Virus record (IMG/VR): IMGVR_UViG_3300032174_000007
Span: 1-62,323 of that record
Source of the DNA: a virus
Lineage: Duplodnaviria; Caudoviricetes
Length of the DNA: 62,323 bases
Strand: one strand, 5' to 3'
The position numbers and the translations under genes are program-made. The notes under the pieces were generated by a model. The model did not search any database and had not been told where the DNA came from. It saw only the letters and a list, made by a program, of their open reading frames with translations. Positions 1-62,323 of this stretch are shown here, piece after piece. Within the stretch, counting starts at the first letter, position 1, and each line of letters opens with the position of its first letter.

Positions 1-167
1 CCTGACCCGAGGATTTCGGCAACGTCAAGGGGGCGCAAATTGGCTGCCAGCGCGTACAGATGTTGCGGGGTGGTCGGCTCGATTGAGTAACGGCGGCTGC
101 CATGGTGGTCGGGAAAGAACACCGCGCAGGGATCGATGGTGTGGCCGTTGGCTGCCAAGGGCGTCAT
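1..167 (-). CDS. 5' part of GNAT/T7-gp13-like virion protein (continues at window end)
   Basis: ATG at 167 reads open to position 1: MTPLAANG...YSIEPTTPQHLYALAANLRPLDVAEILGS, the typical N-terminus of the family whose C-terminal part is at 61925..62323. Confidence 0.7.
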   Translation of the reverse strand, partial: MTPLAANGHTIDPCAVFFPDHHGSRRYSIEPTTPQHLYALAANLRPLDVAEILGS

Positions 168-433
168 TTGGATCAAGGCTTCTCCTGCGATTGCGTCCCG
201 TCCGAGCGGTCAGGCATCGCCTCCCATGCCTCCACGGCAGCGCGGGCCACCTTGGGCGCATAGTGGCATCCGCACGCCGGGTAATGGCACTTGGCGGCAT
301 TGACCGCACCACAGCCACCGCGCACGGCGCGCGCCATGCGCGAGGGATGCGCTTTCTCCAGGCCCCACTCTGAGGGCCTATGATCACCGGTGATGTTCGG
401 GCGTTTTGCCGTGTCGGTCATTGTCCACAAATA
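167..433 (-). mobile_element. L/R cassette copy 1 with ~83-aa cargo ORF (173..424)
   Basis: L end ATTTGTGGACAATGACCGACACGGC..ACCGGTGATCA; R end CCTGACCGCTCGGA..AAGCCTTGATCCAAATG; ORF ends PDRSDGTQSQEKP. Confidence 0.8.
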
Positions 434-518
434 ATTTCTGTTTCTACGTCATCAACCGAACAGACAATCATCCCCGCCCCTGCTACCCGCCGCCCTCGTA
501 CCTGTCCGCGTCCGCTTA

Positions 519-558
519 CTCCCCACGGCTTACTGCCGGTCTCAGAGGCCGTGGGGAG
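519..558 (-). terminator. Hairpin just downstream of tail tubular B
   Basis: 11-bp inverted repeat CTCCCCACGGC...GCCGTGGGGAG; no clear U-tract. Confidence 0.35.
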
Positions 559-564
559 ATTCTT

Positions 565-3513
565 TCAATTCGGCACATCCCCCAGTTCATACTGCGGCAC
601 GAACGCCGTCAATTCCATCGGGAGTGGCAGCGTCTGCATCACCGCCACCATCCCAGGCGACGGCTGCCCATCCGTGGTCGAAAAATCTCCGGCAATGGAA
701 AGGTAGTGGTCGCCCGTGAACAACGGAACGGCATTCCCGGAGAATGGCGCCATCGAGGGGCCAAGGTCCATCTCGGTCATGTAGTTCGGCCCGACGTTCC
801 AGGGCAGCTCCGCCTGGTTCTCCTGGGTGGCGGCGATCGGCTGATCCTGTCCGACCTGTATCCCGCGGGTCGCGTTCATTCTCACCGTCACGCCCTGGAT
901 CCGTTTCCTCTTGCCCTGGATCATTTCGCCGCCCATGTCGGCGTGCATCCCCTGGGCTTGCGCGACGAACGGCAGGCCGAGCACGATCTGGCTGGCCGGG
1001 TAGGGTAGTGATACTTGCCCATTCACCACCACCGTCGGCGGCACCACCGAGCCGTCCATCAACCCGGTGACCGTCATGCCTTCCAGATGATGCAGCCCTG
1101 AGACCGTCTGCACTGGCGCCGTCATCGTCCATTGTCCGGGTCCCGCCGGCAGCGGCATATTGTAGGGATCGTTCGGCATGGTCGCCGTGATCGGCTTGGT
1201 GACGGTTGCCACCACGTTCTGGCTGTCGGTAACCGCGGTGATGGTCGCAATCCCGCCGCCCATGCGGATCACCGAGCCGATATTAAGCGAGGAGAATACC
1301 GCAGCGTCCGCCGTGAAGATCACGGAATTATCGACCGAGAGCGCGATGACGGCGCCCGATCCGGTCGAATCGGTGATTTCGATTTGCGGCGAGACATAGT
1401 TGACGCCGGGGAGGATGCTGACACCTGTAATTGCCCCGCCAGACAGCGTGAAGCCAGTGACAACCGCGCCGGACCCTAACCCTTGCGCATCCGTGATGAC
1501 GCCGACCGGCGCCGTGTAGCCGCCTCCGCCCGTTACCACATAATTGAACAGAACGCCTCCGGATCCCGCTGGCGCGCTCGCCGACAGCGTTGCGTTGGGT
1601 GCCGGTTGCGGCAGGGAGAGGCTCGCATCGACCGCCACCACGGCTTCGACGTTCCCCCAAATCCGATTGTCCATCCGCTCTAGGAAATAGGCCCACTGGT
1701 TGACACCGCGAATGTACCGCTTCACCACGAAGTAGGGTGCATCGACCGGTGGCTCCGAAGCCTTGGCGACCGATACGGCAAGACCATTGGTGTCGTGCCG
1801 GGTCCAGCCATCGACGTTCTGATCCTTCACGTAGGTCTGAGAGAGGATGCGGCCGTCGTTCCGCACCGACCAGATGACCTTGTAGGGCTCCTGGCACCAC
1901 GCCCATTGCTGCAGCTGGAAGCCCGTGAAGAGGTGCGAGGAGAGCACCGTAATGTCGGCGCCGGCATAGATGTTGAAATAGAAGTTATAGTTGAGCTCCC
2001 GCACGATCGATCCAAGCGACTGCTGGTAGAGAATGTTGTAGCCGATCTTCAGGGGCGGCAGCGTGGCCGAGGCGCCAATCGATTCCTGCGGCTGCGCGTT
2101 CTGTTGCGCGGGCGTGATCGGGGAGCCTATGCCTCCCGTCCCGGAAACCTGCCACGCATCCTTGCCGGTGAACACGACCAGGCCGCCCGGCATCGGCAGC
2201 ATCCACTGGATGCCATTGACCTGCGAGGCCCATGGCGTGCCGGTGATAGCATCGGAATCAATCGGCGGAATGGCCGAGTCGAAATTCAGATACGCCCCCG
2301 GCTGGCTCATCTCGTAGGTGTCGGGCGCGTTGACGGTCTCGGCATAGGCGCGGCGCTGCTGGAAGTAGGCAACGACCCCTGGAAAGTTTCCGCTCGATGG
2401 AAATGGATTGATATGCAGCGGCGGTGTGGTCACAAAATCCGGGAAGATGTTGGTATCCTGCCAGGTCGTCGTATTGGTCGAGCCGACGAAGCCGAAGAAC
2501 TGCCCGGTGAATACGCCGGCATTGGTATAATCCGGATTGGCCTTGTAGATGTTGTAGGACCCGGCGCCTGCGACCGCGGACCACGACACCGTGAGGGTGC
2601 CAAACTGGCCGGCGATGTCCACCGAGTTCGTGACGACCCCGATCGCCGACGCGATGCTCTCCTGGCCCGTGACGGCATCAACCGCCGTCACCACAAACCC
2701 ATAAGCCGCTGGCCCGGGGCCGGTCGTCCAGATATTGCTCGCGGTGACCGTGACAGGTCCAGCCGGCGGCCCGATCGAGGATGCAAACGCGGGTACGGTC
2801 AGGGTCCAATTGTTGGCGGCGTGGCGGGTCAACTCGCGCGGAGCATAGTCGGCAAGCGTTTGCTGGTTGACGCACGTCAAGCTCATCACGTCCGCGGATT
2901 GGGTGAATTTCAGATAGGGTAGATCGGCCGCGTGGTAGGGAGTGCCGAGCGTGAACAGCCGCGCGACCGTGCCACCGCCGGTATAGACCGGAAACAGCGC
3001 GCCGTTGACCGGCTGGCCGAAGATGTCATTGAGCGTGAAGGTCGAACCCGGTGTCGGCACACTGGCGACGATGAAGGTCACGCCGTTGAGCTCGGTCGAG
3101 CCCGAGGTGCCTTGGATGAAAACCCAATCGTTGACGGCAAAGTTGTTTCCCGGTGCCGTGAGCTGGATCGGGTCGGCCGAGTTGACCGCCGTGATCGCGA
3201 ACGCAGATTCCGTGACGTAGCCGCCATCGGCCGCCACGCGCATATAGTGCTCGCCAAATTCCAGAATGTAGCTCTGGAAGATCGAGAACGAGAATTCGAT
3301 GATGCGCGGGGGAATGGAAGATGCCGAGCAGGCCTGCTTACAGGCACCCACGAGGGCGAGGCCGCCGCGCGAGAACACGCCGCCCTTGTAGGAGACCACC
3401 ACATTGCGCCCGACCGAGAGGGCCTGGTGCCATTTGGTGAGGTCGAGGCGGCCGTAGAGCGAAGGGGAGATTTCGCCAGCCGAGAAGGCACCTTGCAGGA
3501 GCGGGATGGTCAT
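565..3513 (-). CDS. Tail tubular protein B / nozzle (T7 gp12-like)
   Basis: 982 aa; N-terminal FSAGEISPSLYGRLDL, FPGVVAYFQQRR and GWTRHDT motifs; follows tail tubular A. Confidence 0.85.
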   Translation of the reverse strand: MTIPLLQGAFSAGEISPSLYGRLDLTKWHQALSVGRNVVVSYKGGVFSRGGLALVGACKQACSASSIPPRIIEFSFSIFQSYILEFGEHYMRVAADGGYVTESAFAITAVNSADPIQLTAPGNNFAVNDWVFIQGTSGSTELNGVTFIVASVPTPGSTFTLNDIFGQPVNGALFPVYTGGGTVARLFTLGTPYHAADLPYLKFTQSADVMSLTCVNQQTLADYAPRELTRHAANNWTLTVPAFASSIGPPAGPVTVTASNIWTTGPGPAAYGFVVTAVDAVTGQESIASAIGVVTNSVDIAGQFGTLTVSWSAVAGAGSYNIYKANPDYTNAGVFTGQFFGFVGSTNTTTWQDTNIFPDFVTTPPLHINPFPSSGNFPGVVAYFQQRRAYAETVNAPDTYEMSQPGAYLNFDSAIPPIDSDAITGTPWASQVNGIQWMLPMPGGLVVFTGKDAWQVSGTGGIGSPITPAQQNAQPQESIGASATLPPLKIGYNILYQQSLGSIVRELNYNFYFNIYAGADITVLSSHLFTGFQLQQWAWCQEPYKVIWSVRNDGRILSQTYVKDQNVDGWTRHDTNGLAVSVAKASEPPVDAPYFVVKRYIRGVNQWAYFLERMDNRIWGNVEAVVAVDASLSLPQPAPNATLSASAPAGSGGVLFNYVVTGGGGYTAPVGVITDAQGLGSGAVVTGFTLSGGAITGVSILPGVNYVSPQIEITDSTGSGAVIALSVDNSVIFTADAAVFSSLNIGSVIRMGGGIATITAVTDSQNVVATVTKPITATMPNDPYNMPLPAGPGQWTMTAPVQTVSGLHHLEGMTVTGLMDGSVVPPTVVVNGQVSLPYPASQIVLGLPFVAQAQGMHADMGGEMIQGKRKRIQGVTVRMNATRGIQVGQDQPIAATQENQAELPWNVGPNYMTEMDLGPSMAPFSGNAVPLFTGDHYLSIAGDFSTTDGQPSPGMVAVMQTLPLPMELTAFVPQYELGDVPN

Positions 3514-3533
3514 GGCAACGCGCCGTCAGCGCA

Positions 3534-3845
3534 TCAGGTCTTCGCCCACGATAGTTTCGAGCGCAGCAGGTAACCTTCGAGCGCCCATATTTTGCTTCGG
3601 GCATTGTCGCGTGAAATCTTCTTGCCTATCTCGGCATCGAAGTTTTCAGGGGAAGCCGCCGCGCTCTCACCGACAACATGGAAGCCGTTGCGCAGAGTCA
3701 GGGCACAGACGGTCAAGGTCGTACCCGGAAAGACGTAAAAAGCTTCCGCGACGATCTGATCGTCGATGTGTGCTGGGCTTAGGCGCGGAGCATTGAGGCC
3801 CTTGCTCTGAATTTCCTTCTCGATCGCCTGTTCGTCTCTGCTCAT
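3534..3845 (-). CDS. Phage Gp49-family protein
   Basis: TLTVCALTLRNGFHVVGESAAASPENFDAEIG..IWALEGYLL signature. Confidence 0.85.
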   Translation of the reverse strand: MSRDEQAIEKEIQSKGLNAPRLSPAHIDDQIVAEAFYVFPGTTLTVCALTLRNGFHVVGESAAASPENFDAEIGKKISRDNARSKIWALEGYLLRSKLSWAKT

Positions 3846-4725
3846 GGTGTGCTTCCTCTTCGGGACGCCGAAAGCCGTTGAACGTCGCCGCTATATGCCG
3901 GGCCAGCGGCTGCGGTATCTTGGCGATCATGGCGCTGGCCATCTTGCGGGCGCGAGATTTGGAACTGTGGTTCCGCATTAGGGGCGTGTTGCCATCGTTC
4001 CCAGGACCGAACCAATCGCCGCCGCACTTGAGGCCTTCGCCTATCGCGGTACCGCGAGCCGGATTTGCCTGTTCGCTTGGCTTACCGTGGGCGATGGCGA
4101 ACCAGGAGCCGCCGTTGTTCTTGATGGCCTTCTCCGCCGTGGTGTTGAAGGCTTGTCCGGGCCGATGGCGCGGATCATCCGGGTGTTTCCAGTCCAGCCC
4201 GCCGACCTTCGTGGCCCGCCGCGTGATCGGCATCAGCGCCGGCACGTCGCCCCACAGATAGAACGAGCCGAAGTTCCAGCGCGCTCGCCCCACCCATTTC
4301 TGCGCCCCGCGCACGTTCTCCACGATCAGCGGGATTTTACGCCCAGCCGCCTCGCAAGCCTCCCGCTGGATACGAAAGCACGCCTCGAAAAGCGTATTGT
4401 CGGGCGGCGGCAACGCCTTGGCGCGCTTCCACGGCATGGCGCGATAGCTGTAGGCCTGGCAGGGCGGGGAGGCGACGATCAGCGCGGCGTCCTTGAATTG
4501 CGAGCCGTGGAGCGTGCGCACGTCCTGGATGACGAGTTGGCCGGGATAGCGGTGCTCGCCGTATTGGTGCCGCTCGATGTCGAAGCCGATGACGCGATAG
4601 CCTTCGGCGAGCCGGGCCTCGGTCCAGCCGCCGAGTCCGCAATAGAGATCAATGGCGGTCGGCTTGTTTGTTCGGGCCGCCGGCCTCTGATCACCAGTCG
4701 GACTCCCGAGCGGAACTTGTCCCAT
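3667..4725 (-). CDS. C5-cytosine DNA methyltransferase, starting inside a cassette L end
   Basis: AIDLYCGLGG (motif I), SPPCQ (IV), ENV (VI); begins MGQVPLGSPTGDQR; tail overlaps the Gp49 gene by ~180 nt. Confidence 0.75.
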   Translation of the reverse strand: MGQVPLGSPTGDQRPAARTNKPTAIDLYCGLGGWTEARLAEGYRVIGFDIERHQYGEHRYPGQLVIQDVRTLHGSQFKDAALIVASPPCQAYSYRAMPWKRAKALPPPDNTLFEACFRIQREACEAAGRKIPLIVENVRGAQKWVGRARWNFGSFYLWGDVPALMPITRRATKVGGLDWKHPDDPRHRPGQAFNTTAEKAIKNNGGSWFAIAHGKPSEQANPARGTAIGEGLKCGGDWFGPGNDGNTPLMRNHSSKSRARKMASAMIAKIPQPLARHIAATFNGFRRPEEEAHHEQRRTGDREGNSEQGPQCSAPKPSTHRRSDRRGSFLRLSGYDLDRLCPDSAQRLPCCR

Positions 4726-4727
4726 CA
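4682..4727 (-). repeat. Cassette L end, no R partner found
   Basis: TGATGGGACAAGTTCCGCTCGGGAGTCCGACTGGTGATCAGAGGCC. Confidence 0.85.
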
Positions 4728-5513
4728 CACCAGCACCCCACCCGGAAATCCCATCGAGTCCCACCCGTACCATGCCGTTGGACCGGTCAGGTAGCCGTAT
4801 GCAGTGCTCCCTCTCACAGCCATCCAATCTGGCAGGTGATCGGTTGTCGTCACCCCTTCGTTCCCATCCGAGATGCGCGCCTGCGTGATGATCGCAGCTG
4901 CAATCTCGATCTGCTCCTTGAGCACTTGCGCGTTACGCGCCAGTGGATTGACCAGCCATGCGCCCAAAGTCGCCGTTGCGGCATTCTGGAAATGCGGATC
5001 CCACAGGTCGGGGTCTAATATCCGCGCCGTGTAGACGAGCTGCGCGAATTCCAAATCCGTGAGGATGACCTTGATCTGGTTGCCGGCGGCATCGGTATCG
5101 ATCGCCACGGCGAACTTGTAGCCGACCGGGGGAAACCAGATGTTGGTCTGCATCACGCCGCCGCCGAGGATAGGTGGCGATTGCGATCCGGACTGCGGCG
5201 GATTGGGGATGAGATAGCGGGCAGCGAGGCAATCGGCCGGGTAGGCGTACTCATAACTGTACGGGATCGGCGGGACCGGCAGCGTGCCGTTGGGGTTCTC
5301 CGGCGTGCCAATCGCGGCCTTCAATAATGTGAGGCCGATTTGCTTGCGGGTACAGTTCCAGTGTGCGGCACGGTGCAGAGCGTCGATGCGGAGCTGGTAC
5401 TGCCTTGCGCAAACAGCCGCGTTCGGCGGCGGCAATGGCGGCGTTAGCGAACTCACGGAAAAACGTGCGCCTATGTTGTCCAAGGCTGCATTGACAATAT
5501 CGACCGGCGTCAT
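4725..5513 (-). CDS. Tail tubular protein A / adaptor (T7 gp11-like)
   Basis: VDIVNAALDNIGA..HWNCTRK..YEYAYPADCL..DPDLWDPHF motifs; position upstream of nozzle. Confidence 0.8.
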   Translation of the reverse strand: MTPVDIVNAALDNIGARFSVSSLTPPLPPPNAAVCARQYQLRIDALHRAAHWNCTRKQIGLTLLKAAIGTPENPNGTLPVPPIPYSYEYAYPADCLAARYLIPNPPQSGSQSPPILGGGVMQTNIWFPPVGYKFAVAIDTDAAGNQIKVILTDLEFAQLVYTARILDPDLWDPHFQNAATATLGAWLVNPLARNAQVLKEQIEIAAAIITQARISDGNEGVTTTDHLPDWMAVRGSTAYGYLTGPTAWYGWDSMGFPGGVLV

Positions 5514-5797
5514 TTCTGCTGCTCGCCATTCACTGAAGCCTTCGCAGCATCAGGCTTCTCATCCTGAAAGGCCGATCCGATGATCTCGGTGGCGTTGCCC
5601 ATGCCCGCCAGCATCGCGGCGAGCTCTTTCTCATTGGCGGCAACCTGGGAAAGGCCGGCCTTGAAGCGCGTCAAGGTCGCCTCGTAATTATCGAGGATCG
5701 GCCCGGCCTTCTCGGCAGCGCTGGCGGTATCGGCCATCAACGCTCGCGCCCGGGTAGCGTGCTCGGTGAGCCTTGCGATCGCAGCCGGTGTCGCCAT
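5510..5797 (-). CDS. Hypothetical helical protein
   Basis: ORF coupled to adaptor start; start uncertain. Confidence 0.5.
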   Translation of the reverse strand: MATPAAIARLTEHATRARALMADTASAAEKAGPILDNYEATLTRFKAGLSQVAANEKELAAMLAGMGNATEIIGSAFQDEKPDAAKASVNGEQQK

Positions 5798-5981
5798 GGG
5801 CTTTTTCAACTCTGCGATTGATTCGGTCAGATGCCGGTCGAGCGCAGCCGAAGCCGGCAAAACGTAGGGCGGACAGTCCCCAGGACACGCCCGGAGGTGG
5901 GCGGCAGCATCGCTATATGCACGTCACGCTGGCGCACGTCGCCCTCGCGGCGCAGCCCCGGCGGATCGGTGGCGTAGGTGC

Positions 5982-6287
5982 TCATCCGGTATGATCCTCG
6001 TATTCGGCGGCGGCTATGGCTTGTTCATCGGCCGCGATCTGCTCGCCGAGTTGATCTTGATTGGCTTCGGCTTCGTGGCCCTCCGCGTGCGACGGTCCCT
6101 GATCACCAGTGGCCACCTCGCCGCCAGCCGTGTCGGGACTGGTCTCAACTCCAATCCTTCCGGTCTCCGCTTCCATCACGATCTGCCGCGGCTTGTGCGC
6201 CAGCACCTCGGCAGGCTGACGATCAAGCACATCATCGCCCTTGCGCTCGACAATGGTTTCCTCAGCCAGCGTTGGAACACCCGTCAT
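5982..6287 (-). CDS. Acidic hypothetical protein containing an in-frame degenerate cassette
   Basis: ATGA-coupled ORF; ETSPDTAGGEVATGDQ segment matches the L end of copy 8265-8450. Confidence 0.55.
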   Translation of the reverse strand: MTGVPTLAEETIVERKGDDVLDRQPAEVLAHKPRQIVMEAETGRIGVETSPDTAGGEVATGDQGPSHAEGHEAEANQDQLGEQIAADEQAIAAAEYEDHTG

Positions 6288-6538
6288 GGCTTTGCCTCCT
6301 GTTGCGTCGAGATTGGCTTGCCGCTCTCGTCCACGATCTCATGGAGCGGCACATCGATCAACTCCCCGACCTGCCGGTTCGCATCAATCGGCGGGTTGGT
6401 GCCGTAGTCGATCTTGTCGTGGGATTTCCGCATCGATCGATACGGCCCCTTCCAATCATCAGGGACGGTTATGATCTCATCGCGAACGTAGCGATGATTG
6501 TCGATGAAGCATGCCTCCTTGAGCCGCACGCGCATCAC
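6284..6538 (-). CDS. Hypothetical head-region protein
   Basis: Coupled ORF with RBS. Confidence 0.6.
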   Translation of the reverse strand: MMRVRLKEACFIDNHRYVRDEIITVPDDWKGPYRSMRKSHDKIDYGTNPPIDANRQVGELIDVPLHEIVDESGKPISTQQEAKP

Positions 6539-6984
6539 GCTGCCTCCTTGCCGCCGGCGTCGCCATCAATGGCGCCGTAGAAGCGTCCGCGGCGCTGCTC
6601 GGTTGCCTCGTCGCGGGCGGTTTCCTCGTCCTCGTTTTCGGTTGCCAGATGCGTAATTTGTAGCTCGATCCGGCAGCACTTCTTCACCGTGCCATCCTCG
6701 GCAGTGTTTTGGTTCTCACTGACTGAGGTAACCTTCGCCATCGCGGCCAAGTGGATCATATCACCAATGGCGGGAAGGTCGCCGTCACCCATGCCGAGCT
6801 TGGCGAGGTCTTCCTCATTGAGCGAGATGCAGAGACCGTAAGGATAGGTCGGGACTGACGGCTTGGGCGGGCTTGCAGTCGCCATGCTGTCCTTCTTGGC
6901 CTCGGCCGGAGTCTTGGCCATATCGACCATCGCCTGAAATCCTGACATTTTCGGATTCTCCTTCTGAAAAGTTGTCGGCTTCAT
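6535..6984 (-). CDS. Capsid staple protein (epsilon15 gp10-like)
   Basis: YPYGLCISLNEEDLAKLG..IELQITHL..FYG pattern. Confidence 0.7.
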   Translation of the reverse strand: MKPTTFQKENPKMSGFQAMVDMAKTPAEAKKDSMATASPPKPSVPTYPYGLCISLNEEDLAKLGMGDGDLPAIGDMIHLAAMAKVTSVSENQNTAEDGTVKKCCRIELQITHLATENEDEETARDEATEQRRGRFYGAIDGDAGGKEAA

Positions 6985-7108
6985 CCGATTGGCGGCTTGA
7001 ACCTATGACTACACGGCTCGCCCACCGCATGGCATCGGATGCGTGTATTCCCTGCGGTCCACCGACGCCGAGCAGGGCGAAAGGAGGGCGAGCCGTAGCT
7101 GGATTGGA

Positions 7109-7423
7109 TCAGGCGGCTGCGCCCGGCATCGGCCCCGCCGCGGCAGCAGCGGGCGGCAGTTGCGCCGCTCCGGTGCCAGCTGCCGCAGCACTCGGCGCAC
7201 CTTGGCCAGCATTGCCTTGGGATCCCGCCGTCATCTCTTCGGCCTGGCGCTGCGCCATGGCGTCGAGCTCGGCCTGGTGGGCCTTGTGCATGTCGTCGCG
7301 GGCCTTGGAATGGCGTGCATGCGTCTCGCCGCGTTCGGCGGCGTGCTTCTCGTGCATGGTGGATGGCTTCTCGCCTCCGCCTTTGGAGGACTTGCCGTAG
7401 AAGCGTTCGGATCGTTCAGCCAT
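7109..7423 (-). CDS. His/Ala-rich small protein with RFYGK motif
   Basis: ORF with AGGAG RBS. Confidence 0.65.
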   Translation of the reverse strand: MAERSERFYGKSSKGGGEKPSTMHEKHAAERGETHARHSKARDDMHKAHQAELDAMAQRQAEEMTAGSQGNAGQGAPSAAAAGTGAAQLPPAAAAAGPMPGAAA

Positions 7424-7703
7424 TGGAGTCTCCTATCGGCGCGTCAGGCGCCTGTTCGAATGCGTAGATGGGATGGTCGGGATGGTTCTCAATGACCAGG
7501 GGAATATCGCGGATGCGCGACCACCACTTTCCTTCGGTCGCCAACAGATAGACGCGCATCTCGTTGAATTCTTCCATAGTGACGGCGAGACGGAAACGCG
7601 TGATATCGGGGCCGCTGAGCGCGTAAACAGCTTTTATAAGCCGCAGCATCACGCTCGGCATCCCGTGAAAGTTTCGAGCCGCTTCACTCATTTGCCGTAC
7701 CAT
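7416..7703 (-). CDS. Hypothetical protein
   Basis: Fills gap between coupled genes; start uncertain. Confidence 0.5.
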   Translation of the reverse strand: MVRQMSEAARNFHGMPSVMLRLIKAVYALSGPDITRFRLAVTMEEFNEMRVYLLATEGKWWSRIRDIPLVIENHPDHPIYAFEQAPDAPIGDSNG

Positions 7704-7885
7704 CGATCGCCGCGGCTGGCCTTCAATCCAACCTCGGCCAGTCTTGCCTGCTTGCCGAGCAGGCCCGGGGTGCGTTCCTTCGCCTTGGCGAATTCTGCCG
7801 TGGATTTTCCGGCGGCTTTGGCCTTGGCCTTGAACTGGCCGTGGCTGTTGGCGAAGGCTTGCTTCATCCAGTGCTTCTTGGCCAT
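7688..7885 (-). CDS. Small basic protein ending RGDRWYGK
   Basis: 65 aa, Lys/Ala rich, GGAG RBS. Confidence 0.7.
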   Translation of the reverse strand: MAKKHWMKQAFANSHGQFKAKAKAAGKSTAEFAKAKERTPGLLGKQARLAEVGLKASRGDRWYGK

Positions 7886-7889
7886 CGCG

Positions 7890-8087
7890 TCACTCCCCGT
7901 ACCAATCTTTCGGCTTCCGATCGAAGAACCGGCACCACCCGCGTTCCTTGATCTTGCCCATCACCTTATCGCAGCCATCGGGCGATTGAAACATCGTGCA
8001 TCGGCTGCACCACTGCGCGCCGTTGGGGTGGCCGCGGTAGTGGGCGTCGAGCTTGGAGACGCGCTTAATCGTCTTTGCCGCGTCCAT
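7890..8087 (-). CDS. HiPIP-like (4Fe-4S) protein
   Basis: Y-x3-P-x5-C-x2-C-x2-F-x5-C-x2-V-x-G-x-I-x3-GWC-x2-F, the HiPIP cysteine pattern; no Tat signal. Confidence 0.7.
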   Translation of the reverse strand: MDAAKTIKRVSKLDAHYRGHPNGAQWCSRCTMFQSPDGCDKVMGKIKERGWCRFFDRKPKDWYGE

Positions 8088-8265
8088 ACCAGCGGTCACC
8101 GCGGGTTGGCTTTCCGTCCTTCACGTGAGCCGGAAGCTTGCCGGGCTTGTCAGCTTGCGTGAACTCCTTGGCGACCGCAGGCTTGATACCCTTGGCAGCT
8201 GCGGCCTTTGGGTTGTTCTTGGCCCACCAGAACAGCTTGCGCTGAGATTGGGATACGGGCGGCAT
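8065..8265 (-). CDS. Small basic protein (MP..SQSQRKL family) with RGDRWYG
   Basis: ATG lies at the cassette R terminus; VAKEF..AD..KLP motif typical of small phage head-region proteins. Confidence 0.65.
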   Translation of the reverse strand: MPPVSQSQRKLFWWAKNNPKAAAAKGIKPAVAKEFTQADKPGKLPAHVKDGKPTRGDRWYGRGKDD

Positions 8266-8450
8266 TTGGATCAAGGAACCTCTTGCGCTTGCGTCGCCAC
8301 AGAGCGGTCAGGCGGCGGGATCAGTTGCTTCATGTCTGCGAGCGTCCATCTCATACGTTTATCGAAATGGACACTCTCAGCGGGTGGCGGACTCTGATCA
8401 CCAGTGGCCACTGGGCAGCCAGATTCAGCGGGACTGGTCTCCATCTCAAT
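8265..8450 (-). mobile_element. L/R cassette copy with 57-aa ORF (8271..8444)
   Basis: L variant GAGACCAGTCCCGCT..CACTGGTGATCAGAG; R CCTGACCGCTCTG..CCTTGATCCAAATG. Confidence 0.8.
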
Positions 8451-9144
8451 ACTGCGAATACTCATCCCACTGCGTATTCACGCAGAACGTCCATGTCCCG
8501 GTCGCCGGTACCGTCGCTTGGATCACGAAGCCCTCGTTGTTGACAAGCTGCAACGGGAAGTCGCCGCCGTTCTTGGGATCATAGAGCACCGAGTTAGGCG
8601 CCACCAGCGCAGCACCGGCTGCTACCACCACACCGACCTCGATGGCACCGAGCGGATCGGTGTCAAGGGTCCTGGTGCCGGCCGTGTTCGTCGCCGTGGT
8701 GGCGATCATGATCTGGCCGACGCCGGTGGTTGCTTGGTTGGTTTTGAGCTTGCCGTTGTTGCCGGTGAGCGTGCCGGCGGTACCGCTGGTGTCCGACGCG
8801 GTGAACGCTCGAGCAGCAAACAGGCCAAAATTTGCGACCCCTGCGGCAAAGCCGGTGCCGGCATTGCCGGCGGAGAGCGTCACGCGCCGCACCACCGCAA
8901 CGCTTCCCGTCACGCTCGGGGTGTAGCGGAAAGCATAGACCGGAGCTGCTGCGCCCAGGCCCGCCGCCATGGTGCCGCTGCACAGCCCCTTGGCGTAGCT
9001 GCCCTGCAGGAGGTTGTAGTTGGGTACGACCGAGCCGGGTTGTGTGCCGCCGGTCAACGCATTGGGCGGCTGCTGCGCAGCGGCCGGAAGGCTGAGGAAC
9101 GCGGCGCACGCGAGGACGGCGAGACGACTGCGAAGGTATTTCAT
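8446..9144 (-). CDS. Signal-peptide-bearing beta-rich putative virion/decoration protein
   Basis: MKYLRSRLAVLACAAFLSLPAAA|QQ; Gly/Thr/Ala rich; 2 Cys in mature part. Confidence 0.65.
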   Translation of the reverse strand: MKYLRSRLAVLACAAFLSLPAAAQQPPNALTGGTQPGSVVPNYNLLQGSYAKGLCSGTMAAGLGAAAPVYAFRYTPSVTGSVAVVRRVTLSAGNAGTGFAAGVANFGLFAARAFTASDTSGTAGTLTGNNGKLKTNQATTGVGQIMIATTATNTAGTRTLDTDPLGAIEVGVVVAAGAALVAPNSVLYDPKNGGDFPLQLVNNEGFVIQATVPATGTWTFCVNTQWDEYSQY

Positions 9145-9193
9145 GGGATCATCGCCGCTCTGCGGCGCTCCTTGTGAGGTGAAAGCGAATAGC

Positions 9194-9277
9194 TTTTGCG
9201 GCTCCCTTCCTCCCTTGAAGGCCAGCTTGTCCCTCGGGCTTGTTCGAGGAATGCCGACAGGAAAGGGAGCCGCAAAA
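9194..9277. repeat. 15-bp perfect inverted repeat in a 293-nt intergenic region
   Basis: TTTTGCGGCTCCCTT (9194-9208) and AAGGGAGCCGCAAAA (9263-9277). Confidence 0.85.
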
Positions 9278-9437
9278 CGAACGGGGGCGCTTCTGCGAAG
9301 CTTCAACCTACACCCCGGCCACGCTGCTGCGTCCAAACCGGTTTTAACCGTGTCACCACGGAGAGATGTCGGAAGGGGGAGCCCTATAACTCCCCACGGG
9401 GGGCCTTGCGAGCCGTACTCACCCCCTGCTGTATAAC

Positions 9438-10124
9438 TCAGACCGTCTGCGGCCCGACCGAAGCCTGTGTGTTCGGCATCGGCGGCTTGACTTGGTTGCG
9501 CCGCTGCGCCTGCGCGGCACGGATCGGGTTCTGCGGCTGATGCAGTGCGGCACTGGGCGGTGGCCCACCGGGCTGCATCATGGTATTGCCGGAGGATGCA
9601 AACGGCATGACCGGAGCCGGCGCCCCACCAGGGCGGAAGGCAGCACCGGGTTTGCCGCTCACAACCCCGCCATTGCGGCGTTTCTCGGCCAACGTCGCGG
9701 CAAGTTGCATGACATGCGCCCACCACACATCGTGGGGAAATTCCGGATCCCCCTCGCGCGGGCGCAGCGTGTAGGCAGCCTCCGTGATGTGCTCCTGCGT
9801 CACGCCCTTGGTATTGACCGGGAGCGAGGCAAGCCAACGCTGATAGTTCTCGCCGGCGGCGCGGTTGAGCGGCATCCAGGCGTGGCTCGGTGCCCGCTCG
9901 CAGGTGAAGTGCTCGCCCGGCTCGATCCTGGTCGGACCGGTCTGGCCGGTCTCGGCCGAGGTCATCACCAGAAAGCAGGGAGATATAGCCTCATAGGTCG
10001 GGGCGGCGACTTTCTGCCCGTCGTCGGCGATGTAGAATTCCGGCAGGTTGCTGCCGTCGAAGTCGAATTGATCCATGGGATTTGTGTCCTTGAAGGAGAA
10101 AAGCGGAGGCTGGTTTTCTTGCAC
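9438..10124 (-). CDS. Hypothetical head-region protein
   Basis: 228-aa ORF with phage-like codon use. Confidence 0.65.
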   Translation of the reverse strand: MQENQPPLFSFKDTNPMDQFDFDGSNLPEFYIADDGQKVAAPTYEAISPCFLVMTSAETGQTGPTRIEPGEHFTCERAPSHAWMPLNRAAGENYQRWLASLPVNTKGVTQEHITEAAYTLRPREGDPEFPHDVWWAHVMQLAATLAEKRRNGGVVSGKPGAAFRPGGAPAPVMPFASSGNTMMQPGGPPPSAALHQPQNPIRAAQAQRRNQVKPPMPNTQASVGPQTV

Positions 10125-10193
10125 GGTACCAGCCCAAACCGCAAGGCAACCTCGCTATCGGAATTCGGGCTCCGAGGCGAGGCCTGCAAGTCC

Positions 10194-10751
10194 TTAAGAT
10201 GCAACCTTGTAGTTGCTGCTCAACTGCAGCAACGTCGTCTGTGCGTCATCATCGCCCAAGGTCACGTCCGAGCTGATGGTCCCCGTCGTCGCATTCGATC
10301 CGCCGACCGCATAGTTCAGATCGATGAACCGCGGCAACGCCTGGCCGGTCTTGCGCATCGGCCAGTCAAAGGACGCGATGCGGGTGTTGGCGGTCAGGAG
10401 CGCCAACGCGATCGTGTCGGTCTCAATGTAGATCGCAAACGTCAGGTCCGAGCGGTTGCCCGACGCTTGGGCGGTCGCGTTGTTGGGCGCCCCGCGGAAC
10501 TGCACTTGCAGCGAGGTCAGCGTGGCAAAGACCGTGCCGACGTTCACCACCACGCGCGGCGTGCCGGGACCCTTGCCGAGCCCCAAGTCCTCGCCGAAGT
10601 AGGTGGCATTGCCCCAGATGTCGTTTGGCGATTTGGTGAAGGTCGTGGTGTCCAATTCGCCGGTCAACTGGTCGTACATGTTGGTGGAAGCCGCCGAAGC
10701 CGTGATGGCCTGGGCGTTACTGAATTGCAGCTGTTGATCGAGCATGCCCAT
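10194..10751 (-). CDS. Capsid cement/decoration protein (Bbp16-like)
   Basis: MLDQQLQFSNAQAITASAASTN..DLG..PRFIDLNY..G pattern; directly after capsid gene. Confidence 0.75.
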   Translation of the reverse strand: MGMLDQQLQFSNAQAITASAASTNMYDQLTGELDTTTFTKSPNDIWGNATYFGEDLGLGKGPGTPRVVVNVGTVFATLTSLQVQFRGAPNNATAQASGNRSDLTFAIYIETDTIALALLTANTRIASFDWPMRKTGQALPRFIDLNYAVGGSNATTGTISSDVTLGDDDAQTTLLQLSSNYKVAS

Positions 10752-10791
10752 GGGGCGCTCTCCTGTATTGGAAGTGAATGGGAAGGATGGA

Positions 10792-10825
10792 ACGAATCGG
10801 GAAATGTCGGGTGTTCCCGATTCGT
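10792..10825 (-). terminator. Hairpin after major capsid gene
   Basis: 12-bp stem ACGAATCGGGAA/TTCCCGATTCGT. Confidence 0.5.
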
Positions 10826-10833
10826 CTCTTGGA

Positions 10834-11868
10834 TCAGGTGATCGTGCTCTCGGTGTCGAGAATCTGATCGCTGACCTTGATCGCGATGTTGCGGAAGTTC
10901 ACGATCGGACGGCCGGCATAGTCCTCCGGGCGCAGGAGCACGTTCTTGTCGCGAATCGCCTGGATGTCCATGTATTCGCGCGAGGTGCGGTCGCACAGGA
11001 AGATGAGCCGCACCGGCGGCGCGATCCGGTCGGGTGCATCGGTCTTCGTGATGCCGGAGACCATCTGGCCCGCGGTCGGCAGGCGCACCACGGCCTTGCT
11101 CATGATGGCGAACAAGTCGGGCGGGGTCGAGCCCGCAAGCCCCGCGGTCGTCGTGTCGATGTTGGCCATGCGCACGATATAGCGCCAATCCTCGATCGCG
11201 ATGCCGCCGTTGCGCGAAAAATACGAGGTGTAGGCCTCGTAGCGCTGCGTGCCGTTGTTGGTGAACGCCGGCACGATGTCGCCTTTGTTCTCGAACGTGA
11301 GGCCGGCCTTGGTGCCTTTGGGATAGATCGAGTAGAACGTCTGATCCCCCATGCCCAAGAGCCAGATCGAGGTGTTGGAATTGCCGGTACCCCCGCAGTT
11401 GAACACATTGACGCCGTTCTGCGCGCCCGAGATCGCCGAGAAGTAGGTGGCGATGCCGGAGAACTGCGTGGGCGTGGTCCAAGAGTTGCCGTAGATGTCG
11501 AAGCCTTCCCACTGCTGGCCCATGCCTTCCATGTGGGCCACGTCTTCCTTCTCGCGGTTGGCGTTGGTGTTGCCGCCCAAGTCCGCGAGTTTCTTGTCGA
11601 TCTGGGAGTAGGCGTCGAGCATCATCATGCCGAAGGTGAGCTGGGCGGCCGACGACTTGGTGTAGCCGACACCCTGGTTGAAGCGCCGCGCGGTGCCTTG
11701 CGGGAGCGCGGTGCGAACGGTGACGACATGGCCGGTAGTGAGGTTACCCTCGACCATCGGCATCGCCTCATCGAGCGAGAGGCATTGCGACAAGAGCTCC
11801 GCCATGTCGGCGATCTTGCCGGAAGGGTCCATGCGCCGACCGAGGTCGGCAAGCGTAAGAGAAGCCAT
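10834..11868 (-). CDS. Major capsid protein (BPP-1 Bbp17/epsilon15 gp7-like)
   Basis: LTLADLGRRMDP..EGNLTTGH..RTALP..DWRYIVRMANID..DQILDTE motifs. Confidence 0.92.
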   Translation of the reverse strand: MASLTLADLGRRMDPSGKIADMAELLSQCLSLDEAMPMVEGNLTTGHVVTVRTALPQGTARRFNQGVGYTKSSAAQLTFGMMMLDAYSQIDKKLADLGGNTNANREKEDVAHMEGMGQQWEGFDIYGNSWTTPTQFSGIATYFSAISGAQNGVNVFNCGGTGNSNTSIWLLGMGDQTFYSIYPKGTKAGLTFENKGDIVPAFTNNGTQRYEAYTSYFSRNGGIAIEDWRYIVRMANIDTTTAGLAGSTPPDLFAIMSKAVVRLPTAGQMVSGITKTDAPDRIAPPVRLIFLCDRTSREYMDIQAIRDKNVLLRPEDYAGRPIVNFRNIAIKVSDQILDTESTIT

Positions 11869-11875
11869 GATGAAA

Positions 11876-12892
11876 TTATCCTTGTGGCAGGTTCACGCCG
11901 TCGATGGCGGAGTACCAGCCACGATTGCCGGCCTCCTTGCCTTTGGGCGGAACGATGGGGTTGGGTGGAACGGGCTCGGGTTCGCGGAACCGCTCGTAAA
12001 GATTATGTAGGGCGCGGATCAGAAGCGGATGGCTGGATACTCCGGCGTTGTCGAGAATCGCCATCAGTCCATCCTGTTGCTGCTTGTCCAAGCCCAACAT
12101 ACTCTCGTAGGCGTATTTCGCGTTGCCGAGCGTGGTGTCGATCCTGTTGCCGCCGAGTTGCGGATCAGCCTTGAGATCGTTGATCCATCCCTCTTTCATG
12201 CGGTTCCAGACATCGACCTGATGCCTAACAACTTCACGTCCGATGCGCTGGACCTCCGTGTGGTAGAAATCGACGAGGCTTTGCCTCAAGGATTCCACCT
12301 GGCCGTGCTCGGCCTTGGCCGTGGTCTCGAAGGCGCCAAGCAAAGTATCGAAGTCCTTGAGCTTGACATCGTCGAGCTTGAAGCCGTCGGGAAGTTTCAG
12401 CGCGGTGTAGACGGGCGTAGCCGGGGGCTTTTCAGCCAGGGCGTCCTTTGCCGCAGCGTCGGGTGCCTTGGGTTCCCCATCCTTGCCGGCTTCGGGCTTT
12501 GTGGGCTCGGGCGGTTTGGCGGGTTCCTTCGGCCCCTCGGGGGGCGGCGTTCCATCGGCTGGCTTTGCAGCCGAAGCTTGATCCGCAGCCCCCGGGCTCT
12601 TCGAGCCGGGGGTGGCGGTCGCGTCAGGAGGTGCGGCCCCATTAGGCTTGGCACCATCCGGCTTCGCGTTATCGCGCTTGCCTGCATCCGCGCCAGCGAG
12701 AAGGGATGGCGCGGGAGATTCAATCTTGGCCGGAACCGCCGGCTCGGCAGCACCGGGATGAGGGGTGGCGCCTGCGGTCGGGGCTGAGTCGCCCGCAGGC
12801 GCAGCAGCCGCCGCGCTCGCCGGGGGGCTTGCAACGGCTGCATTGGGAGTCGGGGGAGCGGCCGGTGCCGCTACAACTGGCTCGGTTGCCAT
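11876..12892 (-). CDS. Capsid scaffolding protein
   Basis: Pro/Ala-rich N-terminus, LKLPDGFKLD, G..SHP.LIR; immediately upstream of capsid gene. Confidence 0.8.
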   Translation of the reverse strand: MATEPVVAAPAAPPTPNAAVASPPASAAAAAPAGDSAPTAGATPHPGAAEPAVPAKIESPAPSLLAGADAGKRDNAKPDGAKPNGAAPPDATATPGSKSPGAADQASAAKPADGTPPPEGPKEPAKPPEPTKPEAGKDGEPKAPDAAAKDALAEKPPATPVYTALKLPDGFKLDDVKLKDFDTLLGAFETTAKAEHGQVESLRQSLVDFYHTEVQRIGREVVRHQVDVWNRMKEGWINDLKADPQLGGNRIDTTLGNAKYAYESMLGLDKQQQDGLMAILDNAGVSSHPLLIRALHNLYERFREPEPVPPNPIVPPKGKEAGNRGWYSAIDGVNLPQG

Positions 12893-12905
12893 GGGGATAG
12901 TCCTT

Positions 12906-13015
12906 TTTGGATCAAGGCTTGCGCGGAGTGTTTGTTTGCTCTGAGCGGTCAGGGATCGCTAGATACAAACCTGCGATCACCAGTCGGGCTTCCAGAGCGG
13001 TCATTGTCCCAAATC
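12906..13015 (-). mobile_element. Minimal (near-empty) L/R cassette
   Basis: L and R separated by ~20 nt; encodes MTALEARLVIAGLYLAIPDRSEQTNTPRKP. Confidence 0.85.
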
Positions 13016-13393
13016 ATCCTTCTTCTCGTTCTGCTTCAAAAGCCGCGAGTTGCGCAATTGTCGCTCGATGTCGGCTTCCTCCAGCATCTTCATGTAGAGC
13101 TCGGGGTGACGCCTCATCATACCGTCAATCAGCGCGCCGATGTTTCGCTCACCCAGATGCAGGTAGGTCCGATGCGTATCCGAGCGGCCCTGGTCGTCGG
13201 TTGCCACAAAAGTCTCGCCCATGTGGCAGGATTCGAAAACAAGGCGGTAAAGCAGATCCCGGCTATTGGGGTGGTTCATCCACACCCGCACGGTGTCGTC
13301 GTCCTGGCGCTCGCGGCGCGCCTTCTCCTTGGCGGCATTATCGACGGCGACGGGATCGGACGCGTCGTAGACGCCGAAGTCGTCAGGCATCAA
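13001..13393 (-). CDS. Bbp19-like protein
   Basis: RDLLYRLVFESCH..F..GERNIG..P.LY.KM motif; stop codon supplied by cassette L end. Confidence 0.7.
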   Translation of the reverse strand: MMPDDFGVYDASDPVAVDNAAKEKARRERQDDDTVRVWMNHPNSRDLLYRLVFESCHMGETFVATDDQGRSDTHRTYLHLGERNIGALIDGMMRRHPELYMKMLEEADIERQLRNSRLLKQNEKKDDLGQ

Positions 13394-13838
13394 TCACCTT
13401 CCTCACCGCCGGCAGGATATGCTCCGCCTGCTTCGCCATCTCGTACTCCGCCCATTTCACAAACCCCTTGATCATGTTCTTGTCGTTGCCAAATCCCGTG
13501 ACGTGCAGCCATTTCTTGAATCCCGGCATGGCCACCTCGCACACGTCCACCATCTGGGCGGTTAGTTTCAGGGTGAGGTCGAGATCGGCGCCAAAGTATT
13601 TCATCGCTGCCTGCGCGCCGCCGCGATCGGGGCCGAGGTCGAGCGCGTTGCGGAAGTGCCAGAGCGCGTGCGGGGCCTTGGCTGCCGCCTCCAGAAGACC
13701 AGCGCGATACTTGCGGTCCACCTCGATCGGAATGCCGCGCTGGCGGGTGGCCTTGTCGTAGAAATAGCCGAATGGCTCGCCGGGACCGGTGCGGTTGAGC
13801 ATCATCGGGACGGAACTGAAATGCGGGCGAACCATCAA
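13383..13838 (-). CDS. Hypothetical protein
   Basis: Coupled ORF in head operon. Confidence 0.6.
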   Translation of the reverse strand: MMVRPHFSSVPMMLNRTGPGEPFGYFYDKATRQRGIPIEVDRKYRAGLLEAAAKAPHALWHFRNALDLGPDRGGAQAAMKYFGADLDLTLKLTAQMVDVCEVAMPGFKKWLHVTGFGNDKNMIKGFVKWAEYEMAKQAEHILPAVRKVIDA

Positions 13839-14404
13839 TGCCTCACATACCCCGGTGGCAGAATCAGCGGCGATGCCGGCTTGGCATCATGGTCGTAGAG
13901 CCGCGCCCGGTATTCGCCCTTGCGCCGTTCCAGGTGCTGCGCCATCAGCGACCATCTGTAATCGCTACGGAAGCACGCCGCGAGTTGCCGCATGCCGCCG
14001 ATCGCCTGCTCGATGCCGCTGAGGAACCGATCGCGCGCTTTGCGCCACTGGTAGGGATCGCCGCGGACCTGCGCAGTCTGTTGTTGTTTCATAGTCAATT
14101 CGATACCGGCAAGACTACAGGCTGTCAGGCGCATGCGATCGAATATCTCGCCCGTGTCCCGCCAGGCCTTGCGATTCTTGATCGTGTGGCAGGAGAGGTG
14201 CATGCACGCCTCGGCGCACATCTTCAAGCCCTCGATCACCCGCTCGTACGACTCCCGCTCGATCATGGCGGTGCCGCGCGGATCGGGCAGCGGGTCGCCG
14301 TCCTTGCCGCGCTGGACGAGGTTGTTTGATGGATCGACCATGACGCCGTGGGTCGGGTCGAAGACCATCTTGGCGCGCGGGTCGGCGTTGGTGTCGTCGG
14401 TCAT
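13835..14404 (-). CDS. Hypothetical protein with internal repeat
   Basis: RBS GAGGA before ATG 14404. Confidence 0.65.
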   Translation of the reverse strand: MTDDTNADPRAKMVFDPTHGVMVDPSNNLVQRGKDGDPLPDPRGTAMIERESYERVIEGLKMCAEACMHLSCHTIKNRKAWRDTGEIFDRMRLTACSLAGIELTMKQQQTAQVRGDPYQWRKARDRFLSGIEQAIGGMRQLAACFRSDYRWSLMAQHLERRKGEYRARLYDHDAKPASPLILPPGYVRH

Positions 14405-14631
14405 CGGAAGTCCTCGACATCGCCGCCCAACGCGACACCACACCGGATCAAAGTATCGCCACAGCGCGACAGCACTCGCTTCCACCACGGAGTTCGCTTT
14501 CGTGGACCGTAGAGCGCAAGCAAATCTTCCATTGCGCGAATCTGATCAATCAAATCAGAATTCAGTTCGCGTTCGATCAATGGCCGCATACGATCGGCAT
14601 ATTCCGCGAGAGTAATCGGGTTTGCACTCAT
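14401..14631 (-). CDS. Small moron-like hypothetical protein
   Basis: Lower GC; ATGA overlaps at both ends. Confidence 0.55.
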   Translation of the reverse strand: MSANPITLAEYADRMRPLIERELNSDLIDQIRAMEDLLALYGPRKRTPWWKRVLSRCGDTLIRCGVALGGDVEDFR

Positions 14632-16457
14632 GCGCCCGCTCCCGCACCCTGCCCACCGGTCCCAAGCATCGCCTGCAGCGCGCTGATCCCACCGCCAGTA
14701 TCCGTCTGCGAGAGCGTCTGTGCAGCGGTTGCCACCGCCGGCGCCACATGGGTTGCCGCTTGCGCTGCCTTCTCCTGCTGCATCTGCTGATCGCGCGTCT
14801 GGCGGATGGCGTTCATCGTGTCCTGATCGTTCCAGTCGTCGGGCGGGAAGTCAAGCTTGTCGCCGTAGTCGCGGATCACCTTGTCCTTGTTGAAGTTGTC
14901 GAGCGTGCCCGGCATCGCCGCTTCCATGCGGCCGGCAAACGATAGCGTGCGCTCGATGCCCGCAGTGGCGGCAGCATTCTGAATCTGGGCAAGCTTGCTC
15001 ACAAACTTGATCTGGATCGGCACGTTGCGCAGCGAAGCCGGCTTGGGCGGCACGATCCCGCGCCGCGCCATGATGCTCACGATCCGATTGATGCCGTGGG
15101 CGTCCTCGCGCAGATTGCGCTCGATCACCGGCCCAAGCCGCAACAGCTTCTCGCCGCGGCGTTCGTTCAACTCCAACTCGTTCCTCGGCTGTACACCCTC
15201 CATGTCGGAGATGGCGAGGAACACATCATTGAAGAACCAGCGCTCGACCTTGTGCTCGATGTTCTCGATCACCTTCTCAAGCTCGGCCACCTGCGGATTG
15301 ACCGTGTAGGTTGGCCGCATCCCCGTGTCCTTGCCGAGGTTGGCGACGTAAGTCACGCGTCCAGGCAATATCGAGGACGGTTCATTCTTGAGCGTGGCAT
15401 CCGCCAGCATCGGCGGGCGCACCATCTTCTCGATCGCTTCGTTGAGCCTTCGCACCATGCGGTGCAGCTGCATGACATCGGGCAACGCATCCATCCCAGG
15501 CGAGCGGCCGTAAGGGTCGTTGCCGCGCGTGTTCCACAGCGGACACATGTAGGGCCGCTCATGGAAGCCGCGCACCGAGAGCGGCTGCGGGGTCGATTTC
15601 CCACGCAGCCAGTAATACTCACGATAGGCGTAGCCGCCGGGGACCACGCCGAGCGTTGGCTTCTGCCCATACATGCTCGCGGGATAGTTCGGCTCGATCG
15701 AATGCCCAACGATCGATTCGGTTTCGAGGTTGGCGCCTTTGGTGTTCCATAACTCGCCGACATCGGTGCCCTGCACGGCTTTGGGGCCGAAGCGCCCCAC
15801 GATCTGGCGCGTCGTCTGGGTGAACTCGCGGTTAAAGACGATGTTCTGCGAGCCGGCGCCGCGCCCGAGGTAATATTCGCCGGCGCATGGATTCTGGCAG
15901 TCGATGACGTAGCGCGAATCCTCGTAGATCAGCATCGGCCCGGTGCCGAAGGTCGCCTCGTCCTCGTACATCTGATGCTTGGAGTCGTAATAGTTCGAGC
16001 CGGCGAGCACGTCGTAGAACCGCTGCTCGAACTCGGCGAACCAGCGTTTGGCGGTGGTGTCGAGCTCGAAGCCCTGGATGCCGGGCTCGAACTTGACCCA
16101 CTTTTTTGTGGGCGAGGAGAGCCCATCCATCATGCCGGCGGCGCAGACGAGGATAGCCTGAGTCGGGGTCGAATCCACCACGTCCTGGTTGATCGGCAGC
16201 CCGCGCGTCATGTTGTTGGGCGTTATGAGCCAAAAATATCGTCGGGGAAGCATGTTGGCCGCGATCTCTCCCCAATGCATCCACCACGGCGTGCGCCAAT
16301 TGCGCAAGCCCAAGAGCACCTGCTCCAAGTAGGCACGCATGTCCTCCCAATCCTGGTTTGAGGTCCAGGTGCGGAATGGAATGGTGGCAGGCGTGCGCGC
16401 CAGGAGCGAGGCATCGGCGCGCTCGTAGAAAACGGAGGCTTGGTCGGTGGTGAGCAT
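14628..16457 (-). CDS. Portal (head-tail connector, Bbp21-like)
   Basis: AAGMMDGLSSP, FGTG, YGRSPGMDALPD, EKLLRLGPVIER motifs. Confidence 0.93.
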   Translation of the reverse strand: MLTTDQASVFYERADASLLARTPATIPFRTWTSNQDWEDMRAYLEQVLLGLRNWRTPWWMHWGEIAANMLPRRYFWLITPNNMTRGLPINQDVVDSTPTQAILVCAAGMMDGLSSPTKKWVKFEPGIQGFELDTTAKRWFAEFEQRFYDVLAGSNYYDSKHQMYEDEATFGTGPMLIYEDSRYVIDCQNPCAGEYYLGRGAGSQNIVFNREFTQTTRQIVGRFGPKAVQGTDVGELWNTKGANLETESIVGHSIEPNYPASMYGQKPTLGVVPGGYAYREYYWLRGKSTPQPLSVRGFHERPYMCPLWNTRGNDPYGRSPGMDALPDVMQLHRMVRRLNEAIEKMVRPPMLADATLKNEPSSILPGRVTYVANLGKDTGMRPTYTVNPQVAELEKVIENIEHKVERWFFNDVFLAISDMEGVQPRNELELNERRGEKLLRLGPVIERNLREDAHGINRIVSIMARRGIVPPKPASLRNVPIQIKFVSKLAQIQNAAATAGIERTLSFAGRMEAAMPGTLDNFNKDKVIRDYGDKLDFPPDDWNDQDTMNAIRQTRDQQMQQEKAAQAATHVAPAVATAAQTLSQTDTGGGISALQAMLGTGGQGAGAGA

Positions 16458-16524
16458 CAGAAGAACAGCACCAGATAGAATCCGAAGATGAAGCCCTGCA
16501 CGAACAGCCTTTGATTGCGCGCGC

Positions 16525-16758
16525 TCATCCGACCAAGCTCGCCTTGCTGGTCGTCGGCGGCACCAAATCGCCCCGCGGGCCGGTGCTGTCGGTCCCGCCC
16601 ATGCCGCCGCCCTTGGCGAGCGCCGCGGCCCGGGCCTGGTTGGCGCCCGCCTGCTGCACGCTCATATTGGCCATGGTGGGCGGGATCGCGGCCGGGGGCA
16701 CCGGCGGCGGAGGTGGCGGGGTCATCTGCTGACCGCCTATTCCGAAGATTCCTCCCAT
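16525..16758 (-). CDS. Small pre-portal virion protein
   Basis: Pro-rich, ends KASLVG, typical of the gene preceding the portal in this group. Confidence 0.7.
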   Translation of the reverse strand: MGGIFGIGGQQMTPPPPPPVPPAAIPPTMANMSVQQAGANQARAAALAKGGGMGGTDSTGPRGDLVPPTTSKASLVG

Positions 16759-16949
16759 CAGACAAACCTCACATGAATTGATCCATCTTCTTTCTCAATA
16801 GCGAATGCCGCCATATCGACGGCATCAAACAGCCGTGCCCGCCATAGGGCGCGCTCAGCATCAGTTAACCTGTCGGATTGGATAATCCGCGCCAGCGCTT
16901 CAATTGTAGCATCTGCAGCATCATGCAACGCGCAGCATCGGTAGCCCAT
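16758..16949 (-). CDS. Moron ORF starting inside 31-bp repeat copy
   Basis: ATG overlaps the repeat's TGA; 63 aa. Confidence 0.5.
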   Translation of the reverse strand: MGYRCCALHDAADATIEALARIIQSDRLTDAERALWRARLFDAVDMAAFAIEKEDGSIHVRFV

Positions 16950-17204
16950 CACTTGCTCCTGCATGGATCGTAATCGCCATTCCGAAGATACCGGCCATCA
17001 CACAGACGCCTTTCGTAAGCGCTGTAGAGCGGTCCAATCAAAGTCCTGCTCGAAGTCTCGCAAATACTCGTGCAGAGCGCGCAACTCGTCGTCTGATATT
17101 GCGCGATTGAATGACAGCAAGATTGCTTTGTCATTGTCAGCCATTCGGCTCACTCCTTGAACACGGATTTCATCCATCACTTGCTCCTGCATGGATCGTA
17201 ATCG
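16946..17204. repeat. Two identical 31-bp direct repeats (16946-16976, 17174-17204), with a degenerate third copy at the terminase 3' end (~17364-17394)
   Basis: CCATCACTTGCTCCTGCATGGATCGTAATCG twice; encodes DYDPCRSK* versus terminase EYDPCQTK*. Confidence 0.9.
16998..17177 (-). CDS. Moron ORF between the 31-bp repeats
   Basis: ATG overlaps the repeat's TGA; 59 aa. Confidence 0.55.
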   Translation of the reverse strand: MDEIRVQGVSRMADNDKAILLSFNRAISDDELRALHEYLRDFEQDFDWTALQRLRKASV

Positions 17205-17366
17205 AAGGTATGGCACAGTCCCGGTGTCTGATGCTTCACGTAGGCGTCCAGTTGCGCATTGCGCAGCGCCCATTCCGGATCGGGTTGGACATCGGCTTGC
17301 TTCGGTCCCGGGCGCGAGCCGTTGGCGATGCTCAACGGCGAAGAACGTAGCGAGATGGCAACGCCG

Positions 17367-18113
17367 TCACTTGGTCTGGCAGGGGTCATATTCAAACACA
17401 TGCCCTTGCGGCTTGGTGCCCATATTCCAGAGCGAAGCTGGCCGCACCGTCGCCCGCTCGATTCCAGAGACCACGAGGTAGCGCATGGCGTCCATCAGAT
17501 GGTCGTTCTTCTTGACGAGCTTGCCTTCCTCGTCGCGCTGGTAGAAGCGCAATTCCTCGCGCCATTTGGCGAGCGATTTGAAGGCGCGGAGACGGCCCGT
17601 CGAGAGTCGTACCCAGGTTTCCGTCAGCCCGTTCTCGACCCCGTTGTCGGCTGTGGTGAGGGTGTCAAGTCCGAGTTGAATATATGTCGCCAAGAGCTGC
17701 TCGCCGTCGCGCTGTCCTCGGCCGCGTGATGCTGGATCAATAACCCCCGGAATCCAAATTCCTCTTGCCCGGATGGCGGCGGCGTGAACTGGCGGTTCCG
17801 CGTGCATACGATAATGCTCATCGTAGAGGTACACAACATCGGTGTTCGGGTCCCTTGCTGCCCACAGTGCCGCGGTGACGTTCCAGCCCACATCAAGCGC
17901 ATAGCATTGCTCGAACCATTCCGGGATCGCGAATGGGTCGCAGAGGATATCGGATTCCGGCACCGGATAGATGGCGCCGGACCCGAGCTGCGGGATGCCG
18001 CGCGAGCGGGCGTCGAGCTGGTAGGGCGGGATGCCCTTGGCTTCCTCGCGCTTCTGCTCGTGGGAGAGATGGGGAACGTCGTCCCAGCCGGCGTTGGCGA
18101 CGAATTTGGACAT
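17367..18113 (-). CDS. Terminase large subunit, C-terminal nuclease part
   Basis: WDDVPHL..ARSRGIPQLGSGAIYP, ALDVGWN, NDHLMDAMRY; ATG 18113. Confidence 0.88.
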   Translation of the reverse strand: MSKFVANAGWDDVPHLSHEQKREEAKGIPPYQLDARSRGIPQLGSGAIYPVPESDILCDPFAIPEWFEQCYALDVGWNVTAALWAARDPNTDVVYLYDEHYRMHAEPPVHAAAIRARGIWIPGVIDPASRGRGQRDGEQLLATYIQLGLDTLTTADNGVENGLTETWVRLSTGRLRAFKSLAKWREELRFYQRDEEGKLVKKNDHLMDAMRYLVVSGIERATVRPASLWNMGTKPQGHVFEYDPCQTK

Positions 18114-18313
18114 CAGGCAGGTCGCCAAAATAGCGGCAGGAAGAATGGGCGATGCCAAGTTCCAGTCATCCGAGCTACTTCGCGATCACGCAGAGGCACA
18201 AACTGCCAGAATTCACCATCGATAAACCTGAATGTCTGCCCCCACGAGGTACGGCCAGACAAAGCATAGATTGGACTCCCGTCGCGCGGAGCGGTCTCAA
18301 ACGGCTCCATCAT
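18113..18313 (-). CDS. Small ORF inserted between terminase halves
   Basis: PFETAPRDG motif common in small phage proteins; coupled at both ends. Confidence 0.65.
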   Translation of the reverse strand: MMEPFETAPRDGSPIYALSGRTSWGQTFRFIDGEFWQFVPLRDREVARMTGTWHRPFFLPLFWRPA

Positions 18314-19161
18314 TCACCTCCGCCCATGCCCCGCCAGCGCTCAATGATCGCATCTAGTATTCGCGGCGTCACGAACTCCCGCACGACCTCGCTCATGCCT
18401 TCGTTGGGCGTGAACGTCGAGATCAGGTGCCCCGATCGCGTCATCAAGCGGATGCGCTGCTCGATGTAGATTGCCAGCGGCGGCTCCTCATCGTCCCAGA
18501 TGATATCACGCTCGGTGCCTTCGAACGATCCGCGGCCCTGCTGATAGGACTTGAAGCCGAGCTCGGAGAAGCCGCCATTGCGGTGCCTGATCTTGATCGT
18601 GTCGATGAAGTCGGCAATGCCGCGCTTCCACGAGATCGAGCCGTCGATGATGTCCTCGCCCGGAATGAGTCCGGTCCCGCGCACCGTCTTGCGCCGGCCT
18701 ATCCAGGTAACGGGGCCTAGAAGCTTCTTCTGCAGGATGTCGCGGGTCGGCTCGTTGAGCTTGCCGCAGGCCCACACGTCCACAGGCCGATCATAACGCA
18801 TGCCGGGCCACCAGTCGGGATAGCGGCCGGTCAGATGCAGCGTGGTCTCGTAGCCGCCGGCACCTTCGGTCTTTCCAATCCGGTTTGCGGCCAGAAACAG
18901 CCGCTCGGTGTGGGGCGACCCGTCGCAATCCTCCGGGCACGTGACCATCGGCTTGTGCTGGCCGCCGGCTGCGAAGAACTCCATGTGCCGCGCGTAGAGT
19001 TCCCGTCTTAGCGGCCCGGTGTCGGGATAGAAGCGATAAAGCGCCCGCCGCGGTTCAGCCTGGGCTACGCTCTCTCTCAGCTTGCGGGCCAACAGGAGCC
19101 GGCCCTGCGGCGTCATCGACGACGCCAAGCTCGAGAACTTCTGCAAGAGCGCGCTGGTCAT
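18310..19161 (-). CDS. Terminase large subunit, N-terminal ATPase part (P22 gp2-like)
   Basis: Walker A AANRIGKT, HLTGRYPDWW, Walker B IIWDDEEP, TFTP. Confidence 0.9.
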   Translation of the reverse strand: MTSALLQKFSSLASSMTPQGRLLLARKLRESVAQAEPRRALYRFYPDTGPLRRELYARHMEFFAAGGQHKPMVTCPEDCDGSPHTERLFLAANRIGKTEGAGGYETTLHLTGRYPDWWPGMRYDRPVDVWACGKLNEPTRDILQKKLLGPVTWIGRRKTVRGTGLIPGEDIIDGSISWKRGIADFIDTIKIRHRNGGFSELGFKSYQQGRGSFEGTERDIIWDDEEPPLAIYIEQRIRLMTRSGHLISTFTPNEGMSEVVREFVTPRILDAIIERWRGMGGGE

Positions 19162-19642
19162 CGATGCTCAGCATGTTGAAGATGTTGACATCGCGCCGCT
19201 CGGGTTCGGGCAGTCCTCCCAGATGCTTGAGCAGCGTGAAGTTGGCCTGGTTCTTGTCGTAGAGGTGGTATTGCAGCGGCTTGCCCTCGGCGTCGAAGGA
19301 GGTGTAGGCGATCGCTGCGGCGAGATCACGCGGCAGTGCTGCAATCGGGATCAGCTTGCCTTCTTGATCATAGTAGTCCTGGCTGTTGGCACGGCCGACC
19401 CGATCGATTTCGACCACAATCCGGGCGGCGCGGACATCGGCGTATTCCAGCGCCTCCTTGAACCGCTCGCGGATGCGGGCGCGGACTTCCTTGCGGTTGG
19501 AGAGGCGCCGGGCGTTGGCAGGAGCTGGCGGATAGCCGGCGCGCTTATAGGCTTCGAGCGCAGGCGATTTCTCGCCGGCAAGTGAGAGTTCCACGAACTC
19601 CTGCGCGAATTTCTCCCAAGACAGCCGTGCCAGCGCACCCAT
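19055..19642 (-). CDS. Terminase small subunit
   Basis: EKFAQEFV..AYKRAGY..ANARRL..EVRARI; LYDK..LLKHLG. Confidence 0.8.
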   Translation of the reverse strand: MGALARLSWEKFAQEFVELSLAGEKSPALEAYKRAGYPPAPANARRLSNRKEVRARIRERFKEALEYADVRAARIVVEIDRVGRANSQDYYDQEGKLIPIAALPRDLAAAIAYTSFDAEGKPLQYHLYDKNQANFTLLKHLGGLPEPERRDVNIFNMLSIDDQRALAEVLELGVVDDAAGPAPVGPQAERERSPG

Positions 19643-19669
19643 AAAACCACGCGGGCATGTCACCCGCTC

Positions 19670-20083
19670 CTATCCGTAGCCTCCGCGTCCGGGGTTATAT
19701 CGCACTCGCTCGAAGCGGCGCAAGGGGTAGGCGGGACCGACGAGTTCATGGGAAAGGTCGTCTGCGGCCGGCGGTGGGGTGACGAAGAGGGGCGGAGCCG
19801 CGGATTCAGCGGCTTCTTCGACCCGGGATTCCAGAAGCGCATCCGTTGAGTTGGTTGATTGATCTGGATCAATGCCAGTCTGTGGGTGCCGGTCGTCCTG
19901 CGCGGTCACCAGACGCCGGGCGATATCGTCCCGCGGCATCGCCACCAGCCCGTTCATCATCTTGGTAAGGAGCGACCGCACCCAGGCGGCGTTGTCCAGC
20001 CCCTCGCGCTCGGCGCGTTCGCCGATCCAGGCCTCGAGCTCATCGCCGAGGCGAATCACCATGCGCTTGGTCAATGCGGCCAT
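19670..20083 (-). CDS. Ribbon-helix-helix-like protein containing a degenerate cassette R end
   Basis: KRMVIRLGDELEAWI..A.REGL..A.WVR; AGGAGG RBS; R-like sequence at 19861-19910. Confidence 0.6.
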   Translation of the reverse strand: MAALTKRMVIRLGDELEAWIGERAEREGLDNAAWVRSLLTKMMNGLVAMPRDDIARRLVTAQDDRHPQTGIDPDQSTNSTDALLESRVEEAAESAAPPLFVTPPPAADDLSHELVGPAYPLRRFERVRYNPGRGGYG

Positions 20084-20097
20084 CGGCTGCCTCCTAT

Positions 20098-20123
20098 AAA
20101 AAAGGCCGCCCTTTCGGACGGCC
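20098..20123 (-). terminator. Intrinsic terminator at the head of the late operon
   Basis: GGCCGTCC-GAAA-GGGCGGCC followed by TTTTTT on the minus strand. Confidence 0.8.
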
Positions 20124-20196
20124 AAGGACGGGGAGGAAACCTGCGATTTTTAAGCGCGTTCCACAATAGCGATGGCTCGGTTTGCCATCACAAGGA

Positions 20197-20826
20197 TCAG
20201 AGCTTTTGGAGATCGTCAGCGTCGAACTGTACAGGGGTGGCCCGTCCGAAGATGCCCACTAGTGCCATGACGCGGCCGTGATCGTCAATAGCCGATGTGA
20301 CGGTTGCGTAAAACTCCGCGAATGGACCGGTCAGTATCCTTGTCGTATCGCCGACCTCGATCTTCCAGCGCAGCGCCTTGCGCCCGGTCTTGGTGGCGTG
20401 GCAGGCCTCGGCAAGGCGGATCGTGTCGATGATGGGCTCGGAGAGTGGATGCGGGGCACCTTCACCCACCAGCTGCCGCACACCGGCAACATTGCGGGCG
20501 CGGTCCCAATGGTCCGATCGCGGCAGACATCGGATGAACAGGTAGGTCGAGAACATCGGCCGCTCGACCTCGCGCGTCGAATGGCGGCCGTGGCGTTCCT
20601 TGACGAACAGGATCGGAAGGTAGACGCCGAAATTGCGCAGCCGCAGCCCCTCGGCGGCCAGGCGTTCGGTGTTGCCTTGACAGCGAACACCAAACCAATA
20701 GCCTTGGTCGGATGGGAGTGGGTCGATGGATTCGTGGGATCCGTAGCGTGAGAGTGTCCGATGGTGGGCAATCTTTGATTCTTCGATAAGGCGCCGATAT
20801 TCTTCGTTCTGGTCGAGATTGCCCAC
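20197..20826 (-). CDS. NusG/RfaH-family antiterminator
   Basis: NGN domain (WFGVRC..E..GVYLP..PMFSTYLFI) plus KOW (VGDTTRILTGPFAEF); start GTG inferred. Confidence 0.85.
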   Translation of the reverse strand: MGNLDQNEEYRRLIEESKIAHHRTLSRYGSHESIDPLPSDQGYWFGVRCQGNTERLAAEGLRLRNFGVYLPILFVKERHGRHSTREVERPMFSTYLFIRCLPRSDHWDRARNVAGVRQLVGEGAPHPLSEPIIDTIRLAEACHATKTGRKALRWKIEVGDTTRILTGPFAEFYATVTSAIDDHGRVMALVGIFGRATPVQFDADDLQKL

Positions 20827-20831
20827 GGTGT

Positions 20832-22031
20832 CTACCCCTTGCTGAATTCCACCAAATCGTCCTCGGTCGCGAGCGTTCCGGGAACAAGCGGTGGATCGGT
20901 GCCGGAGTAGATCGTGCCGTCGGCGCGCGGTGGCCAAGGCCAGGGAACACAGACCTCGGTCAGTCGCGGGAGGTTGTAGCCAGCGAAGGTCTCCCGGATG
21001 AAGCCCACCCAAGCGCCGAAATTCTGCGTACCGGCTTGGAATCGCTCCGTGCAAATTCCAGGCGAATCAGCCATCGCGAGGAGCCGCAGCGTGATCGGAT
21101 GCCGATAGCTGATCGTGCCGTCCTTGAACACCAGCGGCGTGAAACGAGCAATCCGCGCGAGCGCCAAAATTGCCCGGCCTTCCAACAGCATCGGATGATA
21201 GGTCTTTGGCGCGTCGGCCGCCGCATCGGCCTTCTCGCCGGCTTCGATAAACCCGATCCATTCACCGTTCTTGACCCAGATGTGGGCGTTTTTTGCCGTC
21301 CGGGACCGTCCGCGCCGCCGTTGCCGCTCGCGCTCGAGATAGGCCGCGTAGCCCTTGGCACCGGTGAGGCAGGCCTCGAAGTCGGAGTCCGCCAGCACGG
21401 CGAGCTCGGCGCGGGTGCGGTTCCAGTTGGTGATCGGGTCGGGATAGACCTTGGCGAGTTGCCTGGTTCGCTTCTCTCCAATTGAATCCTCAGCATCCTT
21501 CACCCCCCTCTTAAGGGGGGAAGGGGGGCTTACTTCCTGGTTCAGGTTAAGAGCATTAGCCCCTGTCCCTAGTGAGGTGGCTAGTAGAGGGCTAATGGAG
21601 TCCTGATCGGGATTAGTACCCCCTTCCCGTACGGGGCTAACAGAGGGTGGGGAATTTTCTTCTCCCGGCTCCTTGGGGCCTTTATTGGCTGCATTTCTCT
21701 CGATTTCTTCGGCATCGGCGTTGACCAAGAGGCGAATCTCGTCGGTCGTACGCTTGCCGCGACCGTCGCTGTTGCGCCGGCCATGCTCATCGAGCCACTG
21801 TGGCACGCGCAGCACGGCCCCGATCGACTCCAGCCACGCCAGCCGACGACGGACGGTTTCGGTCGCGAGCTCGCAATCCTCGGCCAAGGCACCAATCCCC
21901 ACAAAACACGCACCTTCGCCGTTCACATAAATCGTGAGCATCGAAAGCACGAGTTTTGCGTAGGGATTACCCAAACGCAGGTTACGCGCCCACGCATGCG
22001 CTTCGTCGGCAGCTATACGGCGCGACCTCAT
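20832..22031 (-). CDS. Replication initiator (N-terminal winged HTH)
   Basis: AKLVLSML..CFVGIGALAEDCELATETVRRRLAWLE; linker PPSPLKRG. Confidence 0.75.
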   Translation of the reverse strand: MRSRRIAADEAHAWARNLRLGNPYAKLVLSMLTIYVNGEGACFVGIGALAEDCELATETVRRRLAWLESIGAVLRVPQWLDEHGRRNSDGRGKRTTDEIRLLVNADAEEIERNAANKGPKEPGEENSPPSVSPVREGGTNPDQDSISPLLATSLGTGANALNLNQEVSPPSPLKRGVKDAEDSIGEKRTRQLAKVYPDPITNWNRTRAELAVLADSDFEACLTGAKGYAAYLERERQRRRGRSRTAKNAHIWVKNGEWIGFIEAGEKADAAADAPKTYHPMLLEGRAILALARIARFTPLVFKDGTISYRHPITLRLLAMADSPGICTERFQAGTQNFGAWVGFIRETFAGYNLPRLTEVCVPWPWPPRADGTIYSGTDPPLVPGTLATEDDLVEFSKG

Positions 22032-22066
22032 ATGGGCGATTCCCGACGATTCATGATTATGGCGCG

Positions 22067-22300
22067 CTATGCAGATTTTGCACAGCTGGCGGGGTTCACG
22101 CGGTAATAACGCAGTCGCGACCAACGGCCGGGCTCGGCTTCCTCGATCCGCTCCGCCCGTCCGCTGCTATGCAATTCACGCAAGGCGCAGCGCACGCTAT
22201 TGGGTGCCCACTGGCCCATGCGGCGCCAGATCTCAAGCGCCGTCTCGGGCGTCGGGCCGAGGTGCTTCTCGGTGTCGATGATGACTTGGGTATACTTCAT
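22067..22300 (-). CDS. Small HTH-like protein
   Basis: NSVRCALRELHSSGRAER. Confidence 0.45.
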   Translation of the reverse strand: MKYTQVIIDTEKHLGPTPETALEIWRRMGQWAPNSVRCALRELHSSGRAERIEEAEPGRWSRLRYYRVNPASCAKSA

Positions 22301-22444
22301 GGTAGCGGCTTTGTTGCTTGCGGTAGACTTGCTGGCCAAGGAACCGGATGGTGGAGGTGGGGGCACCGTTGAAGCAGGCGTGCAGGAGGGCGATGCAGGC
22401 GAGGTGGTATTCGGATTCGGTGATGATGGGGCGCGACGGGAAGG

Positions 22445-23779
22445 TCATGGTTGGATCACGAGAGGGGAGGGCGGGCGGAGAGGGTCATCGGTCATCAGAG
22501 GATCTTGGTGGGGCGGTTCGATTGCTACGTCGCAGAGCATGCCGCCTTCATTCTTGATGCGGCGCTCGGCCATCGCAGCATACGCGGGATTAAGCTCGAT
22601 CAGGATGGCGTTGCGCTGCAACCGATCGGCGACGAGGCCGGTCGTGCCGGCGCCGCCGAAGGGGTCGAGGACGGTGCCGCCGAAGGGGCAGCCCGCCACA
22701 ATGCAGCGCTCTGCGAGTTCCGGCGGGAAGGTTGCAAAATGCGCTTCGCTGAATGCTTGCGTCGCCATCGGCCATACCGAAAGCGGCGCGGGCTCGTAAT
22801 TTCGCAGGAAGCGCCCGTTTGCAACCTGCTCTGTTCGCTCCATTTGATCCCAGCGGTCGTTGAATCCTTGATGCCGACGGCTATGGCCTCGCTGCTTATC
22901 GATGAGCTTGCCAGCTTCGCGGCCATTGCGATGATGCGATCCGTGACCGCCTGGTCCGGTGTCCCAGCCGTCTGGCATTTTTATTCGCTTGTTGCCCACG
23001 ACTCGGCGTTTGCCGGGGTTGCCTTCGACATACGAGCCGCCGCGAAAAGTGGCGGCGTCTTCGTCCGAAGTGCGACCTTGCTTGATCGCCGCAGCGTCGA
23101 AATAATACGGCATCCTGATCCAGCGCGGACCAAGCTCGCCGGTCGTGACCATCACCACCTGCTCGGACAGATCGGGATTTGTTTCGATGGTGCCGGTATC
23201 GCGGGCGCGGAAATAATCGGAGATATTTGATTTTGCGAGCAACCAGATCTTTTCATGCGCGGCTGATGGCCGGATGGCGCCAGACGAATCGGGCATCGGA
23301 TTAGTTTTTCCCCAGATGTTTTCCGCCTTCACCCACCAGCCATCGTCTTGAAGGGCGATGGCGAGCCGATTTGGAATCATGCAGAGGTCGCCAGGCTTGA
23401 GCCGCCCACCCGCACGAACTCTGTTGCCGGCGTCGGGCCTATAGTTCTCTTTCGCTCGGCTGTTTTTGTTTCGATTGGCGTTTGCGAGCGAATATTGCAG
23501 ATTGCCATCCGTATTGAGACCGCTCGCAATCGTCGCGTAGCAATCACCGTAATTGAGCCACAGCGTTCCAGATGACGTGAGGATGCGGCGGACCTCTCGT
23601 AACAGGTCAACCATTAGATCTAGATGCTCGCCGAGCGAGGCTTCCAGCCCGATCTGTCCAGCGACACCGTAGTCCCGCAACCCCCAATATGGGGGGCTCG
23701 TCACCACGCAATGCACGGATTCCGCAGGCAGTGTGCGCAGCACATCGCGACAATCCCCGACGATGATCCGCACGCTCAT
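22445..23779 (-). CDS. N4-C/N6-A DNA methyltransferase (beta class)
   Basis: VTSPPY, HFATFP, VLDPFGGAGTT. Confidence 0.92.
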   Translation of the reverse strand: MSVRIIVGDCRDVLRTLPAESVHCVVTSPPYWGLRDYGVAGQIGLEASLGEHLDLMVDLLREVRRILTSSGTLWLNYGDCYATIASGLNTDGNLQYSLANANRNKNSRAKENYRPDAGNRVRAGGRLKPGDLCMIPNRLAIALQDDGWWVKAENIWGKTNPMPDSSGAIRPSAAHEKIWLLAKSNISDYFRARDTGTIETNPDLSEQVVMVTTGELGPRWIRMPYYFDAAAIKQGRTSDEDAATFRGGSYVEGNPGKRRVVGNKRIKMPDGWDTGPGGHGSHHRNGREAGKLIDKQRGHSRRHQGFNDRWDQMERTEQVANGRFLRNYEPAPLSVWPMATQAFSEAHFATFPPELAERCIVAGCPFGGTVLDPFGGAGTTGLVADRLQRNAILIELNPAYAAMAERRIKNEGGMLCDVAIEPPHQDPLMTDDPLRPPSPLVIQP

Positions 23780-23780
23780 G

Positions 23781-23832
23781 CTGAGGGCCTCTGATCACCA
23801 GTCGGGTTCCCGAGCGGGACTTGTCCCATAAG
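23781..23832 (-). repeat. Cassette L end upstream of methyltransferase
   Basis: ATGGGACAAGTCCCGCTCGGGAACCCGACTGGTGATCAGAGGCCCTCAG; encodes MGQVPLGNPTGDQRPSA* coupled to the MTase ATG. Confidence 0.85.
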
Positions 23833-23837
23833 CTTTT

Positions 23838-24799
<962 letters not shown>

Positions 24800-24803
<4 letters not shown>

Positions 24804-26020
24804 TCGGCAGCCTCGCTTGCGGCTTCGGCTTCGTTTCCCCATGCCGACCAACCGGGACGTGCCGCACCGCGGCAGTTCAACTCAACCTTGGGCAACGTCG
24901 GGAACAACCGCTCAATCATCTCCGGGAAAAACTCGGGTTTCTCAGAGTGAGTATGAACGAGCGCCTCAATGAGTGAGTTTTCCTGCGTTCCGGGCGCCGG
25001 AGCCGGTATCTTTCCGCGCGTGCCAACCAGGAGAATTTCGTGGCAATTGCGGAACCAATAGCCGGTTCCAACCGCTGACACACACGTTGACGTGCCAGCT
25101 AATTGCCGTAGCTTCCGCCATATCTGGTGGCTGCAATAATCGAAACCCCAGGCCCCCATGACTGTCAGAGCGTGCGGAAGCATGGGCACTGTGGCCCACA
25201 GGAACAGCACGCAGTCGTCGGCCGCAATGCTCGGCACGTCCCGGGAGGCGATAACCTCGGTACATGAGGTCGGATAGTGGTTGTCGGCAGCGCGATCCAT
25301 GCCAGTCTCGCGCGACCAGGGCTCGAAACGCCATTCGGGATCCGCGAGGATCACGCCGAATTTCTGCTGCGGCAGCGCACACTGAATGCCGCCCAGAACG
25401 CGCTCGCGGATGGCGCGGCGTTCCTTCTTCTCCTGCTGGCGCTCGGCGTGGGCCTCCTTGAGAACCGTTTTGTCGCCATCGATCGTGGCAACTGCAATCC
25501 GCTTGGCTTTGGCGATCTTGGCCTCTTGGGCGTCGAACGGAAGGGCGGCGAGTTGCTGCCAGCGGGAGGATTGAGTGCGGCTGATGTCGAGGTCGGAAAG
25601 TGTAGCAGCGTGCGACTCTTTCGGCCGCCCCTTTGGCCTCGCATCCCGCTCCGCAAGCTCGCGCAGGATTTCGCCGGATCGGATTTCGGCACGCAGTTTG
25701 ATCTCGGTCGCGCGGTCAATCAGTTCACGGTCCTTTGCCTGTTGAGCGTAGGTCTTGAGCGCAACTGCCTTGTCGCGGATGTCCTTGACCTCATCGATAG
25801 CCACGGCTTGGGCGAGGGCCTGGCGGGCGGTTTCGTACCATCCGAATTGGTTGGCTTGAACCGGGACGAGGGCGGTCTTGCGCTCCGCCTTCTCGATCGC
25901 GCGCCGCACCTTGTCCTTGTCCCAATTCATCGCCTTGGCGATGCGGATATAGCCCCAGGAGGGGTGCTCGGCCTTGAGGCGGAGGGCGCGGGTTGATTGA
26001 TTTGAATCAAGGCTTGGCAT
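24800..26020 (-). CDS. MT-A70 family adenine methyltransferase with N-terminal HTH/helical region
   Basis: [38 protein letters not shown]; probable ATG inside cassette R end. Confidence 0.85.
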
Positions 26021-26070
26021 GTGGGGGTGGGAGCTCTGAGCGGTCAGGGACCGCTTCTGATTATCGGTGG
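25999..26070 (-). mobile_element. Degenerate minimal cassette
   Basis: R end CCTGACCGCTCAGAG..CAAGCCTTGATTCAAATC; L remnant CCCACCGATAATCAGAAGC. Confidence 0.7.
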
Positions 26071-26522
26071 GCAATCCGCGCATGATGCGAGCAATAGCTG
26101 CCATCCCGCATCGCGGCCCCGCAGAACACGAAATCCGCCTCTTTGGGGTTGCCTATCGGCCAGCGGCAGTGCTCGGGCTCAAGCGCAAATAGGGGGACGC
26201 CGACGGCCGGGACCTCAACCGGTAGGTCGATCACTCGCTCGGTAGGCAGCATGCCCGAATCGGGGTCGATTGGGCTGCAGGTCGGGAAACGCGACCCGGC
26301 CACAAAGCGATCGGGCCGCGGCGGCTTGTTGGCTTGCTTCAACTCCCGCTTGTGGGCACGGGCGACCTTGACCTGCTCCATGGTTTGGCAGATGCCGAGA
26401 CGGTGCAGCTTGCCGATGACGGCGCTGCGGGAAATGTTGAGCCTTTTGGCGACCTCGGCGCATGACAGCCTGCGGGCGTTGAGGGCTTTCAGCTGGTCGA
26501 TCAGTTCCTGCGTCCACACCAT
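26061..26522 (-). CDS. gcrA: GcrA cell-cycle regulator homolog
   Basis: [26 protein letters not shown]; CRWPIG.P...F.FCG..YC..H. Confidence 0.9.
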
Positions 26523-26557
26523 GGCCGGTCCTCCATTGTGGGAGTTCACGTTAAAAC

Positions 26558-26761
26558 CTATCCTGTTGGGCTTAGGGAGCGCGCCAGGAGCCTGCGGATG
26601 GCTTCCGGGCGGGAAGGGAGGTCGTCCTCGTTGCGGCGCCAGTCATCGATCTGCCGCACAGTGTCAGGCTTGAGCAGGAGCTGGACGCCGATTGATTCGG
26701 TCTCGGAACGTGGACGGCCACGCTTGATTTCGGCATTGTTGGTATTTTCATTTGACGACAT
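26558..26761 (-). CDS. Arc/RHH-type regulator
   Basis: KRGRP..IDDWR..DLPSRPEAIRRLL. Confidence 0.75.
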   Translation of the reverse strand: MSSNENTNNAEIKRGRPRSETESIGVQLLLKPDTVRQIDDWRRNEDDLPSRPEAIRRLLARSLSPTG

Positions 26762-26817
26762 GGGGGAAGGTGTGCCATAGGATTGAGGGTAATGCAAGCG
26801 GAAATGTTTTAAGGGGT

Positions 26818-27113
26818 AGGATTTATGGACAATGACCGCTCTGGGAACCCGACTGGTGATCGCAGGCCGGAGGTTGAATTTGACAATTATGGGTCCCTCG
26901 TTGTTCGCCGCGGCGGTGCCGAATTTCGGCTCGTGCAAGATGGGAGAGTTATCCGCACAACCTTAAGTCGGCCGGACAAGCGCGGCTTTCGGACACCTCA
27001 CTACCGGGCGGTAAAGAGCCGATTTGCTGATCAAGTGCGCGATGCCATTCTCTCAATGATTCCTGACCGCTCGGAGCCTTCACACCCGTCGCGCACGCCT
27101 TGATCCAAATCCT
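26818..27113 (+). mobile_element. L/R cassette with 92-aa cargo ORF (26825..27103)
   Basis: AGGATTTATGGACAATGACCGCTC.. / ..CCTGACCGCTC..CCTTGATCCAAATCCT; ORF MDNDRSGNPTGDR..PDRSEPSHPSRTP. Confidence 0.88.
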
Positions 27114-27133
27114 TACGGGAATCACCCCACCCC

Positions 27134-27544
27134 ATGACCTCACCCCTCCGCGCCGGCCGTATCCCCATCCCCAGCGAGGCCTTCAGCCACGATCTCGGCA
27201 TGCGCCGCAAGCGTCCCCGGCAGGAGGCCCGTAACCACATCAAGTTCATCCGCACGCTTCCCTGCCTCGTTTGCGGCTCCCGGAAGGGCGTCCAAGCGGC
27301 CCATATCCGTTCTCGCAATCCCGTCTACGGCAAGCGCGGCACCGGAGCAGGCGAGAAGCCCGACGACAAGTTCACGCTGCCGTTGTGCCAGGAGCACCAT
27401 GCGAAGCAGCATCAGGGCAACGAGATGGCGTTCTGGGCGCGTTATGACATTGATCCATTCGCCGTCGCGCTGGCACTGTTTGCGGCTTCCGGGGATGAGG
27501 ATGCCGGGGAATTGATCTTGCAGGAGGTGCGACGGCATGGCTGA
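27134..27544 (+). CDS. DUF968/HNH-like Zn-binding nuclease
   Basis: FIRTLPCLVCG..AAHIR..KPDD.FTLPLC..HH..QH. Confidence 0.8.
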   Translation: MTSPLRAGRIPIPSEAFSHDLGMRRKRPRQEARNHIKFIRTLPCLVCGSRKGVQAAHIRSRNPVYGKRGTGAGEKPDDKFTLPLCQEHHAKQHQGNEMAFWARYDIDPFAVALALFAASGDEDAGELILQEVRRHG

Positions 27545-27737
27545 GCGTAGGATGATCAAGGTGGTCCGAACGGACCTGTCAGTCTGGCTCGGCAGACAGT
27601 CGGAGGCAGTGCGAGCTTGCGGTGCCCCACTTGTTGCGGGGCTCGATGCGGCGATGCTTGGGCCATCAACAAGCATTCCGATCAAACAACAGCTTGTCGA
27701 GGACATCGCGCGGTTGAAGGCCGCGATCGTGCAATAA
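27537..27737 (+). CDS. Hypothetical protein
   Basis: Overlapping start with GGAGG RBS. Confidence 0.5.
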   Translation: MAERRMIKVVRTDLSVWLGRQSEAVRACGAPLVAGLDAAMLGPSTSIPIKQQLVEDIARLKAAIVQ

Positions 27738-28013
27738 CGATATCGGTCGAATGCGAGCAGGAGAAAAGGAATGACACCCGATGAACATATCGCCTACTGG
27801 CGAAAAGCCGCAGCTAACGCGCGGACGAAAGAAAGCGCGCTCACGGCATTCGGCGTCTATGCTGGCCTTTCCATGATGGAGGGGCAGTGCGTAAATGCAC
27901 TGCGAAGGCGATGTACCTTCAGTTGACGGATAAAGCCACATGATTTACAAGCACTTATGGCAAGTACCTGTCGGTTATCGGTCGGTTATCGGGCCAGGGC
28001 GCCACCCGGCACT

Positions 28014-28661
28014 CTATGGCTTGGTGCCGATTTTAATGTGGATCGCGTTCGGCAGTTCGCTGTTGTCCGTGATTCGTAACGCTGTTGCTTTGATTCCTGC
28101 TGCCAATAGCGCATCCCAAAGCGCCTTCGTAGCTGGACCCCACTCGGCTGTCCGTGAATCGTGGATTTGGATTTCGAGGCCCGCGAACGCGACCATGCCA
28201 GCATTAGGTTGCCCTGGCGGCGTAAATACGATGGGTGTTCCTTGCCAAGGTTGGCGGTTCCAACCGGCCGCTTTGAGTGAAGCGCCAATTTGTTCCATCA
28301 AGGCGAACGGTTCGGCCCCTGGCTGCAAGGAAAAATCGAACGGAACGCCAGAAAATTCCATCACTTTTTCGGTGATGTCGGCCTGTTGCGTTGCCGTCAA
28401 CGAGCGGGGCGACAATTTTTCTTCCAACGATATGATTTGGCCGCGTTGGACAGACGCAATGCGTTCTTCGGACATAAAAAGTGCCAAACTGAATAGCGTT
28501 TCTAGCGCCACGCCCATGATGACGCATCTGTGGGCAATTTTAGCAAATTCTTCCCCGTTATTTTGGGTTTCCCAGACAATCCCAAAACTTGCAACGATGG
28601 CTGCCACGCCAGCCCCAACTAAGAGCCACGAATTCAGTATCGCGAGCGTATCGGCGTCCAT
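28014..28661 (-). CDS. IS passenger membrane protein
   Basis: Two or more hydrophobic helices then a soluble domain; lies inside the IRs; start uncertain. Confidence 0.7.
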   Translation of the reverse strand: MDADTLAILNSWLLVGAGVAAIVASFGIVWETQNNGEEFAKIAHRCVIMGVALETLFSLALFMSEERIASVQRGQIISLEEKLSPRSLTATQQADITEKVMEFSGVPFDFSLQPGAEPFALMEQIGASLKAAGWNRQPWQGTPIVFTPPGQPNAGMVAFAGLEIQIHDSRTAEWGPATKALWDALLAAGIKATALRITDNSELPNAIHIKIGTKP

Positions 28662-28833
28662 GCTTGCACATATATTTGCGATTGCCGCCGTTCTATCCCA
28701 GTGTGCTGTTGCGGTCTGGGCCTTGGCAAAAGCATTGCGAGATTAGAGGCTCAGAATGGCAACTCCAATTGCTCAGGCTCCGGTTTGCTCGCCTCTGTCT
28801 TTTCCATCTGAGACAGTGACCAGTGACCATGTC

Positions 28834-29739
28834 TCAGCAGCCTGCTATCGCGGCGTCGAAAATGTCGGGATTATCCCGGTTATTGTAGCGGAATTGGAAT
28901 TCCGCGACGTACAGCGGCATGTATTTCTTGCTGACCTTGTGGAAACTCCCGACGATCCCGCGCTTAAAGATAGACCAGAAGCCTTCGATGGTCTGAGTGT
29001 GGACCGCACCGACCACGTATTCACGCGCCGAATGATTGACGGTCTCGTGCGGGAAGTCTTTGAGGGTCTTGTACGCGGGCAATTCGTCGGTCGCCAGCAG
29101 GCTGACCTTGGTCGATACGGCTTCATAAACGAACTGATGCAAAGCCTCTTTGGTGGCGCGCTCAAGCACGCGCGTCACCACGTTGCCCTTGCGGCTGATT
29201 GCGCCAGCAATTGGAACCTTGTTGCCGGAACCGCCGCGCAACCCGCTCTTGCCGCCGTGCTTATTGATGCTCTTGCCGCCGATGTAGGTCTCATCGACCT
29301 CCACGATGCCCATGAGTTTGCAGAATTCCTTGTCCTGCAATGCGGCTCGGATGCGGTGGCACATGTACCAAGCGGTTTTGAGCGAACCGAAGCCCATGTA
29401 GCGGTGGACTTGCCGCGCGCTGATGCCTTTCTTGGCGGTCAGCATGAGATGGATGACGCGGAACCATTGGCGAAGATCAACCTTCGTGTTCTCGAAGATG
29501 GTCCCGACCAGATGCGAGAACCGATAAGCGCCGCCCTCCCGGCAATCCGGGCATTCCCATTTGAATTGCATGGTCTGGAGCGGATAGACGCGCTCGCTTC
29601 CGCAGCGCGGGCAGGTGACACCCTTCGACCAGCGGCGGGCGATCAAGTAGCGGTCGCAAGCCTCTTCATTCGGGAACAGCCGATCGAACTGTCCGACCGT
29701 CATTTGCATGATTTGGGGCGGCTGTTTTGCGCGGGCCAT
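28834..29739 (-). CDS. IS1595-family (ISXO2-like) DDE transposase
   Basis: Zn ribbon CPRC..CPDC, VEVDETYIGG, TDE, HTQTIEGFWS, YVAEFQFRYN. Confidence 0.95.
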   Translation of the reverse strand: MARAKQPPQIMQMTVGQFDRLFPNEEACDRYLIARRWSKGVTCPRCGSERVYPLQTMQFKWECPDCREGGAYRFSHLVGTIFENTKVDLRQWFRVIHLMLTAKKGISARQVHRYMGFGSLKTAWYMCHRIRAALQDKEFCKLMGIVEVDETYIGGKSINKHGGKSGLRGGSGNKVPIAGAISRKGNVVTRVLERATKEALHQFVYEAVSTKVSLLATDELPAYKTLKDFPHETVNHSAREYVVGAVHTQTIEGFWSIFKRGIVGSFHKVSKKYMPLYVAEFQFRYNNRDNPDIFDAAIAGC

Positions 29740-29943
29740 GGGTCTCTCCCTATCGATGAAAGGACCGTAGCACATCGAAATCTATCCGTCAAGAGGGGGT
29801 ACATCGCCACTGCGAAAGCTCGTATTCGCGGCTCGCACAAGTGGGGGAACGGCCGGGCGGGATGACGCGCTATGTGCCGCATGTGATGAGGCCGAGCGCG
29901 TACTGCTCGATCTTCAGTAGAGACGTGACAATAGGAGGGGACA

Positions 29944-30132
29944 ATGCAGCACGCTTGGGTCGAAATCGAGCGGCTGCGGGCGGCGCTCAAGTTCTTGATT
30001 GAGGAAATTATCGATCGAGAGGGGCGCGAGGGGATGACAGATTTTGACTTCGCAGAGCAGGTGATCGCGCTTGCCCGTCAGCAGCGCGAAAGGCTCGATC
30101 TTGAGCAGAGTTCGGGTGATGCGACTGGCTGA
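29944..30132 (+). CDS. Hypothetical protein
   Basis: GGAGG RBS; EIERLRAAL motif. Confidence 0.6.
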   Translation: MQHAWVEIERLRAALKFLIEEIIDREGREGMTDFDFAEQVIALARQQRERLDLEQSSGDATG

Positions 30133-30385
30133 TCAGATTGAAGAGGCGCGCGCTGCGCTGGAGCGATTAGAGCGCCAAGCCGAAGGCGCAACATGCGCTG
30201 AGTTAGGCCACGATTGGCAGTCGCTCGGCGGCTGCAACTGTGGATGTCATCCCGATGCGCAATGCAGCGTGCCGGTCAACGAATGTGCCCGATGCAAAGA
30301 TTGCGATTATGGGGATAACCGCGAGGCCCGAGAGATCAGAGATCGGTGCGAATTGCGCGCTCATGGGCAAGGTCGTGGAAAATGA
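30119..30385 (+). CDS. Cys-rich putative Zn-binding protein
   Basis: C..GHDW..GGCNCGC..CSVPV.EC..C.DCDYG. Confidence 0.65.
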   Translation: MRLADQIEEARAALERLERQAEGATCAELGHDWQSLGGCNCGCHPDAQCSVPVNECARCKDCDYGDNREAREIRDRCELRAHGQGRGK

Positions 30386-30479
30386 GCATTGACCCAGCAA
30401 TCAGGCTGCAACGCACCGAAGAACGGCTCTGCGAATGCGGCGCGTCCGGTGTTCGGGTTTATTTGGCATCACCTTCCTT

Positions 30480-30671
30480 TCAATCGTCACGATATCTCTT
30501 GTGTAGTTCCAATTCATCCAGAATGGCGTTGCGCGCATCTTTTAAGGCGATCTCTCGAATAGCGCAGGCGGCGGCCTCGATCTGTGCTCCGCGCACGCCA
30601 TTGCGATATTGCTGGCGGTGAAAGATGCGCCATTCGTGAACCTCAGAAATCATCCTTTCAAGCTCAGCCAT
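30480..30671 (-). CDS. Hypothetical protein
   Basis: ORF overlapping the upstream gene. Confidence 0.5.
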   Translation of the reverse strand: MAELERMISEVHEWRIFHRQQYRNGVRGAQIEAAACAIREIALKDARNAILDELELHKRYRDD

Positions 30672-30931
30672 TGTTCGCTCTCTTGAGTGCGTAGGCGATT
30701 CACGACCGTAACCACATTGCCGTGCGAGCAGATAAACGTGCAGCAGCCGGTGGGAACCATGACCGTGTTCTTTGACCCGTTTACGAGCTTGCGTAGATGC
30801 TTTGCCTTGGCCCCTTGAAGGCAGGCAAGTATTTCCGCCTTGGCGATTTCCGCAGGGACATCACGAACGCGCTCACGATAGCGGGCGGCGGCGTGGTTGC
30901 TAATCCGATGCTCGTAAAGGGACGATATCAT
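30650..30931 (-). CDS. Small BECR/RelE-fold-like protein
   Basis: ISNHAAARYRERV..VVTV pattern. Confidence 0.5.
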   Translation of the reverse strand: MISSLYEHRISNHAAARYRERVRDVPAEIAKAEILACLQGAKAKHLRKLVNGSKNTVMVPTGCCTFICSHGNVVTVVNRLRTQESEQWLSLKG

Positions 30932-31126
30932 CTAAGTAGTATCAATGCTAAAATTGCGAACGAGAGCAGGTTCACGGTCAAAGCAAAGATGGCGCCGTTT
31001 AGGCCGGGCCAGTTCTTGAACGGAACTTCGTATAGGTGTCTCATTTCCCATCCTCACGATCTTGCCCCTCAACGAATTTTAGAGCATCTACCGCCGTCAT
31101 GTCCCTTGGTATCTCACATAAAATGA

Positions 31127-31152
31127 CGCCCCGTGGCTTCGGCCGCGGGGCG
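31127..31152 (-). terminator. Intrinsic terminator ending the late/lysis operon
   Basis: CGCCCCGCGGC-CGAA-GCCACGGGGCG then TCATTTT on the minus strand. Confidence 0.7.
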
Positions 31153-31210
31153 CTCTTGCCTAACATGCGCGCCAACGGGCAGAGATCATCTGCCCGTTGT
31201 TTTCAGCCCC

Positions 31211-31660
31211 TCAGTCCGTAGATTTGCGTCCGATCGGACGCCCAGCTACATCGGTCGTATGAAGAAACGTTGGCGACGGCTTGCCGTCATCCCCCGCGGA
31301 GGCGATCGGCTCAATCACCTTGTCTTTGACCTGCCCCTCAAGGCTGCGCACCGTTGCCCGGGCGGAACTCATTCGCAGGCAGAAGTCGGACACCTCTTGC
31401 GCCATGTCGCGCGTCGTCTGCCGGTGGCCTTTGGCGGCCGTGCGGAGCTCGTCGGCAACCTCCTTTGCGTCCCCGAGGATCTTGCCGGCAAGCTGGCTTG
31501 CGGCTACCTCGATGGCCTCGGCGGCCTTCTCGAGCTGGAGGGCGGTCGCATCCCCGATCTGGTCGATGGCCTGCACGGTGACCTCGGAGATATGGAGCGA
31601 TGCTGCCCCGGGCGCGTAGTCGCTAACCTGGGGCGGCGTCAGGCGGGTGACGGCGCTCAT
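31211..31660 (-). CDS. Coiled-coil hypothetical protein
   Basis: 149-aa helical ORF following the porin. Confidence 0.6.
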   Translation of the reverse strand: MSAVTRLTPPQVSDYAPGAASLHISEVTVQAIDQIGDATALQLEKAAEAIEVAASQLAGKILGDAKEVADELRTAAKGHRQTTRDMAQEVSDFCLRMSSARATVRSLEGQVKDKVIEPIASAGDDGKPSPTFLHTTDVAGRPIGRKSTD

Positions 31661-31661
31661 G

Positions 31662-32405
31662 CTAGAACATCTTCAGGAAGGCAAAGCCGACCCGCTGCTC
31701 GGGCGTGGTCGAGATGACGGCCGCCGGGAGCGGAGCAACGATCGGCACCATCGCGCTCTGCGTGCTCTGCCAGTTGATGTGATGGTAGTAGATATCAAGG
31801 TTCCACCCTTGCGCCAGGATGAACTCGGTACCGGCCCCGACCGTCCAGCCTTGGTTGCCAAGCTTGAACGATTCGCCTACCGCAAGATAGGGCGACATCA
31901 GGGCTGCACCTGGGATGATTGCCAGATTGATGCCCTGTGATGGCGTTCCGGGTCCAGCCGTGCCCGGTTGCCCGATGCCGAGCAGATTGCCCATACCCAC
32001 GCCAGCCTTGACAATCACGCTCGCATCCCAATTCTTGCCGATGCCGACCTGAGCACCCAGGCCGTTGTTGGTCATGTTGGTTCCGAAATTACCCTCGCCC
32101 GCGAGGAAAAAGGAGCCGTTCCAGAACTGGTAGCCGCCCGTGAGCCCGATAATCCCGCCGCCGGCAAAGACGTTGTTGTTGATGCCGGAGGCTAGGATAT
32201 CGACGTTGGAGCCGAGGCCCTGCACGTTAAATCCGGCATAGAAGCCCGAGCAGGACGGCGCTATGCCGGGCGTGGTCGGGGTCATGATCACGCCCGCGGT
32301 GCAGACCGGCGGCACGTAAGGGTCCGCCTTGCGCAAGACCTTCAGGTCGGCGGCATGCGCCGTGGCGGCAAGCAGCAAGGCTGCCAGCGTTGCAAAAGCT
32401 TTCAT
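31662..32405 (-). CDS. Omp25/RopB-like outer-membrane beta-barrel
   Basis: Signal peptide AHA|ADL, SGFYAGFN, GGYQFW, GWTVGAGTEF, C-terminal Phe. Confidence 0.8.
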   Translation of the reverse strand: MKAFATLAALLLAATAHAADLKVLRKADPYVPPVCTAGVIMTPTTPGIAPSCSGFYAGFNVQGLGSNVDILASGINNNVFAGGGIIGLTGGYQFWNGSFFLAGEGNFGTNMTNNGLGAQVGIGKNWDASVIVKAGVGMGNLLGIGQPGTAGPGTPSQGINLAIIPGAALMSPYLAVGESFKLGNQGWTVGAGTEFILAQGWNLDIYYHHINWQSTQSAMVPIVAPLPAAVISTTPEQRVGFAFLKMF

Positions 32406-32486
32406 GTTCGGTTCTCCCATCCGCCCAGAATTGGACGCGAAATACGCTTACACTGGAAAGGTGTGCTTTGCGTGCAACAGTCAAAG

Positions 32487-32900
32487 TTAATTTGACTTTG
32501 GCACCGCGGCACTCCGCCCCACGCCAGCCACTGGGGCCGGTATCTCAGCCACCGTCGCCACCACTTTGTCGCTCTCGGTGTTCTTGGCAACGATCGGCGT
32601 GGCAACGATCCCTTTCACCTCCGGCATGTCGGCAACCGAGCTGATCAGCGTGTTGCGCGCCTCGGGGTCGGCCTTCACGGCGTCGATCTTGGCTTGCGGG
32701 CTGGCATTGTGCAGCGCGAGCGCCGTGGTCAGGTAGCCCGAACCGATGACGTTGAGGATCCCGGCCCAGGCGGTGACGTAGGGGATAGCCCCGTCCGGGA
32801 TCGCGTTGGTAAGATGGATGGTTCCGGTCGAGATGGCGCTGGCGATGAAGATCACGAGGCCGATCCAGAAATGGACGGAGAGGTCGAGGTTGATTTTCAT
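32487..32900 (-). CDS. Putative holin (2 TM)
   Basis: Two hydrophobic segments; lysis-module position. Confidence 0.55.
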   Translation of the reverse strand: MKINLDLSVHFWIGLVIFIASAISTGTIHLTNAIPDGAIPYVTAWAGILNVIGSGYLTTALALHNASPQAKIDAVKADPEARNTLISSVADMPEVKGIVATPIVAKNTESDKVVATVAEIPAPVAGVGRSAAVPKSN

Positions 32901-32901
32901 G

Positions 32902-33099
32902 TCACACTCCCGCGCCAGGATTGACGACGACAGGTCCTTTACCGATGCGGGCTTCGATGGCGTTGAGTCGCGCGTTGGTTTGCTTGCGCCAATCCGCGAG
33001 CGCGGCAAATCCGGCCTGCATGTCCTCCCAATCATTGCCGAGGGCGAACGGGCCGGAGGCGTTGGCGATGTCTTGGGCGAGCTTGTCGAAGGCGTCCAT
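32902..33099 (-). CDS. Small hypothetical protein
   Basis: AGGAG RBS; coiled-coil tail. Confidence 0.55.
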   Translation of the reverse strand: MDAFDKLAQDIANASGPFALGNDWEDMQAGFAALADWRKQTNARLNAIEARIGKGPVVVNPGAGV

Positions 33100-33314
33100 G
33101 GTGGTCTCCTATGGTGAGGTTGAATCTCTTATCCACCGAAACGGCGGCGAGTGATAGGGGCGGCAGAACCACCAGCCACAGGTGAAATCCCAACCCAATA
33201 GCCACACCAGGATCGGAATTCCGTTGTCTGTGCGTTCGGCCGATATGTACCACGAGGAACGCCAGCCGCTCAATTCCAAGCGGTCGGTCCAGCGCGTCTC
33301 CGGCATGACAACGC

Positions 33315-34220
33315 TCATTTTCCGAACGGATCGTCGCTGGTGATTCCATTCGGCAACTGCTTGACCGCCGCCTCGAAGGTCGCCCATGCATTGGTCTGTT
33401 GGCCTAGGCCGAGCTTGGCGTAGAGTTGCGCCAAGGTGCCGCTATCTCCCAAGGCAACCATCGCCTGCGCGATCTTCGCCAGCGGTGCCCCGCACGAGAT
33501 GAGAAACGAGATGAAGGCCATCCCGCAGCCGATGCTCTTGTAGTCCTGGTCGGTAGTCTCGGTGCGGTCCACCCAATTCGGCATTCCGGCTTTTGCCCAT
33601 GTCGGCGCGGAGGCAAAATCTGAAAGCGCATTGTTGCTCGCAACGGCGGCACACCAGCGCGACAGTGCCTCACCAGTCGAGAGACCGCAGAGTTGCGCAT
33701 TCATGGCACATTCCGACAGCTCGGCCTCGAACAGTGCCGAGCAACGGGCGGAGCTGCCAAATGCCGCGCAGACCTCAATGTTGCCGCCGTTCTTGTAGTC
33801 GCAGGCCATATGGTCCGCGCCGCCGGTTCCATCGGTTGCTCCGCCGAGCGCAAACACGATCACATTGGTTGGCGCGCCGGTCGTTCCGAATAGTTGATTG
33901 TTGAGCGCAACGATCCGATCGGCATCCGCCAGGAGGTCCTTGGCGTTCTGCAAACCCTCCGATCCTAACGAAGGGTCGTTGTAGACGCTAACTTTCCCCA
34001 CGGGCGACACCCCGAGCAGATTGGCGGTTCCGGTGTAGCTCGGCCAGTTGATTTTGGTCGGAGGAGGCGGCGCCGGCTGACGCAGAATAGCGACATCGGC
34101 CCTGATCTTGTTGGCGGCTGCCTGCAGCGTGTTGGCTTGCGACAACAGATCGGCCAATGCCGCGTTGGTGGACGGGGTAGCCGCGTCGAGGTGCTTGGGA
34201 TGGAAAAGCGGATGGCTCAT
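33315..34220 (-). CDS. Cys-rich protein, possibly zincin-like fold
   Basis: GGADH..AELSE..GEALSR; next to endolysin. Confidence 0.55.
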   Translation of the reverse strand: MSHPLFHPKHLDAATPSTNAALADLLSQANTLQAAANKIRADVAILRQPAPPPPTKINWPSYTGTANLLGVSPVGKVSVYNDPSLGSEGLQNAKDLLADADRIVALNNQLFGTTGAPTNVIVFALGGATDGTGGADHMACDYKNGGNIEVCAAFGSSARCSALFEAELSECAMNAQLCGLSTGEALSRWCAAVASNNALSDFASAPTWAKAGMPNWVDRTETTDQDYKSIGCGMAFISFLISCGAPLAKIAQAMVALGDSGTLAQLYAKLGLGQQTNAWATFEAAVKQLPNGITSDDPFGK

Positions 34221-34238
34221 TTGGTTTCCTTTTGATTT

Positions 34239-34907
34239 TCACACGTCAGCCGACGGGATCGCCGGTAGCGCCCATGTGGCGCGCAATTGCTCTGCGGTGC
34301 CATTGAATAGCGAGAGGTCGGCGCCGCTCTCAAGCCCATCAAGCGTATGCGGCAACGGGCCGATGTCGTCGCCGGTATACTGCCACAGGAACGGCTTGGG
34401 CCACGGTAACGTCTCGCCGTTCGCATCAATATTTCGCCAACGGGGACCATATTCACAACCCCAGAGTGGGTGGGCAGCAAGGAATTCCCGCACGGCCGCA
34501 CTCGCCTGTGGCGCCAGCGACTTGATCACGTCGCCCGAATAGAGCCCACAGCGTCGCCCGATCGCCTGGTCAACGCGATCGAGAAACTCGATCACCATTC
34601 CGAGCGTCATCTGGCCGGTGCCCCCGGGATTGCGCTCCAAGTCGAGCCAACAACTCGTTTGCGGCTCGGGTGACACGAAGGAGAGGAAGCGGGTGGCCTG
34701 TGTGGCTACCTTCTCGCCGGTGTTGAATGCGTAGGCGCCCCATTTGAGACCGACGCCGAGCGCAAGATCGCGCCGCTGGTGGTAGAGCGGATCGGTCTGC
34801 TCGTTGCTACGGGTGGCACGATGGATGACGCCCACGCATTCGGTGTGGGCGAGCTTCCCGAAATCGACCGGATTCTGCGATCCCATGTCGGCGACGTAGA
34901 CGGTCAT
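34239..34907 (-). CDS. GH25 muramidase endolysin
   Basis: GVIHRAT, WGAYAF, WLDLE, LWQYTGD, DLS.F.G. Confidence 0.85.
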   Translation of the reverse strand: MTVYVADMGSQNPVDFGKLAHTECVGVIHRATRSNEQTDPLYHQRRDLALGVGLKWGAYAFNTGEKVATQATRFLSFVSPEPQTSCWLDLERNPGGTGQMTLGMVIEFLDRVDQAIGRRCGLYSGDVIKSLAPQASAAVREFLAAHPLWGCEYGPRWRNIDANGETLPWPKPFLWQYTGDDIGPLPHTLDGLESGADLSLFNGTAEQLRATWALPAIPSADV

Positions 34908-35599
34908 CTTGCTACCCTCGGCATGTCGTCGCTAGTCTCCGGGTGCGGCTGTATCACCATGAATTTCAACTCCGGCAGCGCAATCTCTATAGGCCATAGG
35001 CCATAGAATGGAAAACACTCGAATTGCAGATAGGCCCGATAGGTGGCTTCCCCCCACGGCATCCCGAAGGGGATCTGCCACTCGCGTCCGATATCGGTGA
35101 TCTCCGGACGCGGCGCCCCTAGATCGATCGATTTCATGGCGTGATGGTAACCAGCCGGCGCCAGCGCATCGATGATGTCTGCCGATATCTTGACATCCGT
35201 GCAATCCGAGCGCTGCCACTTGACACGGCGGTGCAGGCTGAATGTGCCGCCGGGCGCAACCTCGGGCGTGGCAACGATGCTGTCCAGCACCTTGACGGGG
35301 GCTACCCGTCCAAAAATCGCGGTAACGACTGCAAACGCTGCGACCAATGCGACCGCAGCCGGGCCATGTAATATTCGCAGGCCAGCAGCTAGTGTCTCTC
35401 TAACCGTGCCACCAAGCCTTGAGAATGCTGGAGAGTGCTGCCGCGACCGGGACAGCGCTGACGACCCATTTGACATAGCGGATCGCGCTTTGGCGGCTGG
35501 CATGCCTCCTCCTGTCGATCTCGCTCCCGTACCGCCACTGCTGGATTTCCTGAGCTGTGGTCTTGCGGCGGCGAGGCATCTTCGCGACTTCTTCGTCAT
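34904..35599 (-). CDS. Membrane-anchored lysis-region protein (true start unclear, probably near 35400)
   Basis: TM segment followed by beta domain with 2 Cys. Confidence 0.5.
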   Translation of the reverse strand: MTKKSRRCLAAARPQLRKSSSGGTGARSTGGGMPAAKARSAMSNGSSALSRSRQHSPAFSRLGGTVRETLAAGLRILHGPAAVALVAAFAVVTAIFGRVAPVKVLDSIVATPEVAPGGTFSLHRRVKWQRSDCTDVKISADIIDALAPAGYHHAMKSIDLGAPRPEITDIGREWQIPFGMPWGEATYRAYLQFECFPFYGLWPIEIALPELKFMVIQPHPETSDDMPRVAR

Positions 35600-35678
35600 A
35601 GTCCCTCATGCTGATCGTCATCCCGCAGATAGGCAACTTTTCTATCCCCACGCCGAGAAGCCAGCTGGAATGCTGCAA
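35400..35678 (-). CDS. Small protein with C-terminal TM helix (holin/antiholin-like)
   Basis: YVKWVVSAVPVAAALSSILKAWW. Confidence 0.5.
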   Translation of the reverse strand: MQHSSWLLGVGIEKLPICGMTISMRDYDEEVAKMPRRRKTTAQEIQQWRYGSEIDRRRHASRQSAIRYVKWVVSAVPVAAALSSILKAWWHG

Positions 35679-36316
35679 TTGAACGGGCTCGCGCCGACAT
35701 TCAATGTACTGTTCCCGCCGCTGGAATCAAACAGTGTATACGGGAAAGCCGGATTGCCGGCAAACACTGCCGAGATGTCGATGCCGCCGACGCCGGTTGC
35801 GGGATTTGCAGCACCGCTGTTGTTCCATATTCCGCAGTTGAGGCTGTACCACGCGAGATTGGCGGTCAGGTCAACGGCAAAGTCTGCTGGTTTTGCGCTC
35901 GAAAAGCTTTGGCAGGAGATCGGAAATGTATTGTGATACCAGAGCGAGCCTGATCGATTAGGCAGGCATCCGAAGGCAGCGGTAGTATTGGCGGCCGTAA
36001 GCACCTGTGCAGCTGTTGCAAATCCGATGTATGTGTTGGCTCCGAAATCCGCATTCTTGGCGATTTCGAAAATCCATTTGCCCGAGCTGTGCGATTTGGT
36101 CCCGCGCACGCCGGCCGTCGCGCTGGTCGGATCGGTGGCGATGAGATTGCCGCCCGACAACGTGACTGCTGCCGCCTTGTCGGTCGGGCTCCAGGTCGAG
36201 AAGGTTGCTCCCGCTGGCAGCATCCATGAAGTGAACAGAAATCCTTGCGCGAGCACCGAATAGGAGACGCAGGCGAGACCAATCGCCAGCAGCGCTCGCC
36301 TGACGAAAGGCATCAT
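35642..36316 (-). CDS. Signal-peptide SPRY/ConA-like beta-sandwich protein
   Basis: MMPFVRRALLAIGLACVSYSVLA|Q; TWSPTDK..TLSGGNL..SGKWIFE..PAGFSAW. Confidence 0.7.
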   Translation of the reverse strand: MMPFVRRALLAIGLACVSYSVLAQGFLFTSWMLPAGATFSTWSPTDKAAAVTLSGGNLIATDPTSATAGVRGTKSHSSGKWIFEIAKNADFGANTYIGFATAAQVLTAANTTAAFGCLPNRSGSLWYHNTFPISCQSFSSAKPADFAVDLTANLAWYSLNCGIWNNSGAANPATGVGGIDISAVFAGNPAFPYTLFDSSGGNSTLNVGASPFNCSIPAGFSAWG

Positions 36317-36993
36317 TGCAGCGCCTTCACCAGATAGGTCGAGACGGTGTTGATCCTGGTGATCTGCAGGAGGAAAACGTGGCCGTTGGTGGTATCGAAG
36401 GCATCCCCGGTGTTCGAGCCGACGGTGAAGCCTGTGAGTGTGAGCGTGCCGGCGCTGCCGTTGTTGGTCACCAGGATGAGGCACGAGGCGCTACTGGCGG
36501 GCGCGGTCAGGGTCGCGTTGCCGCCGTTGGTGTAACTCTCGAGCGGTCCCAAGCCGCAATCGATCGTGAAGCTGCCGGCCCCGGCCACGGGCGGGGTGAC
36601 GTTGGCCCCGCCGGAGAGCGTCTGGTCGGCGGCGGTCAGGCTCGCGAGCGCCGCGTTGCAGCCGATGGTGCCGGGCACATAGGCGAGCGCAGAGTTGGCC
36701 CCGGTGCAGGTCGGGATCGGGAGGCCGACGGCGGTGTTGAGATTGTTGCCCACCCAGGTCGTGTTGTTCAGGAGCGGAGGCAGGCCACCGGGACCGAGGA
36801 TAGCCTGCTGCACGAAGGCCGTCGAGGCGCAACGATTATCGCTAGTGCCGGGCGGAGCGGTCGGGCAGATGGTGTTCTGCGCCCAGGCGGGGAGGATAAC
36901 CGGCCGCACCGGCCCCGGCGAGCCCACGAAGAGCAACGCTAGCAGCCAGAGTATGAGGCCGGCGCCAAAGATGATATTTCGGAGTCTGACCAT
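36313..36993 (-). CDS. Signal-peptide tail-fibre-like protein
   Basis: Hydrophobic leader AWA|Q; PTAPPGTSD..ASTAFVQ fibre motif; 6 Cys. Confidence 0.7.
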   Translation of the reverse strand: MVRLRNIIFGAGLILWLLALLFVGSPGPVRPVILPAWAQNTICPTAPPGTSDNRCASTAFVQQAILGPGGLPPLLNNTTWVGNNLNTAVGLPIPTCTGANSALAYVPGTIGCNAALASLTAADQTLSGGANVTPPVAGAGSFTIDCGLGPLESYTNGGNATLTAPASSASCLILVTNNGSAGTLTLTGFTVGSNTGDAFDTTNGHVFLLQITRINTVSTYLVKALQ

Positions 36994-37006
36994 CCGAGCG
37001 GCTCCA

Positions 37007-37120
37007 AGATTTGGATCAAGGCTTTGCTTGCGGTTGCCTCAACTCGGAACGGTCACCAAGCGCCCCGGATGAGGGCCTCTGATCACCAGTCGGGTTCCCG
37101 AGCGGAACTTGTCCCATCAA
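37007..37120 (-). mobile_element. Minimal (empty) L/R cassette
   Basis: Encodes MGQVPLGNPTGDQRPSSGALGDRSELRQPQAKP (37016..37117). Confidence 0.88.
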
Positions 37121-37122
37121 TT

Positions 37123-38028
37123 CTACCATCCGAGTGGCTCCATCGGCATCGGATCAGGTGAGAACACGCCTCCGGAGCCATGTCCCAGAACCGGGTTGCT
37201 GGTCACGGTGAAGATCGTGCTCGAGTTGGGCGCGCTGTTGGCATAAAGGCCGGTCGCGGCGTTCATGATCGTGTTGCGGTGGATCGTGAAGGTCACTGCC
37301 TCACCGGTCAGACCATAGAAGCCAGCCGTTGCCACAATGCCCTTGTTGTGCAGCGCGGTAAGGTTTGCCGCATTGCCGGTCAGGCCATACGCACCTTGCA
37401 CCGCAGCCAATGCCGGCCGTTGCAGGTTGGCGAGCTCGCCGGTGAGGCCGTACACGCCGGGCGCAGCCGAGAGCACCGGGCGCTTGACCCACTGTAACCC
37501 CGCCGCTTGGCCAGCCAGGGCATAACTGCCGGCTACCGGGGAAGTCTGCCGGGCGCGGTTGACGACGATGCTCTGTCCGGTGAGGCCATAGGCCCCGGCC
37601 GGAACCGGGAGGTTGTACTTGACAACGACCGACAGACCCACGGCTTTGCCAGCGAGCGCGTACGATCCCTGCGCCATTAGGGGCGCGCGGGTGGCCGTGA
37701 TCGGCTTGCCTATCAGGGCGTAGGCGCCGGTGACGGTCGCAATGCCTTTGCGCAGCACGCTCAGGCCGACGGCCTTCCCGGTCAGGGAATAGGCACCCTG
37801 CGCCATCAACGGGGTCCGGGTGGCCGTGATCGGCTTGCCGGTGAGTGCGTAGGCACCGGTCGCGGTGATCAGCGGAGTCCGGATGACCTGCATCCCGTTG
37901 GCAAAACCGGTGAGGCTGATCGAACCTTGGGCGGCGGCAAGGTTGCGCAGCGCTGCCGGAATCGCAGCTTCGCCCAGGAGGGCGTAGCTCCCGGCCGGAA
38001 CCTTCAGCGTAATGTGCCTGCGCGGCAT
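37123..38028 (-). CDS. Repeat protein with ~11 G(A/S)Y(A/G)L(T/A)G units
   Basis: ~20-24-aa periodic repeats; DNA repeat with 129-nt offset (37691/37820). Confidence 0.7.
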   Translation of the reverse strand: MPRRHITLKVPAGSYALLGEAAIPAALRNLAAAQGSISLTGFANGMQVIRTPLITATGAYALTGKPITATRTPLMAQGAYSLTGKAVGLSVLRKGIATVTGAYALIGKPITATRAPLMAQGSYALAGKAVGLSVVVKYNLPVPAGAYGLTGQSIVVNRARQTSPVAGSYALAGQAAGLQWVKRPVLSAAPGVYGLTGELANLQRPALAAVQGAYGLTGNAANLTALHNKGIVATAGFYGLTGEAVTFTIHRNTIMNAATGLYANSAPNSSTIFTVTSNPVLGHGSGGVFSPDPMPMEPLGW

Positions 38029-38032
38029 GGAT

Positions 38033-38458
38033 TTATGAGAGTTGCAGCACGCCGTTGGTGGCGTCGAACGCCACGGTGAACGAATCACCGGAGTTGAGCG
38101 TTACCTCCGAGCTGTAGTCGTACCAGGAGATGAGTGGCTTCAAGGGCGAAGTCGGCGTCGAATCATAGAGGACCACATAGCGGAATGGCCCGACCGAACC
38201 ACCGGAGGCGGTGAAGGTCACGTTCCCGGAAATGAGCTTATAGACGCCCGCTGTCTGCGTCGATGAGACTTGCGTGCTCGTCCCGCCCCCTGCCGTGTAG
38301 CCGTTGCCGGCGGCGATCTCGGTGATATTGGCAAAGACGGAGTTGGTGGCGACCGGAGCCACATCGGAGAGCATGACCTTGAGCGTATCTCCCCCGAGGT
38401 TCATCACCCCATTGGCAGCGTTGGCAACGAAGGCATTGAATTTGTTGTAGGCGGCCAT
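38033..38458 (-). CDS. Putative virion fibre/filament subunit
   Basis: YNKFN.F..DTLKVML..EI..GNGYTAGG..FTASGG..Y.VLY pattern. Confidence 0.65.
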   Translation of the reverse strand: MAAYNKFNAFVANAANGVMNLGGDTLKVMLSDVAPVATNSVFANITEIAAGNGYTAGGGTSTQVSSTQTAGVYKLISGNVTFTASGGSVGPFRYVVLYDSTPTSPLKPLISWYDYSSEVTLNSGDSFTVAFDATNGVLQLS

Positions 38459-38468
38459 GGCTTATCTC

Positions 38469-38648
38469 CTACAGATTAGATGAGATTGCGAATGCAGCAA
38501 CCATGCTGATCCCAATCCACGCCGGAAGCAGTAGTGGGAAGAACATCAACGCAATGCCGTCAGGTAGTCTCGCCGCATTTGCAAGACCGACGCAGTACAA
38601 AGCCATGCCCGTAAAACCTCCAACCATAACAATCAAACCGTTCAACAT
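38469..38648 (-). CDS. Small 2-TM moron
   Basis: Lower GC; AGGAG RBS; hydrophobic. Confidence 0.6.
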   Translation of the reverse strand: MLNGLIVMVGGFTGMALYCVGLANAARLPDGIALMFFPLLLPAWIGISMVAAFAISSNL

Positions 38649-38662
38649 GGAAGTTCTCCTGT

Positions 38663-39349
38663 TTATAGGAACTCGAGAATGGTCAGCGAATTGCCGGAGC
38701 CTTGCGAGGCAACGGCGTTCCAGGCGCAGTTCACGCGGATACGGTTGCGGGCGATGATACGCTTCTCCTGGCCCGGCAGGATGCCCATGGAGCCGGCACC
38801 CCCGGAGAGCGCAGCAAGGTTGGCTGGGCACACGGAGATCAGGATCGGCTCCGGATTGGGGTTGTGGAACAGGATGCCGCGGCGCATCGGGTTGGCGGCG
38901 ATGACCTGCTGCGAGCTGGTGCCGAGGTTGCTCACCTGAATGCCGTTGGGCGACGGTATCGGCACGCCGTAGGTCAGGCTGGTGAGCGGCATCGGGGCCG
39001 GCTGCGCGGCATTATAGCCGGTGAAGTTGAAGATGGTCAGCGGGTTTGTGCTCCCGGAATCGGCCACCGCGTTCCACCCGCTGTTGAGTGAAATCGCAGC
39101 ATCGCTGAAGATTGCTTCTTCCTCCTGCGGATAGATGAGAATACCCCCAGCGCCGGAGATGGGCGTCAGGTTGGCCGGAGTGATGCGGATGATCTGCGAA
39201 CCCGGATTGTGGAACACCACCCCGGCGCGGGTGGAGTCGGGGCCGAGCACCGAGGTCGATGAGGTTCCGAGCGTCGGGAACGCGATGGCGATCGGACCGA
39301 GCACCGGCACGTCATAGGCGAGCGAGGCAAGGGGCGATGTGCCGGACAT
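38663..39349 (-). CDS. Two-domain tandem-repeat virion protein
   Basis: Duplicated LGTSS..R.G..FHNP..PANL..GAG..I.P..WNAVA..N.LTI. Confidence 0.7.
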   Translation of the reverse strand: MSGTSPLASLAYDVPVLGPIAIAFPTLGTSSTSVLGPDSTRAGVVFHNPGSQIIRITPANLTPISGAGGILIYPQEEEAIFSDAAISLNSGWNAVADSGSTNPLTIFNFTGYNAAQPAPMPLTSLTYGVPIPSPNGIQVSNLGTSSQQVIAANPMRRGILFHNPNPEPILISVCPANLAALSGGAGSMGILPGQEKRIIARNRIRVNCAWNAVASQGSGNSLTILEFL

Positions 39350-39392
39350 CACAGTGCGCTCGGCAGGCAGTAGAGCGGGATGGTGTTGGCTA

Positions 39393-40283
39393 TCATGGGA
39401 GGGTGACAATCTTATACGTAAGCACAAGTTGGCCACTGCCATCGCCTGGTGTCACAGAATTAACATCAATCTGAAAACCAGTTCCGATCCCTGGTTGCGC
39501 TCCACTGGTCGATGTCGCATTTCCTGTCGTTCCAGTTTTGTAGCCGGCACCATTGCTGGTTAAGTGATACGTTAAGACCGCGCCACCACCGTCAACAGTA
39601 TCAACGACATACCTTGCAAGAATATCTGTTACAAAACCATAGCCAGTTACTTGCCCTGTATCCCCAATTACATATCCTGTTCCGGCATTTCCAGCAGTAA
39701 CACTGCTCGTCAGGATCGCCCCATATTTTATGTAATCCTCTACAGAATTGCTGATAACAAGAGATTGATTTGAAATATCAGAAAAAAGAGCGGCACCACC
39801 AGGGGTGAAAGCAGTTATCGGACCATAACCACCCGGAGTAGATGAACTAAAAACTACCGATGAAGCTATAACCTCAAATAGTCCTCCGTCGCCTGCAACC
39901 GTGCGCCCACTCCCATTTTGATAACTTAAAATAATATTTCCGGCATCAGCCCCTGGGCTTCCTGTTGGTACTGTTCCAACGTGATTATACCATTCCACAA
40001 AAATCGGAACGATCGCTTTTCCTGCTCCCGGAGCAGCTAAGACAGTCTGTGGCGCAGAGAATAGATGATTGATCTGACTAGCCGTCAAAGAAACTGTTGT
40101 AGTAAACGTCGTCAAGGGCACCTTGAAATTCGCCCCGGTCTTGAACCCGACGAGGTTTTCCGTCCCGCTCGGCGTGCCAAGCAGCGGAAAGTCTGTGCTG
40201 TTGCTCCACGGCACATTGGCCGCGATGGCAACGCCAACAGCGATAGTAGCAACCGCAAGCAGGCTAACCAGGAAGCGCTTCAT
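39393..40283 (-). CDS. Signal-peptide putative fibre/adhesin, chimeric GC
   Basis: MKRFLVSLLAVATIAVGVAIA|A; GTGY..GD/GAGY repeats. Confidence 0.65.
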   Translation of the reverse strand: MKRFLVSLLAVATIAVGVAIAANVPWSNSTDFPLLGTPSGTENLVGFKTGANFKVPLTTFTTTVSLTASQINHLFSAPQTVLAAPGAGKAIVPIFVEWYNHVGTVPTGSPGADAGNIILSYQNGSGRTVAGDGGLFEVIASSVVFSSSTPGGYGPITAFTPGGAALFSDISNQSLVISNSVEDYIKYGAILTSSVTAGNAGTGYVIGDTGQVTGYGFVTDILARYVVDTVDGGGAVLTYHLTSNGAGYKTGTTGNATSTSGAQPGIGTGFQIDVNSVTPGDGSGQLVLTYKIVTLP

Positions 40284-40288
40284 GGCCC

Positions 40289-40474
40289 TTACTCCGTAAT
40301 CATCACGTCACCGCCCTCGGTGATCATCGTATCGCCTGCGGCCTCGGTGATCATCACATCAGGTGCCCGCGGCGGCGTGCCATGCGTCCAGGCGCCTGCG
40401 GTCGCCAGCCAGACAACTAGGAAGCCGATCGCGAAGGCGATCATTCCGAGGCCAACTTTGTAACCGAGGTTCAT
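40289..40474 (-). CDS. Small signal-peptide protein with three MITE repeats
   Basis: Hydrophobic leader then DVMITEAAGDTMITEGGDVMITE. Confidence 0.6.
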   Translation of the reverse strand: MNLGYKVGLGMIAFAIGFLVVWLATAGAWTHGTPPRAPDVMITEAAGDTMITEGGDVMITE

Positions 40475-40562
40475 TGCCCTGGGCGCATCATCATTTGATA
40501 GAATGATGTTCACTCCGTTACCGGAAGGGTTCCAGTCAGAAGACTTCATGCGACGACCTCTG

Positions 40563-41273
40563 TCATTGCCATGCCGAGAATCCTGATGGAACGGTAAAAG
40601 TGAACTGCGAAGAAATGGTCCTTAGCGTTCCGGTTGGAGTGGCCGAGTTCGCAGTAAACGCCGCAAAGGCCGCATTGGTTGGAAACAATGTGCTGATATT
40701 CATGCCCTGGGAATTGGTTGCCGGATTTCCGGGGTTGCTACTGCCATACCAACTACCTGCTCCGTTCTTGTCAAACCACGCTTTGCTATTCCCAAAATCG
40801 ACCGCGACACGCACGACATCGCCAGCCGCAAAGCTCGTGAAACCCGTAGATGCCGAGAACGAACCATTGAACCAAACGCCAGGATTTATGACGTAGATGA
40901 TCGCCGCACCAGTCGCGCTGCTGGCGATCGTGCTCAAGGTCGCTGCACCGGTAGCTATCCCCACCCCCGTATCGCCGCCAGCAACGGTGCCACCAAGAAG
41001 AACCTCGAAATACAGCTTGCTTGCATTGTGGCTGGTCGTATTCCGAACGGCACCATCACTAGTGTTTGTGCCAGCTGCCGTCAGATTAGCGTTCGACAGC
41101 GTGATGTTGGCCGACTTGTCCGAAGGGTTCCAATTCGACGCCACTTGCGCCGCAGCAACGGTTGGGGTGCAAAAGCCGGGCGAACAGCCATTGAACTGCG
41201 CCTGCGGCGACTGCAATCCAAGTATTGCAAAGCAGAGGGTGAGGAAAGCCGCTACCGAGACTCTGGCGATCAT
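40563..41273 (-). CDS. Signal-peptide SPRY/ConA-like protein, paralog of 35642..36316
   Basis: PQA|Q; WNPSDK..TLSNANL..KLYFEV..PSGFSAW. Confidence 0.7.
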   Translation of the reverse strand: MIARVSVAAFLTLCFAILGLQSPQAQFNGCSPGFCTPTVAAAQVASNWNPSDKSANITLSNANLTAAGTNTSDGAVRNTTSHNASKLYFEVLLGGTVAGGDTGVGIATGAATLSTIASSATGAAIIYVINPGVWFNGSFSASTGFTSFAAGDVVRVAVDFGNSKAWFDKNGAGSWYGSSNPGNPATNSQGMNISTLFPTNAAFAAFTANSATPTGTLRTISSQFTFTVPSGFSAWQ

Positions 41274-41740
41274 GTGAGATCAGTCCCAGTCAGGTAGAAA
41301 TCACAGGTCGCCGCCGTTCCCTGCCCGGTAGTCAGTGACAGGTAGACCGTGTTGACGGTATAGCGCGTGGTAGCGATGTTCGCCGCAAGCGTCAGCGAGA
41401 GCAGGATCGTTGCGCTACTGAGCGCGGTATAGACCTGCGCGGCAGCAACCAGCGCTGTCCCCCCTTTGCTGGCGGCCGGATAGACGCCGCCGACCGCGAG
41501 CGTCAGAGATGCGCTGCAATTGGTGACCTTGATCGCAAGCGGAGTCCATGCCGTGATCGACGAGGGGATTGCGCACGCCTGATCGGCGGTAGAGTTGAAA
41601 TTGGCCGCACGGATCGAGCATAGCACGCGATCGGTATTGACTGCCGTGTTGGTGATCGTTGCCGAGCCGCCGGCAAATTGCGCCAGCGCGGGCGCAATTG
41701 CGAGCCAGAAGGCGAAGAGAAAGGAGGCAATGCGGTTCAT
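41270..41740 (-). CDS. Signal-peptide beta-sandwich protein
   Basis: MNRIASFLFAFWLAIAPALA|Q; 4 Cys. Confidence 0.7.
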   Translation of the reverse strand: MNRIASFLFAFWLAIAPALAQFAGGSATITNTAVNTDRVLCSIRAANFNSTADQACAIPSSITAWTPLAIKVTNCSASLTLAVGGVYPAASKGGTALVAAAQVYTALSSATILLSLTLAANIATTRYTVNTVYLSLTTGQGTAATCDFYLTGTDLT

Positions 41741-41744
41741 ATCA

Positions 41745-43226
41745 TCACCAGCGCGTACAGGAGAACTTATGCCCGGTCGTCGCAGCGATAACCGAGAGTG
41801 CCGTGTTCATGCCGAAACCCATCGGAGAGCTATAACTCGACAAACCCGAGAAGGTCGTAGCAGCCGGCGCGGCGAGCGGATAGGAGGCGGTTGCTGCAGC
41901 AACTGCCGTGCCGGTAAAGGAAATCCATAGCGGCTCGCCTGAGCCCGCACTGGCGTCGATATTGGCAATGGTGAAACCGTGGATGGCGGCATTTGCCGTG
42001 AAGGCATTCTGCGCCGTGCCGCCGGAAGTAATTGTGCCAGAGCAATCGGTCGGGGTGGTGTTGACATTGCCGGTGACGGTGCCGATCGCGGCGGTTCCGG
42101 CCACCAGCCCCACGGTCGAATCGTTCGATACGGTGACGCGCGGGATACCTGAACCGCTCGCGCCCGTGCCGGTCACGGTGTTGGCGCCGCCAAACTGCGC
42201 GACGTTGACGGATTGATTCGCGGGCAGCGCCACACTGTCGGGTGTGACCAGAAGCTTGGTCATCGACGCAATACCTTGGACACTGATCACATTAGCAGAG
42301 GCAGTGCCGGCAGTCCCCGGCGCGCTGCCTGCAATCGTGGTAGTGTCCTGCCCGACCGCCACGCGAGCGGAGCCGGTGCCCACGGCCCCCGCGCCCGCAA
42401 GCGCCGTTGCAGCGTTTACCCCCACAATGGCCACGCCGTTAGTCGTGCCCGGCGTGGTCTGATCAACCCCGACCTTGCCGATGAGATTTGTTCCGGCCGG
42501 CACCGGGCCTTGCACGGCCGCAAGCACCTGCGAATCAAATACGCGGGTCTCGCCTGCGGTCGTCAGCGACAACGGATCGGTCTGGCCGGTCGTATAGGTT
42601 GGTGCCCCTGTCGTGACGGCGCCTTGCACCAGCGGACCAAGTTGGCCGGAAGTCGTCGAACCTTGCGCATACCCAGCCGCTCCGCCGCCCGCCTTGAGGT
42701 TCACCAGAAGATTCCCGGCGTTGTCCATCTGCAGCGGCGAGGCATTCCCGGGCGTGATGGTCGTGGGCGTGGTCTGAAACTGTGCCCCCATCAGTATCGA
42801 GTTGGCCGGGCTCGCCGCGTTCTGTCCTACAAAATCAAAGACGCCGCCGATGTTGCCGACGATGCGCGAGGTCCAATTGCCGGATTGTGAAACCGCCGGG
42901 ACGTTCGTGATGAAGGCGTTCATGCCAGGCACAAGCACAGCACCGGGCGAGGTGCCGTAGTTCGCCATGGCGCCGAGCGTACCGCCGCCCCAAGCGGTGA
43001 TGCTGGAGACCCACGGCACGGTGCCCTGGGTGACCGATCCGCCGCCCCCGCCGCTCGCATTGGTGCAGAGGTTGCCGTGGGCATCGACCGTGAACGGCCC
43101 CGGGTTACCCGCATTGAAGGTCGGCGAGTTGCATGTGCTCACGACCAAGCCGGTCGTGTTCTGCGCCTGCGCTGGGAGCGCGAGCAAGCCCAAGAGGATC
43201 GACGCGGACACAAGATATCTGCGCAT
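41745..43226 (-). CDS. Signal-peptide fibre-like protein
   Basis: MRRYLVSASILLGLLALPAQA|Q; G/T/A-rich, PAGTNLIGKV; 4 Cys. Confidence 0.75.
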   Translation of the reverse strand: MRRYLVSASILLGLLALPAQAQNTTGLVVSTCNSPTFNAGNPGPFTVDAHGNLCTNASGGGGGSVTQGTVPWVSSITAWGGGTLGAMANYGTSPGAVLVPGMNAFITNVPAVSQSGNWTSRIVGNIGGVFDFVGQNAASPANSILMGAQFQTTPTTITPGNASPLQMDNAGNLLVNLKAGGGAAGYAQGSTTSGQLGPLVQGAVTTGAPTYTTGQTDPLSLTTAGETRVFDSQVLAAVQGPVPAGTNLIGKVGVDQTTPGTTNGVAIVGVNAATALAGAGAVGTGSARVAVGQDTTTIAGSAPGTAGTASANVISVQGIASMTKLLVTPDSVALPANQSVNVAQFGGANTVTGTGASGSGIPRVTVSNDSTVGLVAGTAAIGTVTGNVNTTPTDCSGTITSGGTAQNAFTANAAIHGFTIANIDASAGSGEPLWISFTGTAVAAATASYPLAAPAATTFSGLSSYSSPMGFGMNTALSVIAATTGHKFSCTRW

Positions 43227-43290
43227 AGCGGGTCTCCTGAGACTAGAGATGGTTGGAATCTATTTTAGCCTCGCCGTCAAGAAGTCTTTG

Positions 43291-44757
43291 TCAGGGAACC
43301 CCGGCAAAGATGATCTTGTTGCGGATTTGCGTCGGCTGCACGATCGAGTGGGCGTTCCCGGAGCCGAAGGTGATGGGGTTCATCGTGGGCGTATAACTTG
43401 GGATCGTTACACTGGCGAAGCCCGCAGCGAGACCCGAACCTGTGAACGGGCCAACCGCCCCACCGGCCGCTACGACCACCTGCTGATTCGTGTTGATGGT
43501 GCCTGGCACATAGCTGTTGCTCGCCGTCGGCGTTATCGAGATCACCGGCAACTGCCCCGCCGTCAGGGTCTGGCTTTTTGCTCCACAGGAGGCATTCAGG
43601 TAGGCAGGATTCCCGACGAGGCAGAAGGTGGTGTTGAGATTGACGTTGCCGGTATCAAGGCCGGCATAGACCACGCCAGCGGAGTTCGGCAAAGCAAAGG
43701 TGCCATCCTGGGCAGTGCCGTAGGGGAACAGCTGGCATTGGGTCGCGTTGGCCGAAGCGTTGCCACCGGCAATGGTGATGCTGGTGCCTCCGACCGAGGC
43801 GATGGTCTGGCCGGTCGCGATGGCTCCGGATCCCGGGCTCTCGATGATCCAGCCGGTGCCGAGACCAGGATAGGAGGTCGAACCTATCCCGGAGATGGTC
43901 GAGGACCCCATGGTGATGGTGCAGGGCACGACCGGGGCGATGACGGCGAGAAGAGCCGAGTAGGTCGTGCGGCTGATGGCGGCGCCGTTCTCGAGCTTCC
44001 AGTTGGTCGGGGCCGCGAAGGTGGGCCAGTCCACCTCCATCCCGATCGGCAGTTGCGAGACGGTGATGCCCAGAAGGCCCTGCGCCGCTGCGATGGTCGG
44101 GGCGGCCACCACCGGCTGCATGGCAGAAGAAACCAAGGCGGAGCTCGGCTGCGCTGCGATCGGATTGCAGCCGGTCGAATCAAAGCCAATGAGGTTGTTG
44201 GCGCGCTGGCTTGCCTCTGGGAGAAAGCCGAGCGGGTTGCATGTGTCGTCCACCGGAACCTGCAAGGCGCGGGCAACCTGGGTGGCGACCCCTTGGAATT
44301 CCAGCACCACCAGGTCAAGTGCCTGCTCCACCGCCTGCGGGAAGAAACTGCCTTGATTCCGCAGCGGCGTGGTCTGTAGGAGCGGCACGGTACGGGTGAT
44401 GGCGAGCTGAGTCCCCATGGCGATCGGGGAGCCTGAGAGCGGATAGGTGACGGTGCCGCCGATGCCCCAAATCTGGCCAGCCGGCGGAGCGTTCAGGGTG
44501 AGCGTGTAGGTGGTTGTGCCGAGGATTGTACGGGCGCCGGAGGCATCGATATAGGTCACCACGATGTCGTTCGGCGAGACCCCTATGAACGGGAAGTTGA
44601 ACACGGTCGCCGAGCCGTTGCCGAGCGCGGTGACGGAGGAAACGGTCGAGGAGACGGTGGCGCGGGCGGATATTGCATAAAGCCCCACAAGGATCGCCAG
44701 CACGGGGCCCAGAGCAACCGCTGCTCCAATGATTGCGCGTTCGAGAATCTGGGTCAT
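43291..44757 (-). CDS. Tail fibre (T7 gp17-like N-domain + tail collar) with N-terminal signal peptide
   Basis: ARA|TVSST..GNGSATVFNFPF..TR..Q..L.NQG.F.P..VE.ALD; collar PIG..APTNW..NG.AISRTTYSAL. Confidence 0.85.
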   Translation of the reverse strand: MTQILERAIIGAAVALGPVLAILVGLYAISARATVSSTVSSVTALGNGSATVFNFPFIGVSPNDIVVTYIDASGARTILGTTTYTLTLNAPPAGQIWGIGGTVTYPLSGSPIAMGTQLAITRTVPLLQTTPLRNQGSFFPQAVEQALDLVVLEFQGVATQVARALQVPVDDTCNPLGFLPEASQRANNLIGFDSTGCNPIAAQPSSALVSSAMQPVVAAPTIAAAQGLLGITVSQLPIGMEVDWPTFAAPTNWKLENGAAISRTTYSALLAVIAPVVPCTITMGSSTISGIGSTSYPGLGTGWIIESPGSGAIATGQTIASVGGTSITIAGGNASANATQCQLFPYGTAQDGTFALPNSAGVVYAGLDTGNVNLNTTFCLVGNPAYLNASCGAKSQTLTAGQLPVISITPTASNSYVPGTINTNQQVVVAAGGAVGPFTGSGLAAGFASVTIPSYTPTMNPITFGSGNAHSIVQPTQIRNKIIFAGVP

Positions 44758-44981
44758 GAGAACCTCTTGCTTACGACCGGCCCGGTGAAAAAGGGAACGC
44801 CCAACTGATCGCGCATGATCGAGAAGTCGATGCGGAAGTCCTCCCGCTCGGCCGCGCGCATCAGGTCCATCAGCTCGCCCAAGGTCTCGATGGCGCGAGT
44901 TTTGTAGTCGGCGGCTTTCTCCTCGGCCGTGGCGGGAGTGTTGCGCCGGGCATCGAGGTCTACGATACGGTCGTCTGGCAT
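44754..44981 (-). CDS. Hypothetical protein
   Basis: Coupled to tail fibre start. Confidence 0.6.
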   Translation of the reverse strand: MPDDRIVDLDARRNTPATAEEKAADYKTRAIETLGELMDLMRAAEREDFRIDFSIMRDQLGVPFFTGPVVSKRFS

Positions 44982-44982
44982 G

Positions 44983-45011
44983 TTGACATGTCCACTTGGT
45001 TAGCGTACAGA
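44983..45011 (+). promoter_or_regulatory. Sigma70-like promoter, copy A
   Basis: TTGACA-N17-TACAGA; shares CATGTTGACA..TAGCGTACA with copy B. Confidence 0.6.
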
Positions 45012-45015
45012 GTGG

Positions 45016-45231
45016 TTGGTAAATGGGAGAGGACTTGTGACGGAAATCATCTATCGTAGCCCATTCTTTTGGGAAAAAATCGAGAGAGAGGTTGAGTTTC
45101 CATTCAGCGTCGGTGTGGGCGACATACTAACAGTTGGGCAGTTCCGACACATCTTCGAGCAGGGTTATGATTTCTCTAGCTCGGAGGAACTGATGGCCTA
45201 CCTAAAGCAGGAGAAGATTTATGGACAATGA
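45016..45231 (+). CDS. Low-GC hypothetical protein ending in a cassette L end
   Basis: Stops at GGA CAA TGA. Confidence 0.5.
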   Translation: MVNGRGLVTEIIYRSPFFWEKIEREVEFPFSVGVGDILTVGQFRHIFEQGYDFSSSEELMAYLKQEKIYGQ

Positions 45232-45616
45232 CCGCTCTGGAAGCCCGACTGGTGATCAGAGGCTGGCACTGTGGCGCGAGATAGAAGCGCGTCGAATAGA
45301 ACGAAATCTAAGGCTACCCACCGAGCAGGCGGCCATCAATGCGATGTTTGAAGCCCACGAACGCTTACGGGATTTTGGGTGGCGAGATATCATCTATTGT
45401 CCGAAGGATGGCACTGTTTTCCAGGTCATCGAGACAGGATCAACCGGCATCTTTGATTGTTATTATTCCGGAGAATGGCCGGACGGTTGTTGGAATGTGA
45501 TGGACGCCAACGACGTTTATCCATCATCAAAGGGGCCAACGCTCTTTCGGCTCAAGCGTGCTGAGACCCCTGACCGCTCAGAGCCGACACAACCATCGCA
45601 CAAGCCTTGATCCAAA
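45215..45616 (+). mobile_element. L/R cassette with 129-aa cargo ORF (45221..45610)
   Basis: ORF MDNDRSGSPTGDQR..GWRDIIYCPKDG..PDRSEPTQPSHKP. Confidence 0.9.
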
Positions 45617-45632
45617 AAGAAGCCGCCACGCC

Positions 45633-45842
45633 ATGACCGAGGACCAAACCCGCCGCCTGCTGCGCGAGGAATGCCAATCAGCTGGCAGCATGCGGGCCTG
45701 GGCACGGAAGTATAACCTCTCCCCCGCCTATGTCTCCGATGTGCTCTCCGGGCGGCGCGACATCGGGCCTTCGATCTGCGAGGCCTTGGGGCTGGAGAAG
45801 GTCACGCACTATCGGGTCCGGTTTTACAAGAGGAAGGCATGA
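45633..45842 (+). CDS. Cro/XRE-like HTH protein
   Basis: SMRAWARKYNLSPAYVSDVLSGRR..ALGL. Confidence 0.8.
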   Translation: MTEDQTRRLLREECQSAGSMRAWARKYNLSPAYVSDVLSGRRDIGPSICEALGLEKVTHYRVRFYKRKA

Positions 45843-46105
45843 GCGAGGAAGCCGACAAGATCGAGTTCGTTCGCGGGCAGGTCAGGGCTTTGATCGCCTT
45901 CGCAACGGCGGTCATTCAAAGCTGCCAAGAGCCCGAAAGGCTCGACGCAGTATTTGCCGTCCTCTCCCAAGTTGCACTCGCAAGCAGCGAGACAACCTTG
46001 GTGTCGGATCGCCTGATTTCTGGCATGACGAGCACGAACGAGCGCCTTCGCGAGAGTCTGGCCACTCGTTTGAGAAATCAAGGAATGCCCCGTAATCCCG
46101 TTTGA
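45839..46105 (+). CDS. Hypothetical protein
   Basis: ATGA-coupled. Confidence 0.55.
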   Translation: MSEEADKIEFVRGQVRALIAFATAVIQSCQEPERLDAVFAVLSQVALASSETTLVSDRLISGMTSTNERLRESLATRLRNQGMPRNPV

Positions 46106-46397
46106 TCTTTTCCCGGTCGAAAGTATCCATCATGTCATCTCCTCAACCGCAAGAATGCCTCGACATCCTCGACATCCAGATCGGGCTGGCCTCCCAAGGC
46201 GCCGTCAGTGGCCTTGCGTTCCGCTTGGCGCTTCGCGACGGCCAATCCCTGCTATTTGCTCTGACCGACCATCAGGCCAGGTTGCTTGCCAAGGCAATCG
46301 TGGATCGATTGGAGGTGGCACGGGCAGAGCCGGTGTCACAGGCCGTGAACTGAAGATGTTCCACCATTGAGGTTGTTGTTGTTGGAAGGAGGAATTC

Positions 46398-46697
46398 ATG
46401 GATGAGGAGTTTCCTAGTGGTGCCTTGATCACCGTCAAACTTGAAATCCGTGTTCCTATTGCCTCGACTCGCAGCCAAATCAATGAGTGGCTAAACTACA
46501 ACTGCCTACAGAGTGGCGGCATAGGTCTTGACAATCCACTTTACAATAAAGAACCAGACGCTTTTGGTCCCCGGCCGCTCGCCTTTGAATATTCCGGAAT
46601 GGTGGGGCGCCGGGAGGAATTTGATCACGAAAATCGTCCAGATGGACGATATTACAAGGTGAGATGGATACGCGAGAGGGCACCGCCCAAGCCTTGA
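46398..46697 (+). CDS. Hypothetical protein ending in a short cassette R end
   Basis: AGGAGG RBS; ends AAG CCT TGA TCCAAATC (46688-46705). Confidence 0.65.
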   Translation: MDEEFPSGALITVKLEIRVPIASTRSQINEWLNYNCLQSGGIGLDNPLYNKEPDAFGPRPLAFEYSGMVGRREEFDHENRPDGRYYKVRWIRERAPPKP

Positions 46698-46703
46698 TCC
46701 AAA

Positions 46704-46901
46704 TCACTTCGGCCTGAGCCCATGCTTCGCCGCCACATGATCCTTCGGCAGGAACGGCGCCCGCGGCTTGACGTGATGCTTGTGCATCTTCACCCGCTTG
46801 GGCGCGTTCTGCGGCGGGATCGGCGGCCGGTGTATGGGTTCTGCGCTCAGAGGCGCCGGCACAAGCTGCCCTGGTTTCTGTTCCTCGCTCATTTTTTCCA
46901 T
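46704..46901 (-). CDS. Small basic Pro/His-rich protein
   Basis: High-GC minus-strand ORF between two plus-strand islands. Confidence 0.5.
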   Translation of the reverse strand: MEKMSEEQKPGQLVPAPLSAEPIHRPPIPPQNAPKRVKMHKHHVKPRAPFLPKDHVAAKHGLRPK

Positions 46902-46910
46902 TCTTCCATG

Positions 46911-46939
46911 TTGACACATACGCTAATATAGCGTACATA
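46911..46939 (+). promoter_or_regulatory. Sigma70-like promoter, copy B, with palindromic operator
   Basis: TTGACA-N17-TACATA; TACGCTA-ATA-TAGCGTA at 46919-46935. Confidence 0.7.
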
Positions 46940-47006
46940 GCGAATGTCGAACCGAGGCAAGGTTGCCGCCTCGCCTCGGTTCTAAGTCCAACCCACGGGG
47001 GATGCC

Positions 47007-47360
47007 GTGAACCAGACCATTCGAAATCTGCAAGCCTTCGAGCCGTACTTCGATCTCGTCGATCAACCGGCTCAGACCCTCATCGCCATCGTCCCGGTCT
47101 CGCACGGCGTGGGCTGCTACTCCCACCTCGTCACCGAGGCTGTTGCCCTTCCTTGGCATGACGATCTGCCGGCCTACTACAAGGGCCGCTGGCTGCTGCG
47201 CCAGCGCAACACGCGCGACAACCTCATCCGCGAGTCCACCGACACGTTCCCCTGCGCGAAGCTTGCGTCCTATGCCCATTGGTATCCGGACCCGGAGGAC
47301 CCGATCGAGTGGGAGGCCTGGGTGGCACCGATCTGGGCAAGCACGGGAGGGGTGTTATGA
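47007..47360 (+). CDS. Hypothetical protein
   Basis: First ORF after promoter B. Confidence 0.6.
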   Translation: MNQTIRNLQAFEPYFDLVDQPAQTLIAIVPVSHGVGCYSHLVTEAVALPWHDDLPAYYKGRWLLRQRNTRDNLIRESTDTFPCAKLASYAHWYPDPEDPIEWEAWVAPIWASTGGVL

Positions 47361-47740
47361 GCCTTGAAGATCGTCTCGAAGCTATCCCTCACCACAAAGT
47401 CGATTTGACTGGCACTCCTGATGATCCTCGCGACATCGATCCGCACCGGCCGGAGATCACTATCTCCGCAGATTGGAGTGATAATCGCGGCGCACAGATA
47501 AACCTACACTTTGGCGCGCTATGGGCTCAAGACAACCGGTGGGCCGATCTGAACGTCTATGAGGCTCGTCAACTCGCGAAAGCAATCGTCGAAATTGCCA
47601 ACGCGGTCGAGCAGGCTTGCGAGAACCAAAACGAAGCTGATTATGATCGTCAACAAGAACAACTGATGGAAAGCGGCGGTGGTCCGAACCTGATCGAACA
47701 ACAACAAGCGGCTTATAAAATCAAGAGAGGCTTGCCATGA
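47357..47740 (+). CDS. Hypothetical protein
   Basis: GGAGG RBS, ATGA-coupled. Confidence 0.6.
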   Translation: MSLEDRLEAIPHHKVDLTGTPDDPRDIDPHRPEITISADWSDNRGAQINLHFGALWAQDNRWADLNVYEARQLAKAIVEIANAVEQACENQNEADYDRQQEQLMESGGGPNLIEQQQAAYKIKRGLP

Positions 47741-47979
47741 ACATCCTCTCGCAAGCCACCTCCGCAGAGGTCACCATCCGCCTCATCGAACGGCGCTCCT
47801 GCGATTTCATCATCCTCTATGACTCGCTCGATCTCGCCGCCATCTCGCATCGATCGACCGACAGGGCAGAGGCCAACCGCTTGTTTGCCCGGGCGGTCGA
47901 GGTTGCCAGGCTCGGGTTCTCGCATCCGGCTTGGCGAAGGAAGCAGAGACAGACCATCAACATCACACAAGGGGAGTAG
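47737..47979 (+). CDS. Hypothetical protein
   Basis: ATGA-coupled. Confidence 0.55.
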   Translation: MNILSQATSAEVTIRLIERRSCDFIILYDSLDLAAISHRSTDRAEANRLFARAVEVARLGFSHPAWRRKQRQTINITQGE

Positions 47980-47983
47980 AACC

Positions 47984-48817
47984 ATGGCTCGACCAAAATC
48001 AGGCTACAAGAACGCCGCCGGCTTGCCGGTGCCGGGAACCGGCGACATCAATGGCCGCTACATGAACCGCGAGCGCCTGCTCTATTGGGCATTCAACCGC
48101 GGCAAGCAGGGCCTGCCCAAACTCTACGACAACTCCGCGCTCGACATCGGCACGGCCGTCCACACCATGGCCGAGCTCGATCTTCGCGGCGACCCGGAAA
48201 AGGAAATCCTCTACTACCTCGAAGCCACGCTGACCTATGCCGAGGATCGCGAGAAGGCGGCGGCTTCCTTCAAGACTTTCCGCGCTTGGCGCTCGCAGTT
48301 CCATGTGGACGCCTACAAGCAGGAAATCTCGCTCGTCTCCGAGAAGCTCCAATTCGGCGGCACGCTCGACACCGTGGCCTTCATCCGCAGCGGCAAGGGC
48401 CTGCTCGAATTCAAGACTTCATCGGAAGTCTATGAGGATCACCTGTTACAGATGGCCGCCTACGGCATCCTGTGGGCCGAGAACAATCCGACCGAGCCGC
48501 TCGATGCCGGCTATCACTTGATCCTGCTGCCGAAGGATGGCTCCAAGCCGGTCCATCGGGAATTCACGCATGAGCAGCTGCACCCATTCCGGCAGAAGTT
48601 CTGGCTCTATCGGCAAGCGTACAACTACGAAGCGCCATGCAATGATCCCAAGGTTCTGGCCGGATCGAAGGTCGCGCCCTCACCGAAGCCAAAGGGGCGT
48701 GTCGTGCCGGTGCAGATGGCCATTCCCGACTGCCGGCTTGATCCACCGGCCGTGCAACTCTCCATGGGCGAGCTGCTACGCTCCTATGGACACATCAAGG
48801 AAGGAGTCGGGGCATGA
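47984..48817 (+). CDS. PD-(D/E)XK exonuclease (RecB/Cas4-like)
   Basis: GTAVH..E, FGGTLD..LLEFKTS..QMAAY. Confidence 0.8.
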   Translation: MARPKSGYKNAAGLPVPGTGDINGRYMNRERLLYWAFNRGKQGLPKLYDNSALDIGTAVHTMAELDLRGDPEKEILYYLEATLTYAEDREKAAASFKTFRAWRSQFHVDAYKQEISLVSEKLQFGGTLDTVAFIRSGKGLLEFKTSSEVYEDHLLQMAAYGILWAENNPTEPLDAGYHLILLPKDGSKPVHREFTHEQLHPFRQKFWLYRQAYNYEAPCNDPKVLAGSKVAPSPKPKGRVVPVQMAIPDCRLDPPAVQLSMGELLRSYGHIKEGVGA

Positions 48818-49065
48818 GTAGATGGCGCCCAATAAAATCCTTTCGCGGTCCAACTTCACGTTTTGGGCGCAAGGTTGATCTATGGCTCAGTATCTATGCC
48901 TCGCCTCGATCAATGGGCATGGCCGATGATTTCCGAGTAGTTGATTGTTGGCGCAAGGATGGAAAGTGGTTCCACGAATTCAAAGGTGAAGAAACAGAGC
49001 TTTTCACCGACTATGTCACGCATTGGTTACCCATACCACGTCCGCCATCAAGGAGAGGATCATGA
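48814..49065 (+). CDS. Small hypothetical protein (WRPI..VTHWLP type)
   Basis: DUF551-like terminal motifs. Confidence 0.6.
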   Translation: MSRWRPIKSFRGPTSRFGRKVDLWLSIYASPRSMGMADDFRVVDCWRKDGKWFHEFKGEETELFTDYVTHWLPIPRPPSRRGS

Positions 49066-49460
49066 CCGCAGCCGTCATCAAGATCAAATACGCCAACCCG
49101 CCCAAGGAGGGCAAGAAACAGGCCACGGTGAAAACCGACGACAACCAGATATTCGGCGTCTGGCCGAAGGAATTCGGTCTCCTGCGTCCCGGACAGACGT
49201 ACAAGGTGGAGTTCTCCGAGCGCGCGTTCAACGGCAAGACCTATCGAACGATCACCCGTTGCGAGCCCGTGTCAGATGTTGAGGAACCACCCTCGGGTTT
49301 GGCGCAACAGTCGCAACGTAGTTCTCAATCAAATGGCGAACAGGAATTCGTAGCCAGAGTGTTAGCTGCCAGCATCCAAGCCTGTTGCGTCTCGCACACC
49401 CAGGAAGCCCTGACCGCAGAAGCGAAGATGCTGCGGTCGGTCTACCGACAGGTGTTCTAG
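49062..49460 (+). CDS. Putative OB-fold ssDNA-binding protein
   Basis: Beta-rich N-terminus; next to exonuclease; inference only. Confidence 0.45.
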   Translation: MTAAVIKIKYANPPKEGKKQATVKTDDNQIFGVWPKEFGLLRPGQTYKVEFSERAFNGKTYRTITRCEPVSDVEEPPSGLAQQSQRSSQSNGEQEFVARVLAASIQACCVSHTQEALTAEAKMLRSVYRQVF

Positions 49461-49463
49461 GTC

Positions 49464-52400
49464 TCAATGCACCGCCGTCGCCTTCCCCTGCAGCGGCGCC
49501 CGCTTCACCTCGATCGCCTTCCTGATGATGCTTTCCGGCCCGCTCGCCGACTGCATCATGATCATGTTGGCCGCCCGCTCATGCGCGGCCGTGATCTCCT
49601 TGTGCATCTCGATCGCCTTCAAGGCATCCGGCATCTGCTGGAATCCCGGGACGGCGACCAGCCGGTTGAGCGCCATCTTGGCCATCTTTCCCGCCACCCG
49701 CGCGTAATCGTGGTATTGCTGATCGGTCAGGGGCACGCCCCTGATCTTGCGCGCAAGCCTGCCCACGCTCAGATGGATCGCGTCCATCGCCTTGACCACC
49801 GGATCGTTGGCGTAGCTCGGCAGCGGGCCGGCGGTCGGGATCGGTTCGCCGAACATGTCGCGGCGGGGGAATAGGCCTTCCGAGACGAAGGGAATTTTCG
49901 CTCGCGCGGAATCGAAGATGGTGCGCACCTCCCTTTGGTACGGATCAACAACCCGGGCAACCTGGCCCAAGCCGACCGAGTACGGAATCCAATTGGTCAC
50001 GAAGTTGCGGATATATTGGCCACCGAACTCCTCCGGGTGGAACACGGCATCGAGCATATCCTTGGCGCCGCGCATCCAGGTTTCGTTGAGGATCGACCGG
50101 GTGATCCCTTGCATGAACGCGACAGCGAGCTTATCGCCATCTTCCTCACCCCATCCGGCGGCAGTCTCGTACATGTTGGCGGCAAAGCCCATCAACATTC
50201 CAAGGCTTCCGAGGTGGGCGTAGGGAATACTGAGCCCCCCAATCTGGATGGTGTTCGGCTTGTGGTTCAAGAGCCAAACCTGCCGTTGCCTTGGATCGGT
50301 CGGCCCGTCGCTGGTCATCAGCCCTTCGGCCATCATCAGCACGCTCGCCCCCATCAGGCCCATACCCGCCGCAACCTTCCCCATCTGGATGTCGAAGTCG
50401 GCACCGCCGCGTCCTAGATTGGCGCGAAACTCCTTATCAAAGATGCCGATCGGCGTGCGCTCGATGATGGCGTTGCGCGTGATCTGGCTGCCGATCTTCA
50501 TGAATGGCACAATGATCTTGGCAAGGAGGTTGTTATTGGTGAAACGCACTAGTCCAGCCCATTTGCTGTGGTAGTCGGTCGGCGCCATGTAGAGTTCTTT
50601 GAGCGCGTCACGGCTGGCGCTCGCCATCATGGCATCGGTCGGGTGTGCCGTGAGTTGCGCGATTCGGCTCGGCATGTCGGCGGCAGCCTCCCCCATTGCC
50701 TGGCGGTAGGCGAGACCTTGAATGTTCTGCTCATAGCGCAGCGCTGCGAAGAACGAATGGATAGCCGCCACACCCTTGACCGGAAGCCCGATCGCGGCCC
50801 CGATCGCGCCTGGGATCGGATTGATGTTGTGCTCGGAGAACTGCACGGTCGGTGCCCGCTGCCCCGGCAGGTTTATGGTCTGGCCGCTGTGCCAGGCGTC
50901 TACCCCAGCCCGCAAACCATCCACACTGCCCTTGAGGAGTCCGTAGAGCTGCGCGCCGGCTTCCCCGAGATAGACCCGCTTGCCAGCGGTATCGTAACCC
51001 AGGGCCTCGCGTATAGCGCCCGAGGCCGCCGAATAGGGTATCTCGACCAATGGGGTGAAAACCGCGTTCAAAGCGTTGCCAACCGCATAGCGCATGTGCG
51101 TGATCGGCCCGGAAATGAGTGCATTGACGTAGTAGAAAATAACCGCCCGCTTGATCTTTCCTCCCGCCGTATCGGCAATCAATCGCGATACGTTTGATGG
51201 TGTCGGAAGATGCTGCCCGTACTGCGCCATCTCCTTGATCTGAAACAGCGTCCGCCCGGTATTCTCCTGCAGGAACCGCGAGAGGTCGGCTGCCTCCTTC
51301 TGGCCGCCGATGATCAGGTTGAGAGCGCGGCCGGCACGTCCCCATTCGGCCGTGGCCTGCGCGACCTTGCCCTGGATCATCTCGTGGCGGGCAATCGCTG
51401 CGGCGAGCGCCATCAGGTCGTGCTCGTCCCCGGTTGCCGCCTGCTTCATCAGGTCGCGCACGTCGGTCGCCGACTGGATCAGCAGCCGCTTGGCGACGAT
51501 GATTTCCTGCTGGTTGAAGGCGTCCCCGATCTTCTTCAGATCCAGGAATGCCGGGTCCATGCCCATGGCGTCGGCGAGGTCGAGTGCCTGCCCGTCCGTG
51601 ATGACGTGGCGGCGCTCGGCCATGAAGCCGCCGGTACGCTCGGCTGCTTCTCGGATTGCGATGTCGAAGTCGTCCGGACCATTGAGCTTGTCGAGCCGGA
51701 TGTTGCCGGCCTTGTCGGTCGCGCCGGAATCCGAAGGGCCAAATCTTACGTTGGGGTCTGTTGGGACTTCGCTTCGAGCGACCTTTGATGCACTAGCGCC
51801 TTCGCCCTCCCCCTCACCTCCGCCCGCGCCGAGCGCTCCAGGTTGCGCAGCAACTCCCGCTTCTCCACCGACAGGTCCGGGCGCATTGCCATCACGGTCA
51901 GATTGCGCACCTCCTGGCGGGCCGCCTGGAGCTCCTTCTCCTGCTGGTTTGCGTCCGGTATCGGCAAGGCGGTTTTCCTCTTCTTCGGGCGCATGGGTGG
52001 CAGCAATCCTATCACGCTCGGACTGCGCCGTCACCATGGCGGGGTAAACTTCCTGCGGCGGCAATCGTTCCGCCTCGGCTTCATGAATGTCGGCAAAACC
52101 TTGGGCGGTTGGCCGCTCGGGCGTGATAATCGCCTCATGCTCGCGCGAGGCCAGAAGGCGACGATACACGCCCCGCATTTCGTCGCTGATGCCAACGAAT
52201 TCCTTGCCGGCTCCAGTCTCCCTGGCTTCCTTGATCAGATTGTCGATGGTCTTGTAGATTTCCAGGAGCCAATCGCGGAACTTGGCGAAGACCTTCGCCA
52301 TCGCCTGACTCGGGGCGCGGCCTTCCATCATAAATATTTCAAAGCCGCGGGCAAAACTCTCATGATGGCGCTCGCGGATGTCCTCGGCTTTATCGACCTT

Positions 52401-55400
52401 GAACCAATCCAGCACCGTCTTGGCGTCAGCTTTGAGATCGGGCGGTGCGTCAGGATCCCGCGCATCGTCCATCAGTTCTTCGAGCCATTTGTGGGCGGGT
52501 TCATGCAGGAGGGTGGAGGCGTTGGCGTCCCTGAAATAGGTGATTATCGAGGTGCCATCGTTAAGGAAGCGGATTTTGCCGCGCTTGGTCTGGAACAGGG
52601 GGAAGCCTTGGGAGGTGGCGGCCTCGCGGAGTTCGGGCGTGATGTCGAGGGTGTGGACTGGGGCAGTTCCTTCCATACCGACCGTTTCATCGAAGGCATA
52701 GCTACCGCCGGGATATTCACTTTCCACAAGATGTTGCGCGTAGCTTTCATCGTGAATGCCGCGCTCGACAATCTGCCCGGCGCGATCGCGCACAACGAAT
52801 GGAACATCGATGTCACGCTGATCGAAAGTGGGAACACGGGCCTCACCAACCTTCGCCCCAAACTTCTTGCCCAGCTTGCTCCCCGCCGCCGGCAGTATCT
52901 TGTCGTAGAAGCCCTTCATGCCTTCGCCGCCGACCTTGAGGTCGAGGCCGGAAAGTTCGCGATGAATGCCGATCTTTTGACCGGCGAGTTCGCGGTTGCG
53001 GTTGATCTCCGCAGCTTTGTTGTTGAAGTATCGCTCGGCGTATTCCCTGGCCTCTGCCTCGCTCTGGACGGTGCCCTTGCCGATATCTACTTGGCGGCCA
53101 TCCACATTTCGGACGATGTACTGATGCTCGGTCTGCTCGACCGTCAGATACTCCTTGTAGACGTGAGGCAGCATCTTGATCTCGGTCGGCTTCTGGTCGA
53201 GCAGCTTCTGCGCTACGTCCTTGCCGATGAGATCGGGCAATTCCTCAGCGGTCGCTTTGCGGCGCACGACCACCTCGCCGCTATGATCCTTGGCCTGGAA
53301 GTCACCCGTTGTCTCGTTCCAGCGGACAGATTGAATCTGCTTGCTCAGGTCATACCGTTCCGCATTGGTATCCCCGCTGTCCCAGGAGAGACGGTCGTAG
53401 CCGTTCTCGGCGGCGTAGCGGATCATCCTTTTCAGTGCCAACTCGGGCCACGTGGTCTTGAAGGGGGCGTCGGGGACGCCTCCATGCGTAGCGCGATCAC
53501 GCTCGCGCATAAGTTCGCCATGCCGTCGGTTTAGATCAGGATGCTTGAGCCATGCGTCATGCCAATCGCCGGGTGAATTGGCATTTATCGACGGCTCGCG
53601 GTGCAACAACTCGGTGCGCGTATCGTCTACGTCGCGGTCGATCTCCGCGACCGATCGGCCTTCACCAGCGTAACCCTGCTTCCTCCCCTTCTGGTGCCAG
53701 TCGCTCTGGATCTCTGCCAGATGCAGCGTCTTCTTTCCGTCGATGACGCGATCATCAAATCTCACATGGGCGAGGACGTTGGGCTCGTCCCAGTGGGAGG
53801 ATTTGAATTGATCCTCTCGTGGGCGCTCCATCAGCCGATAGAGTTCATCGCGTTCCTCTTGGGTTGCGTGATCAACGAAGTTGCCGCCACGTGGTTCGTA
53901 TTTTTCCGCGAGCGCATCGCGAAACCGCTGTGCTTCACTCGGTCCCGCTGGCAGCGTCAGCAGCAGCTCGCGATAGTTCTCACCGCCGGGGAGCCTATAG
54001 GTCTCGAATTTCGTGCTGCCTTGCGTGTTCCAGCCGGACGGTCCGGTCTGGCGATGTTCGACCTCGCGCACCTCGATCGCGTTCGCGCGCACGTAATCCG
54101 CGATCTCCTGCTTGGTCACTGAGCCTTTCTGCTCCTTGAGCCAATCCGGCAGGCCGAGCCAGTCCATTTCCTCACTTTTGACGCCGGGCGTGTTCTTGAG
54201 CGTGGCGAGCCATTGCTGCGGGGAGGCTTTTTCTTGGCGTGCAGATTCGACCGCGCGGGCGACAGCGGAGTAGGACCACGGCACTTGCCGGGCCTGGAAC
54301 AGCTCGCGTTGCTTGGCCGCATCCCCGAACAACCCGATGTCCATCGGCTTCTGCTCGGCCTTGGGCTTCAATGCTTGATCGGCGCGCCGCTGCGCCAGCT
54401 CCGCATCGCTGATCCGCTCGCCGCCGGGGAGAACTTGCTGGCCCTCCGCCTCTCTTTCAGCAAATAATCCAGGCTCGACCGGCCTGCGTGCCGCTTGCGC
54501 AAACTCCGGTTCCTCCATCACCGCCCGTTCATAGGCCACGCCCGGGTCGGTCACACCCTCGCGGTCCATGATCTCGACCGCGCGATCCTTGATCTTCTCC
54601 GACACGCTTGCCGGGTCGATGCCGGCCGCCGCCAAGTGGGTCTCAAGCTTCCCCATCATCCGGTGCAGCTCTTCGTCCACGTCGATCGCCTGCGCCGGCT
54701 CGAAGCCATGGATAAACTGCTTTTCCCCGCGCGCCTCCTTGTCGATCAGGTCCAAGAGCTCGACGTGCCCGACCTTGGCCTCGGTGCCTTCGATGTCGGC
54801 GCGGTCGAACATGTGGCCGCTTTCCTTCAGCGCCTCCACGGCATGATCCAAGTCCATACCGCTCTTGCGCAGCAGCGGCCCAAAGCCGCCACCGATCATC
54901 GGGTTTTTGCCGAGTATTTGCCGCAACTCTGGCGTCGGCTTAAGACCACCCAACGCGGCCAATTGCTCAAACAGCGAACGCTCAGCCTCCGGCTTGAGCG
55001 TGCGCCTGCCACCGCGGGCTCGGGCTTCCGCCCCCGGTGCCCGCGCCCCTGTGCCCCGGTCGGCTGCGAGGTCGCGGTAGCGTGTACCTTCGCCACGGTA
55101 ACGGAGAGGATCAGCCGCATAGAGTTCGGCGGCCGTGCCTTTCTTGCCCTCAAAGCGGAGCGCCCGGTCGGCGTACCGCTGCGCATTGATGGCGGCGGCG
55201 GCTTGCGCCTGCTCGGCCGGAATGCCTATGGCCACAAGCTTCCTCTCCTCCGCGTCTGCAATGGTCGTGAACATCGCTGGCGTGGCTATGGACTGGCCTT
55301 GCGGCAGTTGGGGTGCCGCTGGTGCCCCAGGAAGGACTGGTGTACCAGCGGCCCCGCCAGCCGGCGCCCGGGCGCTCTCCAGCGTTCCAGCACCGGCTGC

Positions 55401-57047
55401 GGATGGAATTTCAGCTTTGCTCACGGACTTGTGATGATCGACGGCGGCGTTGGGATCGACGTGAGGATCGGGCGGCGGATTCTTGACCGTCTCGTGCTCG
55501 ATCTTGGCGAGGTAGCCGTCGATTTCCTCGGTGTAGGCTTTCCAGGAGACGCCATCGGCTTCGACTGCGGCGCGCTCGGCCGGGGTGGCGCGGTTGGTAT
55601 GGGCGGCGTCGTAAGGCATTCCAGCCACCATGGCGGCGCGCTCATCCTGTTCATGGATGGTCAGGTATTTGTGCAGGTTGGCGGGATTGCCGTCCTTGTC
55701 CTTGAGGATAGGCGAGAATTCCGGGATGCGCGGGTCGATATAGGTGACGCCAGGGGTATCCTTGCTGGCAACCGCGCCGGAGCGCACGTCATGGGTGGTA
55801 TCGACGGCCCCGACCGCGCCCGGCTCCTGTTTCACGTGAAACAATGTGGGCGCGATCGTCCGCTCGGCGTCCTTGTAGGTCTTGGCCACCTCGGGGGCGA
55901 GCTCGGCCAGCCGCTTGTCGATGCCGGCGAGGTTGGCCTCGATCTCCTGGCGGGTTGCGGCCTTCTCAGGCGTCAGGGCGGGTTCCGCGGCGAGGTCGTT
56001 CGCCCAATTGCGGAATGTGGCCTGCCGCTCCTTGAGCGCGTCGTATTCGCCGAATAGGGGAAAGTCGAGCTGGCGGGCGACGGAGTGGATATCGGCGACG
56101 GCCGGAGTGACGGGCGCGGGAGCCGGCGGGATGGGTGCCCCTTCCTGGGGTGTGATGCCGGCCTTCTCCTGTGCCTCCCGCTCGGCCTGCAACTGCTTGA
56201 TGGCCATCAGCGCCCGATCCACCTCGGGCACATCTGCGGTCTGGGCGGTGCCTTTCCAGGCCGCCTCGCCGCCCGGGCCGATGATCTTGAGATAGCGCGC
56301 CGCCTCGATCTGATGCGGCCCGGGTGCCTCCAGCATGGCCCCCTGGAGCATGATGTTGATGTCTTGGGCGAGCCGGCCGGGGGCGCCTCCTGCCAAGCCA
56401 GCCTGATCCGCTAGTGCCGCAATCTCGCCGGCCGCACCGCCGATCACCATGCCCGGGGCGCGGATGGCGCTCTCGGCTCCGGCCAGCAGCGCCTTGGCGC
56501 GCGGGCCTAAATATCTGAGGATCGGAAACCGCTCGATATCCGCTGGCGTAATCCCCGGCGGCTTTTCGCCGAAGCCTTCCTTGGCGGCTTCCCAGGTGGT
56601 CTCAAGGAACCTGCGGGCCTGCTCCTGCTGCTCGGGTGAAGCCGCGTTGGTGAACGGATGCACATGCGGCCACAGCAGGACTTGGCTTGCGACCTTGGCG
56701 AAGCTGTTGCGGCTTGTCTCGTAGTCCTTCCAGGCCCCGGAGAGTTTCATGAAGTCTCTGGTTTCATCGGAAGGTGGTGGGGCGCCCCAATTATCCTTGG
56801 CACCTTGGCCGAAGGCGTCGAGCACGCGGGCTTGCGGGGCGACGGCGGCGTTTCCGAAGATCATATCGGCGATCGGGGAGGCACCGTGCAGCGGGCGCGG
56901 AGTGGATGGTGCGGGCTTGTCGGGGAACAGCGTCTCCACCTCGGGGAGGGGCTTGTCGGGAAAGAGGTCGTTAACGTCCGGTAGGCCGGCGGCGGCCTGA
57001 GGCGGCGCGGCAGGCGACGGAGAGGTTGAGAGGGTGGGGTCGGCCAT
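49464..57047 (-). CDS. Giant internal virion (ejection) polyvalent protein
   Basis: ~2527 aa; HExxH metallopeptidase (STLLHEPAH..ESFARGFE), EIQSDW domain, LPD38-like C-terminal region. Confidence 0.8.
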   Translation of the reverse strand: MADPTLSTSPSPAAPPQAAAGLPDVNDLFPDKPLPEVETLFPDKPAPSTPRPLHGASPIADMIFGNAAVAPQARVLDAFGQGAKDNWGAPPPSDETRDFMKLSGAWKDYETSRNSFAKVASQVLLWPHVHPFTNAASPEQQEQARRFLETTWEAAKEGFGEKPPGITPADIERFPILRYLGPRAKALLAGAESAIRAPGMVIGGAAGEIAALADQAGLAGGAPGRLAQDINIMLQGAMLEAPGPHQIEAARYLKIIGPGGEAAWKGTAQTADVPEVDRALMAIKQLQAEREAQEKAGITPQEGAPIPPAPAPVTPAVADIHSVARQLDFPLFGEYDALKERQATFRNWANDLAAEPALTPEKAATRQEIEANLAGIDKRLAELAPEVAKTYKDAERTIAPTLFHVKQEPGAVGAVDTTHDVRSGAVASKDTPGVTYIDPRIPEFSPILKDKDGNPANLHKYLTIHEQDERAAMVAGMPYDAAHTNRATPAERAAVEADGVSWKAYTEEIDGYLAKIEHETVKNPPPDPHVDPNAAVDHHKSVSKAEIPSAAGAGTLESARAPAGGAAGTPVLPGAPAAPQLPQGQSIATPAMFTTIADAEERKLVAIGIPAEQAQAAAAINAQRYADRALRFEGKKGTAAELYAADPLRYRGEGTRYRDLAADRGTGARAPGAEARARGGRRTLKPEAERSLFEQLAALGGLKPTPELRQILGKNPMIGGGFGPLLRKSGMDLDHAVEALKESGHMFDRADIEGTEAKVGHVELLDLIDKEARGEKQFIHGFEPAQAIDVDEELHRMMGKLETHLAAAGIDPASVSEKIKDRAVEIMDREGVTDPGVAYERAVMEEPEFAQAARRPVEPGLFAEREAEGQQVLPGGERISDAELAQRRADQALKPKAEQKPMDIGLFGDAAKQRELFQARQVPWSYSAVARAVESARQEKASPQQWLATLKNTPGVKSEEMDWLGLPDWLKEQKGSVTKQEIADYVRANAIEVREVEHRQTGPSGWNTQGSTKFETYRLPGGENYRELLLTLPAGPSEAQRFRDALAEKYEPRGGNFVDHATQEERDELYRLMERPREDQFKSSHWDEPNVLAHVRFDDRVIDGKKTLHLAEIQSDWHQKGRKQGYAGEGRSVAEIDRDVDDTRTELLHREPSINANSPGDWHDAWLKHPDLNRRHGELMRERDRATHGGVPDAPFKTTWPELALKRMIRYAAENGYDRLSWDSGDTNAERYDLSKQIQSVRWNETTGDFQAKDHSGEVVVRRKATAEELPDLIGKDVAQKLLDQKPTEIKMLPHVYKEYLTVEQTEHQYIVRNVDGRQVDIGKGTVQSEAEAREYAERYFNNKAAEINRNRELAGQKIGIHRELSGLDLKVGGEGMKGFYDKILPAAGSKLGKKFGAKVGEARVPTFDQRDIDVPFVVRDRAGQIVERGIHDESYAQHLVESEYPGGSYAFDETVGMEGTAPVHTLDITPELREAATSQGFPLFQTKRGKIRFLNDGTSIITYFRDANASTLLHEPAHKWLEELMDDARDPDAPPDLKADAKTVLDWFKVDKAEDIRERHHESFARGFEIFMMEGRAPSQAMAKVFAKFRDWLLEIYKTIDNLIKEARETGAGKEFVGISDEMRGVYRRLLASREHEAIITPERPTAQGFADIHEAEAERLPPQEVYPAMVTAQSERDRIAATHAPEEEENRLADTGRKPAGEGAPGGPPGGAQSDRDGNAPGPVGGEAGVAAQPGALGAGGGEGEGEGASASKVARSEVPTDPNVRFGPSDSGATDKAGNIRLDKLNGPDDFDIAIREAAERTGGFMAERRHVITDGQALDLADAMGMDPAFLDLKKIGDAFNQQEIIVAKRLLIQSATDVRDLMKQAATGDEHDLMALAAAIARHEMIQGKVAQATAEWGRAGRALNLIIGGQKEAADLSRFLQENTGRTLFQIKEMAQYGQHLPTPSNVSRLIADTAGGKIKRAVIFYYVNALISGPITHMRYAVGNALNAVFTPLVEIPYSAASGAIREALGYDTAGKRVYLGEAGAQLYGLLKGSVDGLRAGVDAWHSGQTINLPGQRAPTVQFSEHNINPIPGAIGAAIGLPVKGVAAIHSFFAALRYEQNIQGLAYRQAMGEAAADMPSRIAQLTAHPTDAMMASASRDALKELYMAPTDYHSKWAGLVRFTNNNLLAKIIVPFMKIGSQITRNAIIERTPIGIFDKEFRANLGRGGADFDIQMGKVAAGMGLMGASVLMMAEGLMTSDGPTDPRQRQVWLLNHKPNTIQIGGLSIPYAHLGSLGMLMGFAANMYETAAGWGEEDGDKLAVAFMQGITRSILNETWMRGAKDMLDAVFHPEEFGGQYIRNFVTNWIPYSVGLGQVARVVDPYQREVRTIFDSARAKIPFVSEGLFPRRDMFGEPIPTAGPLPSYANDPVVKAMDAIHLSVGRLARKIRGVPLTDQQYHDYARVAGKMAKMALNRLVAVPGFQQMPDALKAIEMHKEITAAHERAANMIMMQSASGPESIIRKAIEVKRAPLQGKATAVH

Positions 57048-57131
57048 TTGGATCAAGGCTTGGCTTGTGGGTGGATCAACTCTGAGCGGTCAGGGATCGT
57101 TGTGGGGACGATTGCAGAAGTGTCGTGCAGT

Positions 57132-57572
57132 TCAACGTCGCTCAAGGATGAGCAATCCGCCTTGGGTGTAGCCGGCCCGACGCCAGCCGGCCCGCAGAAA
57201 GCAATATCCAGGATTCGTGCTCCGGACCTTCTCCGGATGGACCTTGGTGTAATGCCTCTCACCAGGCCAGCAGTGATCAGCGATTGCGTCAGCCTGCTTG
57301 ATAAGCTCTGAACTTTGGTAGCGGCGGGGTGCCTCGTTGCGGAAGCAAGAGCATTCGATGCCTTCCTGCTTTGGGATTGTGTCATCGATATACTTTCGCC
57401 AAATAAACATGGCGTCGGCGTCGGCGGTTCGCAGGAAGATGACAAAACCGGGACCGGCGCATTGGGTGCGCTCCCGGCCGTCCGCGTACCGATTGCAGCT
57501 GTAGTGGCGCTCATAAAGTTCCAGGCAAGACTTGTCGCCGTCCCTCGTCAGATACCAAAGCGGCTCAAGCAA
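57132..57572 (-). CDS. Mom-like (GNAT-fold) DNA-modification protein
   Basis: LYERHYS..FRNE..SSELI..YT.V..S.NPGYCF..AGW; family call from memory. Confidence 0.55.
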   Translation of the reverse strand: MLEPLWYLTRDGDKSCLELYERHYSCNRYADGRERTQCAGPGFVIFLRTADADAMFIWRKYIDDTIPKQEGIECSCFRNEAPRRYQSSELIKQADAIADHCWPGERHYTKVHPEKVRSTNPGYCFLRAGWRRAGYTQGGLLILERR

Positions 57573-57789
57573 CGACCGGGCCTTTCCAACGCAGAACGCA
57601 GCCGTGATGTCCAGGCGCTGGTATGCAATGCACGATGCCGGCTGAATCCGTGACGCGATGCGTGGTGCTGTCGGCGCGAAACTCAACACTGATCGGGCTG
57701 TGAATGCGGTATGGCGTCGGCCGCCCATCAAATTCGTATTCGCGCCATTCCTCGACGCCAGCCAGTTCGATCTTTTTCAGGTCACTCAT
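57565..57789 (-). CDS. Hypothetical cargo protein
   Basis: AAGGAG RBS; WREYEF..THRV.D..G..H. Confidence 0.7.
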   Translation of the reverse strand: MSDLKKIELAGVEEWREYEFDGRPTPYRIHSPISVEFRADSTTHRVTDSAGIVHCIPAPGHHGCVLRWKGPVVA

Positions 57790-57888
57790 TTGGTCTCCTT
57801 TGTAACTTCCGCTCTATTCCCGTATCGTCCCCAGCCTCCGGCCTCTGATCACCAGTCAGGCTTCCAGAGCGCTCATTGTCCCAAAATC

Positions 57889-60492
57889 CTACTGGCTCAT
57901 CGGCAATTGAGGTGTCGGTGCTGGCGGCGGCGGTCCCCATTTCGCCCATCCCCTGGCAACAGCAATCTCCTGCGCCTGTGCCTTGCTGACTTGTCCAGCA
58001 TGATAGGCATTCACAAGACTTGGAAGATCGCGCACGGTCTTGGGATCAAATGCTGGCTGTGCTCCCGGTTGCGTAGCCCCCGGCGCGCCCCACCATTGCG
58101 ATGGCCGCAGGAAGGACGGAATGCCGAGGCTGAATCCGCTCGATGGCGCCGCAGCTGGCGGTTGATCCTGCATCACGTCGGAAAACCACGTAGCCGGATC
58201 GCGCACGAAGCTTGGAATGGCCTTGCCCAGATAATCCGGGCTGTCGGGATTGAGCAGTTGTGCCGGTGACTTGCCGGCCCGCTTGCCGGCCTCGTAGGCC
58301 GGGAAGAAATTGGCCTGAAACTTGAGAAACTGTTCCTCGCCTTTTGGATCCTTGAGGCCAATACCCTCATCCTGCCCGGTGATCTGCTTCCTCGCATTGA
58401 GCAGGAACTGCTTGCGCATGTCGGATTCCGCTTCGCCACCCGGCAACTGCTTGTCCTGCAATTCCTTCGCAAGCTCCTTTGCCCCCGCGAGCGTGAGGTC
58501 ACCGCCCGGCCCGGCGCGCCGGTAAATCTGAGTCGCGTCGGTGATCCGCGCCTCATCGCCAGGTGGAGCGTGAATAGCCGTGTACGCGCCCCAGAAGCCC
58601 TTGCCATAGGTCGCGGCCTCTTTCTCCACATCGGATCCGGAGTGCTTCTCGGCCAAGTCCCACAGGATAGTCCGCGATTCCGGCGTTAACGACTGATCGT
58701 TGGCGATCTGGTCGATGATGCCTTTCATGTCGCCCTTCATCATGCGGGTGACATAGCCGTCGCGGGCTTGCTCGCTGGCTTCCTTGCGCGCCTTGGCGGT
58801 CGCATCGGCGGCGACTTGTGCGGCGGTCACGGCCTGGTTGATGACGGTCAGCGCCCGCTCGCGCGCCTCTGGGGTGGCGTTTTCCCAATCGGGATGGTTC
58901 ATGACCGTCTGGTAGGCGGATTGCTTGATGCCTTGTGCGGTTGTCGTTGGGACGGGGGGCTGGCCCGCTCCTGTCGGCGGCGTGATCACATCGCCACCCG
59001 TCGCGACGACTGGGGTCGCCGCCATCGCGCCCTGCTCGCCGCCCATCTTGGTTTGATAGATGCCGACGAGTTGCCGCGAGGTCACAAAGTCCACTGCGGC
59101 CTTCTGCGTGGCCGAAAGGTCGCTCCAGCGCCGCGCAACAGTGAGACCTAAGCGCGCTTTATCCTGATCGGGAATGTTGCCCCAGATCGCTTGGCGGCTC
59201 CAATCGAGGCCCTTCTGGCGGCCCTCGCCGGTCGTCGCCATGTTCTGCGCCGCGGAGCCACCAGGGTTTGCAAGATGCGCATCGTAACCGGCGGCACCCT
59301 GCTGATGGATCATGTAGATGTCGGTCGGCGTGGCAGGGCGACCGTGGGCCGCTTGGAACGCTTGCTGCTCGGCCTGTAGTTTCTTCGCCGCCGCACGCGC
59401 ATTGTCGAGCGGGTTGTGGATGTCGCCGCCGCCGTAGCGGTCGAATTCAGATTGCGAGAGTTGGAACAGTCCCTTGTAGCTTCCGGTATCGGATTCAAAG
59501 CCGGGACGGCCGCCGCTTTCGATGTGGGCAATCTGCGTGAGGAGCCGCGCATCAAGCCCGCTTTCCGAGGCCGCTTGGCTGATCGCCTGTTGGACCGGCC
59601 CACTCATCTTCGGTGCGCCGGCTGCCATCCCTCCCGCAGCCGTCTGGCCGATCGCCCACTGGCCCATAGCATCGCCGACGCGCTGCGTCTTGTGGGCCGC
59701 AAGCATCCCCTCGATCTGCACGGCAGAGGTAGGGTCGATCTGACCTTGATACTTCTTGAACAAGTCCTCTGCCACACCGTGAGGATCGCCCTGCGCAAGG
59801 CTCGTTCTGATCGCCTCTTTCACATAGACGCCGGTGAACTTGTCGGTTCTCTGTTTGATGACGGCAGCCCCATCCGGCGTAGTGTGATCGAAGCCTTCGG
59901 CTTCTGCCTGGTTAACAACCTCCATCCGGCCGTTGGTGATGTGATCGAAGAAACCTTGCGGGTCCGTCTGGCTCCAGGAGAACAACGCCTGACTGCCGCG
60001 GCTTTCCACGTTGGCGGCGGCGACAGTGCGAAAATATTGCTTCTGCGCATCAAGTGCGCGCTCGCTCCCGTACCACAGATAACGATCCGTTTGGCTCGAC
60101 AGCGCTGGCGCCAGCCGCTGCTTCTCCTGCAAGCTCGGCGCCAGCGCCATGTATTTTGCATTGAGGGCGGCGAGATCATCCTTGAGCTTCGGCAGGGCGA
60201 GCATTCGCGCCTGTCCTTCGAGCGCGGTGAAGTTGGTGAACAGGTCGGTTGCTTCTCTGCCGTGTGAGGTCAAAAGTTGTGAGGAGTGAACATCATTTAT
60301 ACGCTCTTGCGCCTGTGTCGCGTAGTCGATCGCCGCAACGCCGGCCTTCTCCAATCCAGTGCCGAATTCCTTCTCGGCCTGCGCTGGAAAGCCGCCGAAC
60401 ATCTCGGGCGAGGTGCGGATATTCTCGAAGTCCCCACCAGGGGCACCCGTGGGGTTTACGGTTGGGATTTGGGCGTCGAGGATGTGAGGCAT
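57889..60492 (-). CDS. Internal virion protein with lytic transglycosylase-like domain
   Basis: IAHIESGG..YKGLFQLS..Y.IHQQG. Confidence 0.8.
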   Translation of the reverse strand: MPHILDAQIPTVNPTGAPGGDFENIRTSPEMFGGFPAQAEKEFGTGLEKAGVAAIDYATQAQERINDVHSSQLLTSHGREATDLFTNFTALEGQARMLALPKLKDDLAALNAKYMALAPSLQEKQRLAPALSSQTDRYLWYGSERALDAQKQYFRTVAAANVESRGSQALFSWSQTDPQGFFDHITNGRMEVVNQAEAEGFDHTTPDGAAVIKQRTDKFTGVYVKEAIRTSLAQGDPHGVAEDLFKKYQGQIDPTSAVQIEGMLAAHKTQRVGDAMGQWAIGQTAAGGMAAGAPKMSGPVQQAISQAASESGLDARLLTQIAHIESGGRPGFESDTGSYKGLFQLSQSEFDRYGGGDIHNPLDNARAAAKKLQAEQQAFQAAHGRPATPTDIYMIHQQGAAGYDAHLANPGGSAAQNMATTGEGRQKGLDWSRQAIWGNIPDQDKARLGLTVARRWSDLSATQKAAVDFVTSRQLVGIYQTKMGGEQGAMAATPVVATGGDVITPPTGAGQPPVPTTTAQGIKQSAYQTVMNHPDWENATPEARERALTVINQAVTAAQVAADATAKARKEASEQARDGYVTRMMKGDMKGIIDQIANDQSLTPESRTILWDLAEKHSGSDVEKEAATYGKGFWGAYTAIHAPPGDEARITDATQIYRRAGPGGDLTLAGAKELAKELQDKQLPGGEAESDMRKQFLLNARKQITGQDEGIGLKDPKGEEQFLKFQANFFPAYEAGKRAGKSPAQLLNPDSPDYLGKAIPSFVRDPATWFSDVMQDQPPAAAPSSGFSLGIPSFLRPSQWWGAPGATQPGAQPAFDPKTVRDLPSLVNAYHAGQVSKAQAQEIAVARGWAKWGPPPPAPTPQLPMSQ

Positions 60493-60719
60493 GTAAACTC
60501 TGCTTGCGGGTGGCCCGTCTCGTCGAGCACCACATCATTTTCGTACGGAATATCGCCGATTGAACATGTGAGTTCACCACTCAAAGAGGCAGTAACAAGA
60601 GCCTTCAGGCGCCGAACCGCTTCCTCAGGCGATCTTGCTCGAATGTCGAAGGAGCAACCCTCACCTTCGAACTCGTAACCGCACATATAGTTGTGCCAGC
60701 CTTTTCTGGGGTATTTCAT
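60456..60719 (-). CDS. Moron between duplicated gene starts
   Basis: Lower GC; YEFEG..FDIRARSPEEA..RL. Confidence 0.6.
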   Translation of the reverse strand: MKYPRKGWHNYMCGYEFEGEGCSFDIRARSPEEAVRRLKALVTASLSGELTCSIGDIPYENDVVLDETGHPQAEFTCLTSSTPKSQP

Positions 60720-60802
60720 TTCATAATCTGCTCGAAGTCCCCGCCGGGGGCACCGGCGGGAGCTACTGTCGGGAGTTGCGCGTCGAGGATGTGGGGAGCC
60801 AT
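60716..60802 (-). pseudogene. Displaced duplicate 5' end of the 867-aa virion gene
   Basis: MAPHILDAQLPTVAPAGAPGGDFEQIMK* versus MPHILDAQIPTVNPTGAPGGDFENI. Confidence 0.85.
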
Positions 60803-60805
60803 GTT

Positions 60806-61121
60806 AGATTTGGATCAAGGCTTGGCTTGCGTGTTTGTTTGCTCTGAGCGGTCAGGAAACATCTGTATTTTGAGGCAATTCTGGCAGCCTCATCCAATGT
60901 GTAGGCTCAAAACAAACTGTGTCGCTTGAATGTGCGTGACGCCATCCAGAAACAACACCTAGGCGGTAGGCTGTCACACAAAATTTCTCTCCCAAACAAG
61001 CAAGTAAAACAGTTTTACAAAACGGCGCCGTCTCGATTTCTTGCCAGCCTGTCTCAGCAAAGAGCATGCGATCACCAGTCGTGATCGGGCGTTTTGCCGT
61101 GTCGGTTATTGTCCCGAATCT
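60806..61121 (-). mobile_element. L/R cassette with DUF551-like cargo (60852..61067)
   Basis: L AGATTCGGGACAATAACCGACACGGCAAAACGCCCG..ACTGGTGATCG; R CCTGACCGCTCAGAG..TTGATCCAAATCT. Confidence 0.88.
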
Positions 61122-61351
61122 TTCCAACCAAGAATGATATCCCGAACCTGTGATATACCCCAATTATCGTCGGCAGCATCACCTGAGCCACCACAGGCTA
61201 TCGTCTCTGCGTCATATGATTTTTCGCAAGCGCGAAGGATCGCCATCCGGTGATGATACAAGATGCGTTCCATACTCTGCTTATCAAGCGCCTGTACTTC
61301 TGCGCTCGTACCCCGACCACGCAATTCGGAGAGCGAGATTTTCTCAGCCAT
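61106..61351 (-). CDS. Hypothetical protein ending in a cassette L end
   Basis: GAGG RBS; stops at GGA CAA TAA. Confidence 0.6.
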   Translation of the reverse strand: MAEKISLSELRGRGTSAEVQALDKQSMERILYHHRMAILRACEKSYDAETIACGGSGDAADDNWGISQVRDIILGWKDSGQ

Positions 61352-61362
61352 GCAACCTCTTC

Positions 61363-61932
61363 CTACCCCGTAAATCCAACACTAGGATTCGGCGCTTGCG
61401 TTGCGCTGCTCTGCAAATATTTCCCATAGGAGCCGAGCGTGCTGGACGCCCCCGAGAGCAGCGAGCCGGTCGCCGCCCAAGGTGCCGCATCGGACGCCTG
61501 TTGCGATTCCTGCGTGAGCAATCCCGACTCGGCCTGAAAGCCCGTCGCCTGCACCAGATCGGCATAGCCTTTCTTCGATGCGTTCGACCGGATGGTGAGC
61601 GCATCGAGCGCGCCCAATTCCGCCTCGCCCTGGCGCACCGCAACGGTCGAGCCGGTATTCACATCCACCCCGGAGGCACCCTGCCCGGCCTTGGTGGCGC
61701 CCACCATGGCGCGGGTTTGGAGGCCCTGGTTCCCCGCCTGGACCTCCCCCGAGGCAATGTCCATGCCCTGGTTCTGCAGCGCAATCTTGGCGTTGTTGGC
61801 TGCCACCTGGGCCTGGTAGGCGGCGTTGGCGGATTGGGCTTGCAGAGAGCCATATTGACCGGCAGCCGACACGCCAGCACCGGCGATGCCGGTGATGATT
61901 CCTATGGTCGCCAGTGTGATAGGATCAGCCAT
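61363..61932 (-). CDS. Internal virion protein (T7 gp14-like)
   Basis: Gly/Ala-rich; ASGVDVNTGS..LDALTIRSNA. Confidence 0.8.
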   Translation of the reverse strand: MADPITLATIGIITGIAGAGVSAAGQYGSLQAQSANAAYQAQVAANNAKIALQNQGMDIASGEVQAGNQGLQTRAMVGATKAGQGASGVDVNTGSTVAVRQGEAELGALDALTIRSNASKKGYADLVQATGFQAESGLLTQESQQASDAAPWAATGSLLSGASSTLGSYGKYLQSSATQAPNPSVGFTG

Positions 61933-62323
61933 TACCGATGGGCGCTCCGATCGCAATTGGCCGTGTCATGTGAAACCGCCGATAGGCTACGCCGTTCTGG
62001 TTGATGATCGGCTCGTCGATCTCAAATCCAACGAGCCTCACAACCCGCACGGCTTTCTCATAAGAGGCGAGTACGTAGTTTTCCAACCTCGGCTTGACCA
62101 CGAGCATCCGACGCACTGCCGCCATCGCTTCGCGCACCACGGCGAATGGCACCCTCTCTACAGCCGGTGACGTGAGCAGCCAAGGTCGCCCAACATCGCC
62201 AAGCATGCTCAAACCATCCACAAAGCCGACCGTCATACCCCAAATGGCAGCCACCGTGCCATCCACAATCGCAGTCTGGCACATGATGCTGTTGCGATAT
62301 CCGCGCCAGAGTGACCTTTTCAC
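61925..62323 (-). CDS. 3' part of GNAT/T7-gp13-like virion protein
   Basis: G.PWLLTS..LENYV..Y.KAVR..GF; open at window edge. Confidence 0.8.
   Translation of the reverse strand: MKRSLWRGYRNSIMCQTAIVDGTVAAIWGMTVGFVDGLSMLGDVGRPWLLTSPAVERVPFAVVREAMAAVRRMLVVKPRLENYVLASYEKAVRVVRLVGFEIDEPIINQNGVAYRRFHMTRPIAIGAPIGNG

Follow-up and report, generated by a model that had tools for sequence, protein, structure and literature searches.

A tail-fiber gene of an uncultured, soil-type, short-tailed phage of the epsilon15/BPP-1-like kind (43291..44757, − strand; a 488-aa pre-protein, coordinates including the stop) encodes a 33-residue hydrophobic leader (44659..44757, − strand) directly ahead of its tail-docking domain, and this leader is best read as a Sec-type signal. 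The window, i.e., the whole stretch of DNA analyzed here, is the complete 62,323-base record of this virus. We propose that the fiber undergoes Sec export and oxidative folding and then docks onto the particle at holin opening or lysis, a reading to which we assign a probability of roughly 0.55. The long hydrophobic core would probably direct co-translational targeting; the chain would enter the periplasm, where signal peptidase I would cut after A-R-A33 and expose Thr34, and the fiber would then trimerize and acquire three disulfides (candidate pairs 173–197, 279–341, and 379–391) via the host Dsb system. Assembly of heads, tail tube, and ejection proteins would proceed fiber-less in the cytoplasm, and particle and fiber would come together no earlier than holin opening of the inner membrane or lysis, at which point the free N-terminal domain would dock on the tail. 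In textbook tailed-phage morphogenesis every assembly step takes place in the cytoplasm. A periplasmic docking fiber, if real, would extend this scheme by a further compartment and by a rule on timing, as docking would have to await holin opening; triggering of the holin would then complete assembly and render the particles infectious.

The docking (particle-binding) domain and its neck helix occupy residues 34–170 (44248..44658, − strand). Residues 34–168 match positions 2–128 of the phrog_1640 profile (E=2e-19), and 13 further PHROG families of tail or unknown proteins align in the same register; because these tail profiles align from residue 34 at profile position 2, the 33-residue extension is real, as the original prediction of a leader ending A-R-A before the docking domain had it. 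The N-domain also shows sequence matches to the solved D1 domain of Carin1 Dpo31 (E=2e-11) and to epsilon15 gp20 (33.9% identity over residues 46–168), the latter being leaderless since 13 codons of its gene precede the position aligned with residue 46. The AF2 monomer model of the fiber is weak (pLDDT 59 overall, 66–83 in the N-domain); its best Foldseek match is the N-terminus of the Carin1 fiber in the solved tail (8ck1_B; E=1.2e-7, TM 0.63 by target), with further matches to 7ey9, 9jz0, 8vbx, and 7y1c, and to the T7 gp17 N-terminus (7boz_b; probability 0.98, TM 0.47, E=0.027), the T7 matches being weak by E-value. By sequence and fold, epsilon15 gp20, Carin1 Dpo31 (PDB 8ck1, 28lx), and the T7 gp17 N-terminus (PDB 7boz, 7ey9) share the same N-terminal domain. 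The description of the protein as a T7-gp17-type fiber is borne out by fold and PHROG families but not by Pfam, where PF03906 (Phage_T7_tail) has no match in the fiber and Collar is the sole family reported at E≤1; the nearest sequences are the epsilon15 gp20 and Carin1 Dpo31 N-domains. The 15 phage records that match the fiber all do so over the N-domain only, and the phage has no close cultured relative, its portal being at most 33% identical to that of any phage record. Docking-domain relatives number 9496 representatives at E≤1e-3, the best 150 of which include 132 that start at the docking domain and 10 that carry a leader. In leaderless podovirus fibers and tailspikes the domain runs from residue 2, whereas in the window fiber it runs from residue 34, after a secretion-type leader; as in the window fiber, the C-terminal body of the leaderless fibers is swappable, and the genes of the relatives lie beside tail and ejection genes. 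PHROG or Pfam scans of 57 ORFs of the window revealed no second docking-domain protein. Together these comparisons point to a genuine tail fiber of an epsilon15/BPP-1-like short-tailed phage, presumably present in the virion.

Among 126 relatives, 54 distinct leaders were recovered (from 46 of 96 homologs and 10 of 40 loci), with signals being called by our own heuristic and the −3/−1 rule. They are 19–35 residues long, carry K/R before the hydrophobic core in every instance, and have a positive net n-region charge in all but one (53/54). The −1 residue is A in 52, S in one, and G in one, and the −3 residue is A in 37, V in 10, and S in seven. In all 54 the junction lies directly before T-[VI], and leaderless forms begin M-T-[VI]; as the leaders stop just short of the Thr found at position 2 of the leaderless relatives, cleavage by signal peptidase would yield the same N-terminus as Met removal. 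The leader switches between close relatives, with at least six changes on the tree; the same docking domain works by both routes, and export therefore cannot be obligatory for it. The window leader itself consists of a short n-region with one Arg and one Glu (net charge 0), a longer-than-typical core of 24 uncharged residues with a mean Kyte-Doolittle hydropathy of 2.2, and a small residue at both −3 (Ala31) and −1 (Ala33). Among the 54 it fits the canonical pattern least, owing to its net charge and its uncharged run of membrane-span length (the longest such run in the relatives has a median of 15.5 residues and reaches 28). Its core and small residues, together with the pattern conserved in the relatives, suggest a Sec-type signal with predicted cleavage between residues 33 and 34. 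Two other signal classes were considered and rejected: a lipoprotein signal for signal peptidase II, as Thr, not a lipobox Cys, occupies +1 in the window and after all 54 leaders, and a Tat signal, as the window leader lacks RR and KK or a lone K/R is common among relatives.

The same departures from the canonical pattern bear on whether the signal is removed. If it escaped cleavage or were cut only slowly, as a signal-anchor or a SAR-like element, the exported fiber would stay tethered on the periplasmic side of the inner membrane, either up to lysis or for good. The long core, about 10 of 23 residues of which are Gly, Ala, or Ser, the n-region without net charge, and the AF2 model of the leader as a single continuous helix (residues 2–30) are all compatible with such tethering, as is a conserved acidic-aromatic motif (D-L-x-W-L type) found after the core in 20 of the 54 leaders, which is unusual for a plain signal peptide. 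An anchor, however, needs neither the small −3/−1 residues nor a junction placed at the leaderless N-terminal residue, both of which are seen in all 54. The conserved A-x-A junction argues for cleavage, and we regard tethering as unlikely.

Predicted signals are confined to the fiber-to-lysis block (31662–44757), and no head, tail-tube, ejection, or replication gene has one at its annotated start. On the − strand, this block codes for a 493-aa protein (41745..43226) and a 156-aa protein (41270..41740), both with a signal peptide by our heuristic and four Cys (in the mature part of the former); a 236-aa protein (40563..41273) with a phrog_10080 match, a weak SPRY match, two Cys, and a hydrophobic N-terminus that was recognized by reading the sequence, the heuristic having missed the signal; a 296-aa protein (39393..40283) with a heuristic signal call, no Cys, and a compositionally foreign GC3 of 0.41; a 226-aa protein (36313..36993) with a long leader, six Cys, and a fiber-knob-like body; and a second phrog_10080 protein (35642..36316) with four Cys and a signal peptide when read from the internal Met at codon 57 of its listed ORF. 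Atlas look-ups of the 493-aa and 226-aa proteins returned leads only, for the latter PF26209 and Mtd_N with scores of 0.88–0.90. The GH25 endolysin (34239..34907, − strand) is without signal or anchor, and a large-hole holin is therefore expected, a requirement that bears on the proposed mixing of fiber and particle; by inspection only, 32487..32902 (− strand), when read from an internal Met, encodes a holin-like protein having two membrane segments. A small protein family encoded 3′ of the fiber gene in relatives (window homolog 38663–39442) has no signal, a point against the export reading. For ten neighbor proteins of related loci, PHROG and Pfam scans yielded no family, with the exception of Peptidase_S74 on a leader-bearing protein of locus L017 (13704–15542), and a promoter/terminator scan of 40400–45400 in the window gave counts at chance level.

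The fiber gene follows the giant ejection-protein gene by about 50–600 b in six leader-bearing loci (L005, L006, L008, L009, L017, and L023), and likewise in five leaderless ones (L012, L018, L019, L022, and L031). The window differs in that a 4.4-kb + strand block (45016–49460) lies between the gene for the giant internal (ejection) protein (49464..57056, − strand) and the fiber gene. The expected docking site of the fiber would be provided by tail tubular proteins B (565–3513) and A (4725–5513), encoded on the − strand (565..5513) with a methyltransferase gene in between. This context also bears on whether the fiber belongs to the particle at all, as the exported protein might instead function in the cell envelope during infection or lysogeny, for example by masking receptors, excluding superinfection, or acting as a decoy, with another receptor-binding protein on the particle. 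Consistent with such a role, leader-bearing homologs are found in the chromosomes of Bradyrhizobium sp. PMVTL-01 and Pseudolabrys taiwanensis (prophages of cultured bacteria), several of the fiber-like neighbors predicted to be exported have no docking domain, and at locus L021 such proteins adjoin a leaderless fiber. Nevertheless, the docking domain is 45–60% identical to that of leaderless fibers, the position of the gene after the ejection-protein genes is retained, no other docking-domain gene was found in the complete genome, and the junction recreates the native N-terminus, all of which make a purely cellular role improbable.

The six Cys residues of the fiber that had been reported from the sequence were confirmed by position count (173, 197, 279, 341, 379, and 391), and none of them is in the leader. 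The collar-type domain (residues 243–357; 43687..44031, − strand) is the best-modeled part of the AF2 structure (pLDDT 77–95) and includes strands at 276–281 and 338–344. The Pfam Collar profile (PF07484) matches only residues 243–273 (24.9 bits against a cut-off of 24), corresponding to positions 5–35 of its 57; judging from alignment A1, the rest of the Collar appears to be displaced by a β insert of ~65 residues flanked by Cys279 and Cys341. Inside the match, residues 252–258 read NWKLENG in place of GWLLCDG, which we take to be the usual tail-collar consensus. The motif is as originally described, and its lack of the Cys is unremarkable, because the weakly aligned collar of T4 gp37, the sole match of the collar region in a PDB sequence search (E=0.5), is also without it. 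Cys379 and Cys391 lie in a distal part (43294..43686, − strand) that is variable in alignment A1 up to a conserved C-terminal end and is modeled with low pLDDT.

In alignment A1 all six Cys columns are retained by 16 of the 18 leader forms, and the last two Cys are jointly missing from the remaining two, whereas the five distinct leaderless full-length forms of the same architecture have no Cys (P0025, P0028, and P0029) or one (L002 type and L004). In the wider family the linkage is not tight: the Cys count reaches 14 in leaderless fibers, and some leader forms have one or three. A raw Mann-Whitney comparison of leader against Cys gives p=6e-6 with relatedness ignored, and a sign test over five phylogenetically independent pairs is not significant (median p 0.5–0.6). 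The co-variation of leader and Cys that the original prediction had suggested surveying is accordingly visible as six Cys against none or one in the full-length forms but is not significant after correction for relatedness. Its broader claim, that a virion component passes through the periplasm, is partly supported: the leader is translated, conserved, and Sec-type, sits on the only recognizable docking fiber, and ends where the leaderless relatives begin. Across the window, the mature parts of the eight leader-bearing proteins all have even Cys counts (6, 4, 4, 2, 0, 6, 4, and 2), and odd counts occur in seven of the 13 Cys-containing proteins without a leader. This cysteine pattern is consistent with oxidative folding.

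Even counts in all leader-bearing proteins fit an oxidizing compartment and speak against a leader that is translated but mediates no export, serving rather as a cytoplasmic helix for a membrane-proximal assembly site or trimer nucleation, or as a pro-peptide cut by another protease. Trimeric fibers fold fast and Sec requires unfolded chains, a prohead-protease-like gene is present (11876–12892), and the leaderless relatives indicate that the docking domain can work from the cytoplasm. Set against these points is also the Sec plus signal-peptidase-I pattern of positive n-region, core, and A-x-A end across the 54 leaders, and we consider a wholly cytoplasmic role very unlikely.

SAR endolysins are tailed-phage proteins that use host Sec signals. 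The T4 antiholin RI has a cleavable signal peptide (PMC8385771). Both resemble the window fiber as Sec users of tailed phages but are not virion parts. M13 g3p, the adsorption protein of a filamentous phage, has a signal sequence and is handled by SecYEG (PMC8310372). It is a host-recognition protein with a signal, but the filamentous phage assembles at the membrane and is extruded without a cytoplasmic particle, whereas the window phage is tailed, with a DNA-packaged head built in the cytoplasm. P22 tailspikes add in vitro to tailspike-less heads. This docking shows that the last step of podovirus assembly is possible outside the cytoplasm, as the proposed route needs, although the P22 tailspike has no leader and normally docks in the cytoplasm. 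A precedent among virion proteins comes from the cultured podovirus Cellulophaga phage phi18:3 (NC_021794; Pachyviridae), whose structural/tail proteins gp085–gp087 have signal-peptide-like N-termini with a Lys-rich start and a hydrophobic core; its record annotates these three "based on experimental MS/MS proteomics analysis", and such N-termini are absent from nine further structural proteins of that phage. The host phylum, Bacteroidota, differs, and no sequence relation of gp085–gp087 to the window fiber was found. At the level of titles and abstracts, with subscription journals outside the coverage, no description of a Sec signal on a tailed-phage tail fiber was found, and a term search of the Tunturi phage paper (PMC11924767) returned no "signal peptide", "tail fiber/fibre", or "periplasm".

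These comparisons raise the prospect of an extracytoplasmic assembly branch, in which host-recognition proteins, here the docking fiber and its fiber-like neighbors, would be Sec-exported, oxidatively folded in the periplasm, and added after holin opening, with the leader being switched on or off between close relatives and the arrangement recurring in unrelated phage groups, as the Cellulophaga phage proteins may illustrate; we see even odds for this generalization. Phage structural proteins would thereby gain a defined route to host disulfide catalysts. The idea further predicts new host dependencies (Sec, signal peptidase, and Dsb) and new targets for defense, and it would bear on how receptor-binding proteins are engineered and produced in heterologous hosts. 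The window offers a clean test case, with one docking fiber, an exact junction, leader-bearing and leaderless relatives, and leader-bearing homologs in prophages of cultured bacteria.

The fiber ATG (44757–44755) overlaps the TGA of an upstream 75-aa ORF (44754..44981, − strand) as ATGA and is preceded at a distance of 5 nt by the ribosome-binding site AAGAGG (44763..44768, − strand), in agreement with the predicted translational coupling to the upstream gene. The absence of an in-frame ATG at the domain start was likewise confirmed and extends to any start codon in codons 25–51, junction included, which excludes translation from the TVSS segment; the −1 codon of the leaders can never be a start codon. 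The possibility that the leader is an annotation artefact, with translation starting later, is dismissed, since the only other start-type codons between codons 1 and 52 are in-frame GTGs at 19 and 24, which fall within the hydrophobic core and have no ribosome-binding site, and 54 distinct leaders, each hydrophobic and with an uninterrupted frame, share one architecture and junction. Homologs of the 75-aa gene lie upstream of both a leader-bearing fiber (L001) and a leaderless one (L021).

The minus-strand ORF at 43291..44757 encodes a 488-residue fibre with a leader (residues 1-33, MTQILERAIIGAAVALGPVLAILVGLYAISARA) ahead of a tail-docking N-domain (residues 34-170). From residue 34 (T-V-S-S...) onwards, it pairs with position 2 of PHROG tail-protein profiles, e.g., phrog_1640 (E 2e-19; fibre residues 34-168 against profile positions 2-128), and 13 further PHROG families match in the same register. 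The Pfam T7 fibre family does not match the fibre, and no second N-domain protein was found among the window ORFs scanned against PHROG and Pfam. The N-domain is 33.9% identical to epsilon15 gp20, whose gene starts 13 codons before the residue aligned to fibre residue 46; thus, gp20 has this domain at the gene start without a leader, whereas in the window fibre it stands behind 33 residues. The solved D1 domain of the Carin1 tailspike Dpo31 also matches (E 2e-11), with Dpo31 residue 13 corresponding to fibre residue 45. An AlphaFold model obtained with 21 homologues as input, weak overall (pLDDT 59), has the leader as a helix (2-30), a beta domain at residues 40-122 (pLDDT 66-83), and a well-modelled collar region (residues 240-350). 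Its top Foldseek match is the Carin1 fibre N-terminus on the solved tail (8ck1_B, E 1.2e-7), followed, with weak E-values, by N-termini of T7 and T7-like fibres, viz., 7ey9, 7boz_b (probability 0.98), 9jz0, 8vbx, and 7y1c. The fibre family is known and the added export signal is new: neither a secretion signal on a tailed-phage tail fibre nor the assembly route that it implies was found described in the literature surveyed, mostly as titles and abstracts.

A search of 5.8 billion proteins recovered 96 fibre homologues, 46 of them with an N-terminal extension of 19-35 residues, and scans of viral and genome contigs yielded 40 more loci, 10 with a leader. Across 54 distinct leaders, K/R invariably precedes the hydrophobic core, and the n-region is net positive in 53, the exception being that of the window. 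The -1 residue is A in 52, S in 1, and G in 1; the -3 residue is A in 37, V in 10, and S in 7; and Arg occupies -2 in 38. T-[VI] directly follows the leader end in every case, and the leaderless relatives open with M-T-[VI]. Since methionine aminopeptidase removes Met before Thr, signal-peptidase cleavage at this junction would generate a mature N-terminus identical to that of the leaderless fibres. The exact junction is the strongest argument for removal of the leader and then normal use of the docking domain; a less probable alternative is a fibre tethered by an uncleaved anchor. We propose a route, each cellular step of which we infer from sequence features, wherein Sec would export the pre-fibre, the leader would be cut off after residue 33, and the chains would trimerise and form disulfides in the periplasm; particles built without fibres would acquire them by docking when holin lesions or lysis bring the two compartments together. 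Co-translational targeting, as described for the DsbA leader (PMC9594773), would suit the length of the leader cores. Separately, 20 of the 54 leaders (e.g., of the homologous proteins P0010, P0012, and P0033, and the related loci L005 and L009) have between the core and the cleavage site a conserved acidic-aromatic stretch, in which E/A-x-x-D-L-x-W-L is followed after about four residues by R-A; signal peptides do not usually contain such a stretch, and the window leader has none.

A second alternative, likewise less probable, is that the protein is exported without being a virion part. At 62,323 b, the window is an entire virus record with a completeness rating of 100%. Its products include an epsilon15-type major capsid protein (PF20911), a Gp10-like protein, a Bbp16 cement protein, a T7-type portal, a terminase, tail tubular proteins A and B, internal virion proteins, an SLT-bearing 867-aa protein, and a 2530-aa giant protein. 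Its capsid, portal, tail tubular, and internal proteins identify it as an epsilon15/BPP-1-type short-tailed phage. No close cultured phage was found, the portal being at most 33% identical to any phage record; an alphaproteobacterial host is suggested by GcrA together with several methyltransferases. The fibre gene directly follows the giant ejection-protein gene in the leader-bearing loci L005, L006, L008, L009, L017, and L023, and likewise in the leaderless L012, L018, L019, L022, and L031; in the window a 4.4-kb plus-strand block (45016-49460) parts the two. There is a precedent in the record of the Cellulophaga phage phi18:3, where gp085-087, annotated as structural/tail proteins from MS/MS, have signal-like N-termini, which nine other structural proteins of that phage lack.

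Several further features of the window were observed. The block at 45016-49460 (+), which breaks the structural gene order, codes for an HTH protein, a PD-(D/E)XK nuclease, and small ORFs. The large terminase is in two minus-strand ORFs (N-terminal domain, 18310-19161; nuclease domain, 17367-18158) about 150 b apart, which could reflect a frameshift, an intron/intein, or a sequencing error. A C5 cytosine methyltransferase gene (3667-4827, -) lies between tail tubular A and B, overlapping the end of A, and three more methyltransferases and the GcrA homologue are encoded at 22445-26549. The giant protein (49464-57056, -) and the SLT-bearing protein (57889-60492, -) have no Cys in 3397 residues, against a mean of 0.59 per 100 aa in the other leaderless window proteins; this may be linked to their transit along the tail to the oxidising periplasm during infection.

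The Cys content bears on the third, still less probable alternative, that the fibre protein is not exported. Among 21 aligned full-length relatives that share the fibre architecture, 16 of the 18 leader forms retain all six Cys columns; the last two are both missing in P0015 and P0016, and this joint loss suggests that they form a pair. Cys279 and Cys341 border an insert in the collar domain, lying on strands 276-281 and 338-344 in the alignment and model. The leaderless full-length forms have no Cys (P0025, P0028, P0029) or one (the L002/3/7 type and L004). Over 126 rows, the median is 6 Cys in leader forms and 2 in leaderless forms, with none at all in 0/56 and 9/70, respectively (Mann-Whitney p 6e-6 for the counts, uncorrected for relatedness). 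Over 5 independent pairs the link is not significant; the Cys count reaches 14 in leaderless fibres with other bodies and is 1 or 3 in some leader forms. Within the window, the mature parts of all 8 leader-bearing proteins have an even Cys count, the count is odd in 7 of the 13 Cys-containing proteins without a leader, and the density is 1.29 versus 0.59 per 100 aa.

Signals called at annotated starts, by our own heuristic rather than a validated predictor, are confined to the block 31662-44757, viz., the fibre, 41745-43226, 41270-41740, 39393-40283, 36313-36993, and 31662-32420; from internal Met codons, 35642-36484 and a holin-like gene (32487-33035) are added. The heuristic gave no call for 40563-41273, despite a visibly hydrophobic N-terminus, and internal-codon calls in tail tubular B and an HTH gene were taken as false. 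In the Atlas, leads with scores of 0.88-0.90 connect 36313-36993 to clusters carrying Mtd_N and a phage tail-fibre C-terminal domain, and a leader-bearing neighbour in L017 has a Peptidase_S74 fibre chaperone domain; together these suggest that the neighbours are fibre-like. A signal is also present on the large gene after the leader-bearing fibre in L001, L009, L010, L011, and L013, and this family recurs downstream of a leaderless fibre in L021. The GH25 endolysin has no signal, and therefore a large-hole holin is implied.

Among these neighbours, the predicted mature start is Gln after A-x-A in 5 of the 7 other leader-bearing window proteins (41745-43226, 41270-41740, 40563-41273, 36313-36993, and 35642-36316); the fibre keeps Thr. 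The signal-bearing 39393-40283 (-; 296 aa, no Cys) looks recently acquired (GC3 0.41 against 0.73-0.86 in its neighbours). The paralogous signal-bearing 40563-41273 and 35642-36316 (-) match phrog_10080, one with a weak SPRY match, and may be lectin-like. The lysis region ends with 31662-32420 (-), the product of which has a signal peptide and resembles outer-membrane beta-barrels (PF13505 below cut-off). Downstream of the leader-bearing fibre of L010, a 436-aa protein (14183-15493, +) starts with a twin-arginine-like S-R-R-K-V-L and then a hydrophobic run, which hints at Tat as an additional export route in the module. A signal-less small protein family follows the fibre gene, leader or not, in L005, L006, L008, L009, L012, and L013; its window copy (38663-39442, -) contains an internal duplication, with matches to both residues 32-140 and residues 150-259.

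A tree of the N-domain (126 rows) excluded 10 rows as fragments or out of register (P0022, P0026, P0086, P0092), for a domain start that was not located (L015, L029, L030), or for a broken frame (L020, L034, L040). The clade of the window (34 rows, support 98) has the leader throughout; a second clade of 28 rows is mixed (22 with the leader, 6 without it) and includes sister pairs of opposite state (L017/L021, support 100; L009/P0072, 96; P0075/P0077, 95). The leader state changes at least 6 times, against a mean of 41 with shuffled labels, from which we read repeated gain or loss of the leader on a working fibre.

An N-domain-only search of 1.84 billion representatives gave 9496 matches at E <= 1e-3; the domain is the protein start in 132 of the best 150, 10 have a hydrophobic leader, and 8 have a short non-hydrophobic extension consistent with alternative or miscalled starts. 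The weakest alternative, a mis-start of the fibre ORF, finds among codons 2-51 only GTG 19 and GTG 24 as start-type codons, both within the hydrophobic stretch and neither with a ribosome-binding site. The fibre ATG overlaps the TGA of the preceding 75-codon ORF as ATGA, with AAGAGG 5 nt ahead of it; homologues of this upstream gene precede both a leader-bearing (L001) and a leaderless (L021) fibre, and hence it is not tied to the leader. Apart from the collar consensus that it used for comparison, all the sequence elements named in the original prediction are present, among them the three from which it proposed periplasmic passage, viz., a leader ahead of the TVSS domain, a coupled ATG, and no start at the junction.
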